From assembly GCA_964509605.1 (NCBI GenBank), contig CAZDXF010000001.1, forward strand, positions 79,619 through 143,618: a DNA stretch of 64,000 nt, read 5' to 3'. Below the pieces are notes generated by a model that was not told the origin of the DNA, ran no database searches, and saw only the letters and a program-made list of their open reading frames with translations. Shown here in pieces: positions 1 to 64,000 of the stretch. This DNA comes from an uncultured Candidatus Saccharibacteria bacterium. Lineage in GTDB: Bacteria > Patescibacteriota > Minisyncoccia > Phycocordibacterales > Zambryskibacteraceae. How positions within the stretch are numbered: the stretch's first letter is position 1; every line of letters begins with the position of its first letter. A program made the position numbers and the translations under genes.

Positions 1-1016
1 AACTAGAAGAACTTTCAAAAGAGTTTATTGATAGGGCAATTGAAATTACAAAAAGAGCCGTAGAAGCTTCTCCTTTTAAAGTGTCTGAAATTGAAGAAGT
101 TATTCTGGTGGGAGGACAAACCAGAATGCCAGCTATTGTTGAAGCAGTAAAAAACTTTTTTGGAAAAGAGCCCAACAAATCTATAAACCCAGATGAAGTG
201 GTTGCTTTGGGGGCCGCTGTTCAAGGTGGAATAATAGCGGGTGATGTAAAAGACATTCTTCTTTTGGATGTCATTCCTCTTTCTTTGGGGATTGAAACCT
301 TGGGAGGTGTTGCAACAAAACTGATTGAAAAAAACACCACAATTCCGGCATCAAAATCACAAATTTTTTCTACTGCAGCAGATAATCAAACTTCTGTTCA
401 AATACATATAGTGCAGGGAGAGCGCCCAATGGCAAGCGACAACAAAAGCTTGGGTCAATTTATACTTGATGGCATTCCTCCGGCTCCAAGAGGAATGCCC
501 CAAGTTGAAGTCGTCTTTGATATAGACGCTAACGGAATTCTAAATGTAAAAGCTAAAGACAAAACTAGTGGTAAAGAACAATCTATAAAAATAGAAGCTA
601 GCTCTGGTCTTTCTCAAGAAGAAATAGAAAGAATGAAAAAAGAAGCTGAACTTCACGGAGAAGAAGATAAGAAAAAAGCAGAACTAGTAGAAGCTAAAAA
701 TTTGGCAGAACAGCTTATATATACAGCTGAAAAATCTTTAAAAGACGCTCAAGATAAAGTGCCAGCAGATTTAAAACAAAATATAGAAAGTAAGATTGAA
801 ACTCTTAAAAAAGAAAAAGAGGGAAATGATCTCCAACAAATTAAAAAGACGACGGAAGAATTATCTTCAGAAGTCTCAAAAATTGGACAATTTATGAATC
901 AAGCCCAATCTCAGGGCGAACAAAAATCGGAAGGATCTTCTTCTCAAGAAAATGTTAAGGACGCAGAGTTTGAAGAGAAAAAACCAAACGAAGAACCTCC
1001 AAAAGAAAATCAGTAA
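1..1016 (+). CDS. dnaK: Chaperone DnaK (Hsp70), C-terminal ~338 codons; 5' end lies outside the window
   Basis: The reading frame is open from position 3. The translation [45 protein letters not shown] matches the conserved Hsp70 substrate-binding domain. A charged, EEKK-rich C-terminal tail follows, and dnaJ lies immediately downstream. Confidence 0.95.
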
Positions 1017-1045
1017 TTTAATGATATAGTGTAAAACATCATAAG

Positions 1046-2107
1046 ATGTCTAAAGATTATTACAAAATATTAGGTGTAGAGAAAAATGCTTCAAAAGATG
1101 AGATAAAAAAAGCCTTCAGAAAACTGGCTCACCAGTACCATCCTGATAAAAAAGAAGGAAACGCAGACAGATTTAAGGAAGTAAACGAAGCTTATAGCGT
1201 TCTTTCTGACGAAACAAAAAGAGCTCAGTACGACGCTTATGGCCAGACTTTTTCAGGAGCAACTGGAAGTGGTTTTGAAGGATTTCAAGGTTTTGATTTT
1301 TCTAATTTCAAAGATGGGGGAGTAGAGTTTGATTTGGGAGACATATTTGGCGATATATTTGGCGGAGGGGCGAGAGCTCGAAATAAAAGAGGGCGAGACA
1401 TCTCTATGGATATCGAACTCTCTTTTGAAGAATCTGTCTTCGGGGTGGAGAGAGCGATTCTTTTGAACAAAGTTTCTAAATGTCTTTCTTGTGAGGGAAG
1501 CGGGGCAAAAAAAGGTTCCAAAATGGAAACTTGTTCAACCTGCAATGGAAAAGGACAAATAAGAGAAGTACGCAGATCAATAATCGGATCATTTGCATCA
1601 GTTAGAACTTGCGAAATTTGTCATGGAAAAGGAGAAATACCGAAAGATAAGTGTCCTGATTGCAAGGGCTCTGGAGTCTTGAAAAGAGAGCAAGAGATAA
1701 AAGTAACAATACCTCCCGGAGTAGAAGATGGAGAAATGGTCCGTCTTTCTGGTATGGGAGAAGCTTTATCTCACGGAGTTGCCGGTGATCTGTATATAAA
1801 AATTCATGTTAGAGATCACTCTACTTTTAAAAAAGAAGGAAACAATTTAACAATGACGCTTCCTGTTAAACTTTCTGAGGCGCTTTTGGGCGGAGAACAA
1901 ACAATAAAAACACTGGATGGGGAAATTACAATCAAAATTCCAGAAGGCGTCGGGTTTGGCGAAATTTTGCGTGTAAAAGGCAAGGGTGTGCCACATGATA
2001 AAGGAAAGCGCGGAGATTTGCTGGTTAAAATTCAAATAGAGCTTCCTAAAAAACTTTCAAAAGAAATGAAAGAGGTTGTAGAAAAATTAAAAAAAGGTGG
2101 GATATAA
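1046..2107 (+). CDS. dnaJ: Chaperone DnaJ
   Basis: N-terminal J domain (DYYKILGV...HQYHPDKK), a G/F-rich region, four CxxCxGxG zinc-finger repeats and the C-terminal domains. It is adjacent to dnaK. Confidence 0.95.
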   Translation: MSKDYYKILGVEKNASKDEIKKAFRKLAHQYHPDKKEGNADRFKEVNEAYSVLSDETKRAQYDAYGQTFSGATGSGFEGFQGFDFSNFKDGGVEFDLGDIFGDIFGGGARARNKRGRDISMDIELSFEESVFGVERAILLNKVSKCLSCEGSGAKKGSKMETCSTCNGKGQIREVRRSIIGSFASVRTCEICHGKGEIPKDKCPDCKGSGVLKREQEIKVTIPPGVEDGEMVRLSGMGEALSHGVAGDLYIKIHVRDHSTFKKEGNNLTMTLPVKLSEALLGGEQTIKTLDGEITIKIPEGVGFGEILRVKGKGVPHDKGKRGDLLVKIQIELPKKLSKEMKEVVEKLKKGGI

Positions 2108-2303
2108 ATCAAAAAAATGAAAACGGAAAATTTTGGAGAACATTTTATGATATAATCACAACAAATGTTTTTGAAAAATAAATTTAAAATTTTTGTTTTC
2201 CTAACTATATTGATAATAATTTCAATTTGTATAACCTTCTATAAAAGCGTAGTTAAGAAAGACTTTGAAATTTTCTTGCCGCCCAAAGGAGAATATCCAG
2301 AAA

Positions 2304-2786
2304 ATGTATAAAGTTTATCCAAAAAAAACAAAAAGAACTGGAATAGGAATATTTGCTAAAAAGAATCTAAAAAGAGGGGAAGTTATTTTTATAGTGAAAG
2401 GAAACCTGGTTCATTTTATAGTAAGAAATAAGAAAGGGGCTCTATATGGAGATCGTTGGCTCAGCATTAAAAAAAACACTTGGATTAATCCAAGAGAAGA
2501 CAGCCCTTGGTATTTTATAAATCATTCCTGTAAACCCAATGCTGGAATAAAAGGCAAAATATCAATAGTGGCATTAAAAAATATAAAAAAGGGAGAAGAA
2601 ATTACAATAGACTACTCAATAACAGAAGCGGAAAAACTCTGGAGCATGAAATGTAACTGTGGTTATAAAAATTGCAGAAAAGAAATAAAATCGATTCAGT
2701 TTCTCCCTGAAAAAATATATAGAAAATATTTACCTTATATACCAAAGTATATACAAAAGGTAAAAAAACAAATTCAAAAAAAATAA
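2304..2786 (+). CDS. SET-domain protein (putative protein-lysine N-methyltransferase)
   Basis: Carries an NHSCKPN motif, ITIDY, and a post-SET-like Cys cluster (CNCGYKNC). The ORF track starts at a TTG at 2265. The ATG at 2304, preceded by GGAGA, is the more plausible start. Confidence 0.7.
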   Translation: MYKVYPKKTKRTGIGIFAKKNLKRGEVIFIVKGNLVHFIVRNKKGALYGDRWLSIKKNTWINPREDSPWYFINHSCKPNAGIKGKISIVALKNIKKGEEITIDYSITEAEKLWSMKCNCGYKNCRKEIKSIQFLPEKIYRKYLPYIPKYIQKVKKQIQKK

Positions 2787-2787
2787 A

Positions 2788-3336
2788 ATGGAATCTCTTT
2801 TCAACATAATAATTAAAAAATTATTTAAAAAAGAGACTGCAAAAAAGGGACTAAATATAAGTAGCTATCTACTTCTAGATTATTTTTTTGATTTTGTCTT
2901 ATATTACATAATGATAAGACAGTTTGGTCCCGTAGTAGGTGGTGGTTCTGTTATGTTGCTCGGTCTTATAATTGATTTGGTAATATTGCATCTATATGAC
3001 AAAAGCGGAAAAGACCATTTTGGCTTGGAAGATTTAAAAAATCTTAGAGATTATGACGGAAACAATCGTTGGAGAATCTGGATTTCAAAAACTTTAAAAA
3101 AGGGGGATCTCGTAGCTATGGTTATTCTGGCTTTTTATTCCAATCCCTGCCTGACGACCATATACATGAGACCTAAAGATGAGAAGCGCAGAAAAATGAA
3201 CTGGAAGGATAGTCTGATTTTCTCTTTCAGTGTTTTTATTGAAATATCTTGGATAATAATAGTGTATGGATTTGTATTATTAGAAGGTTTGATAAGAAGA
3301 CTATTTGATTATATAAATATGATATTATTCTCTTAA
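2788..3336 (+). CDS. Hypothetical multi-pass membrane protein
   Basis: 182-aa ORF with several hydrophobic segments and AT-rich native codon usage. No motif recognised. Confidence 0.45.
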   Translation: MESLFNIIIKKLFKKETAKKGLNISSYLLLDYFFDFVLYYIMIRQFGPVVGGGSVMLLGLIIDLVILHLYDKSGKDHFGLEDLKNLRDYDGNNRWRIWISKTLKKGDLVAMVILAFYSNPCLTTIYMRPKDEKRRKMNWKDSLIFSFSVFIEISWIIIVYGFVLLEGLIRRLFDYINMILFS

Positions 3337-3344
3337 TAATTTTT

Positions 3345-5009
3345 ATGGACATTTCGGAACTACAGGCTAGTTGTGAGTGGAGTACTTCTAAATTTCTTAT
3401 TTTGTCTGAGAATGTTTTTTCCCCTTTAATATATTATTCTCACCTTCTTCCAATTTTAGTATCTCTTTTGCTCGGGATGTTTCTGTTAATAAAAAATAGA
3501 GAATTGCTTGCTAGCAAAATACTAAGCCTTACACTTATAATTTTTTCGATTTGGACGTTTTTTGATTTGATTTTGTGGGCAAATGAAAAAGAAGATTTGA
3601 TTGTTTTCTTTTGGTCAATGCTAATTTTATTTGAGCCAATTATTTATGCTGGCTTGCTATATTTTTTGATTGTATTCGTAACTGGAAAAGATCTTGAATC
3701 AAAATCAAAGATAATAATAAGCATTCTTCTGTTGCCGACTATAATCTTCGTTCCAACAAAACTAGCCATTCTTGGTTTTGATCTAACGAACTGCAATAGG
3801 GAGGTTTTGGAAGGTCCCTTGGTTTACTACGGCTATTTGATTGAAGTGATATTCTCATTATGGGCAGCATTATTTATTTTTAGAAATTATTTCTCCGTAC
3901 CCAAACAATTTAGAAGCCAATTATTATTGTCGGGAATTGGAGTTCTTCTCTTTATGCTTGCTTTCGCTTGGGGAAATATTTCCGGAAGTCTGTCCGAAGA
4001 TTGGGCAATAGGTCAATATGGTTTACTAGGAATGCCAGTGTTAGTAGCTTTTTTGTTCTACTTGATAACTAAATTTAACACTTTCAACATTAAACTCCTG
4101 GGGTCCCAGGCACTGGTTATAACTTTGTGGGCTTTAGTAGGAAGTCTTTTATTCCTACAAACCATAGAAAATGTAAGAATTATAACTTCCATAACATTAA
4201 TAATACTTTTTGTTTTAGGAATCCAGCTGATCAGAGGTGTCAAAAGAGAAATTGAACAGAGAGAAAAGATAGAACGATTGGCATTGGACTTAGAGAAAGC
4301 AAATGCAAGACTCCGAGAACTGGATCAGCTTAAGTCTGAATTCTTGTCTTTTGCTAGCCACCAAATAAGGTCTCCACTAACAGCCATAAATGGATACTCA
4401 TCTATGATACTTCAGGGAGACTTTGGAGAAATTCCGGAAAAGATAAAGGGGGCCATTCAAACTATGGATGAATCTTCTCGAGGGCTAGTAAAAATAGTAA
4501 ATGACTTCCTAGACATATCCAGAATTGAACAAGGGAGGATGAAATATGATATGACTGACTTTGATGCAAAAGAGCTTGCAAAAGAAGTTGTTGCTGAGCT
4601 CAAACCCAATGTTGAAAATAAAGGGCTGAAAATAGATTTTTCATATGAGGGGGAAAACTTTCTTGTTAATGGAGACAAGGGAAAAATAAAACAAGTTATC
4701 GGAAACATAATAGACAATTCAATAAAATACACACCTGAAGGAATGATTCATGTTGATGTTTTAAGAAAAGCAAAAACAATAACGATTTCAGTTTCAGACA
4801 CTGGAATCGGGATACCAGAAGAAGAAATACCGAAACTGTTTTCAAAATTTAGTCGTGCCAAAGAAGCCCACAAGACAAATGTCTCTGGAACAGGCCTCGG
4901 TCTTTATGTTGCAAAACAAATGATTGAAGCACACAAGGGTAAAATCTGGGTTGAATCACAAGGAAAAGGTAGGGGCTCTACATTTTTCATAGAAATTCCA
5001 GCGAAATAA
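3345..5009 (+). CDS. Sensor histidine kinase (multi-TM N-terminus, HisKA + HATPase_c)
   Basis: About 7 N-terminal TM segments, an H-box (SFASHQIRSPLTAI), an N-box (IIDNSIKYT), and G1/G2 boxes (DTGIGI, GTGLGL). No adjacent response regulator is present in the window. Confidence 0.85.
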   Translation: MDISELQASCEWSTSKFLILSENVFSPLIYYSHLLPILVSLLLGMFLLIKNRELLASKILSLTLIIFSIWTFFDLILWANEKEDLIVFFWSMLILFEPIIYAGLLYFLIVFVTGKDLESKSKIIISILLLPTIIFVPTKLAILGFDLTNCNREVLEGPLVYYGYLIEVIFSLWAALFIFRNYFSVPKQFRSQLLLSGIGVLLFMLAFAWGNISGSLSEDWAIGQYGLLGMPVLVAFLFYLITKFNTFNIKLLGSQALVITLWALVGSLLFLQTIENVRIITSITLIILFVLGIQLIRGVKREIEQREKIERLALDLEKANARLRELDQLKSEFLSFASHQIRSPLTAINGYSSMILQGDFGEIPEKIKGAIQTMDESSRGLVKIVNDFLDISRIEQGRMKYDMTDFDAKELAKEVVAELKPNVENKGLKIDFSYEGENFLVNGDKGKIKQVIGNIIDNSIKYTPEGMIHVDVLRKAKTITISVSDTGIGIPEEEIPKLFSKFSRAKEAHKTNVSGTGLGLYVAKQMIEAHKGKIWVESQGKGRGSTFFIEIPAK

Positions 5010-5052
5010 CCTTCTTTCAAAAAAGCCCTTGTTTTGCTATGATTTTCAGCGT

Positions 5053-6039
5053 ATGAATGATGCGAAAACACTGCTGTCTGGAGTAAAACCGACAGGAAGA
5101 CCTCACATAGGAAACTATCTTGGAGCAATGAAACAGTTTGTTGAACTGCAGAGCGACTACAGAAGCTTTGTGTTTATTGCTGATCTACACGCACTTACAA
5201 CTCTCCAAGACCCCAAAGAGCTTAAGCAAAACATAATTGATGTTGCCTTAGATTACTTGGCGATAGGACTTGATCCCAAAAAAGTCGTTCTTTACAAACA
5301 ATCAGATGTCCCACAGGTAGCGGAGCTGTCCTGGATATTCAGCTGTATCACGACGATGCCATATCTTATGAGAGCGCACGCTTTTAAAGATGCTGAAGCA
5401 AAAAAGAAAGAGATAAGTGTTGGTACATTTAACTATCCAATGCTAATGACAGCGGACATATTGATTCAAGAGCCAGACATAGTGCCTGTTGGACTGGATC
5501 AAAAACAACATTTAGAAATAGCCAGAGACACAGCTTCAAAATTTAACAGATTGTTTGGTGACACTTTTAAAGTTCCAGAACCGATGATATTAGAAAATGT
5601 GCAAACAGTACCTGGAACAGATGGACAAAAGATGAGCAAAAGCTACAAAAATACGATTGGATTATTTTCGTCTGATTCGGAAATAAAAGAAGCTGTTATG
5701 AGTATAAAGACAGATTCAAAAGAAGTAGAGGAGCCAAAAGACACGGAAACTTGCAATGTTTTTGCATTGCACAAATACTTTACGGAAGGGCCTGAATTTG
5801 AAGATCTTAGAGACAGATATGAAGCTGGGGGAGTGGGATATAAAGAGTCCAAAGAAATTCTCATTAAAAATATAATAAAGTTCATGGCTCCACTAAGAGA
5901 GAAAAGGTTGGAATTGGAAAAAGACACTGACAGTGTTTTAGAAATCATAGAAAATGGAGGAAAAACAGCGCGCAGAGAAGCTGAGGAAAAAATGGAAGAA
6001 GTGAGAGAAAAAATAGGAATAAATATATATAAAAAATGA
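5053..6039 (+). CDS. trpS: Tryptophan--tRNA ligase
   Basis: HIGH-type motif TGRPHIGNYLGA and a KMSKS motif. The ORF track begins at a TTG at 5029; the ATG at 5053 is the likely start. Confidence 0.9.
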   Translation: MNDAKTLLSGVKPTGRPHIGNYLGAMKQFVELQSDYRSFVFIADLHALTTLQDPKELKQNIIDVALDYLAIGLDPKKVVLYKQSDVPQVAELSWIFSCITTMPYLMRAHAFKDAEAKKKEISVGTFNYPMLMTADILIQEPDIVPVGLDQKQHLEIARDTASKFNRLFGDTFKVPEPMILENVQTVPGTDGQKMSKSYKNTIGLFSSDSEIKEAVMSIKTDSKEVEEPKDTETCNVFALHKYFTEGPEFEDLRDRYEAGGVGYKESKEILIKNIIKFMAPLREKRLELEKDTDSVLEIIENGGKTARREAEEKMEEVREKIGINIYKK

Positions 6040-7331
6040 CAAACTGCACACACTCTTCGGAAATCAAAAACTTCATTGGAAAAGAAATCTGCGTCCAGGG
6101 ATTTGTTCAAGCTTTAAGAGTTCAAAGTAAAATAATATTCCTTGTTTTAAGAGACATAAAAGGAACCGTCCAGGCGGTGATACTTAATAATTCTCCAGAA
6201 TTTGAAAAAGTTAAAAATATTACAACCGAATCGGTCGTAAGAATATATGGAAAGGTAAAAGAGGAAAAAAACGCACCAGGCGGAGCCGAAATTGAACCTG
6301 AAAAAATAGAAATCTTATCTTTGGCAGAACCAGAACTTCCAATACCTGTAGTAACAATAAAGGGAGGAGAAGAAACGGAGGCGCCACTCAGACTTGATTA
6401 CCGATGGATAGATTTGAGAAAACCCGAGAAAGCCCATGTATTTAAAATCTGGACCGAGTTTGAAAAAGGTTGGAGAAAGTTTTGGGATGAAAACAATTTT
6501 ATACAAATATACACCCCTTCTTTTATGAGTACGCCAAGCGAATCTGGTGCGGATGTTTTTTCAGTAGATTATTTTGATAGAAAGGCATATCTGGCTCAGT
6601 CTCCACAGTTTTACAAACAAATGGCAATAGCTTCAGGTCTCGAAAGGGTATTTATGACTGGACCAGTATTTAGGGCGGAACTTTCTTTTACAACCAGACA
6701 CTTAACAGAATTTACCGGATGGGATTTTGAAATCGGTTTTATAGATTCTCACCACGACATCATGGATATGGAGGAAGGTATGATTGTCTCCGGCTTTGAA
6801 CAAATTCTAAAAACATTTCCGGACACAAATATAGAGATACCGAAACAGCCATTTCCAAGAATACCTATGGTTGAGGTGAAAGAAATTCTAAAAAAATTGG
6901 AAATACCATCTCCAGAAGAACACGACCTTTCTCCCGAAGAAGAGAGGGCCATTTCTGACTATGTAAAAAAAGAAATGAATCATGATTTTGTTTTTATAAC
7001 TGATTATCACAAATCTAAAAGCGCCTTTTATCATATGAGGCATCCAGAAGATAATGATAGGTCCAGGCGAGCAGATTTGTTGTACAGAGGCGTAGAGGTC
7101 ACTACATTGGCGCAAAGAGAACACAGGCCGGACATACTTGAAAAACAGGCAAAAGAGAAAGGGATGGATTTAGAATCCATAAAAGATTATATAAATTTCT
7201 TTAGATATGGATGCCCGCCACATGGAGGAGGGGGAGTTGGGCCTGGAAGGTTTGTAATGAAAATTTTAGATTTACCAAATGTCCGCGAGGCAACCTTTTT
7301 GCCTAGAGACGTAAAGAGACTTAATCCCTAA
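6036..7331 (+). CDS. aspS: Class IIb aminoacyl-tRNA ligase, type-2 AspRS (possibly non-discriminating) or AsnRS
   Basis: N-terminal OB anticodon-binding fold, QSPQFYKQ, FRAE, and motif 3 GGGGVGPGRFVMKIL. Its 431-aa length fits archaeal-type AspRS or AsnRS. Its start codon overlaps the trpS stop. Confidence 0.8.
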   Translation: MTNCTHSSEIKNFIGKEICVQGFVQALRVQSKIIFLVLRDIKGTVQAVILNNSPEFEKVKNITTESVVRIYGKVKEEKNAPGGAEIEPEKIEILSLAEPELPIPVVTIKGGEETEAPLRLDYRWIDLRKPEKAHVFKIWTEFEKGWRKFWDENNFIQIYTPSFMSTPSESGADVFSVDYFDRKAYLAQSPQFYKQMAIASGLERVFMTGPVFRAELSFTTRHLTEFTGWDFEIGFIDSHHDIMDMEEGMIVSGFEQILKTFPDTNIEIPKQPFPRIPMVEVKEILKKLEIPSPEEHDLSPEEERAISDYVKKEMNHDFVFITDYHKSKSAFYHMRHPEDNDRSRRADLLYRGVEVTTLAQREHRPDILEKQAKEKGMDLESIKDYINFFRYGCPPHGGGGVGPGRFVMKILDLPNVREATFLPRDVKRLNP

Positions 7332-8101
7332 TGTCCTTATCTCAATTTACAGTCAAAACTTCTTCATTTGAAGGTCCGTTAGATTTACTGCTTTCTCTTA
7401 TAGAGAAAAGAAAGCTTTTTATAAATGATATTTCACTTTCTAAAGTTGCTGATGATTATATTGAACATGTAAACAAGATGGGTGATCTACCAATGGGAAT
7501 GACCGCTCATTTTATACTCATTGCTTCAACTTTGATTTTAATTAAATCTCGCTCTCTACTACCATCCCTAGAACTATCTCAAGAAGAAGAAAAAAGTATT
7601 GAAGATTTGGAAGAAAGGTTGAGACTTTATAAAAAATTTAAAGAGCTCTCGCTTCATGTCCAAAAAAGATTTGGCAAAAAAATAATTTTTTCTAAATCTA
7701 CCGGTCCCAACATACCAATAATATTTTCTCCTGATAAAGAAATATCCACACAAGCAATTTTGCAGGCAGTCCAAAACACAATATCCAACTTGCCGAAAAA
7801 AGAATCGCTACCAAAGACTATCGTGGAAAAAATTATAAGCCTTGAAGAAATGATAGAGCGCCTAACAGAGAGGGTGTCTGATGAGTTGAAAATGAATTTT
7901 AGTGATTTTACAAAAAATCATGGTACTGCTAAAGGTTCTCGACACAAAGCAATCTCCAGAGAAGAAAAGAAAAATATTATAGTAAGTTTTCTGGCGCTTT
8001 TAGAGCTAGTAAAACAAGGAATTCTTGAGGCAACACAAGAAAAAATGGAGGAAGATATAAATATAGAAACCCCAAAACTATCCCTGCCTAATTATATTTA
8101 A
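7331..8101 (+). CDS. scpA: Segregation and condensation protein A
   Basis: N-terminus FEGPLDLLLSLIEKRKLFINDISLSKVADDY is typical of ScpA. It is followed by scpB. Confidence 0.85.
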   Translation: MSLSQFTVKTSSFEGPLDLLLSLIEKRKLFINDISLSKVADDYIEHVNKMGDLPMGMTAHFILIASTLILIKSRSLLPSLELSQEEEKSIEDLEERLRLYKKFKELSLHVQKRFGKKIIFSKSTGPNIPIIFSPDKEISTQAILQAVQNTISNLPKKESLPKTIVEKIISLEEMIERLTERVSDELKMNFSDFTKNHGTAKGSRHKAISREEKKNIIVSFLALLELVKQGILEATQEKMEEDINIETPKLSLPNYI

Positions 8102-8659
8102 ATGAAAATTGACCTAAAATCACAAATTGAAGCTGTGCTTTTTTTCAAAGGAGAACCTGTCTCTTTTTCTAAACTTTCTCAGCTTTTAAAAGTATCGAAA
8201 GATGAAATAGAAAAAGCCCTACATCAATTGGAAGAAAAGTTGAAAGACGGTGGTTTGGTTTTGATAATTAGCAACGAAACAGTGATGCTTGGAACATCGC
8301 CGGAAGCCGGAAAAATAATCGAAGAAATCACAAAAGAGGAACTGCATAAAGATCTGGGAAGAGCAGGAATGGAAACCTTGGCAATAATTCTTTACAAACA
8401 CCCGATATCAAAAAAAGAAATTGATTACATAAGAGGAGTAAACTCTTCTTTCATAATAAGAAATCTTTTAATAAGAGGGATGATCCAAAGAAAAGATGTA
8501 GAGGGGGAGAGGGGATATTCATACGAACCAACATTAGAACTTTTTGCCTTTATGGGAATTTCAAAAAAAGAAGATTTGCCAGAATATTCGGAAGTCTTGA
8601 AAGAATTTGAAAATTTTAGTAAAAATGAGAGTCAAAAAGAGGCAGAGGAAAATATTTAA
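8102..8659 (+). CDS. scpB: Segregation and condensation protein B
   Basis: Winged-helix ScpB signature (EAVLFFKGEPVS...LS). It forms an operon with scpA. Confidence 0.85.
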   Translation: MKIDLKSQIEAVLFFKGEPVSFSKLSQLLKVSKDEIEKALHQLEEKLKDGGLVLIISNETVMLGTSPEAGKIIEEITKEELHKDLGRAGMETLAIILYKHPISKKEIDYIRGVNSSFIIRNLLIRGMIQRKDVEGERGYSYEPTLELFAFMGISKKEDLPEYSEVLKEFENFSKNESQKEAEENI

Positions 8660-9622
8660 ATGGTAGAAAATAAAGGAAATTACTTTGAGATAGAAAACAA
8701 ACGTCTGATTAGTTTGGGATTTTTGTTGTTGATATTTCTCTCAATAATATTTCTTGTCTCACTGTATACATCCAGAGGAATAAGAACTTACGAAGAAAAA
8801 AAACTGGCCGAAATAGAAAAAATTAATCCCTTCGAAAACTTGGCAATAGAAGCGCGTTCAGCGATTGTCTGGGATGTAGTAAACTCTCAATCAATTTTTG
8901 AAAAAAATCCCGATGAAAAATTGCCATTGGCTTCAATAACCAAACTGATGATGGCTGTAACGGCTTTGGATTTGGTTCCGAAGTATACCGTAGTAACTAT
9001 TGATAAAAAATTCTTGGAGGAAGAAGGAGACAGCGGTCTTTTTGCAGATGAAAAATGGGAACTTAAAGATCTGATAGATCTTTCAATGGTTGTATCTTCA
9101 AATGACGCAGCATCAGCAATTGCCGCTATTTCAGGAGGAGTCTCAGCGGGTTCTGAAGTTTTTGAAATAGGAAGACAGGAATTTATAAACAAGATGAATG
9201 AAAAAGCGCTCTCTATTGGAATGGAAAAAACTATTTTCTATAAAGAAAATGGACTGGACAGAGACAAAGAAAATAGTGGTGCCTACGGTTCTGCAAGAGA
9301 CATAGCTAAACTTTTTGAATATGCTCTCAAAAACCACCCGGATATTTTAGAGGCCACAAAATATGAAAACATCAAATTAAAATCTCTAAGTCAAATATCT
9401 CATGAAGTAAAAAATACCAACCAAATAGTCGGGGAAATACCTGGTCTTATAGGCTCAAAAACGGGCTATACAGAGCTTTCGGGGGGAAATTTGGGGGTAA
9501 TCATAGATCCGGGAATAGGAAGGCCTATAATAATAATCGTGCTGGGATCTGGCTATGAAAAGAGATTTGAGGATGTGGCTCTTCTTTCAAGGAAAACTCT
9601 AGACTATTTGGGGTCAAACTAA
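8660..9622 (+). CDS. D-alanyl-D-alanine carboxypeptidase (class C PBP, S11)
   Basis: N-terminal TM anchor plus SxxK (SITKLM), SxN (SSND) and KTG (KTGYT) active-site motifs. Confidence 0.8.
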   Translation: MVENKGNYFEIENKRLISLGFLLLIFLSIIFLVSLYTSRGIRTYEEKKLAEIEKINPFENLAIEARSAIVWDVVNSQSIFEKNPDEKLPLASITKLMMAVTALDLVPKYTVVTIDKKFLEEEGDSGLFADEKWELKDLIDLSMVVSSNDAASAIAAISGGVSAGSEVFEIGRQEFINKMNEKALSIGMEKTIFYKENGLDRDKENSGAYGSARDIAKLFEYALKNHPDILEATKYENIKLKSLSQISHEVKNTNQIVGEIPGLIGSKTGYTELSGGNLGVIIDPGIGRPIIIIVLGSGYEKRFEDVALLSRKTLDYLGSN

Positions 9623-9660
9623 TCCCTTTTACAATCATGGGCTAATGTATAATAAAGCCC

Positions 9661-10737
9661 ATGATTATTGCTGATATCGTAAAAGTTTTTCTTCCTGCAG
9701 TTCTGGCTTTTTGTATTGGAGTTTTAATAACTCCCATAATCACAAACTATCTCTATAAAAATGAGATGTGGAAGAAAAAAGCTGGCAAAATGACGCTCGA
9801 TGGAAAAGAAACTCCAGTCTTTAACAGTTTGCATAAAGAAAAAGAAGTAGGTACTCCTAGAATGGGCGGGCTCGTCATTTGGTCTTCTTCTGTAATTACG
9901 ATTCTTGGGATTTGGATAATCTCACTCACACTTCCATCTGACTTAAGTTCCAAACTTGATTTTCTAAGCAGGAATCAAACTTGGCTTCCTCTTTTTACTT
10001 TAATCTTGGGATCTCTAATTGGTTTACTTGATGATTATTTGGAAGTAAGCGGTGGAGGAGGACATGTTGCGGGGGGACTTTCCCTTAAAAAAAGACTTTT
10101 GGCCGTTGGAGCTATTGGTATTGTTTCTGGATTTTGGTTTTTTTCAAAACTTGATGTATCGGGAATAGGACTGCCAAACGATGGATTTATAAATTTAGGT
10201 TGGTTCTTTATTCCTTTCTTTGCGTTAGTAATGATAGCCATATATTCAGGAGGAGTGATAGACGGAATAGACGGATTGGCGGGAGGAGTTTTTGCGACAA
10301 TGTTTAGTGCATATGCAGGCATAGCTTTCTATCAACAACAAATAAATCTCGCTGCTTTTTGTCTAACGCTTGTTGGAGGAATCCTCGCTTTTCTTTGGTT
10401 CAACATTCCGCCAGCAAGGTTTTATATGTCAGAAACAGGGACAATGGGGCTAACTATAACATTGACTGTGGTGGCATTTATGACCGACTCCTTGGGTGGT
10501 GGATACGGAATTTTAGTTCTTCCAATAATTGCAATGCCTTTGGTAATAACAACCCTGTCCAACATCATCCAAGTAATTTCAAAAAAAATGAGAGCGGGTA
10601 AAAAGGTTTTCCTTGTTGCCCCAGTTCACCACCATTTTGAAGCAATTGGATGGCCCGGATACAAGGTTACAATGAGATATTGGATATTTGGTGTTGTTTT
10701 TGCAATTCTCGGAGTCATTTTGGCCATAACGGCCTAA
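9661..10737 (+). CDS. mraY: Phospho-N-acetylmuramoyl-pentapeptide transferase
   Basis: 10-TM protein with a DDxxD-like LLDDYLE motif and the PVHHHFE motif. It sits in a dcw-like order with ftsW and murG. Confidence 0.95.
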   Translation: MIIADIVKVFLPAVLAFCIGVLITPIITNYLYKNEMWKKKAGKMTLDGKETPVFNSLHKEKEVGTPRMGGLVIWSSSVITILGIWIISLTLPSDLSSKLDFLSRNQTWLPLFTLILGSLIGLLDDYLEVSGGGGHVAGGLSLKKRLLAVGAIGIVSGFWFFSKLDVSGIGLPNDGFINLGWFFIPFFALVMIAIYSGGVIDGIDGLAGGVFATMFSAYAGIAFYQQQINLAAFCLTLVGGILAFLWFNIPPARFYMSETGTMGLTITLTVVAFMTDSLGGGYGILVLPIIAMPLVITTLSNIIQVISKKMRAGKKVFLVAPVHHHFEAIGWPGYKVTMRYWIFGVVFAILGVILAITA

Positions 10738-10750
10738 GAAAAAATTTGAA

Positions 10751-11857
10751 ATGCGTAAACTGACCTATGACAAACCATTCATAGTTTCCATAATTATTCT
10801 AGTGGTTTTTGGTTTTGTAATATTTAATTCGGCGTCTTTGGGACTTTTAGCAAAAGGTGGAGAAAAATACTCAAATGTGGCTTTTTCTCAAACTTTTTTT
10901 GGGCTTTTCCTCGGAACTGTTGCTCTATTGATAACTTCAAAAATAAACTATAAAAATTGGAAAAAATACTCATTTTATCTTCTTTGCTTTTCAATATTTC
11001 TAACTCTATTAGTTTTTACCGGCTTAGGTTTTGAGCATGCTGGAGCAAAAAGATGGATCCTAATAGGCAATTTTTCATTTCAACCTTCAGAATTGTTAAA
11101 GATAGCGTTTGTTATATACATTGCAGCTTGGCTGTCTGGTGTGAGAGAGAAGGTTAAGACTTTTAAATTTGGGATGTTGCCACTTGTTATTATTCTGGCA
11201 ATTTGTGGGGCAATTTTATTGAATCAGCCAGATACTGACACATTCGTAGTAATGTTTACGGCAGGACTCGCTGTTTATTTGTCGGCTGGAGGAAGTTGGA
11301 AATCAATACTAACAATGGTAATAATAGCTGTCTTGGGAATACTTTTGATCGCCAACTTTAGACCTTATGTAAAACAGAGACTGATGACTTATATAAAACC
11401 GACCGAAAACAGCTTGAGCTCTGGTTATCAACTCCAACAATCTTTAATAGCCATAGGATCTGGTGGCATAACCGGTAGGGGCTTTGGACAGAGCATACAA
11501 AAATTCAATTTTCTACCGGAACCGATAGGAGATTCGATCTTTGCGGTAGCGGCGGAAGAATTTGGTTTTGTTGGAGGAGTTTTTCTAATTTTTATGTTTA
11601 TATTTTTTGCTTTCAGAGGACTAAAAATAGCCACCCGTACAGAAGATTCCTTTGGTAGACTCCTAGTTGTTGGGATTGTTATAATGATAGTCTCACAGGC
11701 ATTTATAAACATAGGAGCAATGCTTGGAGTTCTGCCACTTACCGGAATACCTTTGCCATTTGTAAGCCACGGAGGAACCGCGCTTCTTATAACACTGGCT
11801 TCTGTGGGAATTGTTTTAAATATTTCAAAGAACCAAAGAAATCAATCTGCTAATTAA
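10751..11857 (+). CDS. ftsW: SEDS-family peptidoglycan glycosyltransferase FtsW/RodA
   Basis: Polytopic membrane protein carrying the conserved SEDS C-terminal region (GIPLPFVSHGGTALL). It lies between mraY and murG. Confidence 0.9.
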   Translation: MRKLTYDKPFIVSIIILVVFGFVIFNSASLGLLAKGGEKYSNVAFSQTFFGLFLGTVALLITSKINYKNWKKYSFYLLCFSIFLTLLVFTGLGFEHAGAKRWILIGNFSFQPSELLKIAFVIYIAAWLSGVREKVKTFKFGMLPLVIILAICGAILLNQPDTDTFVVMFTAGLAVYLSAGGSWKSILTMVIIAVLGILLIANFRPYVKQRLMTYIKPTENSLSSGYQLQQSLIAIGSGGITGRGFGQSIQKFNFLPEPIGDSIFAVAAEEFGFVGGVFLIFMFIFFAFRGLKIATRTEDSFGRLLVVGIVIMIVSQAFINIGAMLGVLPLTGIPLPFVSHGGTALLITLASVGIVLNISKNQRNQSAN

Positions 11858-11860
11858 ACT

Positions 11861-12991
11861 ATGAAAATACTATTTACGGGCGGAGGAACTGGAGGTCACT
11901 TTTATCCAATAATCGCCATTGCTCAAGAGATAAATGCAATCGCAAAACAAAATAAATTAGCTCAAGTCGAGCTTTTTTACATGTCTCCGACTCCATACAA
12001 TGCCGGCATTCTTTTTGATAATAAAATTACATACAAAAAAAATTCGGCCGGAAAAATAAGAAGGTATTTTTCTATAATGAATTTCTTTGATTTGTTTAAA
12101 ACTATATGGGGAACCATAAAATCTATTTGGGAAATATTTCTGATTTATCCTGATGTTATTTTTGGAAAAGGTGGTTATGCAAGCTTTCCAGCAATCTTGG
12201 CTGGAAGAATTTTAAGAATTCCAATAATAATTCACGAATCTGATTCTGTCCCTGGGCGAACAAATGCATGGGCGGGAAAATTTGCTGAAAAAATAGCTGT
12301 TTCCTACCAAGAAGCCTCGAAGTATTTTAAAAAAAATGAGCGAGTTGCTTATACCGGGCAACCTGTAAGAAAAGATATACAACTTGCTCTTTCTACAAAT
12401 GCCCACGAATTCTTGAATTTAGATAAAAACATACCAACAATTTTTGTTCTCGGTGGATCTTTGGGGGCTAAAAAAATCAATGACATAATTCTAGAATCTA
12501 TACCTCAACTGGTGAATAAATACCAAGTTATTCACCAAACAGGGAAGGCAAATTTTGAAGAAGTGAGACAAACAGCCGAGGTTGTCTTGCAAAAAAATCC
12601 AAACAAAGAGAGATACAGGTTGTATGACTATATGGACGATCTGACACTTAGATCAGCGGCTGGAGCAGCCAATTTGATAATATCTCGAGCGGGCTCAACA
12701 ATATTTGAAATAGCGCACTGGGGAATTCCTAGCATTATAATCCCAATAACAGACTCAAACCAAAACCATCAATCCAAAAATGCGTTTGCTTATGCGAGAA
12801 CTGGATCTGCTGTAGTCATAGAAGAAGAAAACCTGACTGACAACATTTTAATCGCGGAAATTGGTAGAATCTTAGAAAATCCAGAAATATACAATAAGAT
12901 GGAGGAATCTACGAAAGAATTTGTAAGACCAGAAGCTTCAAAACTTATTGCTGAAGAGTTATTAAAGATTGCCTTAAAGCACGAAAAATGA
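11861..12991 (+). CDS. murG: UDP-GlcNAc:lipid I GlcNAc transferase MurG
   Basis: G-loop GGGTGGHFYP and a GT28 C-terminal domain. Confidence 0.9.
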   Translation: MKILFTGGGTGGHFYPIIAIAQEINAIAKQNKLAQVELFYMSPTPYNAGILFDNKITYKKNSAGKIRRYFSIMNFFDLFKTIWGTIKSIWEIFLIYPDVIFGKGGYASFPAILAGRILRIPIIIHESDSVPGRTNAWAGKFAEKIAVSYQEASKYFKKNERVAYTGQPVRKDIQLALSTNAHEFLNLDKNIPTIFVLGGSLGAKKINDIILESIPQLVNKYQVIHQTGKANFEEVRQTAEVVLQKNPNKERYRLYDYMDDLTLRSAAGAANLIISRAGSTIFEIAHWGIPSIIIPITDSNQNHQSKNAFAYARTGSAVVIEEENLTDNILIAEIGRILENPEIYNKMEESTKEFVRPEASKLIAEELLKIALKHEK

Positions 12992-14340
12992 AACCTGTAG
13001 TAAGAATAGCTCCATCACCAACTGGAAATCTCCACATAGGAACAGCTCGAACTGCTCTTTTTAATTTTCTTTTTGCCAAAAAATATGGAGGAAAATTCAT
13101 AGTCAGGATTGAAGATACTGACACCCAAAGAAGCACAAAAGAATTTGAAAAAAACATAATGGAAGGTTTTGAATGGCTTCGCTTAAAAGAAGATGAGTTT
13201 TTTAGACAATCCGAAAGAACAGAAATATATAAAAAATATTTATCAGAAATGATAAAAAACGGAACTGTTTATTTTTCAAAAGAAGATGGTGGGGAAGGGA
13301 AGAGGGCGGAGGTAATACGATTTAAAAATCCAAATAAAAAAATAAAATTTAATGATTTGGTAAGAGGAGAAGTAGAGTTTGACACAACAGAGTTAAAAGA
13401 TTTTGTCGTTGCGAAAAGTGAAACGGAACCTCTTTATCATTTGGCTGTGGTCATAGATGATCATGAAATGAAAATCACTCATGTCATAAGAGGTGAAGAT
13501 CATATATCAAACACACCGAGGCAAATTCTCATACAAGAGGCGATAGGAGCAAAGAGGCCGGAATATGCCCACATACCGCTCATACTAGCCAAAGACAGAT
13601 CAAAACTTTCAAAGAGACATGGGGCAACATCTATAAGTGAATACAAAGAAAGAGGATATTTGCCGGACGCAATAAATAATTATCTGGCTCTCTTAGGTTG
13701 GAATCCTGGGGACGATAGAGAAATATTTTCTATGGAAGAACTCATAAACAGTTTTGAGATAGAAAGAGTGCAAAAAGGTGGCGCAATATTTGATGAAGAA
13801 AAATTGAAATGGATAAACAAAGAACATATTAAAAGAATTGATCCCGAGGAACTCAAAAATAAAGTTTTGGAGCAATTTAAATCATCCTTTTTAAAAAATA
13901 AAAAACTAAACAACATAGATGAAGAAATGCTCAACAAAATACTTCCTCTCATACTTGAAAGATCGAACACCTGGAAAGATATAGATATTTTAATAGAAAA
14001 CAGTGAGTTTGATTATTTTTTCAACAAACCAGAAATAGGGGACACGAAAAAAATATTATGGAAAGATGAGAAAGATTTTGACAAGACCGCTCGTCTAATA
14101 GATGAGGTTGTGGAGATATTGAGCAACATAGAAGAGAATAATTTTACCCACAACACAATAAAAGAAAGTGTTTGGCAACTTGCTGAAAAAGAGGGGAGAG
14201 GGACCGTGCTTTGGCCAATGAGATTTTCTCTCTCTGGAAGAGAAAAATCACCAGATCCTTTTGTTTTAGCCGAAATACTAGGGAAGACAGAAACTTTGGA
14301 GCGACTAAAGTCTTCGTCCGTAAAATTAAAAAATAAATGA
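12988..14340 (+). CDS. gltX: Glutamate--tRNA ligase
   Basis: PSPTGNLHIGTARTALFN (HIGH motif) and KLSKR (KMSKS motif). Confidence 0.9.
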   Translation: MKPVVRIAPSPTGNLHIGTARTALFNFLFAKKYGGKFIVRIEDTDTQRSTKEFEKNIMEGFEWLRLKEDEFFRQSERTEIYKKYLSEMIKNGTVYFSKEDGGEGKRAEVIRFKNPNKKIKFNDLVRGEVEFDTTELKDFVVAKSETEPLYHLAVVIDDHEMKITHVIRGEDHISNTPRQILIQEAIGAKRPEYAHIPLILAKDRSKLSKRHGATSISEYKERGYLPDAINNYLALLGWNPGDDREIFSMEELINSFEIERVQKGGAIFDEEKLKWINKEHIKRIDPEELKNKVLEQFKSSFLKNKKLNNIDEEMLNKILPLILERSNTWKDIDILIENSEFDYFFNKPEIGDTKKILWKDEKDFDKTARLIDEVVEILSNIEENNFTHNTIKESVWQLAEKEGRGTVLWPMRFSLSGREKSPDPFVLAEILGKTETLERLKSSSVKLKNK

Positions 14341-15629
14341 GATATATTTCATTTTTTATTACACTTTTAATATCCACCTCTTTTTTCCTAAATGTTGGAG
14401 TGGTTTATTCGCAAACAATAGAAGAACTCCGAGCTCAAATAGAGGCAAAGAGAATAGAAAAAGAAAAACTGGAAGAAGAAAATAAGAGACTTGAAGCGCA
14501 AATACAGACGACGCAAAGAGAAGCAAAAACTCTACAAAGTGCAGTGTCTTCGCTTGACGCTACTCAGAAAAAACTCCAGAACGATCTTCAGGTGACTCAA
14601 AACAAAATAGGAAGTACTGAATTGTCCATAAAACAACTTTCAATTGAAATAGAAAATAAAGAAAAACAAATAGTCTTGAACAAGGAAGCGGTAGCAGAGA
14701 GTCTGAGGAGTTTATATCAAAAAGAAAATACTTCAATTATAGAAACAATGCTTCAACACAAAACAATTGCGGAACTTTGGGACAGCGTTGAGACACTAAA
14801 AAGATTTCAAAACACGGTTGAAAGACGAATTGTAGATCTTCAGGATTTAAAAAATCAGCTAGAAGACAAAAAAAGTGAAAGTGAGGGGCAAAAAAGAAAC
14901 CTCGAAGGTTTAAAAGTTGAGCTTGCTGATAGAAAAGAAGTTGTTGAGGATAACAAAAAAGCAAAAACTGTACTTTTAAATCAAACTAAAAATCAAGAAG
15001 CTGAATACAAGAAACTTTTAGAAAAAAATCTAGAGCTCGGCAGAAAATTTGAACAAGAACTTTTTGAATTTGAATCTCAACTTCAAATTAAAATTGATCC
15101 TTCGAAAATTCCAGGTGCAAAATCTGGAGTTCTTCAGTGGCCTTTAGATAATATATTTATAACTCAAAGATTTGGCAGAACGGTTGATTCTAAAAGACTA
15201 TATGTATCAGGAACTCACAACGGAGTTGACTTTAGAGCATCAATGGGAACTCCAGTAAAAAGTGTTTTAGCGGGTGTTGTTCAGGGTGTAGGAAATACCG
15301 ATGACCAACCGGGTTGTTTTTCCTATGGCAGATGGGTTCTTATAAAGCATAACAACGGGCTATCCAGTCTTTACTCGCATCTATCGAGCTCAAAAGTGAG
15401 TTCTGGACAAACTGTTGGAACTGGGGAAGTCATAGGATTTTCCGGAGGCCAACCAGGAACACCAGGGGCGGGATATTCTACGGGCCCACACCTTCACTTG
15501 GGTCTATATGCTTCTGAGGGTGTTGAAATAAAAAAATACACCAATAGCAATTTCTGCAAACAAGTTTCAATACCAATATCAAGCTCTAGCGCTTATCTTG
15601 ATCCGCTTTCATACTTGCCACCAATATAA
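14337..15629 (+). CDS. M23-family peptidoglycan endopeptidase with N-terminal coiled coil (EnvC-like)
   Basis: Signal/TM segment, a long coiled coil, and a C-terminal LytM domain (GTHNGVDF...HLHLG). Confidence 0.85.
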   Translation: MRYISFFITLLISTSFFLNVGVVYSQTIEELRAQIEAKRIEKEKLEEENKRLEAQIQTTQREAKTLQSAVSSLDATQKKLQNDLQVTQNKIGSTELSIKQLSIEIENKEKQIVLNKEAVAESLRSLYQKENTSIIETMLQHKTIAELWDSVETLKRFQNTVERRIVDLQDLKNQLEDKKSESEGQKRNLEGLKVELADRKEVVEDNKKAKTVLLNQTKNQEAEYKKLLEKNLELGRKFEQELFEFESQLQIKIDPSKIPGAKSGVLQWPLDNIFITQRFGRTVDSKRLYVSGTHNGVDFRASMGTPVKSVLAGVVQGVGNTDDQPGCFSYGRWVLIKHNNGLSSLYSHLSSSKVSSGQTVGTGEVIGFSGGQPGTPGAGYSTGPHLHLGLYASEGVEIKKYTNSNFCKQVSIPISSSSAYLDPLSYLPPI

Positions 15630-15648
15630 ATGTAATACAATAAGAAAT

Positions 15649-15930
15649 ATGAAAAAGAATGGGCAAAGAGGTTTTATAGGTTTAATCATAACTTTAGTAG
15701 TTGCTTTGGCGCTTTTAAAATACTTTTTTGATTTCAATATAATAGATTTTATAAAATCCCCAAAAGTTGCCGAGGTTTTTGATTATATAAAAAGAGCAGT
15801 CTTGCTTGTTTGGAATAAGTTTCTTTTGTATCCTGTTGTCTGGTTTTGGGACACAATAATCATCGGCTTGGTCTGGGAAGGACTTAAAATGGGTTACGGA
15901 ATCCTTACTGGGTGGGTAGACGGTCAATAA
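15649..15930 (+). CDS. Small hypothetical membrane protein
   Basis: The ATG at 15649 follows the M23 peptidase stop. Two predicted TM helices. No motif recognised. Confidence 0.4.
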   Translation: MKKNGQRGFIGLIITLVVALALLKYFFDFNIIDFIKSPKVAEVFDYIKRAVLLVWNKFLLYPVVWFWDTIIIGLVWEGLKMGYGILTGWVDGQ

Positions 15931-16206
15931 GTTAAAAATGAAGATAGTAAAGACAACAACATTTTATCTTTTAGCTGTGGTTTATATTCCACTCTATATT
16001 TTTATGCACCTAACATACAGTTGGTGGGAAGGGCTTTTGGATTAATAAATTAATAAACCGTACACAAAGAATAGCAAGGTGGCCCCTGAAGCCAAAGCCC
16101 CTCTAGATATATAGTACCGCAAAGATATATTGTGCGACATACTTATATTCTAAGGGAGTGTGCTCCCCCACAGCAATAAGCGGTAATACCTGAACAAATA
16201 AAGTAA

Positions 16207-16240
16207 ACAAAAAACCCGGGAACTCCCGGGGTTTTTGTTT
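16207..16240. terminator. Bidirectional rho-independent terminator
   Basis: AAAAAACCCGGGAACTCCCGGGGTTTTTG, a GC hairpin flanked by A-tracts and T-tracts, lying between convergent genes. Confidence 0.6.
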
Positions 16241-16424
16241 ACTGGCATGAATCGCAAATGTTTCTTTCTGCTGGATCTTCAATTTCAGGAAAATCGTCAG
16301 ATCTCAAAGAAACCGGTTCATGACTATAATTTTCTTCTGGCATAGCTTTTATATTATCTACCAATCTTTAAATCTTAAAAATGTGGATATTGCTCTTCAA
16401 AACAATTTCCCTACCCTGTCCATA

Positions 16425-16997
16425 CTAAAACTTCCTTATAACGGCCTTTACAATAGCTGCAACCTGAAAACTTTCCTGAGGATACATTGGCTTGTAATTT
16501 TTATTGGCTGGTTCAAGCCAGACTTTTTCTCCTTTTTTTCTAAAGTATTTCATAGTCCAACCACCATCAATTTCAGCAATGACAATGTCTCCATCGCGCG
16601 GATCCCCCTTTCTCTCCACTAAAACATAATCACCCTCATCTATGTGAGCTTCTATCATTGAATCTCCTTTAACTTCCAAAATATAGGTTTTATCTTTTTC
16701 TTCAACGAGAAAATCTTCCAGACTTATTGTGTCCAAATTTTGCTCTTCGGTTTCTGTTGGAAGACCGGCCTCAACCAAACCCAAAATGGGTATTTCATCA
16801 AAAACTTTTGCCGGAACAATGCGTCCTTGTGGGTCTTTTGAGACAATTCCCTCCTCGACTAGCCAAGAAATTAGTTTATGAACCGAATTTTTGGATTTAA
16901 AACCCAAAAGAGCCATTACCTCTTTATATCCTGGCATTCGCCGATTTTTTCTGTAAAAATCCAGAATTCTCTCTTTTTGTTCTTGTTTTTTGTTCAT
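16425..16997 (-). CDS. lexA: LexA repressor (S24 peptidase)
   Basis: N-terminal winged HTH (ILDFYRKNRRMPGYKEVMALLGF) and a C-terminal S24 domain with GDSM and the catalytic Lys region. A GAAC-N4-GTTC box lies upstream. Confidence 0.9.
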   Translation of the reverse strand: MNKKQEQKERILDFYRKNRRMPGYKEVMALLGFKSKNSVHKLISWLVEEGIVSKDPQGRIVPAKVFDEIPILGLVEAGLPTETEEQNLDTISLEDFLVEEKDKTYILEVKGDSMIEAHIDEGDYVLVERKGDPRDGDIVIAEIDGGWTMKYFRKKGEKVWLEPANKNYKPMYPQESFQVAAIVKAVIRKF

Positions 16998-16999
16998 TT

Positions 17000-17197
17000 T
17001 TATAAAAGAAAAGACATAAAACTAAAGGACGACCTGGTTGATGAGCTTCTTGAAACATCGTTCAGCATTGAAAGGAGCATCTTATGTCTTCTGGCTTCCC
17101 TTCTGTAAGGAAAACCTTTTATGATTTTGAAATCAATTTCTTCATTTATTTTTTCTATTTCTGAAGAAATTTCTTGAATGAGTTTTTGTTGGCTCAT
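17000..17197 (-). CDS. Small ORF (65 aa) immediately upstream of and co-directional with lexA
   Basis: Its stop abuts the lexA start, and the LexA-box-like palindrome lies ~45 nt upstream of its ATG. No homology recognised. It could be an SOS-induced small protein. Confidence 0.3.
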   Translation of the reverse strand: MSQQKLIQEISSEIEKINEEIDFKIIKGFPYRREARRHKMLLSMLNDVSRSSSTRSSFSFMSFLL

Positions 17198-17237
17198 AAT
17201 TTTTAAAATGATTTCTTAATATGTATATATTATAAGT

Positions 17238-17253
17238 GAACTCTGGTTCACCT
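17238..17253. promoter_or_regulatory. Putative LexA operator (GTGAACTCTGGTTCAC, GAAC-N4-GTTC type)
   Basis: Perfect inverted repeat matching the Gram-positive-type Cheo-box core. It sits in the divergent intergenic region between the small-ORF/lexA unit and the dsbA-like gene. Confidence 0.5.
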
Positions 17254-17324
17254 TTCAATAGATAATTGTGGATAACTTTAATCTTTGCTAAAATAAGCCT
17301 TTAAACGCTTAAAATAAAACAAAA

Positions 17325-18005
17325 ATGAGCTTTATAAAGAGAAACATTTGGGTTGTAGGGTTTGCGGTGCTTTTAGTGGGAGCAATATTTGCAATGTGGG
17401 CCTCAGGCAGAAACTCTGCTATTCCACCCACCGCTCCAATAGTTCAAGAAAACGCGGATATTTCTGTAAATGAAAATGATCATATAAAAGGTAGCCCAAA
17501 CGGAGTTATTACATTGGTTGAATTTAGCGATTTTCAATGTCCAGCTTGCAAAGCTTATGCTCCCATACTTTCCGAACTTTCCCGTCAGTTTCCTGATGAT
17601 TTGAGAATTGTTTATAAACACTTCCCACTAAGATCTATTCACCCTGGGGCAGAACCAGCGGCCAGAGCATCTGAAGCCGCTGCTTTACAAGGAAGATTTT
17701 GGGATATGCACGATATTCTTTTTGAAAACCAAGATGCGTGGGGCCGTGCACCAAGTAGAAACCTTTTTGAAAAATATGCTGGAGATATTGGATTAGACAC
17801 CGAGCAATTCAAAAGAGATTATGATTCTTCTATTGTCAGAGACAAAGTGACTGCAGACTCAGCCCTTTCAGCCGAGCTTGGTTTGAATTCAACACCAAGT
17901 TTTTATCTTAACGGTAGAAAAATTAACAACCCTCTTTCAGTTGAAGAATTTGCGGATCTCATAAGAGCGGAGCTTGCCGTCACTCAAGGTCCAGGCCCTC
18001 AGTAA
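17325..18005 (+). CDS. DsbA-family thiol:disulfide oxidoreductase
   Basis: N-terminal TM anchor and a thioredoxin fold with CxxC (FQCPACKAY). Confidence 0.85.
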   Translation: MSFIKRNIWVVGFAVLLVGAIFAMWASGRNSAIPPTAPIVQENADISVNENDHIKGSPNGVITLVEFSDFQCPACKAYAPILSELSRQFPDDLRIVYKHFPLRSIHPGAEPAARASEAAALQGRFWDMHDILFENQDAWGRAPSRNLFEKYAGDIGLDTEQFKRDYDSSIVRDKVTADSALSAELGLNSTPSFYLNGRKINNPLSVEEFADLIRAELAVTQGPGPQ

Positions 18006-18456
18006 CAAAATGTCTAAGAAAATATTACTAGGATTGTTTCTTCTAATAGCTCTTATAGGCTTTACGGACGCCTTCTATCTAACAATAAATGCCTTTTCAA
18101 ACACAATTCCACCCTGCTTTATAGCGCAAGGTTGCGATGTTGTGACCACGAGCTCATATTCAAGATTATTTGGTATCCCAATTGCACTTTTAGGAAGTCT
18201 CTACTATTTAACCCTGTTTATTCTTGGTCTTTATTACCTGGATAAGAAGAGTCTTGTCATCGCTTCCGCACTGCCGTTAATAACCGCTGTTGGTTTTGTA
18301 TTTTCTCTCTACCTTGTTTATCTTCAAATATTTGTAATAGGAGCTCTTTGTAGCTATTGTCTATTCTCAGCAGGGTCTTCAACTGCTTTATTTATCTTAT
18401 CGCTCTTCCTGAAAAAAGATTCTAAAAAAATAGAAACTAACGCTGTAATTGAATAA
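17974..18456 (+). CDS. VKOR-family membrane protein (DsbB functional analogue)
   Basis: 4-5 TM helices, a loop Cys pair (CFIAQGC) and an active-site CxxC (CSYC). It overlaps the dsbA-like gene. Confidence 0.7.
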   Translation: MPSLKVQALSNKMSKKILLGLFLLIALIGFTDAFYLTINAFSNTIPPCFIAQGCDVVTTSSYSRLFGIPIALLGSLYYLTLFILGLYYLDKKSLVIASALPLITAVGFVFSLYLVYLQIFVIGALCSYCLFSAGSSTALFILSLFLKKDSKKIETNAVIE

Positions 18457-18500
18457 AAAACAAAACAAAAGCCCTCCCGATTATCGGGAGGGCTTTTGTT

Positions 18501-18857
18501 TTATCTCTTAGCTATTTCAGTGTATTTAGCCCAACAGTTTGAAGATGCAAGCCAAGGTCTAGCTCCTTCTCTTTCGTAGAGATATCTGGCATAAGCCATA
18601 TTCCCTTCAAGAGAGTGGATGTCATACCCGAGCTTTTTGGACTTCTCAAGGTGAAAATACTCGTTTATCTGCATTACTCCTACGTCATATCGATTCTCAA
18701 TCCCCCTAAGAACGCTTCCGTTCTTGTTGAATTGTCTGAAACTAGACTCGCAGTATGCGATATCGATCATTATTGGAATATCCGAAAAATATTTCGTAAC
18801 CAATTGTTCAGTTGTGAGAGGTGCTTCTTCTTTCTGTTCTTCGACTACCGCTTCCAC
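18501..18857 (-). CDS. Lytic transglycosylase (SLT/GEWL-like domain)
   Basis: Catalytic-region motifs AYCESSFRQF...GVMQIN...AYARYL. Upstream to ~18960 the frame stays open and encodes a signal-peptide-like stretch (KFIFNLATVGILAVVSGFS) with no ATG. The true start is probably a non-ATG codon upstream. Confidence 0.7.
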   Translation of the reverse strand: MEAVVEEQKEEAPLTTEQLVTKYFSDIPIMIDIAYCESSFRQFNKNGSVLRGIENRYDVGVMQINEYFHLEKSKKLGYDIHSLEGNMAYARYLYEREGARPWLASSNCWAKYTEIAKR

Positions 18858-19249
18858 TTTCTGTAAAGAAAGAGTGGAAGAATCGGCTGGAAGAGAAAGT
18901 GTGCTAAACCCGGAAACGACTGCTAAGATTCCTACGGTTGCAAGATTAAATATAAATTTAAAGGTTAGGAATAATTCTGGTTTTCGCTTCTAAAAAAGAA
19001 GCCGGAAGTCAGAAAAATTTCTGTTCTTTTCCATATCACGACTATATTGAGTTTGGAAAAGCAAAAATCCAGCTCTTCACTGGACTAACACAATTGTAGC
19101 AGGTTTCATTAAAAAAGTCAATGACTTTTATGTATTTTATAGTATAATAATCCTTATTTTAAGCCATATTTTTATTATTTTAAATTAGACAATTTTTATC
19201 ATTTTTTGTCCAAAATCAATTTTTTCTGATTTTTAAAAATTTTCTTCAA

Positions 19250-19690
19250 AAAACCACCCATTCCGACTGTATCGGCGGGCGGTTTTATCACCTACGGAGT
19301 CATTTTAACCGTAGGAACTGGCAGAGGACCCGCTTTCAAAGAGTCTTTCGACATTGAAAGCAAGTTCTGCAAGGTATCAAAGATCGCGAGGAGGGTGTTT
19401 TCAAGCCCCGCGAATATTCTCGGAACCAAAAACTTGAGCATGACTATGGCGAGCCCAAACGCCACAACTTGTAGTATTTTCATACTAATTTCGTTGAGAG
19501 GTGCTTGGTTGCGGTCCGACAGAACCGCACTTGCCCTAATCAGGCGCCCCCCTCTTGTCAGTGGACTAGTTTTTAGCTTCTAGGTGTTAGCTTTAGAGCG
19601 AATCCAGAGACAAGAAGGGGGGTTTTCGGTAATTTCAAATATCTTCAGTATTTATATAACACACTTTAACCAAAAATGCAAGTAAATGAC
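19250..19690 (-). other. GC-rich stand-alone transcription unit, either a small membrane-protein gene or a structured ncRNA
   Basis: Minus-strand promoter-like TTGCAT-N17-TATATA at ~19655-19685. A 13-bp G/C stem-loop lies near the 5' end. A strong terminator (CCGCCCGCCGA..UCGG..GGGUGG + U6) lies at 19256-19290. About 50% GC in a 35% GC genome. It contains the 63-aa ORF 19292..19483. Confidence 0.45.
19292..19483 (-). CDS. Possible small membrane protein (63 aa) within the GC-rich unit
   Basis: MKILQVVAFGLAIVMLKFLVP... has a TM-like N-terminus. There is no Shine-Dalgarno sequence, and an anti-SD-like CACCUC lies upstream. The alternative is that the locus is noncoding RNA. Confidence 0.3.
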   Translation of the reverse strand: MKILQVVAFGLAIVMLKFLVPRIFAGLENTLLAIFDTLQNLLSMSKDSLKAGPLPVPTVKMTP

Positions 19691-20572
19691 TTAAACAACT
19701 ACTCCCTCCACCTTTTCTTTGCATTTTTCTCCACAAAAAACACCTTTTTCTGTCTCACAAGATTCACAAACTAGAAAATGAGCGTTGCATTCTTTATTTT
19801 TACAATTCACATATTTCTCCGTTGGAGATTCACAAATGTCACACTTCCCTACTACCGTATGATTGTCTGGGCTATCAAAGTCCACCGCAATTCTTTTATC
19901 AAAAACATAAAGTTTCCCTTTGAAAGCTTGGTTTGGAAACTTTTTCATATAGCTCACTATGCCATTTTCAAGCTGATAAACATCTTTAAATCCTTTTTTA
20001 ATTAAATATCCAGAAGCTTTTTCGCATCTCACACCGCCAGTACAAACAGAGAGAACCGATTTCTCTTTTACTTCCTCAAGATTAGAAACTACTTTGGATA
20101 AATCTCTAAAATTATCCATTTTAGGATTTATGGAATTTTCAAAGTGCCCAATCTTGTATTCATAATCATTGCGCATATCCACGATTACAAAGTCTTTCCC
20201 CGACTCTATCCAATTTTGTAGTTCATCTGCCGAAAGGTGCTTGCCTGTAGACTCCCAAGGTTTTACATCTTCACTCCCTAGATGCGCAGACACTATTTCT
20301 TTTCTTAGCTTTACAGAAAGTTTTGGAAAGGATTCACCTTTACTTTCATCTATCTTAAAGTTCATATCAGCAAATCTTTCATCAGAAGAAAGAATTCTCA
20401 TATACTCCTCTGTTGCCTCTTTCGTGCCCTCTACAGTGCCATTTATACCCTCACCGGCCACAATAATCCTGCCCTTAAGATCCAAGCGCTCACAAATATC
20501 TCTCTGTGATTTCATCAGAGATTCTGGATCTTCTATAGGCACATATTTGTAATATAGAAGTATTTGGTGCAT
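19691..20572 (-). CDS. trhO: Rhodanese-domain protein, TrhO/YceA (UPF0176) family
   Basis: N-terminus MHQILLYYKY, a central rhodanese domain with the active Cys, and a C-terminal Cys-rich zinc ribbon. Confidence 0.8.
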   Translation of the reverse strand: MHQILLYYKYVPIEDPESLMKSQRDICERLDLKGRIIVAGEGINGTVEGTKEATEEYMRILSSDERFADMNFKIDESKGESFPKLSVKLRKEIVSAHLGSEDVKPWESTGKHLSADELQNWIESGKDFVIVDMRNDYEYKIGHFENSINPKMDNFRDLSKVVSNLEEVKEKSVLSVCTGGVRCEKASGYLIKKGFKDVYQLENGIVSYMKKFPNQAFKGKLYVFDKRIAVDFDSPDNHTVVGKCDICESPTEKYVNCKNKECNAHFLVCESCETEKGVFCGEKCKEKVEGVVV

Positions 20573-20578
20573 TCTTTG

Positions 20579-22081
20579 TTACTTTTCAAACCTCACAATG
20601 TCCCCTTCCCCAAGTCCCTCTAAAATTTCCAAATAACCCTGAGAGCCGACAAGTCCTACAGACACTTCAGTTTCTATTATATTTCCATTTTCAACTTTCT
20701 GAACAAATTTTTTTCCATCTCTTTCAAATACTGCAAATTGCGGAACAGTCAGTACCCCCTCCTTCTTTTCACTTTCTATTTTTATATCAGCTGTAAGACC
20801 GCTTTTTATTTCAGCCGGTGATCCATCAAGTTTTATTTTTACTTTATAATTCACCACTCCATCTACCAAGGTTTCAGCCGGATCTATAAAAAATATTTCG
20901 CCACCAAAATCCCTTTCAGGAAAAGCGTCAAAAACAATTGTCGTTTTATTGCCAATGGCAATTTTTCCAATATTTACTTCTGAAACATTTGCCTCTATTT
21001 CCATTTCTCCAGCTGAAATTACCGAAACTAAATTCACATTTGGAGAAATAATTTCTCCCAGTTTTGCGTCTTGTTTTGAAACTACCCCTGAAATCGGAGA
21101 TCTCAATACCAGTTTTTCCATCTGAGCCTCTATAGCTTCAACCTGAGCTCTCAACTGTGCAACTCTTGCTTCTTGCGCCAATACCGCTTCAAACCCTCCG
21201 TTTTCAATTTCTCTTGGTGCAGAATTATATTTTTCCAACGCCAGATTGAAATTTGAAATTGCTGTACTGACAGAAGTTCTGGCCAATGCAACTGAAGCTT
21301 TATATCCGTTAATAGTAGTCTCGTATTGGAATTCTGGTGCGGTTAGCAAATTTGCCGCTTTAGAAACATCGTCTAGAAAAGAACGAGCTTGATTTAAGAC
21401 AACCTTAGCTTCCTCTATAAATGGAGATAGATCTTCAGCATTATAAATATTAAGCAAATTAGAATTCCATTTTTGGAGTGCAATTTCTAGTGAATATCTT
21501 TTGTTAGAAATATCTGCTTTTATGTCAGCCGAAAGTGGAAAAGTATAAACGGTGTTTCCGTCAATGAAAGAAAAATCAATATATGTGGTTGAAGTTCTGG
21601 GATTTTTGAAAAACTGGTCTACATTGTTTCTAATAGCGTCGTCTGTTTTAACATAGGAATCTTGAATCCTGTCTACAAGAGCCAAACGAGCATCTGAAAA
21701 AGATCCTGAGCTAGTCCTTTTTATTTCTTGAAGTCTAACAAGCCCTTCATTTAGATTTGCATTTGCTCTTGAAAGCTCGGCAGAAACTTCTGTTTGATCC
21801 AGTCGAGCTAGTACCTCTCCTTTTGATACCTCTTCTCCAACTTGAGCTCCGACAAAAGCGACTCTTCCTGCTTTCTCAAAAGCCAAATCGGCGCTCATTA
21901 CAGACTTAGCCTGCCCAGTAGCCAAAACCTCTCGCACAACATTTCCTTTTACAACAGCGATGTCCTCAAAACCATTCTTATTGCCATTTCCAGACACTAC
22001 AAAAATAATTATTAATACAACTGCCAGCAAAAACAGAAGTTTCTTTCTTTCTCTCAAAATCTTTAATATTTTTTCTTTCAT
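20579..22081 (-). CDS. Efflux transporter periplasmic adaptor (HlyD/MacA family)
   Basis: N-terminal TM segment, a long coiled-coil hairpin, and beta-barrel/lipoyl-like domains. It forms an operon with the ABC ATPase and FtsX-like permease. Confidence 0.8.
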   Translation of the reverse strand: MKEKILKILRERKKLLFLLAVVLIIIFVVSGNGNKNGFEDIAVVKGNVVREVLATGQAKSVMSADLAFEKAGRVAFVGAQVGEEVSKGEVLARLDQTEVSAELSRANANLNEGLVRLQEIKRTSSGSFSDARLALVDRIQDSYVKTDDAIRNNVDQFFKNPRTSTTYIDFSFIDGNTVYTFPLSADIKADISNKRYSLEIALQKWNSNLLNIYNAEDLSPFIEEAKVVLNQARSFLDDVSKAANLLTAPEFQYETTINGYKASVALARTSVSTAISNFNLALEKYNSAPREIENGGFEAVLAQEARVAQLRAQVEAIEAQMEKLVLRSPISGVVSKQDAKLGEIISPNVNLVSVISAGEMEIEANVSEVNIGKIAIGNKTTIVFDAFPERDFGGEIFFIDPAETLVDGVVNYKVKIKLDGSPAEIKSGLTADIKIESEKKEGVLTVPQFAVFERDGKKFVQKVENGNIIETEVSVGLVGSQGYLEILEGLGEGDIVRFEK

Positions 22082-22761
22082 ATTTTTTTATTCTTAATAT
22101 CAGACACAATTTCACCATCAGACAGCGTTATGACTCTGTGAGAAAGTCTCGCATATTCCGGCTCGTGTGTCACCATTATAATTGTTTGCCCTTCCTTGTT
22201 AAGATCCAAAAAATTCTTCAAAACAATTTCTGAAGTTTCGCTGTCCAAGTTGGCTGTCGGTTCGTCCGCAAAAATTATTTTTGGATTATGCGCCACAGCT
22301 CTGGCAATAGAAACTCTTTGCTGTTCACCGCCAGAAAGTCTAGAAGGTGTGTGATCCATTCTATGTCCCAAACCAATTCTCTTCAAAGCTTCTTCGGCTT
22401 TTCTTGAAGCTTCATCCTTTGAAAGCCCTTGCATTAAGAGCGGGGCCATTACATTTTCAACGGCATTCAATTCTGGCACCAAAGCATAGTCTTGAAAAAT
22501 ATAACCAAGCTCGTTTAGTCTTATGTCTGTCCTTTCTTCATTTGAAAGACTTGTCGCCTCTCTTCCATCAATAAAAACTTTTCCAGAATTTGGATAGTCT
22601 AATAAACCAAGCTGGTACATAAGTGTACTCTTGCCCGATCCAGACCTTCCAGTAATGGAGACGAATTCTCCAGTAGACACCTCAAAAGAAACGCCTTTAA
22701 GAACCGTGAGCTCTGTGTCCCCGCTTTTGAAAGACCTGACAATGTTTTCTGCTTTTATCAT
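22078..22761 (-). CDS. ABC transporter ATP-binding protein (MacB/LolD-like)
   Basis: Walker A GRSGSGKST, signature LSGGEQQRVSIARA, Walker B IIFADEPT, and an H-loop. Confidence 0.9.
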   Translation of the reverse strand: MIKAENIVRSFKSGDTELTVLKGVSFEVSTGEFVSITGRSGSGKSTLMYQLGLLDYPNSGKVFIDGREATSLSNEERTDIRLNELGYIFQDYALVPELNAVENVMAPLLMQGLSKDEASRKAEEALKRIGLGHRMDHTPSRLSGGEQQRVSIARAVAHNPKIIFADEPTANLDSETSEIVLKNFLDLNKEGQTIIMVTHEPEYARLSHRVITLSDGEIVSDIKNKKI

Positions 22762-23033
22762 TTACCCGCTTTAATTTTTAATGAATTACGAAGCATTTTT
22801 TTCAAGTGATTTCGTCCCCAACCAGTTTTCAACCATTTCTCTCTTATAAACGCATCGTCCCTGCTCAAAAATGCTTCGTAGTGTAGTAATGATAAGGGGG
22901 TTCTGGTAGAAGTCGAAGATACTTTCTTTTGATTATGAAGTTTCAGCCTCTGCTTCAAATCAACAGCACAACCAGTGTACATTTTTCCGTCCTTTTTACT
23001 TTTTAAAATATATACATAATACATATTATTCAT
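22758..23033 (-). CDS. GIY-YIG nuclease superfamily protein (UPF0213/YhbQ-like)
   Basis: YYVYILKSKKDGKMYTGCAVDLKQRLKLHN is a canonical GIY-YIG core. The 91-aa ORF is wedged between the permease and ATPase genes of the ABC operon. Confidence 0.8.
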   Translation of the reverse strand: MNNMYYVYILKSKKDGKMYTGCAVDLKQRLKLHNQKKVSSTSTRTPLSLLHYEAFLSRDDAFIREKWLKTGWGRNHLKKMLRNSLKIKAGK

Positions 23034-23051
23034 TAAAAATTATGGCGGGTG

Positions 23052-24335
23052 CTATTTTCTTCCTAAAATTGAATCCAGAATATTTTTCTTTACGACTATT
23101 CTAGCTGGAATGTAGCCAGCAATAAGCGTTGCAATAACCAGAATAAGAGCCCTTCTTGCTGTGTTGGGCACTTCAGCAACTAAAATTCCATCGCTAAACG
23201 GAAATTTAATCGGATGTGCATCTATAAACGGAACAAGAAAACCGTACAATATCAAAAGCCCGATTGCTATTCCAATGACGGCATAAAAAATGGACTGCAA
23301 TACATACGAAAATTCTATGGCAATTGAGTCTATTCCGATGCCCTTTAAAATTCCTATATATTTTCTTCTGGTAATTGCATTAATAAAAATAACAATAAAA
23401 ATTGTAATAGAAGACGCGACAAGACCTATAGAACCAACCACATTTCCGAGAAGGCCAAAAGTGTTTTGAATATCCAAAAGAAACTTAGGCAAAGACTCTT
23501 CCCAAGTCTGAACTCTGGCAAACTTGTCGGCTCCGGATGAAATAAGAGCAGATTTTGCCAGTTCACTGTCGGCTCCGTTTTTCAAGACAACAGTTATCTC
23601 ATCAACATTAAAATCTCCTCTACCAATAAGCGGTCGCATTGTAGAATCCAACATAAACACTCTGAAATCCACCTGATCCACTTTGCTTTGAAGAATTCCC
23701 AAAACCGTAAATTCTTTTCTATTCTCGCCAAAACTAATTCTCACTTTATCCCCCACCTCAACATCTTCCAGCAAAGAAATTCCCGGAGCTTCAATATCCA
23801 AAAATCTTCTCAAAAGATTTGCTCCTATCAAAATACCTTCGGAATCATCTTTGGTAAGGTACCTACCTTCGATTACGGTCGAGGAAAGATTAGTCGCTTC
23901 GTTTTCAAGAATTGGATCAATTCCTACAATAGACGCACCGGCCGAATTTGGATTGTCTGTGAGTCTTGTTCTGGTCTTGTAATTTGCTTCAACAGTACCT
24001 CCTTCAACATATCTATAAGTAATCTTATCCGTCCAAGGAAGATTTCTTGCAGTTTCTATTACAGTGGAACTATTTTCTATAAAATTTTTCTGCGGGAGAT
24101 TCGTAATTATTATGTCGCCAGCATATCCAGATTTATATACATTTGTCGAACCTTGCAAAAGCCCAACCAAAATACCTCTGATAACCACCAGATTTAGAAA
24201 AGTCAGCACCATTATAAAAATAATGAGAGCGGTGGTCGCCTTGCTTGATCTCCTAAGTTGCCTTAACGCCAAGAAAAAACCCACAGAAAGAGAGACAGCT
24301 ATTTTGGAGAGCTTTTTTTGGGTTTTTTGCATCAT
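23052..24335 (-). CDS. ABC transporter permease (FtsX/MacB family)
   Basis: N-terminal TM segment, a large periplasmic domain, and three C-terminal TM helices typical of FtsX-like permeases. Confidence 0.85.
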   Translation of the reverse strand: MMQKTQKKLSKIAVSLSVGFFLALRQLRRSSKATTALIIFIMVLTFLNLVVIRGILVGLLQGSTNVYKSGYAGDIIITNLPQKNFIENSSTVIETARNLPWTDKITYRYVEGGTVEANYKTRTRLTDNPNSAGASIVGIDPILENEATNLSSTVIEGRYLTKDDSEGILIGANLLRRFLDIEAPGISLLEDVEVGDKVRISFGENRKEFTVLGILQSKVDQVDFRVFMLDSTMRPLIGRGDFNVDEITVVLKNGADSELAKSALISSGADKFARVQTWEESLPKFLLDIQNTFGLLGNVVGSIGLVASSITIFIVIFINAITRRKYIGILKGIGIDSIAIEFSYVLQSIFYAVIGIAIGLLILYGFLVPFIDAHPIKFPFSDGILVAEVPNTARRALILVIATLIAGYIPARIVVKKNILDSILGRK

Positions 24336-24365
24336 TGAGGGCTTATTCTAGCTCTTTTTAGCCCT

Positions 24366-24962
24366 TTATTCAATGGAAATCCAAGGTATGGAGAAAGTTT
24401 GAAATTTATCTAAAAGCGATTTGTCGTATATAAGCCGACTAAAAGCTTCCGCCTCCCAAATGGCTCCATTTATCCCAATGTGGGGTTTTGGTTCTGTCGG
24501 AATTCCAACATATTCCATTACTTTATCCGAATCTAAATCTGATTTGCGATTTTTCATCGGAATCTCAATTCCTCTTTTGAGCATATGAGCAAGGCAGACG
24601 GAGTGTAAATCAATAATTCTTTTTGAAAGAGGGGCGAGCAATCCAGCACGAGACGCTCCAGCTTTTACAAAACTTACATCAAAATCAACATTGTGTCCAA
24701 AAATGAGCATGTCCTCTCGACTATCGGCCCATTTCAAAAAATTAAAAACCAAATCACCTTCGCTTTGTTTTCCAGAATCTTTGATTGATTCTTCGCTCAT
24801 CCCATTTACCTCTAAAGCTACAGGATCAATGTGGGCGCCATCCCAGATTTTACATTCCTCATAAAATCTTTCGTCCGGATTTTTAAAATCCAATGCGCCA
24901 ATTGACACTAGCGAGTGCTTTTGCGGATCTGTACCTGTGGTCTCTACATCTAATACAATCAT
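24366..24962 (-). CDS. DEDDh 3'-5' exonuclease (DnaQ-like)
   Basis: Exo I MIVLDVETTG, Exo II FGHNVDFDVSF, and Exo III with the H...D region. Confidence 0.8.
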   Translation of the reverse strand: MIVLDVETTGTDPQKHSLVSIGALDFKNPDERFYEECKIWDGAHIDPVALEVNGMSEESIKDSGKQSEGDLVFNFLKWADSREDMLIFGHNVDFDVSFVKAGASRAGLLAPLSKRIIDLHSVCLAHMLKRGIEIPMKNRKSDLDSDKVMEYVGIPTEPKPHIGINGAIWEAEAFSRLIYDKSLLDKFQTFSIPWISIE

Positions 24963-25005
24963 TTTAAAAAATATTTTCTAAATTATATCATTTTCACAAC
25001 TTTTT

Positions 25006-25031
25006 ATTTCGTTCGATATATCGAACGAAAT
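25006..25031. promoter_or_regulatory. Perfect 26-bp palindrome ATTTCGTTCGATATATCGAACGAAAT (putative operator) abutting the -35 of the downstream GC-rich gene
   Basis: An exact palindrome. A TTGACTTTTTT-N16-TATAAA promoter follows within 12 bp. Confidence 0.5.
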
Positions 25032-25119
25032 TTACGATGGATATTGACTTTTTTTATATATTTAGTATAAAAAAGATAGACATGTTCTAATCAAACTCAA
25101 TACTCAACGGGGAGGAAAA

Positions 25120-25953
25120 ATGAGAAGGCTCCAGAATTGGTTCAGGAAAATAGGTTCGAAAAAAGTTCTGATTGCCGTGATTGGCGTCGTTTTCGGTACC
25201 TTCCTTGGTTCCTTTTTTACTTTCATGTTTGGTCCAGTCATGGGTCTCGTGCCGGGTCTCGTTATCGGTATCATCGGAGGTCTCTTCCTAGGTCTCTTCT
25301 GGGGTTTTGGATCCACCCTCGGCGTTCTTTTAGCTGTTGCTGTGTGGTTATATCCCGGTCCAATGATTTACACTTGGTTGATGGTAACTTTGTCGCTCGT
25401 CATTAAGAGCTGGTTCTTGGTAAGGGGAGAAATGAGGTGGAAAAAGATAATCTGTACAGAGAATGCTCAACACTACCCTTCCCTTTCCGACCTGAGGCAA
25501 AGCTCTCTTCGGCTGATTGAAGTAGAGGGATTCTCCGTTTTTAAGAAAAAGGCGGAGGAGGTGTACCTAGATCTACCGAAGATCGCCCGAGAGCTCTTAG
25601 ATCTGCATTCCGCCTACAACAAAAGCACTTCCCAAATCAAGACAGAGATGTACAGAGGTGAAATACTTAAGACTGTCGAGAGACTTCTGGAGATGAACGA
25701 GATATTCTCCCAAGAACTCGTCCGTCTTGAGCGTGAACAACCGAGTAGAGAAGCTGACGAATCAAAGATTGTAGTTTCCAAGCTCGCCACAATAGGCGGT
25801 CTTGAAGACACTCTTGATGAACTTCGTCGCCTCAGAGATGGAATGGTTGAAGCGGAAGATGAAACACCTCAAGGCACAGCTCTTGAAAGAGAGATTGATG
25901 GCTTGAAGCAAGCTTCCCCATTGCCGTTTCCTCGCGTGAAAGGCAACTACTAG
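25120..25953 (+). CDS. Hypothetical membrane protein (glycine-zipper-rich 3-TM N-terminus plus cytoplasmic coiled-coil domain); GC-rich cassette gene
   Basis: GGGGAGG Shine-Dalgarno sequence. GxxxG-rich TM helices followed by a ~170-aa charged helical domain. About 50% GC. Own promoter and terminator. Confidence 0.6.
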   Translation: MRRLQNWFRKIGSKKVLIAVIGVVFGTFLGSFFTFMFGPVMGLVPGLVIGIIGGLFLGLFWGFGSTLGVLLAVAVWLYPGPMIYTWLMVTLSLVIKSWFLVRGEMRWKKIICTENAQHYPSLSDLRQSSLRLIEVEGFSVFKKKAEEVYLDLPKIARELLDLHSAYNKSTSQIKTEMYRGEILKTVERLLEMNEIFSQELVRLEREQPSREADESKIVVSKLATIGGLEDTLDELRRLRDGMVEAEDETPQGTALEREIDGLKQASPLPFPRVKGNY

Positions 25954-25954
25954 A

Positions 25955-25999
25955 ACCCCCACGATAACCCCCGCAGGTTGTCGTGGGGGTTATCTTTTT
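25955..25999 (+). terminator. Rho-independent terminator
   Basis: CCCCCACGA...UCGUGGGGG stem followed by UUAUCUUUUUU. Confidence 0.6.
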
Positions 26000-26039
26000 T
26001 ATTTATTAAAATTAATTACAAAGTTTTCCATTTCGTTCA

Positions 26040-26065
26040 ATATATCGAACGAAATGGACTTCTAA
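26040..26065. promoter_or_regulatory. Second copy of the 26-bp palindrome (one mismatch: ATTTCGTTCAATATATCGAACGAAAT)
   Basis: Same sequence as 25006..25031 except G->A at one position. It lies ~70 bp upstream of the next GC-rich ORF. Confidence 0.5.
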
Positions 26066-26133
26066 ATTTATTTCTTTGTGATAGTCTTCTCGAAAGAAAT
26101 TTGCTCTAAACCAAATCCCCCCATGGAGGCTAT

Positions 26134-26382
26134 ATGCCGATGAAGAAGAAGCCCGGCAAGAAGCTCACGCGAAAGCCGAGAAAACCCAAGAATCCACCAA
26201 AAGGTGATTTTGGCAAGGGGTTCGATGACGGTCTCGCCGGGAAATCTCCCATGCTAACAAGTGATAAGTATATCGAGGGATATCGTCTCGGACGAGCAAG
26301 GAGACGGGCAGATATGATTTACCACAACCACGGAGTTCTTAACCCTCGATATCCAGAATACTTGGATGAGGAATTTAAGTAA
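26134..26382 (+). CDS. Hypothetical small, highly basic protein (82 aa); GC-rich cassette gene
   Basis: GGAGG Shine-Dalgarno sequence 5 nt upstream. N-terminus KKKPGKKLTRKPRKPKNPPKG. Followed by a perfect 15-bp-stem terminator. Confidence 0.5.
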   Translation: MPMKKKPGKKLTRKPRKPKNPPKGDFGKGFDDGLAGKSPMLTSDKYIEGYRLGRARRRADMIYHNHGVLNPRYPEYLDEEFK

Positions 26383-26394
26383 CCAAAACCACAC

Positions 26395-26437
26395 CCCGCA
26401 CGGTCGTAGCGCTACGACCGTGCGGTTTCTGTTTTTT
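26395..26437 (+). terminator. Rho-independent terminator (15-bp perfect palindromic stem + U-tract)
   Basis: CCGCACGGUCGUAGC/GCUACGACCGUGCGG followed by UUUCUGUUUUUU. Confidence 0.65.
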
Positions 26438-26450
26438 CTCTTCTGTCTAC

Positions 26451-26500
26451 TTATTACTGTTTACTAATTACTATCTATTAACTCCTGCCTACTATTTTAG
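26451..26500. repeat. TACTGTTTACTAATTACTATCTA...CCTACTATTTTAG motif, copy a of a 3-member repeat family
   Basis: Related copies lie at 34467..34535 and 38600..38637. Each lies just after a GC-rich terminator and overlaps or abuts the stop codon of a convergent minus-strand gene. Confidence 0.5.
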
Positions 26501-26974
26501 TCCCTTACAATTAGAAGCTGGTACATAACCAGCTTTTCTCGCCTCTTCTATTGAAGCGAAAGTTATTTTATTTTCTTCTGCAATTCTTTTTGCGCCCGAA
26601 CACCATGGATAATGATACTTATCACTATTTTTGGAACCAACAACAATTCCATTTTCCTGACTTTCAATTTCATTTTTTATAGTTTTTTGAATTTCTGAAG
26701 AATTGAGCTCGTCTAAAGATAGAACTGCGGAAGCCGAACTATTATCAAAAAACAGCACTTCCGGAGCCGTCTTCTGATCTTTATAAAAAGACAATCTTCC
26801 CAAACCAAAAGAGCCCAGAGCGACCAAAATAATCAAAACTCCTAAAAATAAGTGTTTTTTGACATCATCCCCCCTATCTTTTGGCTCCAAATCAAAAACC
26901 TCCTCTTCATAATTAGCCTTGTTTTGAGGGTCATCTAGGGGGTTGATTTTATTTGACTCTTCTTTTATACTCAT
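26492..26974 (-). CDS. Membrane-anchored protein with C-terminal Ada-N-terminal-like (sunset-like) metal-binding domain
   Basis: One TM helix and a C-terminus KYHYPWCSGAKRI...FASIEEARKAGYVPASNCKG, which resembles the Ada zinc-binding pattern (x..CRPSC...F.S..EA..AGFRPCKRC). Confidence 0.55.
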   Translation of the reverse strand: MSIKEESNKINPLDDPQNKANYEEEVFDLEPKDRGDDVKKHLFLGVLIILVALGSFGLGRLSFYKDQKTAPEVLFFDNSSASAVLSLDELNSSEIQKTIKNEIESQENGIVVGSKNSDKYHYPWCSGAKRIAEENKITFASIEEARKAGYVPASNCKGLK

Positions 26975-26976
26975 CC

Positions 26977-27110
26977 CGTTAGAAGCAGGTCGCGGTCAAG
27001 CGATCTGAGGATTGAAAATAGGTTGTTAATTATCTAATATTTATACTTCTTAATGGTCTGTTTCCTGTTATAACCACGACTGTGGCTTCTAACGGGACTC
27101 ATATCCTGTA
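26977..27110 (+). promoter_or_regulatory. Structured leader upstream of rpmA, closed by a 12-bp long-range inverted repeat
   Basis: CCCGTTAGAAGC (26977-26988) pairs with GCTTCTAACGGG (27099-27110), enclosing ~110 nt directly upstream of the L27 gene. Confidence 0.35.
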
Positions 27111-27153
27111 TTAATCAGCTTATAGGCAAAAACCTAAAGCATCAAGTAAAGCA

Positions 27154-27426
27154 ATGGCATCGAAAAAAGCAGCTGGATCAACAAAAAACGGAAGAGATTC
27201 CAATCCGAAATATCTCGGAATCAAAGTAAGCCCAGGAGCACTAGCTTCTGTTGGTTCTATTTTGGTACGACAAAGAGGAACCGATGTACTCCCTGGTAAA
27301 AATGTTGGTATGGGAAGAGACCACACCCTATTTGCTCTCAAGAATGGAAAGGTGGAAATGAGTCACAAAAGAAAGACTCACTTTGACGGCAAAATAATCA
27401 GAAAGAAAATAATAAGCGTAAACTAG
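27154..27426 (+). CDS. rpmA: 50S ribosomal protein L27
   Basis: [24 protein letters not shown]...VRQRGT...[15 protein letters not shown] is a canonical L27. Confidence 0.9.
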
Positions 27427-27429
27427 AAA

Positions 27430-27460
27430 AACCCTCCAATAAATTGGAGGGTTTTTTGAA
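27430..27460 (+). terminator. Rho-independent terminator
   Basis: AAAAACCCTCCAATAAATTGGAGGGTTTTTTG. Confidence 0.65.
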
Positions 27461-27540
27461 TTTGACTTTTTTGAATGAGATTGTTATAAAAGCTCGAGCT
27501 GTTCTGCAGGAAACCTTCTGCCCCCAAAAGGAGCTGGACT

Positions 27541-27918
27541 ATGCATCTAGCAACCGCAGGTGAAGCGAAGGCACAGTTTATGACAATCCTCATGAGTGAA
27601 GCGGTATCAACAGATGCTATCCTGTCTCTCATCGAGGATATCGAAGCCGGACAAGTGGTGGGTCGAGATTGCGAGAGATGTCCAATCGCTCTTCTCGCCT
27701 ACTACTCTGAGAAGACCTACGAGTCTTTTCGAAGGAGGTTCGGATTTTCTCCCAACTGGAGAGAGAATCCGTTTGAGGTTTTCGTACAGGGAATCTTCTC
27801 CGGACACACTCCGGCGAAAAACTCTGATCTGGCCCATGTCCTCGTGTGGTGCGACGAAGCGCTTATCATGAGGGCCGAGCGAAGTGTGCTGGAAACCTCA
27901 GAGGTCCTCGCTTCCTGA
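27541..27918 (+). CDS. Hypothetical protein (125 aa); GC-rich cassette gene
   Basis: TTGACTTTTTT-N16-TTATAA promoter at ~27466-27498. AAAGGAG Shine-Dalgarno sequence. About 55% GC. A GC hairpin terminator follows. No motif recognised. Confidence 0.5.
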   Translation: MHLATAGEAKAQFMTILMSEAVSTDAILSLIEDIEAGQVVGRDCERCPIALLAYYSEKTYESFRRRFGFSPNWRENPFEVFVQGIFSGHTPAKNSDLAHVLVWCDEALIMRAERSVLETSEVLAS

Positions 27919-27927
27919 ATCAATTCA

Positions 27928-27960
27928 AAAGGCCGTCCCGATGTACCGGGACGGCCTTTC
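27928..27960 (+). terminator. Rho-independent terminator
   Basis: AAAGGCCGTCCCGATGTACCGGGACGGCCTTTC. Confidence 0.6.
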
Positions 27961-27967
27961 AACTTTA

Positions 27968-28411
27968 TTATTTAGCTTTTACTGAGAGTTTAAATTTAAC
28001 TGAAGCGTCTTGAACACTCACTTCTATTTCGTGCTCGCCCACTTCTTTTATGGGCTTCTCCAAAATAATGTGTTCTGGCAGAATTTCTAATCTTGTCTGT
28101 CTTTCAAGCTCGACTACAATCTCTTCTTTGTGAATTCCGGCAAAAAGATGCCCCTGTTCATTTGCAGTTTCTTCCATTTCAAGCACCACACCCTCAAGTG
28201 AGTGAAGATTCTTTGAAAGCAAGTCTTCCTGAATTTTTCGATTCTCTTCCTCTTTGGTCTTCAAATCTTCCAACTTCTTAATAGCTCCACCCAAAGCCGG
28301 CTCTGCAATACCTTTAGGAATTAAAAAATTCAAAGCGTATCCGTCAGAAACTTCCTTTACATCATATTTTTTGCCAAGTTTGGCAACATTTTTAAGCAAA
28401 ATAACCTGCAT
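27968..28411 (-). CDS. rplI: 50S ribosomal protein L9
   Basis: MQVILLKNVAKLGKKYDVKEVSDGYALNFLIPKG is the canonical L9 N-domain. Confidence 0.9.
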   Translation of the reverse strand: MQVILLKNVAKLGKKYDVKEVSDGYALNFLIPKGIAEPALGGAIKKLEDLKTKEEENRKIQEDLLSKNLHSLEGVVLEMEETANEQGHLFAGIHKEEIVVELERQTRLEILPEHIILEKPIKEVGEHEIEVSVQDASVKFKLSVKAK

Positions 28412-28448
28412 AATTTTTATTGTTTAAGGCCTATCATTCTACTCATTT

Positions 28449-29681
28449 TTACCAATTGAGCAAGACTTCAATAGCTTTCTCTTTAGCTGGATCCAACCCC
28501 TTTTCAAAATCTTCCCTAGATGGTTTTACTAGAAAATCCGGCTCTACCCCATTTTCAGAAAGAGAGACACCGTCTGGAGTAAGCCATCTGGCAATAGTAA
28601 CCTTGAGAGATGTCTCTGGAGTTATTTTCACCAATTCTTGAACAGAGCCCTTACCAAAAGTTTTATCTCCGACAATTTTTGCTCTTCCGTGCTCTTTCAA
28701 AGCGCCCGCCAAAATTTCTGAAGCCGAGGCAGACCCTCCGTCAACCAAAATTACAAATCTCAAATTTTCAGAAAAAATATCGTATCCCCTACTCCTATAT
28801 ACAACCTCATCTCTCTTGCCACCAAAATCTTCCCTAACAATCACCTTGCCGGGTGGAAGAAACCAACTCGCCATATCTATCGCAGCTTCCAGATACCCTC
28901 CCGGATTTCCTCTTAGATCAAGAAGGATTTTATCAGCACCTGATTGATAAAATTCTCTAAGAGCGCTTCTAAACAAATCTGGAGAAGTGGCAGAAAAACT
29001 GTAAAGTTCAATCAAGAAAATTCCGTTTTGCAACACCTCGGTGTTTATTGTCGGTATGTCTATAATGTCTCTAACAACAGAAATATCTTCTGGATCTTTT
29101 TCTCCATTTCTAATTATTGAAAATGTTACCGAAGTCCCCCTCTTTCCTCTTATTAAAGTAACAGCTTCTTCGGTTGTCATATTGAGAGTGCTTTTCCCTT
29201 CAATACTTATTATCCTATCTCCAGGTTTAATACCTGCCCTATATGCAGGAGTCCCTTTAAGAGGAGCTATTACAGTGAGCACTCCGTCACGCAAGCCGAT
29301 TTCCATTCCCACACCTTCAAAATTTCCCCGCACATCAGCTTCAAATATTTCATTTTGAACTGGTGGTAAAAAAATAGTATAAGGATCGCCAAGAGACGCT
29401 GCCAACCCTTCAATGGCTCCCCACACTTTTTCCTGATCAGTCGCCATCTCTCCAGAGGAACCTTCTGTCGGAACATACTTTTCATTTAAAACATTCCACG
29501 CTTTCCAAAAAGGAGAAAAATCTACAGAGGAAGGTTTATTTGCTTCTTTGTTTTCTAGAGTCGTCGCTTTCTCAACTGGACTTTCCTTTATTTCTCCAAA
29601 ACGGACTCCGGCAAAAAAAACGACCAGAAGCACTAGGGCTCCTGCCAAAATTGTTGAGAGATTTTTTTGATAGCCATCCAT
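28449..29681 (-). CDS. ctpA: Carboxy-terminal processing protease (S41, CtpA/Prc) with PDZ domain
   Basis: TM/signal segment, a PDZ domain (GIKPGDRIISIEG), and an S41 catalytic region (GGSASASEILAG...K). Confidence 0.9.
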   Translation of the reverse strand: MDGYQKNLSTILAGALVLLVVFFAGVRFGEIKESPVEKATTLENKEANKPSSVDFSPFWKAWNVLNEKYVPTEGSSGEMATDQEKVWGAIEGLAASLGDPYTIFLPPVQNEIFEADVRGNFEGVGMEIGLRDGVLTVIAPLKGTPAYRAGIKPGDRIISIEGKSTLNMTTEEAVTLIRGKRGTSVTFSIIRNGEKDPEDISVVRDIIDIPTINTEVLQNGIFLIELYSFSATSPDLFRSALREFYQSGADKILLDLRGNPGGYLEAAIDMASWFLPPGKVIVREDFGGKRDEVVYRSRGYDIFSENLRFVILVDGGSASASEILAGALKEHGRAKIVGDKTFGKGSVQELVKITPETSLKVTIARWLTPDGVSLSENGVEPDFLVKPSREDFEKGLDPAKEKAIEVLLNW

Positions 29682-29812
29682 AAAAACAAAATATTACAAA
29701 AAGTATACCAGACCTCGGTCTTTTTTGCAGTTAAAATACCTCCCCTTGATAAGATTTGACCGACCAAAGTTTGCACAAGCCGAGACCTGTCGTGTGATAT
29801 AATTTCAAAAAT

Positions 29813-30730
29813 ATGATAAACAGATACCAATACAAAGACACTGTTTGGGTGGATTTAATAGAACCGACACCCGAAGAAGCAAAAGAGGTAATGGACGAAT
29901 TTGGAATCGACCCTTTTGTGGCAAATGAGCTGACTTCACCTTCGTTTAAATCTAGAGCTGAATTACGCCGTGATTTTATATACCTCATCCTCCACTTTCC
30001 GGCTTTTAAGCACAGCCACAAACAAGAAGAGCTGGCTCAAGAAATAGATTTTGTTATAGGAAAAGATTTTCTAATTACCGCTAGATACGACACTATAGAC
30101 GCAGTAGACAAATTTGCAAAGACAATAGAGGTAAACACTATTCTTGATAAAACGACGGAAAAAAATTGCACTGGCTTTATTTTCTTCGGAATAGTTCAGG
30201 AAATTTACCGATCTCTTGGAAATGAGTTGGACTACATTAGAGACTGGTTGGGGAAAATTGAAAAAGAAATTTTTGCCGGAAAAGAAAAAGAAATGGTTGT
30301 TTCCCTATCACACGCCAGCAGAACTCTTTTAAATTTCAAAAAAACTACAGACTTTCACAAAGAGGTCTTGGAATCGCTGGACGAAATCGGAAAGAAAATT
30401 TTTGACGAACATTTCTCTTATCATGTCCACCGACTTTTAGATGAATACCACAAACTTAAATATGTCATAAGAAATAGTATGGATTCTGTGATGGAGCTCC
30501 GAGAAACAAACAATTCTCTGGTATCAACAAAACAAAATGAAATTATGAAAGTTCTAACAATCCTTGCTTTCATAGGATTGCCACTTTCAATAGTCGTCTC
30601 TCTTTTACAAATTGATACCCAGACAAGACCTATCGTTGGAATAGAGAATGATTTTTGGATACTTCTTTCAGTACTTGCCGGAATAGGAATAATTATCTTC
30701 TTGTTTTTCAAATACAAAAAGTGGCTTTAA
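29813..30730 (+). CDS. CorA-family divalent cation transporter homologue with non-canonical signature
   Basis: The C-terminus KVLTILAFIGLPLSIVVSLLQID...FLFFKYKKWL aligns to the CorA TM1-loop-TM2 region, but the YGMNF motif is replaced by LLQID. Confidence 0.6.
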   Translation: MINRYQYKDTVWVDLIEPTPEEAKEVMDEFGIDPFVANELTSPSFKSRAELRRDFIYLILHFPAFKHSHKQEELAQEIDFVIGKDFLITARYDTIDAVDKFAKTIEVNTILDKTTEKNCTGFIFFGIVQEIYRSLGNELDYIRDWLGKIEKEIFAGKEKEMVVSLSHASRTLLNFKKTTDFHKEVLESLDEIGKKIFDEHFSYHVHRLLDEYHKLKYVIRNSMDSVMELRETNNSLVSTKQNEIMKVLTILAFIGLPLSIVVSLLQIDTQTRPIVGIENDFWILLSVLAGIGIIIFLFFKYKKWL

Positions 30731-30742
30731 AAGTGGAGAATT

Positions 30743-32176
30743 GTGAATAAGGAATTAGGAATAATGAAACTCGTAAATACGCTAACTGGGAAAAAAGAAA
30801 AATTTGAACCAATCCACGAAAAAGAGGTGGGGATGTACAACTGCGGTCCAACGGTCTACAACTACGCCCATATTGGCAATCTGCGCGCTTATGTTTTTGC
30901 CGACACTTTGAGAAGAGCTTTGGAATACAGCGGATTTAAGGTAAACCAAGTCATAAATATCACCGACATTGGCCACCTTTCAGGAGACGGAGATGAGGGA
31001 GAGGACAAAATGACAAAAGCTCTCAAGCGTGAAGGAAAACCTTTTACACTTGAGGCGATGCGAGAGTTGGCAAATTTTTATTTCAAAGCTTTCAAAGAAG
31101 ATTTGAATAAACTCAACATAAAAGAGCCTGACCACTTCCCTTTCGCAAGCGATCATATAAAAGAAGATGTCAGTTTAATTGAAAAGTTGACTGAAAAAGA
31201 TTTTGCTTATAAAACAAGTGATGGAATTTATTTTGATATATCAAAAGACAAAAACTACGGCAGACTTGGTCGCCAAAACTTTTCCCAAGAAAATTTAGGC
31301 GACCAATATAGCGTATCTAGAATAGGAACGAATCCAGAAAAAAGAAATCCGAGAGACTTCGCGCTTTGGAAATTTAATTCCGAGCTTGGTTTTGAAGCAC
31401 CTTTTGGAAAAGGATTTCCCGGCTGGCACATAGAGTGCTCTGCAATGTCTATGAAATACCTGGGGGAAACTTTTGATATTCATACCGGAGGGACAGACCA
31501 TATTCCTGTTCACCATAATAATGAAATAGCGCAATCAGAAAATGCTACCGGAAAAGAATTTGCTCGTTTTTGGCTCCACTCTGCATTTGTAAATATGGGC
31601 GAAGAAAAAATGGCGAAGTCCGAAGGAAATACCCTCACTTTAAAAGATCTTGAAGAAAAAGGAATCCACCCTCTTGCCTATCGCTTTTGGCTACTTCAAG
31701 CAAAATACAGCTCACCAATAAATTTTTCTTGGGAGGCGGTAAAGTCAGCACAAATAAGCTATTTAAAAATACTTAGACATTGGGGACTACTACAAATTAC
31801 AATAACACCAACAACCCTTGATGCTGATTTTGAAGGTTACCAAAAGAGGTTTAGACAGACGATTGAAGATGATCTAAACACCCCACAAGCCATAGCCTTA
31901 ATTTGGGAAATACTCGAAAACGATAATTTGAACAATTTCTACAAAAAACAACTTATTGCAGATTTTGATAAAGTCCTTGGTTTAAAAATAGAGTCTATGG
32001 AGGCATATGTTGATCTAAAAAAAATCCCTGAAGAAGTTAGAAAGATGATAGAAGAAAGAGAAAGCGCTAGAAAAGAGAAAGATTGGGAAAAATCGGACAA
32101 AATAAGAGAGGAGTTAAAATCAAAAGGTTATGAAATAGAAGATACTCCAGAAGGGGTGAGAGTTTCAAAAATCTAG
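30743..32176 (+). CDS. cysS: Cysteine--tRNA ligase
   Basis: CGPTVYNYAHIGNLR (HIGH motif), KMAKSEGN (KMSKS motif), and the zinc-binding Cys/His residues. Confidence 0.95.
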   Translation: MNKELGIMKLVNTLTGKKEKFEPIHEKEVGMYNCGPTVYNYAHIGNLRAYVFADTLRRALEYSGFKVNQVINITDIGHLSGDGDEGEDKMTKALKREGKPFTLEAMRELANFYFKAFKEDLNKLNIKEPDHFPFASDHIKEDVSLIEKLTEKDFAYKTSDGIYFDISKDKNYGRLGRQNFSQENLGDQYSVSRIGTNPEKRNPRDFALWKFNSELGFEAPFGKGFPGWHIECSAMSMKYLGETFDIHTGGTDHIPVHHNNEIAQSENATGKEFARFWLHSAFVNMGEEKMAKSEGNTLTLKDLEEKGIHPLAYRFWLLQAKYSSPINFSWEAVKSAQISYLKILRHWGLLQITITPTTLDADFEGYQKRFRQTIEDDLNTPQAIALIWEILENDNLNNFYKKQLIADFDKVLGLKIESMEAYVDLKKIPEEVRKMIEERESARKEKDWEKSDKIREELKSKGYEIEDTPEGVRVSKI

Positions 32177-32181
32177 CCCTC

Positions 32182-32241
32182 ATTTCGTTCGATATATCTA
32201 ATTACCCTTCCCCTTACTATCGATATATCGATAGTAAGGGG
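32182..32241. promoter_or_regulatory. Half-copy of the 26-bp palindrome (ATTTCGTTCGATATATC) followed by a distinct perfect 32-bp palindrome CCCCTTACTATCGATATATCGATAGTAAGGGG
   Basis: It shares the TCGATATATCGA core with the 25006 and 26040 sites. It lies between cysS and the dnaB promoter (TGTGTTAAAAT). Confidence 0.45.
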
Positions 32242-32422
32242 AAAGTACTTCTATTTCTCCATCCTTTATTCGCCATTCCTCATTCTTTATTTTTTTCCCC
32301 ATTCCTCCTAAAAGCTAACAACTAGTAGCTAAAAGCTGTCGCTCCCTCTCCCCACTCTCCCCACAACTTTTTCCCTTATAAATATTTTCCTTTTCCTGCC
32401 ACCCTTGTGTTAAAATGCTCGC

Positions 32423-33805
32423 ATGCCGGACAACCTCATCAAAGAAAAAGTTCGCATCCCCCCTCAAAACATAGAAGCCGAAATGGCTCTTTTGGGTTCA
32501 ATAATGCTTCGCCCAGAAGCGATTTATGAAGTTATAGACATAGTCAGCCCAAAATCTTTTTATGCCGAAAAGCACTCTCTCATATTCGGCACAATGCTTG
32601 AACTTTTCAACAAGAGAGAACCCATAGATCTACTATCTCTATCTTCTCGTCTAAAAGAACGAAAGCTTTTAGACCAAATAGGTGGCGCGAGCTATCTAAC
32701 AGAGCTTGTAAACACAGTACCCTCGTCTGCAAACCTAAAACACTATGCAGAAATAGTTCAGAAAAAGTTTATGATGCGCCGACTGATAGAAGTGTCTGAA
32801 CACATATCTGGTCTCGGCTTTGAAGAGGCGCACGACCTGGAAGAAATTTTAGACAAAGCAGAAAAAGCAATTTACGAAATCACTGGAGCCGGAGCCACAA
32901 GAACTTTTACAGAAATCAGAGATGAGCTTTCTGAAGCTTGGGAAAGATTGGACAAACTTCACAATGCAAAAGGAGAGCTTCGCGGAGTACCTACTGGTTT
33001 TGCAGAGCTTGATCACAAACTGGCAGGATTCCAAAAATCAGACCTCGTCATCATTGCTGCTCGCCCATCAATGGGAAAAACTTCTTTGGCTTTGGACATT
33101 GCGCGCCAGACCGCAGTAAACCACCAAGTACCTGTCGGAATATTTTCTCTTGAAATGAGTGCTCAACAACTTGTGGATAGAATGCTCGCCGCTCAATCAA
33201 ATGTGGATGCTTGGAAACTTCGCACAGGAAAACTCTCGCGCGAAGAAGATTTTGCATCAATCCGCCAATCTCTAGACAAGCTCTCTCAAGCTCCAATTTA
33301 TATAGACGACCAGCCGGCAAACAATATTATGAAAATGCGCTCTGTTGCCAGGCGCCTTAAAAGTGAGAAAAATCTTGGCCTCGTAATAGTGGACTATCTT
33401 CAGCTTATGGTCCCCACCCAATCTCGTTCAAGCGACAATATGGTCCAGCAAGTCACGGAAATATCCAGATCTCTTAAAAACCTCGCCAGAGAGCTAAATA
33501 TCCCTGTTATAGCCCTTTCCCAGCTTTCTCGTGCCGCCGCCCAGACAGGAGAAAAGCCCAAGCTCCACCATCTAAGAGACTCTGGATCCATTGAGCAGGA
33601 TGCCGATGTTGTGATGTTTATTCACAGAGAAGACAAGTTTAAAGAAGAATCTGAAAAGACAAATATTGCCGAAATTCTCATTGAAAAACACAGAAATGGA
33701 GAAACTGGTAAAATAGAACTTTATTTCAACGAAAAGAAAGCTACTTTCCAAAGTATAGAAAATTCAAAATTTGGAGGAACAGAAAAAGAGTTTGAGAATT
33801 TCTAA
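32423..33805 (+). CDS. dnaB: Replicative DNA helicase DnaB
   Basis: N-terminal primase-interaction domain, a RecA-fold with Walker A ARPSMGKTS, H1/H4 motifs, and the characteristic Arg finger. Confidence 0.95.
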   Translation: MPDNLIKEKVRIPPQNIEAEMALLGSIMLRPEAIYEVIDIVSPKSFYAEKHSLIFGTMLELFNKREPIDLLSLSSRLKERKLLDQIGGASYLTELVNTVPSSANLKHYAEIVQKKFMMRRLIEVSEHISGLGFEEAHDLEEILDKAEKAIYEITGAGATRTFTEIRDELSEAWERLDKLHNAKGELRGVPTGFAELDHKLAGFQKSDLVIIAARPSMGKTSLALDIARQTAVNHQVPVGIFSLEMSAQQLVDRMLAAQSNVDAWKLRTGKLSREEDFASIRQSLDKLSQAPIYIDDQPANNIMKMRSVARRLKSEKNLGLVIVDYLQLMVPTQSRSSDNMVQQVTEISRSLKNLARELNIPVIALSQLSRAAAQTGEKPKLHHLRDSGSIEQDADVVMFIHREDKFKEESEKTNIAEILIEKHRNGETGKIELYFNEKKATFQSIENSKFGGTEKEFENF

Positions 33806-33808
33806 AAA

Positions 33809-34423
33809 ATGAGCGCTGTTCAAAAACTTACAGAATTGTTTAAAGATTTTCCAGGGATTGGTCCGAGACAAGCCAAGCGGTTTGTATATTTTCTTCTAAC
33901 AAGAAACAAAGATTATTTAAAAGACCTCACTGACGCTATTGAAGAGCTGAAAGCTGAAACGGCTTCTTGCTCATCTTGCTTCAGATTTTTTACAAAAGAA
34001 AAAAACGGATCTTTGGTCTGCCCTATCTGCTCTTCTGCAAACAGAGACAGTGCTTCTTTAATGATTGTCTCAAGAGATGTTGATTTGGAAAATATAGAAA
34101 AGACAGATACCTACAACGGTATGTATTTTGTATTGGGAGGGACCGTGCCAATACTTGAAAAAGAACCCGAAAAAAGAATCCGTATTAGAAATCTGATTAG
34201 AAAAATAGAGGACGGTAAAAAAGATATAAAAGAAATAATTTTTGCCTTGAGTCTTAACCCTGAGGGCGAAAATACAGAAGATTATGTCAGAGAAAAAATT
34301 AAAGATGTTTGTGAAAAAAATTCAATAAAAATTTCTGTTCTTGGCAGAGGTCTCTCCACAGGACTTGAGCTTGAATACTCCGACTCCGAAACCTTAAGAA
34401 ATGCTTTGAAAAATAGAACATAA
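33809..34423 (+). CDS. recR: Recombination protein RecR
   Basis: HhH (FPGIGPRQAKR), a C4 zinc finger (CSSC...CPIC), and a Toprim domain. Confidence 0.9.
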   Translation: MSAVQKLTELFKDFPGIGPRQAKRFVYFLLTRNKDYLKDLTDAIEELKAETASCSSCFRFFTKEKNGSLVCPICSSANRDSASLMIVSRDVDLENIEKTDTYNGMYFVLGGTVPILEKEPEKRIRIRNLIRKIEDGKKDIKEIIFALSLNPEGENTEDYVREKIKDVCEKNSIKISVLGRGLSTGLELEYSDSETLRNALKNRT

Positions 34424-34425
34424 AA

Positions 34426-34470
34426 AAACACCCCGTTTCGCGATTCGCGAAACGGGGTGTTTTTTTCTAC
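34426..34470 (+). terminator. Rho-independent terminator
   Basis: AAAAAACACCCCGTTTCGCGATTCGCGAAACGGGGTGTTTTTTT. Confidence 0.7.
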
Positions 34471-34535
34471 TGTCTACTAACTACTTCCCACTATTTACTG
34501 TCTACTGTTTACTAACTACTGTCTACTATTTTATT
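34467..34535. repeat. TACTGTCTACTAACTAC...TGTCTACTATTTTA motif, copy b (tandemly reiterated)
   Basis: Contains several iterations of TACTGTCTACT / TTTACTAACTACT. It abuts the rplU stop codon. Confidence 0.5.
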
Positions 34536-34935
34536 TTATTCCCACAATTTCTACTTCAAAATATGGTTGTCTGTGTCCGTATTTTTTAAAGTATCTGCTC
34601 TTCTGTTTGTATTTTATTGTCGTCACTTTTGCATTCCTTCCAATTTTCACCAAAGTCCCCTCTATCTTTGAACCACCTATAACCGGAGTGCCGATTGTGG
34701 TTGTTCCTTTTCCATCATCAAAAAGCAACACTTCATCAAAAACAATTTTGTCTCCAGCTTTATAATCCCCCTTTATTTTTTCAACTTTAATTTTATCTCC
34801 ACTGGAAACCTTGTACTGCTTTCCGCCTGTTGCAAAGACTGCAAACCACCCCTCTTTTGGCAGAGAAGTTTTACTCTTTGCTGGAGCTTTTTTCGCCTTT
34901 TTTTCGGTCTTTTTTACTTGAGTTTCTTTAGACAT
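34531..34935 (-). CDS. rplU: 50S ribosomal protein L21
   Basis: The C-terminal 100 aa match L21 (FAVFATGGKQYKVSSGDKIKVEKI...). A Lys/Ala-rich N-terminal extension begins at MSKETQ. The longer track ORF 34531..35076 is an in-frame read-through of the structured leader. Confidence 0.85.
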   Translation of the reverse strand: MSKETQVKKTEKKAKKAPAKSKTSLPKEGWFAVFATGGKQYKVSSGDKIKVEKIKGDYKAGDKIVFDEVLLFDDGKGTTTIGTPVIGGSKIEGTLVKIGRNAKVTTIKYKQKSRYFKKYGHRQPYFEVEIVGIK

Positions 34936-35267
34936 AACGGGCTCTATTCTATATAAAATCAGGAAAATGGCAAGGCCCTCGAATCGCTCGAGGGCCCGTG
35001 CACCACCCCTTGCTGGGAGTGACCTAAAACTTAAGATTTCACCAACAAGGAGAGACAGTTGGTCACCCCCTCTCAAAGGTTGAGGTTTTGACCTCTAGCC
35101 GATGAGAGAGAGCTTACGGACGACTGTAGCCCATGGTGCATCTCCAAAGCTGGGGTAGGAGGAGAACTGCGGAAGGGTGTTGCGGTTGTCTAAACCTTTT
35201 TCGGAATAAGACCCCCTTTGGTTCAGTCTTTCTTTATTATAACCCCGACTTCACTTAAAACTGGGGA
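34936..35267 (-). promoter_or_regulatory. ~330-nt GC-rich, highly structured 5' leader of rplU (possible ribosomal-protein autoregulatory leader or embedded ncRNA)
   Basis: TATAAT at ~35225. Multiple nested helices, e.g. GGGGGUGACC/GGUCACUCCC, GAGGUCAAAACCUC, and GGCCCUCGAGCGAUUCGAGGGCC. No plausible ORF other than the artefactual rplU N-extension. Confidence 0.4.
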
Positions 35268-36353
35268 TTATTGATCATCAGCGATATCAGGCTTTTCAAG
35301 TACGAGAGATTCCACTCCTACAGCTGTGCCCGTAATTCTTAAAACATCTTTATCTATTTTCCCTAGCTCTTTCCTAGAAGAATTAAAATGATTTACCACA
35401 GTACCAAGAGATGTGCCGAGTTTATCGTGATATTCTTCGTAACTTTTTATATGCTTCCCTAGTTCACTCACGCGCTTTATAATATCTTGCGCCGTTTCCT
35501 CTATTTGCAGGGCCTTTAGACCCTGAAGTACTGTTTGGAGATACGCCAAAAAAGAAGTTGGAGAAACGATAATTACCCTCTTTTCTTTAAATGCATATTC
35601 AATCAGATCTCTTGTATTGACCTTCACTGCACCCACTTGAGATATTAGCAAGTCATAATATATTGCCTCATGAGGAATGAACATAAAAGCAAAGTCCATA
35701 GTCCCCTCCATCGGTTTAACATATTTTGAAGTCTCATCTATCCGGTTTTTTAGGTCCGTTCTAAAAGCTTTTTCCAAGCGCTCTTTTTCTGCGGAGTCTT
35801 TTTCTTCCACCAGACGGTTATAGTTTTCAAGAGAAAACTTAGAATCAACTGGTATTATTTTATCTTTTACAAAAACTACCGCATCAACAATCGTTCCATC
35901 AGAAAAAGGATACTGCATTTGGAAACTCTTTGGCGGTAAAACATTTTTAAGGAGAGTTTCCAAATAATATTCTCCCAGTATCCCTCTTTGCTTTGGATTC
36001 TTTAAAATATCCTGGAGAGATTGCAGTTGGTCGGCAAAAGACACCACCTGCTTATTTGTTTCATCGAGTCGTGTAAGACGCTCTGTAATATCGCGAATAA
36101 TTTTTACAGATTCGCTAGACTGGTGTCGCATCGTTTCGTGTAGCTCTCTGGCATTTTCTGCCATCTTTGAATCAAGTGTTTTTGTAAGATCATTTAAATT
36201 GCGAGCCATTTCATTAAACTGATTTTGGATAAGCATAAGCCCTCCTTCCGGTTCACTTTCTTTTTTGCGACCTGAAAAAATGCGCCACAAAAAAACCGTG
36301 TTCAACACGAGAATAACCAAAAGAAAAACAAAAAAATAAGCGCTGTTTATCAT
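35268..36353 (-). CDS. rmuC: DNA recombination protein RmuC
   Basis: N-terminal TM segment, a long coiled coil, and a C-terminal RmuC nuclease-like domain (VDAVVFVKDKIIPVDSKF...FAFMFIPHEAIYYDLL). Confidence 0.8.
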   Translation of the reverse strand: MINSAYFFVFLLVILVLNTVFLWRIFSGRKKESEPEGGLMLIQNQFNEMARNLNDLTKTLDSKMAENARELHETMRHQSSESVKIIRDITERLTRLDETNKQVVSFADQLQSLQDILKNPKQRGILGEYYLETLLKNVLPPKSFQMQYPFSDGTIVDAVVFVKDKIIPVDSKFSLENYNRLVEEKDSAEKERLEKAFRTDLKNRIDETSKYVKPMEGTMDFAFMFIPHEAIYYDLLISQVGAVKVNTRDLIEYAFKEKRVIIVSPTSFLAYLQTVLQGLKALQIEETAQDIIKRVSELGKHIKSYEEYHDKLGTSLGTVVNHFNSSRKELGKIDKDVLRITGTAVGVESLVLEKPDIADDQ

Positions 36354-36421
36354 CTTTTTATTATACCAAGAACATCCTGACAGCTAGTGGCTAAAAGCTA
36401 AAAGCTGTATAATGTCTCATT

Positions 36422-36868
36422 ATGTTGCATAAAGAGATACAAAAAGAAATCGCCGAGGCAATGAAGGCCAAAAACACCGTAAAGCTTAATACCGTTAGAG
36501 GGCTGTTGTCCTCATTTACAAATGAGCTTGTCGCAAAAGGCAGAAAACCCACAGAAGAGCTCACGGACGAGGAAGTGCTTGAGGTAATAAGACGATCTGT
36601 AAAACAAAGAAAAGATTCTATAGAGCAGTTTAAAAAAGGAGGAAGAAATGATTTGGCAGAAAGCGAGGAAGCAGAGCTAAAAATTTTGGAAGTATATCTA
36701 CCACAGATGATGAGTCAAGATGAAATCCGGCCAATCGTTGAATCAAAAATAAAAGAGCTTGGAGCTGACAAAAGCAAGATTGGTCAACTTATAGGAGCGA
36801 TAATGAAAGAACTAAAAGGAAAAGCGGACGGGGCTGATGTCAAAGCGGTAGTGGAATCTATTTTATAA
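36422..36868 (+). CDS. GatB/YqeY domain protein
   Basis: IAEAMKAKNTVKLNTVRGLLS...EVYLP is the typical YqeY signature. TGTATAAT extended -10 upstream. Confidence 0.8.
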   Translation: MLHKEIQKEIAEAMKAKNTVKLNTVRGLLSSFTNELVAKGRKPTEELTDEEVLEVIRRSVKQRKDSIEQFKKGGRNDLAESEEAELKILEVYLPQMMSQDEIRPIVESKIKELGADKSKIGQLIGAIMKELKGKADGADVKAVVESIL

Positions 36869-36934
36869 AAATTTCCACTTGATTTTCGTTAGATGAGTAT
36901 ATACTAGAATACAGAACCCTTTCATGGAGGAATT

Positions 36935-37423
36935 GTGCTGACACTTTCCGCATGTTCCTTTGACATCCAAGTGAGCTCGATGAGTTTGAGTAGGGTCATA
37001 ACCGCTGGAGATTACGATGTCCTGCACCCTCACATCGGGAAAATAGACCTTTCTGTCTGTGACGTGCCCCTCAGTACCAAGGACAGTGGTGTCCGCGTCA
37101 TAAGCTTTGCAACGGTGCGATCCTTAAACGGCAAAGCCGAAGAAGCATACAGGTGTTTCAAAAAGTTCAAAAAGAAACGATTGGCATTGCTTCGCGAATT
37201 TCTTCACATCGGAGTTTGCAAGCCGGAAATTCAAAGGTTCTATCAGATCTTTTGTCTTACGGCGATGTTTCCAGTAAGAAGGTTGAATGGCAAGTGGACC
37301 TCAGTCGTCCTGTTTCTTGATACGGACAAACTCGGAAGAAGGTGTATCGGTCTGCACGATATAGAGAACCCTCTGCCAATGAGTGCTGTGGTTGCCTATG
37401 TGCAATACCCAGAAGTAAGCTGA
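36935..37423 (+). CDS. Hypothetical protein (162 aa); GC-rich cassette gene (GTG start)
   Basis: GGAGG Shine-Dalgarno sequence 4 nt before the GTG. About 50% GC. Own TTGATT...TATACT promoter and a terminator at 37445-37490. No motif recognised. Confidence 0.5.
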   Translation: MLTLSACSFDIQVSSMSLSRVITAGDYDVLHPHIGKIDLSVCDVPLSTKDSGVRVISFATVRSLNGKAEEAYRCFKKFKKKRLALLREFLHIGVCKPEIQRFYQIFCLTAMFPVRRLNGKWTSVVLFLDTDKLGRRCIGLHDIENPLPMSAVVAYVQYPEVS

Positions 37424-37444
37424 CCATCACCAGCGTATCCAGAC

Positions 37445-37490
37445 AGCCCTGGCCCGTTTTAAACGGACCAGGGCTTGCTCTTTTTCATTA
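37445..37490 (+). terminator. Rho-independent terminator
   Basis: CAGCCCUGGCCCGUUUUAAACGGACCAGGGCUUGCUCUUUUUC. Confidence 0.6.
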
Positions 37491-37579
37491 TCCACAGTTT
37501 CTTGACTTTTTCTTTAAAATATGATAGTATTAAGATCGGAAAGCTCCACTACACTCTAACCGAGGGAAGGAGGGGGGGT

Positions 37580-37849
37580 ATGATTCCCCAGGTTTCGTTC
37601 CAAGACCTCGTAAAAGAGGTCAAGGAGCGCCACATTTCGACCGGTGCTCCTCTCACCCTGCTGGTGGGAGAGGCACTCGCAAGATGTGGTACTGCTGATC
37701 CAGAAGCGAAGTGCAAGCTTCTGTCGGCGGTCGTAGGCGAAGTCCCCTCTTGGAAGCAGGTTCGGAGGGGACTCGTGGAAGAACGGCGGGGCCGTAGTGG
37801 CGTGGTATATCGCGCCGAAAACGGCTTCCAGCCAGAGCGGGACGACTAG
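37580..37849 (+). CDS. Hypothetical protein (~90 aa); GC-rich cassette gene
   Basis: Canonical TTGACTTTTT-N17-TAGTAT promoter at ~37501-37535. GGAGGGGGGG Shine-Dalgarno sequence. A hairpin terminator overlaps the stop (GGGACGACUAGUACAGUCGUCCC + U-tract). Coordinates are ±1 nt. Confidence 0.45.
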   Translation: MIPQVSFQDLVKEVKERHISTGAPLTLLVGEALARCGTADPEAKCKLLSAVVGEVPSWKQVRRGLVEERRGRSGVVYRAENGFQPERDD

Positions 37850-37971
37850 TACAGTCGTCCCGTATTTTTTATTTTAAAAATTAAAAAGCGCGCCGTTGAC
37901 TAACTAAATATTTTATACTATTGTTTGCGCTAGCAGTTCCTAAACAAACAAAAACTACTTTGGAGGTATAT

Positions 37972-38544
37972 ATGTCCACCGAAGGACAGACCAACGACTC
38001 AGCCAACGAGCTGATTCGAAGTTTTCCGAAGGACAGAAGGCTCTTTTTGGGCGACACGGTGGATGCAAAAGAGTCTCGCAGACTCATTTCAAGCATCGTA
38101 TCGCTCTCTGCAACTGAAGACCCAATTCTTCTTACCATCAATTCTGGTGGAGGAGGTTTTTGGGAAGGACACTATCTCTATGATGCAATCAGGGTGTGTC
38201 CAGTATCTGTCACAGGTCTTGTGATTGGTACGGCCTCGTCTGTGGCTTGCGTTATCCTGCAGGCCTGCAATCGAAGATTGATCACCAAACACTCCAGAAT
38301 TCTGGTTCACCCTCCGTCTTTCAGAGGAGATGTGGAGTTTGACATTCACTCTGACAACGAGAGGACTCTCCGAGAAATGCGACACTGGTACAAGGAATTC
38401 AGGCGCAATGTGAGGAGAACTGAAGAACTCCTTCTCAATCATTGCAACCTGAACAGGAACCAGCTTCGCAGTCTTATGGAAAAGGAACTGTATCTCGAGT
38501 CTGACGAAGCGCTAAAAATGGGCTTCGTGGATGAAGTGGTTTAG
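37972..38544 (+). CDS. ClpP-family serine peptidase (S14), stand-alone; GC-rich cassette gene
   Basis: RLFLGDTVD...LTINSGGG...YDAI...GTASSVACVIL (Ser)...SRILVHPP (His)...ESDEALKMGFVDEV (Asp) aligns to the ClpP catalytic triad. GGAGG Shine-Dalgarno sequence, TTGACT promoter, and a GC hairpin terminator. About 50% GC. Confidence 0.8.
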   Translation: MSTEGQTNDSANELIRSFPKDRRLFLGDTVDAKESRRLISSIVSLSATEDPILLTINSGGGGFWEGHYLYDAIRVCPVSVTGLVIGTASSVACVILQACNRRLITKHSRILVHPPSFRGDVEFDIHSDNERTLREMRHWYKEFRRNVRRTEELLLNHCNLNRNQLRSLMEKELYLESDEALKMGFVDEVV

Positions 38545-38550
38545 GTTTGG

Positions 38551-38590
38551 AAAGTGCCCGCGACGCCTTGGCGTCGCGGGCCTTTCTCTT
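38551..38590 (+). terminator. Rho-independent terminator
   Basis: AAAGTGCCCGCGACGCCTTGGCGTCGCGGGCCTTTCTCTTTTTC. Confidence 0.65.
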
Positions 38591-38599
38591 TTTCTTATT

Positions 38600-38637
38600 T
38601 TCTGTCCACTGTCTACTAACTATTGTCTACTATCTTA
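38600..38637. repeat. TCTGTCCACTGTCTACTAACTATTGTCTACTATCTTAA motif, copy c
   Basis: Matches copies a and b. It overlaps the stop codon of the convergent Ogt-like gene. Confidence 0.5.
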
Positions 38638-38881
38638 AATACCCCTCTTCAATAAGCTTTTTTCTCTTTGCAAAATTTCCGCCATTGTACCCTCCAATTT
38701 TTCCATCGCTTTTGACAACTCTATGACACGGAATTTTTGAATCGTGATTTTTATTTAAAATATTCCCTACTGCTCTGTATGCTTTTGGTTTCCCCGAAAG
38801 CTGTGCAACCTCTTTGTAAGTCAAAACTTTTCCGCGAGGGATCTTCTTTACCACTGAATATACTTTTTCTTGAAATGTCAT
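38630..38881 (-). CDS. Methylated-DNA-protein-cysteine methyltransferase family protein (DNA-binding/active-site domain only, 83 aa)
   Basis: TYKEVA...AVGNILNKNHDSKIPCHRVV carries the PCHRV active-site motif. It lacks the N-terminal domain. Confidence 0.8.
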   Translation of the reverse strand: MTFQEKVYSVVKKIPRGKVLTYKEVAQLSGKPKAYRAVGNILNKNHDSKIPCHRVVKSDGKIGGYNGGNFAKRKKLIEEGYLR

Positions 38882-38946
38882 AAATTAATAATAACAAACC
38901 CCCGCCGAGACAAAATCTCGGCGGGGGGCCAGTAATTCGTTCGGGC

Positions 38947-39267
38947 TCAAGCCCTCTGCGAAGCCGAGGCTCCGCTTCGCTTCCTCTGCCTTCTCACCCT
39001 CGGATGAAAACGCCACTTGCGAATGGCCCCACCCCCACGCTGGACAAAAACTCCGAAGCGCAGAGACCTCTCCCCTTCAAGCATCTGAACAATCTTGTGG
39101 GGCATCTCCCAGAGATTTCTCCTCTCCCCGTCACCGCAGAGCTTGTCCATATGGAGATTCTCTTCGCAGACGATCTGGGCGATGACTTGGTTGGTGTGAC
39201 TGTCCATCGGCTCCACGAACCAGCGATACTCCCGCCTCTTCTTCTCCAACAAATATCTCGTCGGCAT
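38947..39267 (-). CDS. Hypothetical protein (106 aa); GC-rich cassette gene
   Basis: About 58% GC. GGAGGAG lies immediately upstream of the ATG. A strong terminator (CCCCCGCCGAGA/UCUCGGCGGGGG + UUUGUU) lies downstream at ~38895-38935. Overlapping alternative-frame ORFs make the frame call tentative. Confidence 0.4.
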   Translation of the reverse strand: MPTRYLLEKKRREYRWFVEPMDSHTNQVIAQIVCEENLHMDKLCGDGERRNLWEMPHKIVQMLEGERSLRFGVFVQRGGGAIRKWRFHPRVRRQRKRSGASASQRA

Positions 39268-39329
39268 TTCTCCTCCAAGGTGGAAGTGTGGTGTTCAACT
39301 CTATTTACAATACGATTTTTATATAAAAA

Positions 39330-39370
39330 ATCAAATAAATAAAAACACTGCGCAATTTGAATTGCGCAGT
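39330..39370. terminator. Bidirectional terminator (12-bp perfect stem flanked by A5/T5), plus a second hairpin at 39386-39410
   Basis: AAAAACACTGCGCAATTTGAATTGCGCAGTGTTTTT, followed by CGTGTCGACCTGGCAGGTCGACACG. Confidence 0.55.
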
Positions 39371-39416
39371 GTTTTTATCACCAACCCGTGTCGACCTGGC
39401 AGGTCGACACGCTTTT

Positions 39417-39800
39417 CTATTTAAACCATTCTCTAAAACTTTTTGGCCAACCCACAAGCAAAAGAAGAGCAAGTGGGGCTCCCCAGTTTGACCACCTTTC
39501 AACAAAGTCCCAAATCGGATCAGGTCCGACTGGCCAGCGAATCATTGCTGTCCACAAGCCCCAGATAGCCATCCAAAGCAATGCAATCCTAATTGGCTTT
39601 ATCAATACCAAAATAGCAAGCGCTATATCCAAAATACCAACAATAAGCAAAAGTGTTGTAATTGTCTCTGGATTATTTATACCTACTGAATAAAAATACT
39701 TAAACCAACCCTCTTTCCCCTGCAGAGCGAACATGCCGTGTCCAAAAAATGAACCGGCCGTAGCAATCCGCAAAACCCACATAGCAGATTTTGTATTCAT
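39417..39800 (-). CDS. DoxX-family membrane protein
   Basis: Four TM helices. N-terminus VLRIATAGSFFGHGMFALQGK is typical of DoxX. Confidence 0.7.
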   Translation of the reverse strand: MNTKSAMWVLRIATAGSFFGHGMFALQGKEGWFKYFYSVGINNPETITTLLLIVGILDIALAILVLIKPIRIALLWMAIWGLWTAMIRWPVGPDPIWDFVERWSNWGAPLALLLLVGWPKSFREWFK

Positions 39801-39901
39801 ATTTTTAAATTACTAATAATTAATACCTCTTGTATAAATTGTACCCCCGATTGTATTGAGCCCTGTGAATACAGAAAAATAACTTAGTGTAGAATTAGAT
39901 T

Positions 39902-40159
39902 ATGGAAAATACAAAAGAAGAGAAAGAGTTGATAGATAAAACAACAGAAAAAGTATTAGATGTCTTGGGTAAAAGCCGACCGGTAAAGCACATCCGCAGG
40001 AGCCAAATAATGTCCGCGCTTGCTGGTGCCATCGGCTTTGCATTGTTTATAGACGGAGTAAGTAAAATGTTTGAGGATTTTTCCGCTATTTCTACCCTTT
40101 CAATCGGCTTAGTTTTGATGCTTGCAACAGGACTTCTCTTAAAAAATTTGTATAGATAG
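39902..40159 (+). CDS. Small hypothetical membrane protein (85 aa)
   Basis: Two hydrophobic helices and AT-rich native codon usage. Confidence 0.4.
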   Translation: MENTKEEKELIDKTTEKVLDVLGKSRPVKHIRRSQIMSALAGAIGFALFIDGVSKMFEDFSAISTLSIGLVLMLATGLLLKNLYR

Positions 40160-40175
40160 AGATCTCATCACCAGA

Positions 40176-40195
40176 CACGACCCTACCGGGAATCG
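40176..40195. repeat. Direct repeat of the 3' end of tRNA-Glu (19/20 identical to 40356..40375), att-like
   Basis: CACGACCCTACCGGGAATCG versus CATGACCCTACCGGGAATCG. The upstream copy has no complete tRNA body. Confidence 0.5.
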
Positions 40196-40357
40196 GTCAC
40201 AAGTCCAATTCATTCTGAATTGGCTCGCGACCCCGACTCGGCAACCCCGCCCTCTAATTAGAGGGCGGGGGCTTCGCGCCTCTGTCTTTCGATTCCCAGT
40301 ATGGAACCCTGTGGGTACTAAAAATCCGATGCTCTCGCATCGGATCTTAAGTACCCA

Positions 40358-40429
40358 TGACCCTACCGGGAATCGAACCCGGCTTTGGAGCTTGAGAAGC
40401 TCCCGTCCTAACCGATAGACGATAGGGCC
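40358..40429 (-). tRNA. tRNA-Glu (anticodon CUC)
   Basis: Manual cloverleaf. Acceptor GGCCCUA/UAGGGUC, D-arm GUCU/GGAC with a GG loop, anticodon stem GGAGC/GCUCC with loop UUCUCAA, T-arm CCGGG-UUCGAUU-CCCGG, discriminator A. No encoded CCA. Confidence 0.85.
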
Positions 40430-40527
40430 GTTAAACAGAAGTTAAGAATAAAGAAATAAGAATGAAGAATCAAGAAGTGCTAAAAATCTTTCACCATTCG
40501 CCTTTCGATATTCATTATTCTCCCGCT

Positions 40528-41820
40528 TCAGCGCGCCTTCCATTCCTCCTCCTGCCTGCAAAGCAAAATTTCCTTTTTTTCGGGATGAGCCATCACCTCT
40601 TCTACCGCTTTTTCCATTCTCACCCCCTGCGAACCCTTTATCAAAACAACATCTCCGGACCCCACAATAAGCCCTACTTGTTTTCCTGCTGAAACAGAGT
40701 CTTCAAATTGAAATATCTTTTCTCCCGACATACCAGCATTTATAGCGCCTTCGGCAAAAAACCTTGCACGCACTCCCGCCGTTATTAAGACATCGCAAAT
40801 TTCGGCACACCTCTCCCCCGCTTTTTTGTGTTCTTCAGTAGAGTGAACTCCAAGCTCAAGCATATCTCCAAGCACAGCAATCTTCTTGCCGTTAACTTTT
40901 ATTTCACTCAAAGTATTTAACGCTTCTTCAAGAGCAACAGGAGAAGAGTTGTAAGAATCATCTATAATCACAGATTCTTTAACCCCAGAAATAAGTCTCA
41001 TCCTTCCAGGAGGCAAAGAAAAATCTTCAAACGCTTTGGCCATCTTTTTTAGAGGAAAGTCCAAAGCGTGCCCCACCGACAATCCGGCCAGAGCTATGTA
41101 CATTTGTTGCAAGCCAAGCGCGCCTTTAATAAAAACATCGGCAGTCTCATCCAAATGTACCGCTCTAAAAGAAACTCCCACAGGCCTCCCTTCTTCATTA
41201 TAAGTAATATGAAAATTCTCCCCTCTTATTGTTGCTAAATCATTTTTACCAAAAAATATTTTTTTGTTTTCAGTCAGCCCCTGAAAAGAGTAAACGTCTT
41301 CGTCATCTGAATTTAAAATAGCAATACCCCCTTTGCTCATATTTCTAATCAGGAAACTTTTTTCCTGAAGCACTTCCCCCACCGATCTAAAATATTCAAC
41401 ATGCACGGGAATCTTTGAAAGCTTAGTAACAACAGAAATATCGGGCTTCAGCCACTCTGTCACAACCTGAATATCTCTGGGCCTATCTGCGCCAACTTCC
41501 AAAACAAGCCAGTCCGGATAGTGATTTGGCAATAAAATTAGAGCAAAACCGTCCAAAATGTTTTTAAGCCACCCCAGGGGATTATTCCAAGCATTCGGAC
41601 AATTTAAAATAGTGAGAGGAACTCCAATTTCGCTGTTAAAACTTTTATTGCTTTTTCTAACATAAACAAATTTATTCAAAACAGCATCAATGGCATCTTT
41701 GGTACCAGTTTTCCCAACACTTCCTGTAACCGCAACAATTTTGGGCTTATATTTTCTAAGTACTGCCTTGGCCTGCCAAGTTATTATTGCAACTATTATT
41801 GATTTAAAAACCGATTTCAT
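40528..41820 (-). CDS. murF: UDP-MurNAc-tripeptide--D-Ala-D-Ala ligase MurF
   Basis: Mur ligase P-loop VTGSVGKTGTKD and Mur ligase middle and C-terminal domains. It lies in the dcw block. Confidence 0.9.
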   Translation of the reverse strand: MKSVFKSIIVAIITWQAKAVLRKYKPKIVAVTGSVGKTGTKDAIDAVLNKFVYVRKSNKSFNSEIGVPLTILNCPNAWNNPLGWLKNILDGFALILLPNHYPDWLVLEVGADRPRDIQVVTEWLKPDISVVTKLSKIPVHVEYFRSVGEVLQEKSFLIRNMSKGGIAILNSDDEDVYSFQGLTENKKIFFGKNDLATIRGENFHITYNEEGRPVGVSFRAVHLDETADVFIKGALGLQQMYIALAGLSVGHALDFPLKKMAKAFEDFSLPPGRMRLISGVKESVIIDDSYNSSPVALEEALNTLSEIKVNGKKIAVLGDMLELGVHSTEEHKKAGERCAEICDVLITAGVRARFFAEGAINAGMSGEKIFQFEDSVSAGKQVGLIVGSGDVVLIKGSQGVRMEKAVEEVMAHPEKKEILLCRQEEEWKAR

Positions 41821-41884
41821 TCTTATTTTCTATATTTATACTTCTTTCATCTTTCTATTTTCAGCTTTCCTCATTCCTCCCCCC

Positions 41885-43594
41885 TTATCTATCCGGCGGA
41901 ATTTCGTAATAATTTATAAGAAACTTGGTTATATCCATAAAAGAATGGGTCAATGTCTCAGAGGCATACCTTACACCCTTTGGATAGACGGTGTAAAGGA
42001 AAACTATAAACTTTGGATCATAAGCTGGAAAGTATCCGAAAAAAGAGTGTAGATACCTATCATCATAATATCCAGACTGATTTTCCCTCGCAATCTGAGC
42101 TGTTCCTGTTTTTGCTGCGACAGAATAGTTTGGCAATTTGGCGGTTCCTCCCAAAAGAGCGGTGTCCACAGTGTTTACAAGCATTCTTGTAATTTCTTCT
42201 GAAGTTTCTTCTTTCAAAACTCTTTTAGGCGGATTTGGAGTAATTTTTTTTGATCCGCCAATTTTATAATTTATCCTTTTTACTATATGAGGACTTACAA
42301 GCAAACCTCCGTTGCCTAAAGTAGCTAATGCTCTCACTGTAGCAATCGGAGTAAGAGCAATACCTTGTCCAAACGAAGCGGTGGCGTATTCAATATCACG
42401 AGGGCTACTTAAGTTGGAAACCAGTCCGTGTGTCTCGCTCGGAAGATCAATCCCCGTTTCTTTTCCTATGCCAAAATCGAGCATATATCTGGCAAAATTT
42501 TCTTTGCCCATTTGCTTGACTGCAAATGCGACTCCCGTGTTTAGAGACTGATTCAAAACTTCTTGCATATTCACAGTCCCTCTGGCTTTTCCGTCAAAAT
42601 TGGAAAATGTCCTGTTGTTTAAAGTTATAGCACCAGAGTCGTAATATGTCGTATTTGCTGAAATGGCTCCTGTATCAATACCCGCAGCGATAGTAAGTGG
42701 CTTTATAATAGATCCCATTTCATAGACATTTTCCACCATCGGATTTGAAAAAACTCTTGGATCCTTTTGCTCTTGAAAATTGTTTAGGTCAAAAGAAGGC
42801 GCCATTGACATGGCATATATAGAACCCGTCTTTGGATCCATAATTATTCCGCCAGAATAATCGGAATTCCATTTTTCATTTATTTTTTTAAGCTCTTGTT
42901 CAAAAAAAGCTTCAACAGTCGGCTCTATGCTCGTAACTAAATCGCCTTCCAAAGATTTGTCTTTTGAAAAAGAATCCTGGATGTTTGAAAAAATTTCAGC
43001 AAAAAAGTTTACAAAAACGCTATCGTTTTCTCTATTTAAAACCTCCTCATAATATCTCTCCAAACCATACCTTCCCGCCAATTCGTGCTCTTTATAAGCC
43101 AAAAAACCCAAAACATGAGCCCCCATAGAGCCTCCGGGATAAAATCTCCATCTCTCTCTATAAAGCCGAACTCCGGGCAATTCCATTTTTTCTATTACAT
43201 CGGCCTTGTCCAAAGGAACGCGCCTTGCTATCTCAACATAGCTTTTTGTCTTATCTCTAGCTTTCGCCAAAAAATCTTCTCTGTCTAAGACAACAGCTTC
43301 CGAAAGTTTTTCAAAAACCGCCTCTTCATTTTCAACAAAAGACGGTGCTAAGGCCAAAATAAAACCCGTCTTTAAAGTGGCAGCTGGAATTTGATCCCCT
43401 CCTTTTGATTCAAAAAAAATACTGCCTCGGTTGAAATAGTCGTAGCTAGATCTCAAGTATTGCCTGTCAGCCCTTTCACTAAACTCTTCTCCAGAAACAA
43501 TTTGCACGGCATAAAGCTTCCCAATAAGAATTAGTGCGAAAACAAGTATAAAAATAGAAAGCACTCTTATTCGGGTTACTGAAACCGATTTCAT
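41885..43594 (-). CDS. ftsI: Class B penicillin-binding protein (FtsI-like transpeptidase)
   Basis: N-terminal TM segment, a dimerisation domain, and SxxK (SIIKP), SxN and KTGT motifs. It lies between ftsL and murF. Confidence 0.9.
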   Translation of the reverse strand: MKSVSVTRIRVLSIFILVFALILIGKLYAVQIVSGEEFSERADRQYLRSSYDYFNRGSIFFESKGGDQIPAATLKTGFILALAPSFVENEEAVFEKLSEAVVLDREDFLAKARDKTKSYVEIARRVPLDKADVIEKMELPGVRLYRERWRFYPGGSMGAHVLGFLAYKEHELAGRYGLERYYEEVLNRENDSVFVNFFAEIFSNIQDSFSKDKSLEGDLVTSIEPTVEAFFEQELKKINEKWNSDYSGGIIMDPKTGSIYAMSMAPSFDLNNFQEQKDPRVFSNPMVENVYEMGSIIKPLTIAAGIDTGAISANTTYYDSGAITLNNRTFSNFDGKARGTVNMQEVLNQSLNTGVAFAVKQMGKENFARYMLDFGIGKETGIDLPSETHGLVSNLSSPRDIEYATASFGQGIALTPIATVRALATLGNGGLLVSPHIVKRINYKIGGSKKITPNPPKRVLKEETSEEITRMLVNTVDTALLGGTAKLPNYSVAAKTGTAQIARENQSGYYDDRYLHSFFGYFPAYDPKFIVFLYTVYPKGVRYASETLTHSFMDITKFLINYYEIPPDR

Positions 43595-43638
43595 CTTTAT
43601 TATTCTAACCTAATGATCTAAAACTGACTCGGAAAATT

Positions 43639-43971
43639 CTATTGTCGTGAAGATCCCTGAGAAGCCAAAGCCACCGAAGATTTTCTGGAAACATATTTTA
43701 TATCTTGGCTTGTCTCAAAACCGATAGAGTGAGCCAAGGAAAGATCTATGCCATTTTTAATGGAAATATATTTAAATTCGTATTCTCCTATCTGTGCAGA
43801 AAGGTTTGAAAATTCTGTTTGCAAAGACTGCCTTTTGGCCACATTTCTAACAGTCTTGTTTATCGCGTATATGTAAAAACAAAGCGAGAAAACAATAGCA
43901 AAAACAAGCAACCAGACTAAAGGCTTTATATTTTGTAAAACTAATGTTCTTGCTTTGTAAACTTTTGTCAT
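43639..43971 (-). CDS. ftsL: Cell division protein FtsL-like
   Basis: 110-aa bitopic protein with a single TM helix and a coiled coil. Its position between rsmH and ftsI supports the call. Confidence 0.7.
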   Translation of the reverse strand: MTKVYKARTLVLQNIKPLVWLLVFAIVFSLCFYIYAINKTVRNVAKRQSLQTEFSNLSAQIGEYEFKYISIKNGIDLSLAHSIGFETSQDIKYVSRKSSVALASQGSSRQ

Positions 43972-44862
43972 TTATTTTTTCTCAATAATTCTTAGTTTGG
44001 CACTTCTTGAACGGGGGTTTGAAGAAATTTCTTCTTCTCCTGGAGTAATGGGTTTTTTGTTTATGAGAATTGCCTTTTCATCTTTTGCAAGTTCTCTAAA
44101 GAAGTTTTTGACTATACGGTCCTCTAAGCTATGAAAAGAAATCACTGCCATCCTTCCCTCTTTTGAGAGCTTTTGGAAGCCCTGTTTCAGCCCTTCTGCC
44201 AGAGCACCGAGTTCGTCGTTTACTGCAATGCGTAGAGCTTGAAATGTTCGGGTGGCCGGATGTATTCGTCCGTGGTGATATGCTTTTGGGGTAGCAGACA
44301 AAATTATTTCTACGAGATCGTTTGTGGTTTCAATCTTTTTCTCTTTCCTTCTCTCTTCTATCTTGTTTGCAATCCTCAAAGCAAACCTTTCTTCTCCGTA
44401 ATTTTTTATGACATCTGCAATTTCTTTGGGGCTCCAGTAATTTACGATTTCGTATGCAGTGAGCTCTCCTTCTCTACTCGGTTTGAACATTGTCATCATA
44501 AGGGGTTCATTTCTTTTAAAAGAGAAACCTCTTCCCGACTCTTCTATTTGATTTGAAGAAACTCCAATATCAAGAAGAATTTTGTCTACTGATTTTATTT
44601 CCAAACCGTCCAAGATACTTCCAAGATTTCTAAAAGAGTCTTCCACGAACTCTATGTTTGCAAGAGTGTCTTTCAAGTTTTCTTTACTGCGATCTATTGC
44701 ATCTCTGTCTACATCGATGCCGATAATTCGCACACTTGAACCAAACAACTCTGCGACATACTTTGAGTGGCCTCCACCTCCCAAAGTACAATCTACAAAA
44801 ATATCTCCTGGATCTATATCAAGTCCCGCTATCGCTTCTTTTAAAAGAACACTTTTGTGCAT
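43972..44862 (-). CDS. rsmH: 16S rRNA (cytosine1402-N4)-methyltransferase RsmH (MraW)
   Basis: MHKSVLLKEAIAGLDIDPGDIFVDCTLGGGGHS is the canonical RsmH N-terminus. Confidence 0.95.
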   Translation of the reverse strand: MHKSVLLKEAIAGLDIDPGDIFVDCTLGGGGHSKYVAELFGSSVRIIGIDVDRDAIDRSKENLKDTLANIEFVEDSFRNLGSILDGLEIKSVDKILLDIGVSSNQIEESGRGFSFKRNEPLMMTMFKPSREGELTAYEIVNYWSPKEIADVIKNYGEERFALRIANKIEERRKEKKIETTNDLVEIILSATPKAYHHGRIHPATRTFQALRIAVNDELGALAEGLKQGFQKLSKEGRMAVISFHSLEDRIVKNFFRELAKDEKAILINKKPITPGEEEISSNPRSRSAKLRIIEKK

Positions 44863-44895
44863 GCTAGTTACTAGATACTGATCACTAGCTACTAG

Positions 44896-45354
44896 TTAGA
44901 ACACTCCTATCTCGCCGAGCTTTTCTGCAGCAGAGTCGGCTTGTTTTTCAATACGCCTGCTGTAGTCGCTCCACTCTTTGTCGTTCCATATTTCAACTCT
45001 GTTATAGACTCCCGCCAAGACCACTTTGCTTTTCAAATTTGCATAGTCTCGCAAAAAGTCAGGAATCAAAATACGACCGACAGAATCAACTTCGACCTCA
45101 CTCGCTCCGGCAAGCATGAAGCGTGCAATGTCTCGCTGATCTCTTGAACCCATGAGAAGACTGCCAAGTTTTTTTGCCATTTCATTCCAAACATTTGAAG
45201 TAAACACAAAAAGACAGGCATCGAAGCCTCTTGTTACGATAATTTTTTTTCCAAGATCTCGGCGAAACTTGGAGGGGAGAGATATTCTCTTTTTATCGTC
45301 GACGACATGTGTGTATTCTCCAATAAATGTCATAGCAAATTCCACTTTTCCCAC
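44896..45354 (-). CDS. mraZ: Transcriptional regulator MraZ
   Basis: FIGEYTHVVDDKKRISLPSKFR with duplicated SpoVT/AbrB-like halves. It is the first gene of the dcw block. Confidence 0.9.
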   Translation of the reverse strand: MGKVEFAMTFIGEYTHVVDDKKRISLPSKFRRDLGKKIIVTRGFDACLFVFTSNVWNEMAKKLGSLLMGSRDQRDIARFMLAGASEVEVDSVGRILIPDFLRDYANLKSKVVLAGVYNRVEIWNDKEWSDYSRRIEKQADSAAEKLGEIGVF

Positions 45355-45444
45355 TTCTTCCCACTTAACTACAAGTGTAAAACACTTACTCCCACTCAGT
45401 GAAACTTTTTATCCACATTTTTGGTGAACTTCCGTTCACTAATA

Positions 45445-45490
45445 AAAAGAAAACCCACACGACACCTGGAATGGTGTCGTGTGGGAATTT
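45445..45490 (-). terminator. Rho-independent terminator of the GC-rich three-gene operon
   Basis: On the minus strand: CCCACACGACACCAUUCCAGGUGUCGUGUGGG + UUUUCUUUUU. Confidence 0.65.
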
Positions 45491-45505
45491 AGGAACAACT
45501 TTGTA

Positions 45506-47284
45506 TCAAACGCCAACGGTGAGACGACGCTTCTTTGTCGCCACCTTTTTGGACTGAGACTTGCCATCGGAAGACTTCTGATCCTTAACGTTGCTGTCAA
45601 GAATCTTCTTGCCACGACGTCCTCCAAACTGACGCCCGGCGATGGTATCGCCGTGAATCAGCATGAAAACGTACGGGGCATAGGTCTCCTCCAACACAAG
45701 TTCTGCGAACGGCGCCCAATCGCTCGGGGCGGCCCGGAGAGCCAGCGCCTGTAGCATGACATACTCCTGGAAACGCATCAGAGTTCTGTCACTGTGCTCT
45801 TCGCACTGTTGCCACAGAGGGTGCAGAACATTAATCCTCAGGGTGCCGGTTTCCTCTTCCAATACCCAGAGTCGGTCGCTTCCCTGAATAGCATCATGCA
45901 CCAACTGAAGTCCGAGACTGTTGCTACGGACAATCGTTCGGCGTGTGCCTTTTGGACCAACGACCGTCATGGGACGGTGTTCTGGACGTTCCTTCTCGGG
46001 TTCAAAGTTCTCATTACCCTCACCCTCACCATTTGAGGGCTTCTCGGGACGAAGGTTATTGACGGCCAGAGACGTTTCCGGAGAAGGACTTCCCTTCTTT
46101 TCGAAATGCCCAGGTCCAATCGAACCCTTCTTGAAAGACTCAATGGCCTTGAGAAGCCCAGCAAACTGCGGCCTCTTCAACATCTCTTCGATGACTTTCA
46201 TCGAACGAATGCCGAGTTGCTGGTAGCGCTCCTCTTGCCGCTGATCATTAGCGTCCTGATAATGCTCGGCGCCGTGTTCAGCGAACCACTTTTCGAGGAT
46301 CACACAGAAACCAACCAGCGACTCGTCGGCCTCAAACGACCGGCGACTGGCGTGGAGTGTGATTGCACTGTTGAGGACCTCACCCTCGAAAAGACCAGAA
46401 CCCAGAGCAGACACAAGCTCATCCGAGAGCTTACACGCCTCCGGCAAGGACCGATTGAATGTCGAGAAGTTCAGACGAAAATCGTTGTCCTTCTCGCCAA
46501 CCAAGACCTTACCATTGCGCTTACCCTTCTTATCCTTCTGGGCCAAGAAGAGTCGGAAGTGGGTCTGCCCCGACTCCCTGTCTCGATAATCGACCTCTTC
46601 CAGCTTCCTGCCAGTGAAGTCCTTGGCCCTGATTTCACAACTCTGCCGTTCACCGTCTTCATCGACGACAGTCAACTCAATCACCGACTGGTTCTTACGC
46701 ATGGTGGAAGCGAAACGCTCCAACACACCATCACGAAGGGAATCCATAGTCACGATGTTGATCTGTCGATCGGTCGTGAACCCTTCGATTCTCACCTCAG
46801 TACGCCAGCGAACAGAGGACACTCCACGAACCACTCGCGTCTCTGCCCGAGAAAACTGCAGATCGAGGCGCTCCCTCATGGGGATGCCTTCGATCTTCTG
46901 CTGTTTCAGGAGATCGTCGGTAACGAAGCTCCACTCCAAGAAACCCTTGGGGTTCCGCTTGGTAGTGGAGGTAAAGATGAATCGAGCACACTTGCCCAAT
47001 GGCGAGATAAGCCCAAGACCAAAGCGTCCCAATTTATCCTTCTTCTTGATGGAAGAGGAAACGCTGGTCAGGGCCTTTTCAAACTCTTGCTGACTCACTC
47101 CATCTCCATCATCGCGGACAGCGATCTGACGCTGCTTCTGATTCACAACGATGGTGATAACCTGAGCTCCCTTGTCGAGACAGTTTTGCACGCTCTCGAG
47201 CAAGACATCCAGGATCCTAGGGTAGTACCCCGCAAGTTTGAGCAGGGCCGCTCCCTCATGAAAACTAAAAGGGCTCTGTTTCAC
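45506..47284 (-). CDS. GHKL-superfamily ATPase (MORC/MutL/Hsp90-like Bergerat fold) with unknown C-terminal domains; third gene of the GC-rich operon
   Basis: N-box ESVQNCLDKGA (ExxxNxxD), G1 RDDGDGV, and G2 LGRFGLGLIS, followed by ~450 aa without recognised motifs, including an E/G-rich linker. GTG start with an AAAGGAGA Shine-Dalgarno sequence. About 55% GC. Confidence 0.7.
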   Translation of the reverse strand: MKQSPFSFHEGAALLKLAGYYPRILDVLLESVQNCLDKGAQVITIVVNQKQRQIAVRDDGDGVSQQEFEKALTSVSSSIKKKDKLGRFGLGLISPLGKCARFIFTSTTKRNPKGFLEWSFVTDDLLKQQKIEGIPMRERLDLQFSRAETRVVRGVSSVRWRTEVRIEGFTTDRQINIVTMDSLRDGVLERFASTMRKNQSVIELTVVDEDGERQSCEIRAKDFTGRKLEEVDYRDRESGQTHFRLFLAQKDKKGKRNGKVLVGEKDNDFRLNFSTFNRSLPEACKLSDELVSALGSGLFEGEVLNSAITLHASRRSFEADESLVGFCVILEKWFAEHGAEHYQDANDQRQEERYQQLGIRSMKVIEEMLKRPQFAGLLKAIESFKKGSIGPGHFEKKGSPSPETSLAVNNLRPEKPSNGEGEGNENFEPEKERPEHRPMTVVGPKGTRRTIVRSNSLGLQLVHDAIQGSDRLWVLEEETGTLRINVLHPLWQQCEEHSDRTLMRFQEYVMLQALALRAAPSDWAPFAELVLEETYAPYVFMLIHGDTIAGRQFGGRRGKKILDSNVKDQKSSDGKSQSKKVATKKRRLTVGV

Positions 47285-47301
47285 TGCAGTCTCCTTTTTG
47301 C

Positions 47302-48072
47302 TTATTGCTGGTGGTTGTTGACAAGCTCGCGAGCCTTCTCACTACAGAGTCGACTCGACGCTTTCGACAGGCGAAACATACCATCAGATCCAGTCCGCTT
47401 ACGCAGCTCGTTACGTTGTTCTCGACTGGTTTCAGAAACCGCCCTTTCAAGAAGAGGGGTGATAGCCAAAACCAGATGAGCCAAGACCTCAATTGAAATT
47501 GGGTCTTGTTTCTCAAGATCGAGTGCGCCTTTTGCTACTTGAGTAACTGGTGTACTGGGGGGGTCCGTCTCAACATAAATCTTGATTGACGGAACCCGCA
47601 TCAAAACGCTAAGCAGGGTGGCCTTTTTCTTTGCCAACTCTTCCCCTGCTTCCCCATAGAGCCTTTCTACCTTCTGCGTTCTGGCAGTGTTGGTATCAGA
47701 ATCCGCACGAGCCAAGCGAAATACGCTGTGCGTATCACCGAAACCAAGATGTTCACGGGCTTCTTCTGGCGTCAAAATATCGTACGCCAAAAGCTCGGCT
47801 AGCTTGTGACTGACATGATCAGTACCATGCACATATTCCACAAGCTCGTACCCAACCGCTTCGAGAAATAGACGAAGCTTGATCAGTGGCTCTCCCAACG
47901 GAACATTTCGACCATAAATCCAGGCCGATACCGTGTCAGGATGAACGCGCACAAACTCAACCAGTGGCAATTTCGCCTTGCCAGCTTCCTTGCTACCTTT
48001 CGGTGGTAGAGAATGTTCGGCAAAATGTGCCAAACACTCAATTGTGGTGCCTCGAAACAGTTTACTCATCAC
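47302..48072 (-). CDS. Hypothetical helical protein (256 aa); second gene of the GC-rich operon
   Basis: AAGGAG Shine-Dalgarno sequence 6 nt upstream. About 55% GC. It lies 17 bp upstream of the GHKL ATPase gene. Confidence 0.6.
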   Translation of the reverse strand: MMSKLFRGTTIECLAHFAEHSLPPKGSKEAGKAKLPLVEFVRVHPDTVSAWIYGRNVPLGEPLIKLRLFLEAVGYELVEYVHGTDHVSHKLAELLAYDILTPEEAREHLGFGDTHSVFRLARADSDTNTARTQKVERLYGEAGEELAKKKATLLSVLMRVPSIKIYVETDPPSTPVTQVAKGALDLEKQDPISIEVLAHLVLAITPLLERAVSETSREQRNELRKRTGSDGMFRLSKASSRLCSEKARELVNNHQQ

Positions 48073-48086
48073 TTTCTCCTTGTCGC

Positions 48087-48365
48087 TTATTGCTGGTTTA
48101 TTTCTGCGAGTGAAAAAGGTCTGGCCTCAAATGCGCGCCAACCCTTGGCAAACTTCTGGAGATTACCCAGAAGAACTACTTGACCCTTTCGGACATCTGC
48201 CGAACCTTTCCAATATTCGATCGAAAAGGTTACAGCAGTGCCCTTAGGTAAAACACCGTCGATTTTTGTGAAGGTTACTGCGTAGCGTCCATTACTGGAC
48301 GAACGAATTTCTCCTACAGTTGCCTCCAGAAGAGAATCTCTCTCTTCTCTCTTAACATTTGACAC
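48087..48365 (-). CDS. Hypothetical small protein (~92 aa, GTG start); first gene of the GC-rich operon
   Basis: An internal GAAAGGAGCAAAAAAGUG (Shine-Dalgarno + GTG) lies inside the track ORF 48087..48452. That ORF has no Met and starts with TTG directly after the lysS terminator. A TTGACA-N17-TATTGT promoter lies upstream at 48406-48434. The C-terminal tail and the following junction resemble those of gene 2. Confidence 0.4.
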   Translation of the reverse strand: MSNVKREERDSLLEATVGEIRSSSNGRYAVTFTKIDGVLPKGTAVTFSIEYWKGSADVRKGQVVLLGNLQKFAKGWRAFEARPFSLAEINQQ

Positions 48366-48405
48366 TTTTTTGCTCCTTTCAAAGAACTGTTTAAAAACTG
48401 GCAAA

Positions 48406-48434
48406 ACAATATCAGTAAAATTAATTTTGTCAAG
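48406..48434 (-). promoter_or_regulatory. Candidate sigma70-type promoter of the GC-rich operon (TTGACA-N17-TATTGT)
   Basis: Read on the minus strand. It is located between the lysS terminator hairpin (48462-48498) and the internal SD-GTG start. Confidence 0.4.
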
Positions 48435-48522
48435 ATTAGGGACTTTTATCAAAGAAGATCAGAAAACAAAAAAATACTGAGTAAATATCCTCAGTATTTT
48501 TTTGTTTTTTATTCACTTTTCT

Positions 48523-49998
48523 TTACTCTTTCCTCGGTTTAAGAGTTGGAAACAGGATAACTTCTTTAATATTTTTTGTATCAGTCAGAAGCATTACAAG
48601 ACGATCTATTCCTATACCAATTCCTCCATTTGGTGGCATACCATATTCCATTGCTTCCAAATATTCCTGATCGGACGGAGAAATTTCTGATTCTCCAGAT
48701 TCTCCTTTTTTGTCTTGCTCCAAATATCTTTCTTTCTGATCAATCGGATTATTCAATTCCGAAAATGCATTCACCAACTCCACTCCCCCAACAACAAGTT
48801 GAAATCTGTCTATCAAATCAGGGTTGCCATCTTTTCTCTTTGCGAAAGGATTCATTGCAACAGGATAATCAATTATGAAAGTTGGCTGAATGAGCTTGCC
48901 TCGAGCGGTTTTCTTATAAATATTGTCCAATATTTTTTCTAAAGCATCATCTGAATCAACTTTGACTCCAAGTTGCTGAGCGCGAATAGATGCATCTTCT
49001 CTTGTTATTGATTCTGGATTTGGTATGAGAGCCGTTCTCTTCAAAAGATCGTAGAAACTAACAACTGCAAATTTTTTTCCAAAATCAATCGTGTTTCCAT
49101 CATAAGAAATTTTGCTTTTACCAAACATTTTTTTGACAATGTGTTTGAAGAGGCGTTCTATAAAATCTCTCTGGCTTTTTGCGTCAGCATAAGCTTCGTT
49201 TGACTCAAGCATTGTAAACTCCGGATTGTGAGTGGTATCAATGCCCTCGTTTCTAAATCTCCTTCCCATTTCATAGACTTTTGTAAAACCGCCAACCAAA
49301 AGTTCTTTGAGATAAAGTTCTTGAGCTATTGGCAAATAAAAGTCGGTATCCAGAGCATTGTGGTGAACTGTAAAAGGTCGTGCTGTTGCACCACCGGCAA
49401 GTGGTTGAAGATGAGGCAATTCCACTTCCAAATAACCCTCTTCGTTATAAAACTTCCTAACCTCATCCATGAGACGAATCCTGAAAAGAAATCTCTCTTT
49501 GGTTTCTGGATTCATAAGAGTATCCAGATATCTTCTTCTAAACCTCTCTTCAATATCCTGCAAACCGTGCCATTTCTCTGGCAAAGGGCGAAGAGATTTT
49601 GAAAGCATTCTCCAAGAGTGGACTTGAATAGTTTTTTCTTTTCTTTTTGTTAAAAACAAATTTCCTCGAACTTCAACAAAGTCTCCAATATCAACCGTCT
49701 CTTGAAAAAGAGAAAATTCCTCGTCTTTTATTTTTTCACCCTTTTTAATTAAAGCTTGAAATTTTTCAGTCCCATCTGAAAAATGAAAGAAAATTATTGC
49801 GCCTTGAGGTCGTAGGGAAAGAATTCTACCAACAAGATTTATCGGCTTTTTTTGTTTTGAAAGTTTAGAAAAATTTTTTACTACTTCAGAAAGCTCATAA
49901 TCCTGATTTGAAGAGGTTGGATACGGATCTATCCCTCTGTCTTGCAAAATTTTTAGCTTTTCCAGTCTTGTATTTCTTATGTCGTCTAGAGAACTCAC
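48523..49998 (-). CDS. lysS: Lysine--tRNA ligase (class II)
   Basis: N-terminal OB fold and class II motifs ([18 protein letters not shown]; motif 3 near the C-terminus). Confidence 0.95.
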
Positions 49999-50056
49999 GG
50001 TTGAAATAGTTAGTGTTGGTAATCAAAATGACAACCAGAAAATATCCTTATTTCTA

Positions 50057-50524
50057 TTACTGAATGCTGATTATCTTATAAGTCATTGTACCAGAGGGGG
50101 TCTTGAAAGAAAATGTCTCTCCTTTCTTCTTTCCAATCACAGCTGAACCAAAAGGAGATTTTGCAGAAATCTTTCCGCTACTAGAGTCGGCTTCTTCAGA
50201 GCCAACCATTGTAAAGGTCTTCTTATCTTTTTCCCCATCTTTCTGCACCGTAATAACAGAACCGACAGAAACAATGTTGGTGCTGTGTGAAGAAACAATA
50301 GTTGCAGACTTTAAAATCATCTCCAGCTTTCTGATTCTATCTTCAATATTTGCCTGCATATCGCGAGCTTCGTGATATTCGGCATTTTCAGAAAGATCGC
50401 CAAGAGCTTTGGCATACTCCAAATTTTCAGCCACTTCTTTGCGCTTTACAGTCTTTAGTTCCGTGAGCTCGTTTTTGAACTCATCGTACTTTTCCTGTGT
50501 TAAATATTCGTGTTCGTCTGCCAT
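50057..50524 (-). CDS. greA: Transcription elongation factor GreA
   Basis: Coiled-coil N-domain with the acidic tip (DLSENAEYH) and an FKBP-like C-domain. The start is taken at MADEHEY rather than the upstream in-frame extension. Confidence 0.9.
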   Translation of the reverse strand: MADEHEYLTQEKYDEFKNELTELKTVKRKEVAENLEYAKALGDLSENAEYHEARDMQANIEDRIRKLEMILKSATIVSSHSTNIVSVGSVITVQKDGEKDKKTFTMVGSEEADSSSGKISAKSPFGSAVIGKKKGETFSFKTPSGTMTYKIISIQ

Positions 50525-50587
50525 ATTTGTGGGGCTAAATGCTACAGGAAAATACCTAAAAGTCAATCAAAATAAAGCGAATGATAA

Positions 50588-50616
50588 AGACTAGACTAAA
50601 AACCACTTGACTAAAA
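50588..50616 (+). promoter_or_regulatory. Strong sigma70-type promoter TTGACT-N16-TATAAT driving the downstream noncoding locus
   Basis: ACTTGACTAAAATATTATATTTGATATAATAGG. Confidence 0.55.
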
Positions 50617-50621
50617 TATTA

Positions 50622-50945
50622 TATTTGATATAATAGGATGAGATTGAAGTAATGGTCTGCCCGACCTACGGGGTACAGTCGGGAACAAAACAGGCCGAAT
50701 GGTATCGGTGGAGACTTCCCCGCCATTGATCCGGCACAAGCAGAAAGGCTCGGTACGCCCTATCCAAAAGGATAAACAACGGCCGACACCTCCTGCTCGG
50801 AACTCTGGTAAAGCAAGCTCCTGCGATGCCCCGGCGTGTTTTAGCTAATCTTATATGATTGGCCGCGCCGGAACCGAACAAAATGGGCGCCCAGCGTCCT
50901 GAAATAATAAGGTCCCGACGCGCGTGTCGGGACCTGTTTTTTTAT
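50622..50945 (+). ncRNA. Structured ncRNA candidate (~325 nt, GC-rich, promoter-to-terminator, no ORF); class unassigned (long-form SRP RNA, RNase P RNA or tmRNA are candidates)
   Basis: About 58% GC. Nested helices GGUCUG/CAGGCC and CCCGAC/GUCGGG. A UCCGGCACAAGCAGAAAGG segment resembles SRP domain IV (UCCGGAAGGAAGCAGC). The 3' terminator is GGUCCCGACGCGCGUGUCGGGACC + U7. No forward ORF. Confidence 0.5.
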
Positions 50946-50951
50946 AAAAAT

Positions 50952-52664
50952 CTACCTCACATACTCTAGTGTATTTATATACATCCATTCCAAAAGCTGT
51001 CGCATCACAAAAGTCGCCCCAATAGTGTTTGCTCTCGGCCCCCTTTCCATTATTACCGCAAATGAATATTTTGGATTTTCATAAGGAAAAAAGCCAACGA
51101 CCCAAGAGTTTACAAATTCTTTCAAAGCACCGAGCTCTGCTGTTCCCGTCTTTCCCGCCACCGCAATACCAGGCATAGAAAGTCCTGAAGCCGTGCCTTC
51201 CTGAACAGACATTCTCATCCCCTCTCTCGCTATTTTTAAATTCTCCTCTTTGAAAGACAGTTTCTCCGCTTTATTTCTTTTATTAGGTTCAAGTTTTCTA
51301 ATCGTTGGATTCAACAAATATCCGCCGTTGGCAAGAGATGAAATAGCTCTAACAGCCTGAATTGGTGTAACTTGAAATCCATATTGACCAATTGAAGTGT
51401 TGTAAGTATCTCCCACCCTCCAAACATCTTCACCAAAAGTTTCAAGCTTCCACTGCGGGCTAGGGACATTGCCAAACTGCTCAAGACCAATATCAACTCC
51501 AGTAGGTTTTCCAAAACCAAATCGCTCCATATAATCTTTTATTTTTGTAATTCCCAAGCCAGGCTGATCACCATATCCTCCGCCTATTGAAAAAAAATAT
51601 ACATTTGAAGACACAGCAATAGCTCTCCTCATATCAGTCAAACCGTGAGCTTTCCAGTCTCTAAAAATAGTTGTCTGCGATGGGTTGTAAGGATTTGGAA
51701 TGGTTATTGAACCAGTGCTCAAAATTTCTTTGTTTGGAGAAATAATATTTTCTTCAAGTGCGGCAACAGAAAGAAATGGTTTGATTATAGAACCTGGAAT
51801 ATAGAGTCCAGAAATTGCTCTGTTTAAAAAAGGATTGCTTTTGTTATTCAAAAAATTATTAATCTGCTGGGAATCTTTTCCTTGAGTCATTGTGTCGGAG
51901 TCGTATTCGGGAAAACTCGTCATTGCCAAAATTTCTCCAGTGTGAATATCCATCAATATTCCAGCTCCGCCCTGAAAACCATAGTCCGAAGATGTTTTTT
52001 CGATAATTTCATAGAGCTTGTCAGAAACTCTTGCATCTATTGAAAGAGACAAATTTTCTCCATCTTTTGGAAGTCTAAGGGTATTTTCCGACTGAACTTC
52101 ACCAAAGGCATCTGTTTCTGTAATTTTCAAACCATTTCTTCCAGCAAGAATATCTTCGTAGTATATTTCCACACCATCCCTTCCGCTAAATTTATCATCA
52201 TAATAAATTCCAAATTTATCTTTTGAAGGATATTTCAAATAACCAACAATGTGAGAAATACCTGAAAAATCTGCATATTCACGCAGAGAAAAATCACCAT
52301 CCGGATTCAAACCGTTCCAAACCAAATGCTCTCCATTTCTATCGAGAATTAGGCCTCTGTTGGCAAAAATCGTAGTATGTCGCAAGTGATTGTTCTGACT
52401 TCTGGTTTCAAAAGCTTCCCCTTGAACAACTTGCAAAAACCAAAGCTTCCCTACAAAAATAAGACCTATTAGGACAAAACTTGCCCCAAGAAAAAATACC
52501 GCTCTCCTATCAACAGGTTTCTCTATTCTTCCTTCAAACTGATGGACATCAAACTCTGGCAGATTTTTTGAATCAAGAAAAATCTCATCAGGATCTATTT
52601 CCTTATTGCGATATGAACCGCGGTTGAACATTCCGCGTAAAAATTTTTTCCAAAAGTGAATCAT
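50952..52664 (-). CDS. mrdA: Class B penicillin-binding protein PBP2 (elongasome transpeptidase)
   Basis: TM anchor plus transpeptidase motifs (SIIKP, SSN, KTGTA). It lies downstream of mreBCD. Confidence 0.85.
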   Translation of the reverse strand: MIHFWKKFLRGMFNRGSYRNKEIDPDEIFLDSKNLPEFDVHQFEGRIEKPVDRRAVFFLGASFVLIGLIFVGKLWFLQVVQGEAFETRSQNNHLRHTTIFANRGLILDRNGEHLVWNGLNPDGDFSLREYADFSGISHIVGYLKYPSKDKFGIYYDDKFSGRDGVEIYYEDILAGRNGLKITETDAFGEVQSENTLRLPKDGENLSLSIDARVSDKLYEIIEKTSSDYGFQGGAGILMDIHTGEILAMTSFPEYDSDTMTQGKDSQQINNFLNNKSNPFLNRAISGLYIPGSIIKPFLSVAALEENIISPNKEILSTGSITIPNPYNPSQTTIFRDWKAHGLTDMRRAIAVSSNVYFFSIGGGYGDQPGLGITKIKDYMERFGFGKPTGVDIGLEQFGNVPSPQWKLETFGEDVWRVGDTYNTSIGQYGFQVTPIQAVRAISSLANGGYLLNPTIRKLEPNKRNKAEKLSFKEENLKIAREGMRMSVQEGTASGLSMPGIAVAGKTGTAELGALKEFVNSWVVGFFPYENPKYSFAVIMERGPRANTIGATFVMRQLLEWMYINTLEYVR

Positions 52665-52939
52665 TATTTATGAAAAGAGAAATTTTCTTTTAGAACATAG
52701 GACACCAGAAACAAAAAAGAAAGACCTAAGGTTGTGGCGTAATCTGTCAAAAATTTTCCGCTTATCCCACCATAAAGTGTATCCATAAAGACCCCCACAA
52801 TCAACGCCTCATAAAAAGACCTGAAAACAAATATTCCGAAAGCAGATAGAGCAACTGTAATCCACCAAGGAAAAATAAAAATGGAAATAAATAAAATTAC
52901 AGAAAAAATAATTCTTTTTGAAAAATATTTTTGCATCAC
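52664..52939 (-). CDS. mreD: Rod shape-determining protein MreD
   Basis: 91-aa polytopic membrane protein immediately after mreC. Confidence 0.7.
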   Translation of the reverse strand: MMQKYFSKRIIFSVILFISIFIFPWWITVALSAFGIFVFRSFYEALIVGVFMDTLYGGISGKFLTDYATTLGLSFLFLVSYVLKENFSFHK

Positions 52940-53736
52940 CTTCTTTCTACCTCAACCCATTGCAGACTGAAAATGTTTACGGGAGAAGATAGGAAAAGTT
53001 TTTTAAATGAATCGGTCTCTCTTTGTTCAATCGACTCTACTTTTGCCAATATCTGACTTGGAGAAGAGGGTAAAACGAAAATGTCTCCTACCACAACATC
53101 TGTCCCTGCGGGTACAGAAACTTCAAAGTTTCCACCCCCTCTACCCTTGAGAGTAAATGAGAGTCCGTTTCTTAAAACTTCAGCGACTGTCTCTCTATTT
53201 GCGCTTGAAAAGAGTTCTGCTTTTGAAGTACCGCGACCGACTTCCGAAACCCAACCAACAAGAATTCCTTTGTCCCAAATGTGAGCACCAGAAAAAACCC
53301 CTTCATCGCTTCCAGATTCAATAACCAAAATATCAAAGGGAGACTGAGGGGGTTTGGCCAAAACGCGAGAGATCAAAGAATTTTCCTGAGCTTTTTTGCT
53401 CAAAATTTCATTAAGAAAAAGCTCTTCCCTGTTTAAAGAACGGAGAGACAAAATCTCTGCCTCAAGTTCAGAAACCCTCCTCTCAAGATTATCCTTTTCT
53501 TCCACAAGTTTTTTCTTAGAAGAAATCAAACCTATTGGATGAGAAATTATGTTTGAAAAAAAATCTCTAGTTTTCCAAAAAAAACTTCCGACAGGATAAA
53601 ACGCCCCGAAAAGAAAATTTGGAAAAAACAAATGAAATACAAATAAAAATACAATAAGAGCAGAAGTTATCTTGAAAGCTCTTTTGCCTGGAGAAGAATT
53701 TTTCCTTTTACTTGGTTGGAGGTAATTCATCTTCAT
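52936..53736 (-). CDS. mreC: Rod shape-determining protein MreC
   Basis: N-terminal TM segment, a coiled coil (LERRVSELEAEILSL), and beta-rich C-terminal domains. Confidence 0.85.
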   Translation of the reverse strand: MKMNYLQPSKRKNSSPGKRAFKITSALIVFLFVFHLFFPNFLFGAFYPVGSFFWKTRDFFSNIISHPIGLISSKKKLVEEKDNLERRVSELEAEILSLRSLNREELFLNEILSKKAQENSLISRVLAKPPQSPFDILVIESGSDEGVFSGAHIWDKGILVGWVSEVGRGTSKAELFSSANRETVAEVLRNGLSFTLKGRGGGNFEVSVPAGTDVVVGDIFVLPSSPSQILAKVESIEQRETDSFKKLFLSSPVNIFSLQWVEVERR

Positions 53737-54772
53737 TAGATATGAGAACCTCTTTAAAATTATTTATGTCTTCCAAAATTATTCCTGTCCCTCTAGCAAC
53801 AGTTGAAAGCGGGTCGGGAGCAACATAAACAGGAATTTTTATTTCTTCTTGAAGAAGCTCGGCTAGACCTTGAATAAGAGCGCCTCCTCCAGCCAAATGC
53901 ATTCCCCTATGCATAATATCCGACAGAACTTCTGGTGGAGTCGTCTCCAGCACTTCTCTGGTCGCTTCAACCAGACTCGCTATTGATTGAGATATTGCTT
54001 CCCTGACATCTGCATCAGTAATGACAACTTCTCTAGGAAGACCTGTAACCAAATCTCTCCCTTTTACAGACGCTTCAAGCGGAGCATCCCCCGGCAAAAC
54101 TGAGCCAATTGCTATTTTTATATTCTCGGCGGTTTTTTCTCCTATCAAAATTTTAAATTCACTTCTTATATATGAAATTATGTCGTTGTTAATCTTGTCT
54201 CCAGCGATTCGCAAATTTTTTGAACGCACCACTCCGCCCAGAGAAATTACCGCAATATCTGTTGTACCACCTCCCATATCAAGCACCATACTACCCACTG
54301 GATCGTTCACGGGAAGTCTCATTCCAATAGCTGCCGCCATCGGTTCTTCTACTATATGAACCTCGCCAGCTCCAGCGTTTCTCGTAGCATCACGCACTGC
54401 CCTTATTTCTACATTTGTAATACCAGAAGGCACTCCCACCACCACTCTTGGACCCAAAAGTTTTTTACCGGTTTTTTGAGCTTTATTTAAAAGATAAGTA
54501 ATCATTTCTTCCGTAACTTCAAAATCTGAAATGACTCCATCAACAAGAGGTTTTACAGCTGTAATATGAGAAGGTGTTCTGCCAAGCATCTGTTTTGCCT
54601 CACTTCCAACAGCAACTACTCTGCCGGTCTTTTGATTTAAAGCGACTACCGAAGGTTCATTGATGACAATTCCGCTTCCACGCAAATAGACAAGAGTATT
54701 TGCAGTTCCCAAATCAATACCGATATCGTTAGACAGAAGTCTTCTGAATTTTTCAAATGAATCTTTTTTCAT
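53708..54772 (-). CDS. mreB: Rod shape-determining protein MreB
   Basis: Actin-fold motifs (IGIDLGTANT, DMGGGTTD, LAGGGALI). Confidence 0.9.
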   Translation of the reverse strand: MKKDSFEKFRRLLSNDIGIDLGTANTLVYLRGSGIVINEPSVVALNQKTGRVVAVGSEAKQMLGRTPSHITAVKPLVDGVISDFEVTEEMITYLLNKAQKTGKKLLGPRVVVGVPSGITNVEIRAVRDATRNAGAGEVHIVEEPMAAAIGMRLPVNDPVGSMVLDMGGGTTDIAVISLGGVVRSKNLRIAGDKINNDIISYIRSEFKILIGEKTAENIKIAIGSVLPGDAPLEASVKGRDLVTGLPREVVITDADVREAISQSIASLVEATREVLETTPPEVLSDIMHRGMHLAGGGALIQGLAELLQEEIKIPVYVAPDPLSTVARGTGIILEDINNFKEVLISNEDELPPTK

Positions 54773-54775
54773 ATT

Positions 54776-56038
54776 TTAAGAGAAGAAATCGTGGAATTTC
54801 CAAAGAAGAAGATGGTTTACCGAAAGATGCTGACTTTTTCCAGATTTTCTTTCTTTTATTTCCACCGTATCATCCGCATTTCCTCTTTCACTAACAATTA
54901 TTTGATAAGGAATTCCTATTAGATCGGCATCTGCAAATTTTTCACCAGCCCTCGCATCCCTATCGTCATAAAGTATTGCCTTATTTTTTGAAAGCTCTTC
55001 GTATATCTTTTCAGCTCTTTTTTTGACATTTGAATCAGAACTAGGAATTTCCAAAATGTGAGCATCAAAAGGGGCGACATCTTCTGGCCAGACAATTCCC
55101 TTTTCGTCAGAAAGCACCTCAACGATTGTTCCCATAAGTCTACCTAGCCCAATTCCATAACTTCCCATAATTACCGGCTTTTTATCACCATTTTCATCAG
55201 TAAAATAAAGACCGAGAGCTTCCGAAAACTTTGTTCCCAGAGAAAATATATTTCCAACTTCTATTGCTTTTTCTTCCCTCAAACCCTCTCTTCTTGTATT
55301 AAATTCACTAAAGTCCACCTCATCAACAATCTCTTTGTTGAAAGCAATTTTATTTTCCTCATCAACAAAAATTGTGTCTTCTCCACTTTGAGTTAAAGTC
55401 TGAAACTCGTGAGAATACTTGCTAAAACTTCCACCAGAAGCAAAGGTTATAAAGGTCTTTTCTCCAATTCCCACTCTGTTGAAAACATTGAAATAAGCCT
55501 GTTTTGATTTTTCGTAAAAATCATCATGCTCTTCTTTGCTTTTTGAAAACGAATACAAATCTTTCATCAAAAACTCTCTGCCTCTCAAAATTCCGCTCTT
55601 CTGTCTAAGCTCATTTCTAAATTTTGTTTGAAATTGATACGCATATTTGGGCAAATCTCTGTAAGAAGAGATGTGTTCAGTCATAATTCTCGTCAAAGGT
55701 TCTTCGTGTGTAAGACCCAAACCCACTTCGCTGTTGTTTTTGAGTTTTGTTTTAAACCAAATATCGTCCTCTCCCAAGTCCCATCTTCCACTTTTATTCC
55801 AGACTTCTGGATCTTGAAGTGCTGTAAGAGACATTTCCTGACCTCCAAGAAGATTCATCTCTTGCCTTATAATTTCCTCAATCCTCTTTACCACCCTGAG
55901 ACCCAAAGGTAAAAGAGTATAAACACCCGCCATTTCCTTAAAAATAAAACCGGCCCTTATCAAAAGCTGGGCATTTTTTGCCACCTCATCTTTTGGAGCT
56001 TCTCGCCTTGTTTTTGTAAATAATTGAGACTGCTTCAT
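54776..56038 (-). CDS. proS: Proline--tRNA ligase
   Basis: N-terminus QLFTKTRREAPKDEVAKNAQLLIRAGFIFKEMAGVYTLLPLGLRVVKRIEEIIRQEM closely parallels ProRS. The start is taken at the ATG 12 codons into the TTG-initiated track ORF. Confidence 0.85.
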   Translation of the reverse strand: MKQSQLFTKTRREAPKDEVAKNAQLLIRAGFIFKEMAGVYTLLPLGLRVVKRIEEIIRQEMNLLGGQEMSLTALQDPEVWNKSGRWDLGEDDIWFKTKLKNNSEVGLGLTHEEPLTRIMTEHISSYRDLPKYAYQFQTKFRNELRQKSGILRGREFLMKDLYSFSKSKEEHDDFYEKSKQAYFNVFNRVGIGEKTFITFASGGSFSKYSHEFQTLTQSGEDTIFVDEENKIAFNKEIVDEVDFSEFNTRREGLREEKAIEVGNIFSLGTKFSEALGLYFTDENGDKKPVIMGSYGIGLGRLMGTIVEVLSDEKGIVWPEDVAPFDAHILEIPSSDSNVKKRAEKIYEELSKNKAILYDDRDARAGEKFADADLIGIPYQIIVSERGNADDTVEIKERKSGKSQHLSVNHLLLWKFHDFFS

Positions 56039-56090
56039 CCCCAAAATACTAGCGTATTTAAAGGGAGTCAGCAAATTTTAAGAACCAGTT

Positions 56091-57179
56091 TTAAAAGAGT
56101 TTTAGTATGTCATTTATGGTAACAGCCACCATAAGAAGAATGAGAAGAATAAAACCCAGGCCATTTAAAGTGTTTGCGATTTGAGGTTTTATTGGGCTAC
56201 CTTTTATTGCTTCAATGATTACAAATAAAATTCTGCCACCATCAAGCGCAGGAAATGGAAGTAAGTTTATTATTGCCAAGTTTATAGAAATAAAAGCAGT
56301 AAAAGAAAGGAGGTAAATTATTCCAAGCTGAGAAACATCTCCAACGAGACCCACAATTCCCACAGGTCCGGTAATTTCCGAGAAACCGCCATTTCCAGTA
56401 AAAGCGTCTTTTATGAAATTAAATAAACCGACACTTATTACTCCAATAAGACTGACCGTTGTCTTTCCCGCTTCCCAAAAAGCTTCGTGTGGAGGAAGTC
56501 TCAAAGTTCCGATCATATCCATAGAGACTCCGACTACTGATCTGCCAGAGACAATTCCCTCTTCTGGAGTGAGATTAAATGTTAGTTCCTGCTGACCCCT
56601 TCTTATTTCAAAAAGTATTTCATCTCTACTGTGAGCTTCAATAAAATTGGAAACACCTTGCGGAGAAACTTCTTCCAAAACCCTGTCTTGAGAAGAGACA
56701 GCACTTATCACATCTCCTGGCTTAATACCCGATCTCTCCGCCGGAGAATCTGGTGATATTTGAGTTATGACGAGCTTTGGATCTATGACTCTATCGGGCG
56801 CTTCAGAAACCGGAGTTGGTAATCCAAACATGGAACCAAAAGATATAAGGACCCAAGCAAATATAATATTAAAAAATACCCCAGCGCCCAAAACAGCTGT
56901 CTGAACCAATTTTGGTTTGTAAGCAAAATTTCTACTTCTCTCTTCTTCCGGAATAGGCTCTTCTGTTGGATCTTCTCCTACAATTTTAACAAAACCACCA
57001 AAAGGAACTGCGTTTAGTGAATAGAGCGTTTCTCCAACTTTTTTACTCCAAATTTTTGGAGGAAAACCAATACCAAATTCATCTACTCTAATGCCTGATT
57101 TTTTTGCGACCAAAAAATGTCCGAGTTCGTGGACAAAAATCAAAACACCCAAAATTATTATAAAAATAATGATGCTCAT
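56091..57179 (-). CDS. rseP: Site-2 protease RseP (M50 zinc metalloprotease with PDZ)
   Basis: HExxH (FVHELGHF), a PDZ domain, LDGG motif. Confidence 0.9.
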   Translation of the reverse strand: MSIIIFIIILGVLIFVHELGHFLVAKKSGIRVDEFGIGFPPKIWSKKVGETLYSLNAVPFGGFVKIVGEDPTEEPIPEEERSRNFAYKPKLVQTAVLGAGVFFNIIFAWVLISFGSMFGLPTPVSEAPDRVIDPKLVITQISPDSPAERSGIKPGDVISAVSSQDRVLEEVSPQGVSNFIEAHSRDEILFEIRRGQQELTFNLTPEEGIVSGRSVVGVSMDMIGTLRLPPHEAFWEAGKTTVSLIGVISVGLFNFIKDAFTGNGGFSEITGPVGIVGLVGDVSQLGIIYLLSFTAFISINLAIINLLPFPALDGGRILFVIIEAIKGSPIKPQIANTLNGLGFILLILLMVAVTINDILKLF

Positions 57180-57727
57180 TAGTTCATTATTTCGGCTTCT
57201 TTCCTTTCTGCCATAGCATCAAGATTTTTATTGGCATCATCAACAATCTTCTGCATTTCATTTTTAAGTCTAAACTTGTCGTCTTCGGCAATTTCTCCAG
57301 CTTTTTCTTTTTCCTGTATCTCTTCCCAGACCCTCTCCCTCTCTTTTCTCAAGCTGATTCTGGCCTCTTCGTGTTTTTGATTTGCAACCTTTGTCAAAGA
57401 AGTTCTTCTTTCCGAAGTCAATTCTGGAAATGAAATCCGCAATCCTTTTTCATCCGAAGAAACAGACAACCCGAGATCAGAATCTAAAACAGCTTTTTCT
57501 ATTGATTTGACCTGCGTCATATCCCAAGGAACCACTCTTATGGTCTTGGGATCTTCTACAGCAATGCTGGCCAATTGATTTATGTGCATTCTAGACCCGT
57601 AGGAATCAACAGAAATTGCATCCAAGATTGCTGGAGTTGCTCTACCCGTCCGTATTGAAGAAAACTCTTTTTTGAGCCACTCTTCAATGTCAGATATTTT
57701 TTGTTTGAACTGATTAAAGTTATACAT
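57179..57727 (-). CDS. frr: Ribosome recycling factor
   Basis: Full-length RRF with the conserved helical-bundle and beta-domain layout (MYNFNQFKQKISDIEEWLKKEFSSIRTGRA). Confidence 0.95.
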   Translation of the reverse strand: MYNFNQFKQKISDIEEWLKKEFSSIRTGRATPAILDAISVDSYGSRMHINQLASIAVEDPKTIRVVPWDMTQVKSIEKAVLDSDLGLSVSSDEKGLRISFPELTSERRTSLTKVANQKHEEARISLRKERERVWEEIQEKEKAGEIAEDDKFRLKNEMQKIVDDANKNLDAMAERKEAEIMN

Positions 57728-57760
57728 ATTTTCTAAATTGTATCAGAGAAAAGTACGAAA

Positions 57761-58282
57761 TCAATTTATCTGCAAAGCCATAAAAATAAACAAAGTAGCA
57801 ATAATCATTTGAATTATTGGCCCAATAACATAACGGCCCCTCATTCTTATGTGAGTGTGGATGAAAAGATGAAATTTCTGGAGAGATGTTAGAGGCTCTT
57901 TTCTAATCTTGAAATATAGAAACTGGAGTCCGTCCGGAGCAATTCCACCAAAAGCACCCCACAAAACCGGCCAAAAAAACAGACTTCCAATATCCAAAAG
58001 AACAGAGAAGCCTTGGGGATGAAAAAAGAAAAATATAATGAGGAAACCCAGCGCCAAATCTAAAATCATTTTTGAAATATCAATCAAAAAATTTTTTCCG
58101 ATGACCAAATCACCATCCAAATCATTTTGTCCATCTTTTTTAGAAAGAAGATGATAATCCCAATGAGGTATTGCATCCAAAAGATAGTGGCTAGCCATTC
58201 CAGCAACAAATGCGCCAACTGGATTTGCTCCAGAAATTACTGCCAAGGAACCCCCGACAATTGAATGAGTAGAAAAAACCAT
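57761..58282 (-). CDS. Membrane-bound metal-dependent hydrolase-like protein (DUF457/YdjM-like)
   Basis: Polytopic membrane protein with HYLLDAIPHWDYH (H..D..PH.D pattern). Confidence 0.5.
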   Translation of the reverse strand: MVFSTHSIVGGSLAVISGANPVGAFVAGMASHYLLDAIPHWDYHLLSKKDGQNDLDGDLVIGKNFLIDISKMILDLALGFLIIFFFFHPQGFSVLLDIGSLFFWPVLWGAFGGIAPDGLQFLYFKIRKEPLTSLQKFHLFIHTHIRMRGRYVIGPIIQMIIATLFIFMALQIN

Positions 58283-58284
58283 AT

Positions 58285-58950
58285 TTAAGGCAAGACAGAA
58301 GCTATGTGCTCAAGAAGCATTTTAACAGAAGGTGATCTACTGAACATATATTCTCTAGCTTTCACTATTTCCTGCAGAGCAAAATTCAAATCTTCACTTC
58401 TATTATCTTTAATAAAAAGTTCTGTTTCTAAAGCAGAAAGAAGGTTGATGGCTTTTGCTTTATCTTTTTCGTCCGATATTTCTTTTATAATTTTTGCTCT
58501 TTCTCCCTGATTTGAATTCAAAAAATTCCTAGCCGATTTTTCTTCCTCCAGAGCTTCTCTGCCCAGATCTAATAAAAAAAGACGAGATCGAAGTGTCGGC
58601 AAAAATATTTCATGATTCGGAACAATTATAAAAAAATGATTGTCTGGATTTGGTTCTTCAAAAAGTTTAAGTAGCGAATTTTGTGCTTCAAAAGTTATAG
58701 AATCAAAAACTAAAACAAAAAATTTCTTATTTCCAAATGGTTTTGTTGAATGAAGATCAGAAATCTTTCTACCATCATCAATTCCAAAAGTCTCATATTC
58801 CCCCATCCAAAAATCGGGGTTTCCTCTGATTTTAGTTTTTAGATCTTTTTCTATAAACACAAGCACTTTGGAAAGTGCCGTATTTCTATCTCCGCAAATG
58901 CCATAAGCGTGGTGAATAGATTCCGGTTTTATATAAAGAGAAAGATTCAT
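58285..58950 (-). CDS. holB: DNA polymerase III clamp-loader delta' (or delta) subunit-like
   Basis: AAA+-like fold lacking an intact P-loop, with an SRC-type motif (TLRSRLF). Confidence 0.7.
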   Translation of the reverse strand: MNLSLYIKPESIHHAYGICGDRNTALSKVLVFIEKDLKTKIRGNPDFWMGEYETFGIDDGRKISDLHSTKPFGNKKFFVLVFDSITFEAQNSLLKLFEEPNPDNHFFIIVPNHEIFLPTLRSRLFLLDLGREALEEEKSARNFLNSNQGERAKIIKEISDEKDKAKAINLLSALETELFIKDNRSEDLNFALQEIVKAREYMFSRSPSVKMLLEHIASVLP

Positions 58951-58957
58951 GGTGGTT

Positions 58958-59014
58958 TAGCTTATAGCTTACGTGCCCGTTGGTTTTTTGCCAAGCAAAA
59001 ACCTTAGGGTAGCT
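58958..59014 (-). promoter_or_regulatory. ~50-bp promoter module (TTGGCA-N17-TAAGCT with CCAACGGGCACG spacer) upstream of holB; inverted copy at 63618..63672 upstream of def
   Basis: AGCTTACGTGCCCGTTGGTTTTTTGCCAAGCAAAAACCTTAGGGTAGCTT. Its reverse complement is ~90% identical to 63620-63669. Confidence 0.45.
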
Positions 59015-59070
59015 TATAGTTTATATATAGACCACACAAGCTTCTAATTCGTATTTTGAGCCATTCAAAC

Positions 59071-59162
59071 AAACCGGACCTTAGAAAATATTGCGGAGGC
59101 CGACGGACCGAGCATAACAATTCCGTAGCAACGGAATATGTGCATTTTCTAAGGTCCGGTTT
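59071..59162. repeat. 19-bp perfect inverted repeat (AAACCGGACCTTAGAAAAT / ATTTTCTAAGGTCCGGTTT) enclosing a 54-nt loop that contains the ATTCCGT..ACGGAAT sub-hairpin
   Basis: It lies immediately 3' of the mreB-paralogue stop and ~120 bp upstream of holB. A large terminator, or a MITE-like or sRNA-like element. Confidence 0.5.
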
Positions 59163-59168
59163 CAAAGA

Positions 59169-60191
59169 CTATCGCTTTGCAATAATAGATTTCTTATATG
59201 TATCCAAATGCTCAAGAGCAATTCCTGTCCCCCTAGCAACACAATAAATTGGATCTTTTGCTAAAACCGCTTTCACTCCCGTTCTTCTAAAAATAAGCTC
59301 CGGAAGATTTCTCAACTGAGAAGTCCCTCCTGTCATTATAATTCCACGATCAATAATATCTGAGGAAAGTTCTGGCGGAGTTTCTTGCAATACATCCTTT
59401 ATTGCTTTTACAATCTCGCGAAGTTCTTTGCCGATTGATTTTACAATTTCATTTGTTTTTATTTCCACAGACCTAGGCAATCCTAAAACATAGTCCCTGC
59501 CTTTTATGGTCATTGAAAGCTCCTCGTCCAAAGGAACAGCTGATCCAACTTTTATTTTTATTTCCTCAGCTGTTCTGTCGCCTATCGCTAAGTTAAAAGT
59601 CTTTTTAATATAATCTGCAATCGCTGTATCAATTCTATTTCCTGCACACTTCACCGAAGTTGATGACACTATTCCACCCAAAGAAATTACCGCCACATCT
59701 GTAGTCCCTCCCCCAATATCAACAATCATATGCCCCAATGGTTCATGAATTGGAATACCCGCTCCAATGGCCGCTAAAATCGGCTCTTTAACAACATAAG
59801 CATTTTTTGCTCCGGCTTTTACTGCCGCTTCTACCACCGCCCTTCTTTCTGTTGAGCTGACACCTGCGGGAACAGAAACCAAAACATCTGGCTTTGAAAT
59901 ATTCCATCTTCCCATGGCTTTATTTATATAATACCTAAGCATGGCTTCAGTCGTTCTGTAATCTGCGATAACGCCATCTTTCATTGGACGATAAGCAATA
60001 ATATTTTCTGGAGTTTTTCCTATCATTTTCTTTGCATCAATCCCTATTGCCAAAATCTTATTGTCTTCTTCAGAAACGGCCACCACAGAGGGTTCATTTA
60101 GTACAATTCCTCGCCCAGGAACAAAGACGAGAACACTAGTCGTTCCTAAATCAATACCGAGTTTTTTGGAGAAAATACCCATATAATTCAA
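59169..60191 (-). CDS. MreB/Mbl-family actin homologue (second paralogue)
   Basis: 340 aa with actin-fold motifs (LGIDLGTTSV, DIGGGTTD, MTGGTS). Confidence 0.85.
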   Translation of the reverse strand: MNYMGIFSKKLGIDLGTTSVLVFVPGRGIVLNEPSVVAVSEEDNKILAIGIDAKKMIGKTPENIIAYRPMKDGVIADYRTTEAMLRYYINKAMGRWNISKPDVLVSVPAGVSSTERRAVVEAAVKAGAKNAYVVKEPILAAIGAGIPIHEPLGHMIVDIGGGTTDVAVISLGGIVSSTSVKCAGNRIDTAIADYIKKTFNLAIGDRTAEEIKIKVGSAVPLDEELSMTIKGRDYVLGLPRSVEIKTNEIVKSIGKELREIVKAIKDVLQETPPELSSDIIDRGIIMTGGTSQLRNLPELIFRRTGVKAVLAKDPIYCVARGTGIALEHLDTYKKSIIAKR

Positions 60192-60332
60192 GTTTTAAGA
60201 TACTATCACGACCGCCATAAGTCCAGAAAGGACCTCTTGCCAAAACCTCTTAAAATCTGGCGATAAATCAAAATCCCAAAAAAACATTGATTTTCAAAAG
60301 CTATTTTGCAAGAATTACGACCAAACTAAAAG

Positions 60333-61112
60333 ATGAGGGGCAAAATTTTCAAAAAAGCACTTATAACCATTGGGGTCGTAGCAATATTTGCTTTGGTAAT
60401 ACTAATGCAAAGCGGATGGAGACCTGAAGGTTCTCTTGTTTTGTCGGGGGCAAAAATTTCAATAGAAGTCCCTCTTGAAGGATCTGTTGTATTTTTAGAC
60501 GGCAAAGAGAAAGCTTATACTTCAAAAGATCGCGAATTAGTATCTCTGCCAAAAGTTTCAAAAGGAGAACACACGATAGTCGTGCATAAAGAAAATTTTT
60601 GGCCTTGGGCAAAAACTATTCAATCACAAAAAGGCGATGAATTTTATCTTAAAAGTTTTCATCTGCCACAAAGACTTGATGTTGAAAACTTGGAGCTAGG
60701 AAGTGAAGCCAGAGAAAATGCAAGAAGAAGACTTTTGAGCCACACAGCACCGAGCTCAAACAAACCAGTCTCTTCTGCAGACGAAAAAGCTTCCCTTTGG
60801 ACAGAAAATAATAAAATATTTGTGGAGTGGAAAGGCGGAGACAAACCTCATTATTTCTGTAAAGAAGAAATTTGCGACAGCAGAATAGAGGTATTAAACG
60901 CTCTCTCAAATATAATAAGTGCCGATTTTCTCAAAGATAGAAATGATGTCGTTATCTTTTCAAACGAAGAAGGAATATTCGCTATAGAAGTAGATAAAAC
61001 CGAAACACAAAACTTCCAACCGATATGGAGAGTAAGAAACCCAAAATTTGTCCAAAGCCCAGATGGTCTTTTTGTTGAAGAAGGCGGAGGAATCTATTTT
61101 ATCGCTTTCTAG
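60333..61112 (+). CDS. Hypothetical membrane-anchored protein (PEGA-like beta-sandwich N-region)
   Basis: N-terminal TM helix, then SLVLSGAKISIEVPLEGSVVFLDGKEKAYTS...GEHTIVV. Confidence 0.45.
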   Translation: MRGKIFKKALITIGVVAIFALVILMQSGWRPEGSLVLSGAKISIEVPLEGSVVFLDGKEKAYTSKDRELVSLPKVSKGEHTIVVHKENFWPWAKTIQSQKGDEFYLKSFHLPQRLDVENLELGSEARENARRRLLSHTAPSSNKPVSSADEKASLWTENNKIFVEWKGGDKPHYFCKEEICDSRIEVLNALSNIISADFLKDRNDVVIFSNEEGIFAIEVDKTETQNFQPIWRVRNPKFVQSPDGLFVEEGGGIYFIAF

Positions 61113-61156
61113 ATTTGGAGTTTGTAAAAGGTCTCTGAAAACAATAGTATTTAAGT

Positions 61157-63049
61157 ATGAGAGTCTTTGCTGTTATCCCAATTTCTAAAGGGATATCTAA
61201 AAACCTACTTTCTTACTTTGGCCCTGATTCAATTCCATTAGGCTCTTTAGTTTCTGTGCCACTCAGAGGAAAAGCTACTCCAGCAATAGTGGTAAAAAAA
61301 CAAGATGTCTTACACATAAAAAGCGAGTTGCGAAGTGCCAAATTTGAGCTTAAAAAAATAATTGCTGTAAAAGAAAAACATTTCTTGCCCGATAAGTTTT
61401 TGGAAAGCGCAGAGCAAACAGCAGAATTTTTTGCTTCTCCGATAGGGTCTTTTCTCGGTTCTGTAGTACCAAAATTTGTATTGGAACATTCAAGTAAAAT
61501 TGGAACAAAAGAAACCGGCACAGCCCATGGTGCTGGTGAAAAATTTGTAATACAGGCAGATGACGAAGAAAGAATTGTAAATTACAAAAGTTTTATCAGA
61601 GAAGAATTCGCAAAAAAACGATCTGTTTTTTTCTGCCTGCCGACAATAGAAGACATTAATAAAATAGAAAAGGTTTTGGATAGAGGTATAGAGCAATACA
61701 CTGTTTCTTTTCATAGCGGGCTTTCAAAAAAAGAATTTCTAAAAAGATACGAGGTGGTTAAAGATAGATCCCATCCTGTTTTGATTATCGGGACAGTCCC
61801 CTTTCTCTCTCTGTTTAGACAAGACATAGGATCAATAATTTTGGACAGAGAAAATTCTAGAGGATACAGAACTCTTTCAAGACCCTTTGTGGATTTAAAA
61901 AAATTCGCGGAAATTTTTGCTAAAAACAGAAAAGCTCGCTTTATTTTGGGAGACTCATTTCTCTCTGTAGAAACTCTATGGAGACAAAAAAATGATGAAC
62001 TCTTGGAATTCTCTCCAGTAAAATTCAGAAATTTAAGCTCTGCTGAGTGCGTGCTTATAGATATGAAAAAGAAAAAAGACTCCGAAGAGAAGGAGTTTAG
62101 GGTACTGAGTCCAGAGCTTGAAGAGCTCATCGAATTTAACAAGAAAAAAAATCAAAACCTTTTTATATTTAGTTCTAGAAAGGGTCTCTCTCCAGTGACG
62201 GTATGCGGAGATTGCGGAAAAGTGGTCGTATGCAAATCCTGTGGAGCTGTGTTAGTGCTTCACTCTGGAACACAAAACAAAGAAAATTTCTTTTTGTGCC
62301 ACAAGTGCGGAGAACAAAGAAGCGCTACGGAAAAATGTGAAAATTGCCGAAGCTGGAAACTTAATCCTCTTGGTATTGGAATAGAAAAAGTTGAAATAGA
62401 AATAAAGAAAAAATTCCCAGATGTAAAAATCTTTAGAGTAGACAAAGAATCGGCCAAAACTCAGAAAAAAGCTCGAGAAATTGTTTCAAAATTTGTCTCT
62501 TCCCCAGGGTCTATCCTTCTGGGCACAGAGATGGCTCTACTTTCTCTTTCGGAGTCGGTCGAAAATACAGCGGTCGCCTCTATGGACTCAATGTTTTCAA
62601 TTCCAGATTTTAGAATAAACGAAAGAGTTTTTTATATTCTCCAAAAAGTGAGATCTTTGGCAAAAAACATTTTTCTAGTTCAGACCAGAAACAGCGATAA
62701 CCCACTTTTTGAAAAAGCTATAAATGGTAGTGTTACGGAATTTTTTAGACAAGAGATAGAAGAAAGAGAAAAATTTAATTATCCTCCGTTCAAAATCTTT
62801 GTAAAAATTAGTTTGCAAGGGAAAAAAGCTGTTGTTTTGAAAGAAATGGAAGCTATTGAAAAAATGTTTGAAGGCGAAGACTTGAGCGTCTTTACTGGAT
62901 CTATCTCCGGAACTGGCGAAAAAATATTTTCTGTTCATGCATTAATGCGCTTTTCGCCAAAAGATTGGCCTAAAAAGTCTGTTATTGAAAAGATTCTACT
63001 TCTGCCACCACAATTCAAAATCCAAGTAGACCCAGAGAGTTTGCTTTAG
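61157..63049 (+). CDS. priA: Primosomal protein N' (PriA) homologue with degenerate helicase motifs
   Basis: N-terminal 3'-DNA-binding-like domain and the PriA Cys-rich region (CGDCGKVVVCKSCG...CHKCGEQ...CENC), with the C-terminal domain. Walker A is replaced by GTAHGAGEKF and the DEAH box by ILDRENS. Confidence 0.7.
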   Translation: MRVFAVIPISKGISKNLLSYFGPDSIPLGSLVSVPLRGKATPAIVVKKQDVLHIKSELRSAKFELKKIIAVKEKHFLPDKFLESAEQTAEFFASPIGSFLGSVVPKFVLEHSSKIGTKETGTAHGAGEKFVIQADDEERIVNYKSFIREEFAKKRSVFFCLPTIEDINKIEKVLDRGIEQYTVSFHSGLSKKEFLKRYEVVKDRSHPVLIIGTVPFLSLFRQDIGSIILDRENSRGYRTLSRPFVDLKKFAEIFAKNRKARFILGDSFLSVETLWRQKNDELLEFSPVKFRNLSSAECVLIDMKKKKDSEEKEFRVLSPELEELIEFNKKKNQNLFIFSSRKGLSPVTVCGDCGKVVVCKSCGAVLVLHSGTQNKENFFLCHKCGEQRSATEKCENCRSWKLNPLGIGIEKVEIEIKKKFPDVKIFRVDKESAKTQKKAREIVSKFVSSPGSILLGTEMALLSLSESVENTAVASMDSMFSIPDFRINERVFYILQKVRSLAKNIFLVQTRNSDNPLFEKAINGSVTEFFRQEIEEREKFNYPPFKIFVKISLQGKKAVVLKEMEAIEKMFEGEDLSVFTGSISGTGEKIFSVHALMRFSPKDWPKKSVIEKILLLPPQFKIQVDPESLL

Positions 63050-63123
63050 TTTGACAAATAATTTATATATGTCATGATTGGTAACAGACAACAACATAGT
63101 TCTTCATCAACAAGGAGAAACAG

Positions 63124-63573
63124 ATGCGCAAAACTATATGTGCCCTGATTTTTGGGCTTTCCGTTTTCGCATGCGAAAACGGAGCGTCGGTGGTAGATAG
63201 ACCAAATAGTAGTACCGGTGCTTCGGAGACATTGTTTAGGTTCGAACTGGCCCCGCAAATGAACGGTCATCTTTTCAGGAGCGGAGACTATTTCTTCTAT
63301 GTGATGTGTATGGGGCTTAACAGCCGAACTCGTTTTGAGAACGACCCACCGTGGTGGAACGCTCAGGTTAGGTTCGGACTAAGTCTGGAGAAATTGAAAA
63401 TCGACTCTCTTAGACTGGATATGGTTCAGCCTGGGCACTGGAATACTCACTACGGTAAAGATGAGTGGCGTCAGAATTCACCCAGCGCGACTCCAATCAG
63501 AGATATCAAGACAATCACCATCAACAGAACTGAGGGTTCTGCTTGTTGGCTCCTTCGAACAAAAGAATTCTGA
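63124..63573 (+). CDS. Hypothetical lipoprotein (149 aa); GC-rich cassette gene
   Basis: AAGGAGA Shine-Dalgarno sequence. Signal peptide with a lipobox-like LSVFAC. About 50% GC. A GC hairpin terminator follows. Confidence 0.5.
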   Translation: MRKTICALIFGLSVFACENGASVVDRPNSSTGASETLFRFELAPQMNGHLFRSGDYFFYVMCMGLNSRTRFENDPPWWNAQVRFGLSLEKLKIDSLRLDMVQPGHWNTHYGKDEWRQNSPSATPIRDIKTITINRTEGSACWLLRTKEF

Positions 63574-63577
63574 CCCC

Positions 63578-63615
63578 ACGAAGAACCTCACAGTTCTTCG
63601 TGGGGTTCTTTTCTT
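63578..63615 (+). terminator. Rho-independent terminator
   Basis: CCACGAAGAACCUCACAGUUCUUCGUGG + GGUUCUUUUCUU. Confidence 0.6.
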
Positions 63616-63617
63616 GA

Positions 63618-63672
63618 GTTATTTAAATAAAAGCTACCCTGATCTTTTTGCTTGTCAAAAAGCCAACGGGCA
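63618..63672 (+). promoter_or_regulatory. def promoter module (TTGTCA-N17-TAAGCT), inverted copy of 58958..59014
   Basis: AAGCTACCCTGATCTTTTTGCTTGTCAAAAAGCCAACGGGCACGTAAGCT. Confidence 0.45.
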
Positions 63673-63700
63673 CGTAAGCTAAAAACCAAAAGCTACAAAT

Positions 63701-64000
63701 ATGGCAAAAATAGTTCAAAAAGAAGATAAAATACTTCGCTCTATTGCAAAAGAAGTACCAATAAGCGAAATAAAAAGCAAAAAAGTTCAGAAAATCATAT
63801 CTGATATGAAAGCTCTTTTGGCAAAAGAGCCGGATGGCGTAGCGATAGCGGCGCCTCAAATCGGAGTTCCCTTTAGAATTTTTGTAGTGTCAGGAAAAGT
63901 AAAATCTTTTCTAGAAAAAACTGAAAAAGAGTACCCCGACTCTGTTTATATAAACCCTAAAATAACCAAATTATCAAAAGACAAAAAACTAATGGAAGAA
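63701..64000 (+). CDS. def: Peptide deformylase (5' 100 codons; truncated by window end)
   Basis: GVAIAAPQIGVPFRIFVV matches the conserved GxGxAAxQ motif 1 region of PDF. Confidence 0.85.
   Translation, partial: MAKIVQKEDKILRSIAKEVPISEIKSKKVQKIISDMKALLAKEPDGVAIAAPQIGVPFRIFVVSGKVKSFLEKTEKEYPDSVYINPKITKLSKDKKLMEE

Follow-up and report, generated by a model that had tools for sequence, protein, structure and literature searches.

PriA proteins with a disabled motor have been described before, both natural and engineered. The PriA of Deinococcus radiodurans has neither ATPase nor helicase activity and binds ssDNA, forks and DnaB (Lopper, Boone & Morrow 2015, PMC4504706). The E. coli K230R mutant (priA300) is restart-proficient via PriA-PriB and fails in the PriA-PriC pathway (PMC5778457). 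In E. coli, PriA helicase activity is needed in that pathway, and also where the lagging strand of the fork is duplex (PMC5778457, PMC13594977). In E. coli PriA, R427/R428 bind the lagging-strand ssDNA, and preprimosome assembly is driven by ssDNA binding at motif IV together with rotation of the Cys-rich region (CRR) (PMC13594977). In mycobacteria, PriA has been called an essential "helicase loader" (PMC5694481). We found nothing relevant in the literature on PriA in Patescibacteria, Parcubacteria or the candidate phyla radiation (CPR). Here we describe a priA gene of a tiny, uncultivated Parcubacteria (CPR) bacterium, from a 64-kb stretch of DNA (the window, which is everything that was analysed of this contig). 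It is probably the organism's PriA orthologue, turned into a pseudohelicase that can neither bind ATP nor hydrolyse it. PriAs of this kind are already known from D. radiodurans (Lopper 2015) and from E. coli priA300.

The gene occupies 61157..63049 on the + strand and encodes 630 aa plus a stop. The original prediction had called it a PriA homologue with a Cys-rich zinc-binding region, and this was borne out. NCBIfam priA models match the protein at E 1e-68, PDB PriA chains match it at E 1e-31 to 5e-50, and four CxxC pairs are present. On the TIGR00595 equivalog "replication restart helicase PriA" it scored 225.9 bits, under the cutoff of 230.35, and it fell far under every cutoff of the PRK05580 sub-models. 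With scores that narrowly miss the TIGR00595 cutoff, many proteins of this family are wrongly labelled as hypothetical by annotation pipelines. The AF2 model (pLDDT 87.7, pTM 0.86) shows two RecA-like lobes in a PriA fold. When this model was searched with Foldseek, the top nine matches were all PriA (E 1e-38 to 1e-27, TM 0.70-0.77), and the next was Mfd (E 8e-8, TM 0.30). The best reciprocal structural match was an E. coli PriA with the winged-helix domain deleted (PDB 6DCR; TMq 0.77, TMt 0.76). Our protein is a natural PriA of this winged-helix-less type, whereas 6DCR keeps a functional ATPase core.

The claim that the PriA domain order is present holds in part: the winged-helix domain and the Q-motif segment are missing. 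The 3' DNA-binding domain (3'BD; aa 1-110, 61157..61486, +) is recognised by Pfam PF17764 with 25.7 bits against a cutoff of 22.7. Its pocket tyrosine, Y20 (E. coli Y18), is kept in 80/80 family sequences. The D17 position is S/T19, inside the range of variation among canonical PriAs, and the K61 position is K/R66 in the family. A variable linker (aa 111-128, 61487..61540, +) then takes the place of the winged-helix domain and the Q-motif segment. It stands as a gap opposite E. coli PriA residues ~106-211, and the ~90 residues of the winged-helix domain (E. coli 106-200) have no counterpart other than these 18 aa. As a control, the Pfam winged-helix model also misses Bacillus PriA, so this domain is not universal in PriA. 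The CRR (aa 350-397, 62204..62347, +) holds its eight cysteines at aa 350/353, 359/362, 381/384 and 394/397, forming two predicted Zn sites. They are invariant or nearly so in sets of 80 and 151 sequences (231 sequences), and Pfam Zn_ribbon_PriA gives the protein 11.9 against a cutoff of 26. The C-terminal domain (aa 547-630, 62795..63046, +) is not matched by Pfam PriA_C. It has a beta-alpha-beta fold in the AF2 model (547-624) and is included in the full-length Foldseek alignment (TMq 0.77).

Compared with canonical PriA (TIGR00595, PRK05580), the query shares the fold, the domain order, the CRR, the DNA-contacting motifs and the genomic position. It differs in having no intact ATP motifs. 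In Pfam it matches the 3'BD only, whereas the intact E. coli and Bacillus PriAs, used as controls, match DEAD, ResIII and Helicase_C. The multi-phylum PriA reference panel was drawn from the plasmid collection, searched by tblastn with E. coli PriA. The six canonical PriAs in the comparison, from five phyla, all keep the Q motif, GxxGxGKT, DEEH, SAT, GTQ and QxxGRxGR.

The P-loop had originally been placed at GTAHGAGEKF (aa 121-130, nt 61517-61546). This assignment is rejected, as the segment sits in the least conserved, low-confidence part of the protein, the linker (majority fraction 0.32, pLDDT 72-77). The real site is QADDEERI (aa 133-140, 61553..61576, +), as placed by MAFFT, the HMMER profile and the AF2 model. 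MAFFT pairs GVTGSGKTEVY with QADDEERIVNY. In the HMMER profile Y143 is anchored at Y234 with no gap, and R139 therefore faces E. coli K230. Strand b1 of the AF2 model covers residues 129-133 and the next helix starts at 136, so that 2 loop residues lie between them. Q133 and R139 are each found in 80/80 sequences, and positions 135-138 are D/E in more than 90%. R139 is Arg in 150/151 sequences when the query is taken with the divergent representatives. In the residue table of 80 sequences, the P-loop glycines have been replaced, G227 by D and G229 by E.

The absence of a GKT/S Walker A was confirmed. No Walker A was present at the site in any of 120 close homologues or in the query plus 150 divergent representatives. 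The pattern [AG]xxxxGK[ST] is absent from the whole query and from the 120 close homologues, so relocation of Walker A to another part of the protein is ruled out. Two chance matches to the pattern were seen among the 150 divergent representatives, at non-homologous positions.

The reading of motif II as ILDRENS in place of DEEH proved correct. The segment IILDRENS lies at 61835..61858 (+), and phmmer, MAFFT and L-INS-i all set ILDRENS (aa 228-234) exactly opposite IDEEHDS of E. coli and K. pneumoniae. D230 is kept, the catalytic Glu is replaced by R231, E232 is invariant and the His is replaced by N233. At the position of the catalytic Glu, E321, all 80 sequences have R/K, giving a family motif II of D-[RK]-E-[NS]. 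The alignments thus show that the Walker A/B motifs are replaced, not shifted. Degeneration of the ATP site is therefore real, and it is wider than first stated, since it also takes in motifs Q, III and VI. Motif III reads LGDSFLSVE (61946..61972, +), with SAT changed to DSF and D266, at the S356 position, in 80/80 sequences. At the motif VI site, ILQKV-----RSLAKN (62636..62668, +), the arginine-finger motif QxxGRxGR is deleted; the 5-residue gap is found in 120/120 close and 151/151 divergent-set family members. The Q-motif segment is absent on alignment to canonical PriAs.

It could be argued that the protein has kept ATPase or helicase activity by means of non-canonical residues, for example with R139 as a phosphate ligand. 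R139, D230 and E232 are conserved at the positions of the Walker lysine, the Walker B Asp and the second Glu, and it is debated whether E. coli PriA has a second nucleotide site (PMC5778457). However, the glycine-rich loop has become four acidic residues and been cut to 2 loop residues, neither the Q-motif segment nor motif VI remains, and Arg/Lys has taken the place of the catalytic Glu. K230R alone is enough to kill the ATPase of E. coli PriA (PMC5778457), and D. radiodurans PriA, with a natural Arg at the Walker lysine, has no ATPase (PMC4504706). We regard retained ATPase activity as very improbable.

Loss of the ATP site is common to all 271 sampled relatives, which belong to the Parcubacteria group and share 36-87% identity. 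Each of them has a full-length ORF. The family is large: 3,114 representatives (50% clustering) score E<=1e-30. The alignment has 58 invariant columns, with the replacement residues among them, and the pseudo-P-loop ranks among the best conserved stretches (0.74 vs 0.32 for the linker). For priA, pN is 0.06-0.19 and pS about 0.7, and dN/dS is about 0.03-0.09 in every domain (gene 0.036-0.084, lobe 1 0.034-0.09). The presence of the state in 271/271 relatives, the invariant replacement residues and the low dN/dS argue for a selected pseudohelicase. The motor-less PriA is thus a conserved, selected state across the Parcubacteria group. A decaying relic or pseudogene leaving a reduced genome might be suggested by the small size of CPR genomes and by the missing helicase motifs. 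The intact ORFs, the conserved replacement residues, the purifying selection in all domains and the high-confidence fold effectively refute that reading, to which we give next to no credence.

In contrast to the ATP-site motifs, those that contact DNA are largely kept. Motif Ia, VFFCLPTIEDINK (61625..61663, +), is retained with P162 invariant. Motif Ib is FHSGLSKKE (61703..61735, +), to be compared with LHSGLNDSE. Motif IV, SSRKGLSP (62162..62197, +), carries R341/K342 at the positions of E. coli R427/R428; R341 is present in 79/80 sequences and K/R342 in 80/80. Motif V, SILLGTEMA (62510..62536, +), is partly retained, with G456 and T457 in 80/80 sequences and Q replaced by E458. H369 and E410, residues that stabilise the rotated state of the CRR, are also kept (E410 in 76/80).

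Another possibility is that this gene is a neofunctionalised PriA paralogue and that an intact second priA elsewhere in the genome does the restart. The search covers 64 kb of a contig of ~204 kb, and the TIGR00595 score is just short of the cutoff, both of which leave some room for this reading. However, in the window tblastn found neither a second priA nor anything else resembling PriA, and the gene sits in the canonical priA slot. The 5' part of def (peptide deformylase) lies downstream at 63701..64000 (+), where it runs off the window, and matches def of the relative L122 by tblastn at E 2.5e-31. The order priA-def-fmt is found in the relatives L122, L123, L125 and L126, and the annotated Bacillus record reads coaBC-priA-def-fmt-rsmB. 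The occurrence of this slot at five loci, here and in the four relatives, as in Bacillus, indicates an orthologue rather than a spare paralogue. JGI and NCBI also name the same protein primosomal protein N' in these genomes. CPR genomes are small, and two priA genes in one of them would be unusual. A paralogue is therefore improbable, although we give it slightly more weight than a retained ATPase.

The 650-bp gap between priA and def gave no Rfam match at the gathering score for an RNA gene. It contains a small lipoprotein-like ORF, and weak leader-like Rfam matches were seen there only over a terminator. Upstream of priA, a 259-aa membrane protein (60333-61112) was considered as a PriA partner and rejected, as its conservation is limited to L125 and L126, the closest relatives, and does not extend to L122 or L123. 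PADLOC gave no defence-system match for PriA.

As originally noted, the genome keeps dnaB and recR. The replicative helicase gene dnaB lies at 32423..33805 (+) and is matched by Pfam DnaB_C (333.9 bits) and DnaB (125.5 bits); recR is at 33809-34423. dnaB is 29 kb from priA and unlinked to it, and DnaB is presumably the client of PriA-directed loading. None of the partners PriB, DnaT, DnaD, DnaI and DciA was seen within the 64-kb window, and the surroundings of dnaB and priA showed no helicase-loader gene. This raises the possibility that the main job of the protein is that of a general DnaB-loading adaptor, at the origin as well, in a lineage without DnaC/DnaI-type loaders. Mycobacteria lack DnaC, DnaT, PriB and PriC and have an essential PriA (PMC5694481), which is motif-dead in the sequences compared here, and D. 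radiodurans PriA binds DnaB directly (PMC4504706). The data do not separate restart from initiation. However, the invariant pocket Tyr of the 3'BD, which recognises the nascent 3' end, indicates fork or D-loop substrates. We consider a general adaptor unlikely, yet the least unlikely of the alternatives to a restart pseudohelicase.

For the pseudohelicase, the most likely role is that of an ATP-independent scaffold for fork recognition and DnaB loading. The original prediction of a scaffold-only PriA, with ATPase activity lost and loading kept, is supported by the retained DNA motifs and CRR, the strong purifying selection and the precedents of D. radiodurans PriA and K230R. The protein keeps the architecture of 3'BD, two RecA-like lobes, a two-zinc CRR inserted into lobe 2 and a probable C-terminal domain. 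Its P-loop has collapsed to an acidic helix cap, Q-A-D-D-E-E-R. It would recognise an abandoned fork through the leading-strand 3' end and the lagging-strand ssDNA, independently of ATP, and the CRR would clamp the ssDNA. Bound to the fork in this way, it may be a platform for reloading of DnaB, directly or through a partner. Since E. coli needs the helicase for PriA-PriC and duplex lagging strands, a pure scaffold should handle fewer substrates. Where the lagging arm is duplex, another helicase or a nuclease would be needed.

D. radiodurans PriA, compared here by its published description, is the nearest likeness. It has degenerate Walker A/B motifs with an Arg for the Walker lysine (R139 here, 80/80) and keeps the DNA-binding architecture, and for it too the proposed role is that of a loading platform independent of ATP. 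However, it belongs to another phylum, Deinococcus-Thermus, whereas our family is from the Parcubacteria group, where degeneration is documented in motifs Q, I, II, III and VI together with a conserved acidic run and the lack of a winged helix. The D. radiodurans protein is known from experiments and the Parcubacteria family from sequence. The forward 20-mer of the D. radiodurans priA cloning primers (PMC4504706) had 0 hits in the genome contigs. The reverse 18-mer had 120 chance matches in GC-rich genomes; no match was from Deinococcus or encoded PriA. No Deinococcus/Thermus replicon appeared in the plasmid-collection tblastn with E. coli PriA.

E. coli K230R (priA300) and K230A/D are ATPase- and helicase-dead and still assemble primosomes, so that the scaffold is separable from the motor, as we propose for our protein. 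In contrast to our protein, K230R is an engineered single change that leaves the rest of the ATP site intact, and its function requires PriB, DnaT and DnaC, of which none is recognised here.

Mycobacteriales PriAs are motif-dead too. They are without motifs I, II, III, V and VI and keep the 3'BD and the 8 CRR cysteines, in 121/121 sequences. These actinobacterial PriAs (PRK14873 group; M. tuberculosis Rv1402 family) are likewise short, at ~660 aa, but have other replacement sequences, with an invariant W-D-D-G-D at motif II. The query family scores 0-75 bits against actinobacterial PriA (BLASTP against Tsukamurella PriA, 0-75 bits) and 120-175 bits against canonical PriAs. PRK14873 models give the query 21-51 bits, the best being 50.8 against a cutoff of 812. 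The motor losses in Parcubacteria and Actinobacteria were probably independent. With the published Deinococcus-Thermus case and the Mycobacteriales found here, the state is less remarkable than first claimed.

Across Parcubacteria the ATP site is more thoroughly dismantled, in more than 150 and up to ~3,000 clusters at 50% identity, and it is dismantled in Mycobacteriales as well. It thus becomes more credible that what is indispensable in PriA is fork recognition and helicase loading rather than unwinding. The family also offers natural minimal PriA scaffolds (without a winged helix, 630 aa), from organisms with no recognised PriB, DnaT or DnaC, for structures of ATP-independent DnaB loading. 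Inhibitors aimed at the PriA ATPase would find no target in dead-site lineages. Tentatively, and as a possibility that we rate well below an even chance, motor loss may be a recurrent and lineage-defining event in PriA, with the ATP pocket rebuilt as a charged patch in Parcubacteria and the core role of PriA being that of a loader and scaffold. The patch may be formed by the acidic run Q-A-D-D-E-E beside R139, with Arg/Lys for the catalytic Glu. If so, it could mimic the nucleotide and lock the lobes in a DNA-clamping state, or it could offer DnaB or SSB a new docking surface. The loader and scaffold would then be the core, possibly ancestral, role of PriA, and the helicase an add-on.

The open reading frame at 61157..63049 (+) encodes a protein of 630 aa, exactly where the original prediction had placed a PriA homologue with a Cys-rich region (CRR), and both identifications were borne out. 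NCBIfam priA models matched the protein at E 1e-68 to 1e-67. By phmmer it matched the solved PriA chains of K. pneumoniae and E. coli (E about 1e-31), and a profile of the Parcubacteria PriA family (this protein and its Parcubacteria-group relatives) reached the same chains at 5e-50. All eight CRR cysteines are kept. The PriA 3′ DNA-binding domain (3′BD) was the sole Pfam model above cutoff, with no Pfam match to DEAD, ResIII or Helicase_C. Intact PriAs of E. coli and Bacillus, used for comparison as controls, matched all three of these models as well as PriA_C and the CRR model. With TIGR00595 (“replication restart helicase PriA”) the 630-aa protein scored 225.9, just below that model's cutoff of 230.35.

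The AF2 model, built from an 80-sequence alignment, had a pLDDT of 87.7 and a pTM of 0.86. When compared with the PDB by Foldseek, its top nine matches were PriA chains only (E 1e-38 to 1e-27, TM 0.70–0.77), followed by Mfd (E 8e-8, TM 0.30). The best reciprocal TM, 0.77/0.76, was with 6DCR, an engineered E. coli PriA with a deletion of the winged-helix domain (WH). The 630-aa protein is without WH by nature, and the match of the predicted model to 6DCR fits such a PriA.

To locate the ATP-site motifs, we aligned the protein with canonical PriAs. The degenerate motif II described earlier was read correctly: phmmer, MAFFT and L-INS-i alignments all pair IILDRENS (aa 227–234) with VIDEEHDS, the catalytic Glu of DEEH being replaced by Arg. 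The proposed P-loop, GTAHGAGEKF (aa 121–130), was misplaced; we rejected it, since conservation is lowest in the region where it falls (majority fraction 0.32, pLDDT 72–77). Three lines of evidence concur on QADDEERI (aa 133–140) as the true Walker A position. GVTGSGKTEVY aligned to QADDEERIVNY whether MAFFT was run with only E. coli PriA or L-INS-i with six canonical PriAs. The HMMER profile alignment begins gap-free at Y143 = Y234, which puts R139 opposite K230. In the AF2 model, strand b1 spans 129–133 and the next helix starts at 136, leaving two loop residues in place of the 8-residue P-loop. The losses are more extensive than first noticed: motif III has changed from SAT to D-S-F, five residues are deleted where motif VI (QxxGRxGR) should be, and the conserved-Gln segment upstream of motif I is missing along with WH (E. 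coli about 106–211). ATP binding and hydrolysis fall to motifs Q, I, II and VI in SF2 helicases and contacts with nucleic acid to motifs Ia, Ib, IV and V, with motif III coupling both functions. Judged by sequence, motifs Q, I, II, VI and III are gone and nucleic-acid motifs Ia, Ib, IV and V are kept.

Residues for DNA binding are retained. The 3′BD pocket Tyr, Y20, is present in 80/80 sequences, the motif Ia proline P162 is invariant, and G456 and T457 of motif V are each found in 80/80. In motif IV, R341 (79/80) and K/R342 (80/80) match E. coli R427/R428, a pair that binds lagging-strand ssDNA within the PriA pore. Also kept are H369 and E410; they correspond to H455 and E492, residues that keep the CRR stable in its rotated state (residue roles from PMC13594977, PMC5778457).

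A word-index search gave 1,283 matches, the best 120 of which are all about 630 aa and all from the Parcubacteria group (Zambryskiibacteriota, Tayloriibacteriota, Paceibacterota, Minisyncoccia). At E≤1e-30, an exhaustive search of 50%-identity representatives gave 3,114 proteins, of which the top 150 are 36–52% identical and again about 630 aa. No Walker A occurs at the homologous site in any of the 271 sequences examined, and the motif VI deletion is universal among them. The Walker lysine is Arg in 80/80 and 150/151 sequences. In the replacement region Q133, R139, Y143, I147 and R148 are invariant, and >90% of sequences have D or E at positions 135–138; in 80/80, residue 231 is either R or K and D266 is kept. 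The apparent motor-less state is thus not confined to one genome. Comparison with the two closest relatives for which DNA was available gave a pN of 0.08–0.19 and a pS of about 0.72. The dN/dS was 0.036–0.084 overall and 0.034–0.092 in the dead RecA-like lobe 1; these ratios are approximate because dS is saturated, but pN and pS contrast robustly. We therefore rule out a decaying relic.

Many family members, including P0007, P0008, P0058, P0088 and P0096, are deposited as “hypothetical protein”, likely because their scores fall slightly short of the TIGR00595 cutoff. This amounts to a clade-wide annotation gap for Parcubacteria PriA.

By tblastn, the window holds no other PriA-like sequence. 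The order priA-def-fmt is found in four relatives, and an annotated Bacillus record reads coaBC-priA-def-fmt-rsmB; the gene at 61157..63049 therefore occupies the canonical priA slot, and a second priA elsewhere in the genome is unlikely. Downstream, def starts at 63701. The priA-def gap of about 650 bp is a clade-specific insertion, compared with 14–23 bp in more distant relatives. It contains a 149-aa ORF (63124–63573 (+)) with a lipoprotein-like signal, LSVFAC, and no Pfam match, conserved in one of the two closest relatives (L125) and absent from the other (L126). A terminator, a strong hairpin with a T-run, follows at 63573–63615 and accounts for weak Thr/His-leader Rfam matches in the gap.

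On the other side, mreB (59169–60191 (-)) adjoins priA in all relatives examined. A second full-length MreB paralogue lies at 53708–54772 (-), the two scoring 445 and 446 bits, and 10 kb takes in both of them together with MreC (52936–53736 (-)) and a PBP2-type transpeptidase (50952–52664 (-)). Two genes from priA, in a place conserved in the four relatives, a 221-aa clamp-loader delta′-like DNA_pol3_delta2 protein (58285–58950 (-)) matches Pfam model positions 80–157 of 161 only, the C-terminal half. Elsewhere we noted an RmuC-family gene (35268–36353 (-)), a LexA-like S24 peptidase (16425–16997 (-)) and, between dnaJ and a histidine kinase, a 173-aa SET-domain protein (2265–2786 (+); Pfam SET E 6e-16). 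A GC-rich patch at 45506–48072 (-) (0.517 vs about 0.38 for the window) may be horizontally acquired. It encodes two proteins: one of 592 aa with N-terminal HATPase_c_3, which PADLOC matches weakly to TmtA (E 2.6e-7), and one of 256 aa that has no Pfam match. Long spurious ORFs lie on the opposite strand.

The scaffold-only interpretation in the original prediction is supported in silico by motif losses with DNA-binding residues kept. The reading with the most support is that of an ATP-independent platform, which would recognise the fork and load the helicase with no need of ATP. Two precedents from experiment speak for it. E. coli PriA K230R is without ATPase, helicase and translocase activity, assembles primosomes and supports PriA-PriB restart (PMC5778457). 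D. radiodurans PriA has Arg at the Walker lysine and no ATPase or helicase activity, and binds ssDNA, forks and DnaB (PMC4504706). In a 2026 cryo-EM study, lagging-strand ssDNA binding and CRR rotation trigger partner recruitment, and a duplex lagging arm needs prior unwinding (PMC13594977). A motor-less PriA should therefore act where the lagging arm is already single-stranded; its substrates would be such forks and D-loops, the rest being left to other enzymes. As predicted, dnaB and recR are both in the window, adjacent on the same strand and 3 bp apart (32423–34423 (+)). Among 50 window ORFs, priA included, Pfam recognised no PriB, DnaT, DnaD, DnaI or DciA.

PriA pseudohelicases as a kind have been known since 2015 (PMC4504706), and a 2017 review gave Deinococcus as the only exception to helicase conservation (PMC5778457). 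We found no paper describing one in CPR, Patescibacteria or Parcubacteria. Compared with those known, the Parcubacteria PriA has a more thoroughly dismantled ATP site and lacks WH. Separately, an annotated priA is found on Pseudomonas aeruginosa plasmids of about 170–190 kb; its product shares 39% identity with E. coli PriA across 93% of the length (matches H14–H20; for example NZ_CP096947.1 63142–65142).

We also examined actinobacterial PriA. The Tsukamurella tyrosinosolvens protein (locus L128:2940–4931, NZ_LR134460.1; PRK14873 group) has lost motifs I, II, III, V and VI, and 3′BD is its only Pfam match. The 121 Mycobacteriales PriAs compared (including P0269–P0388) likewise have no Walker A at the site and, judged by sequence, have lost motifs III, V and VI. 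Their motif II reads W-D-D-G-D without exception, and all eight CRR cysteines are invariant. One such protein is named “primosomal protein N′ family DNA-binding protein” at source. In the TB literature, Rv1402 is still listed as an essential “primosomal helicase” and S. aureus PriA ATPase inhibitors are cited as leads (PMC5694481). Since Mycobacteriales PriAs are also motif-dead, the Parcubacteria finding is less singular. The Parcubacteria family scores 120–175 bits against canonical PriAs and 0–75 bits against the actinobacterial type, so the two motor losses look independent, which suggests that PriA has lost its motor recurrently.
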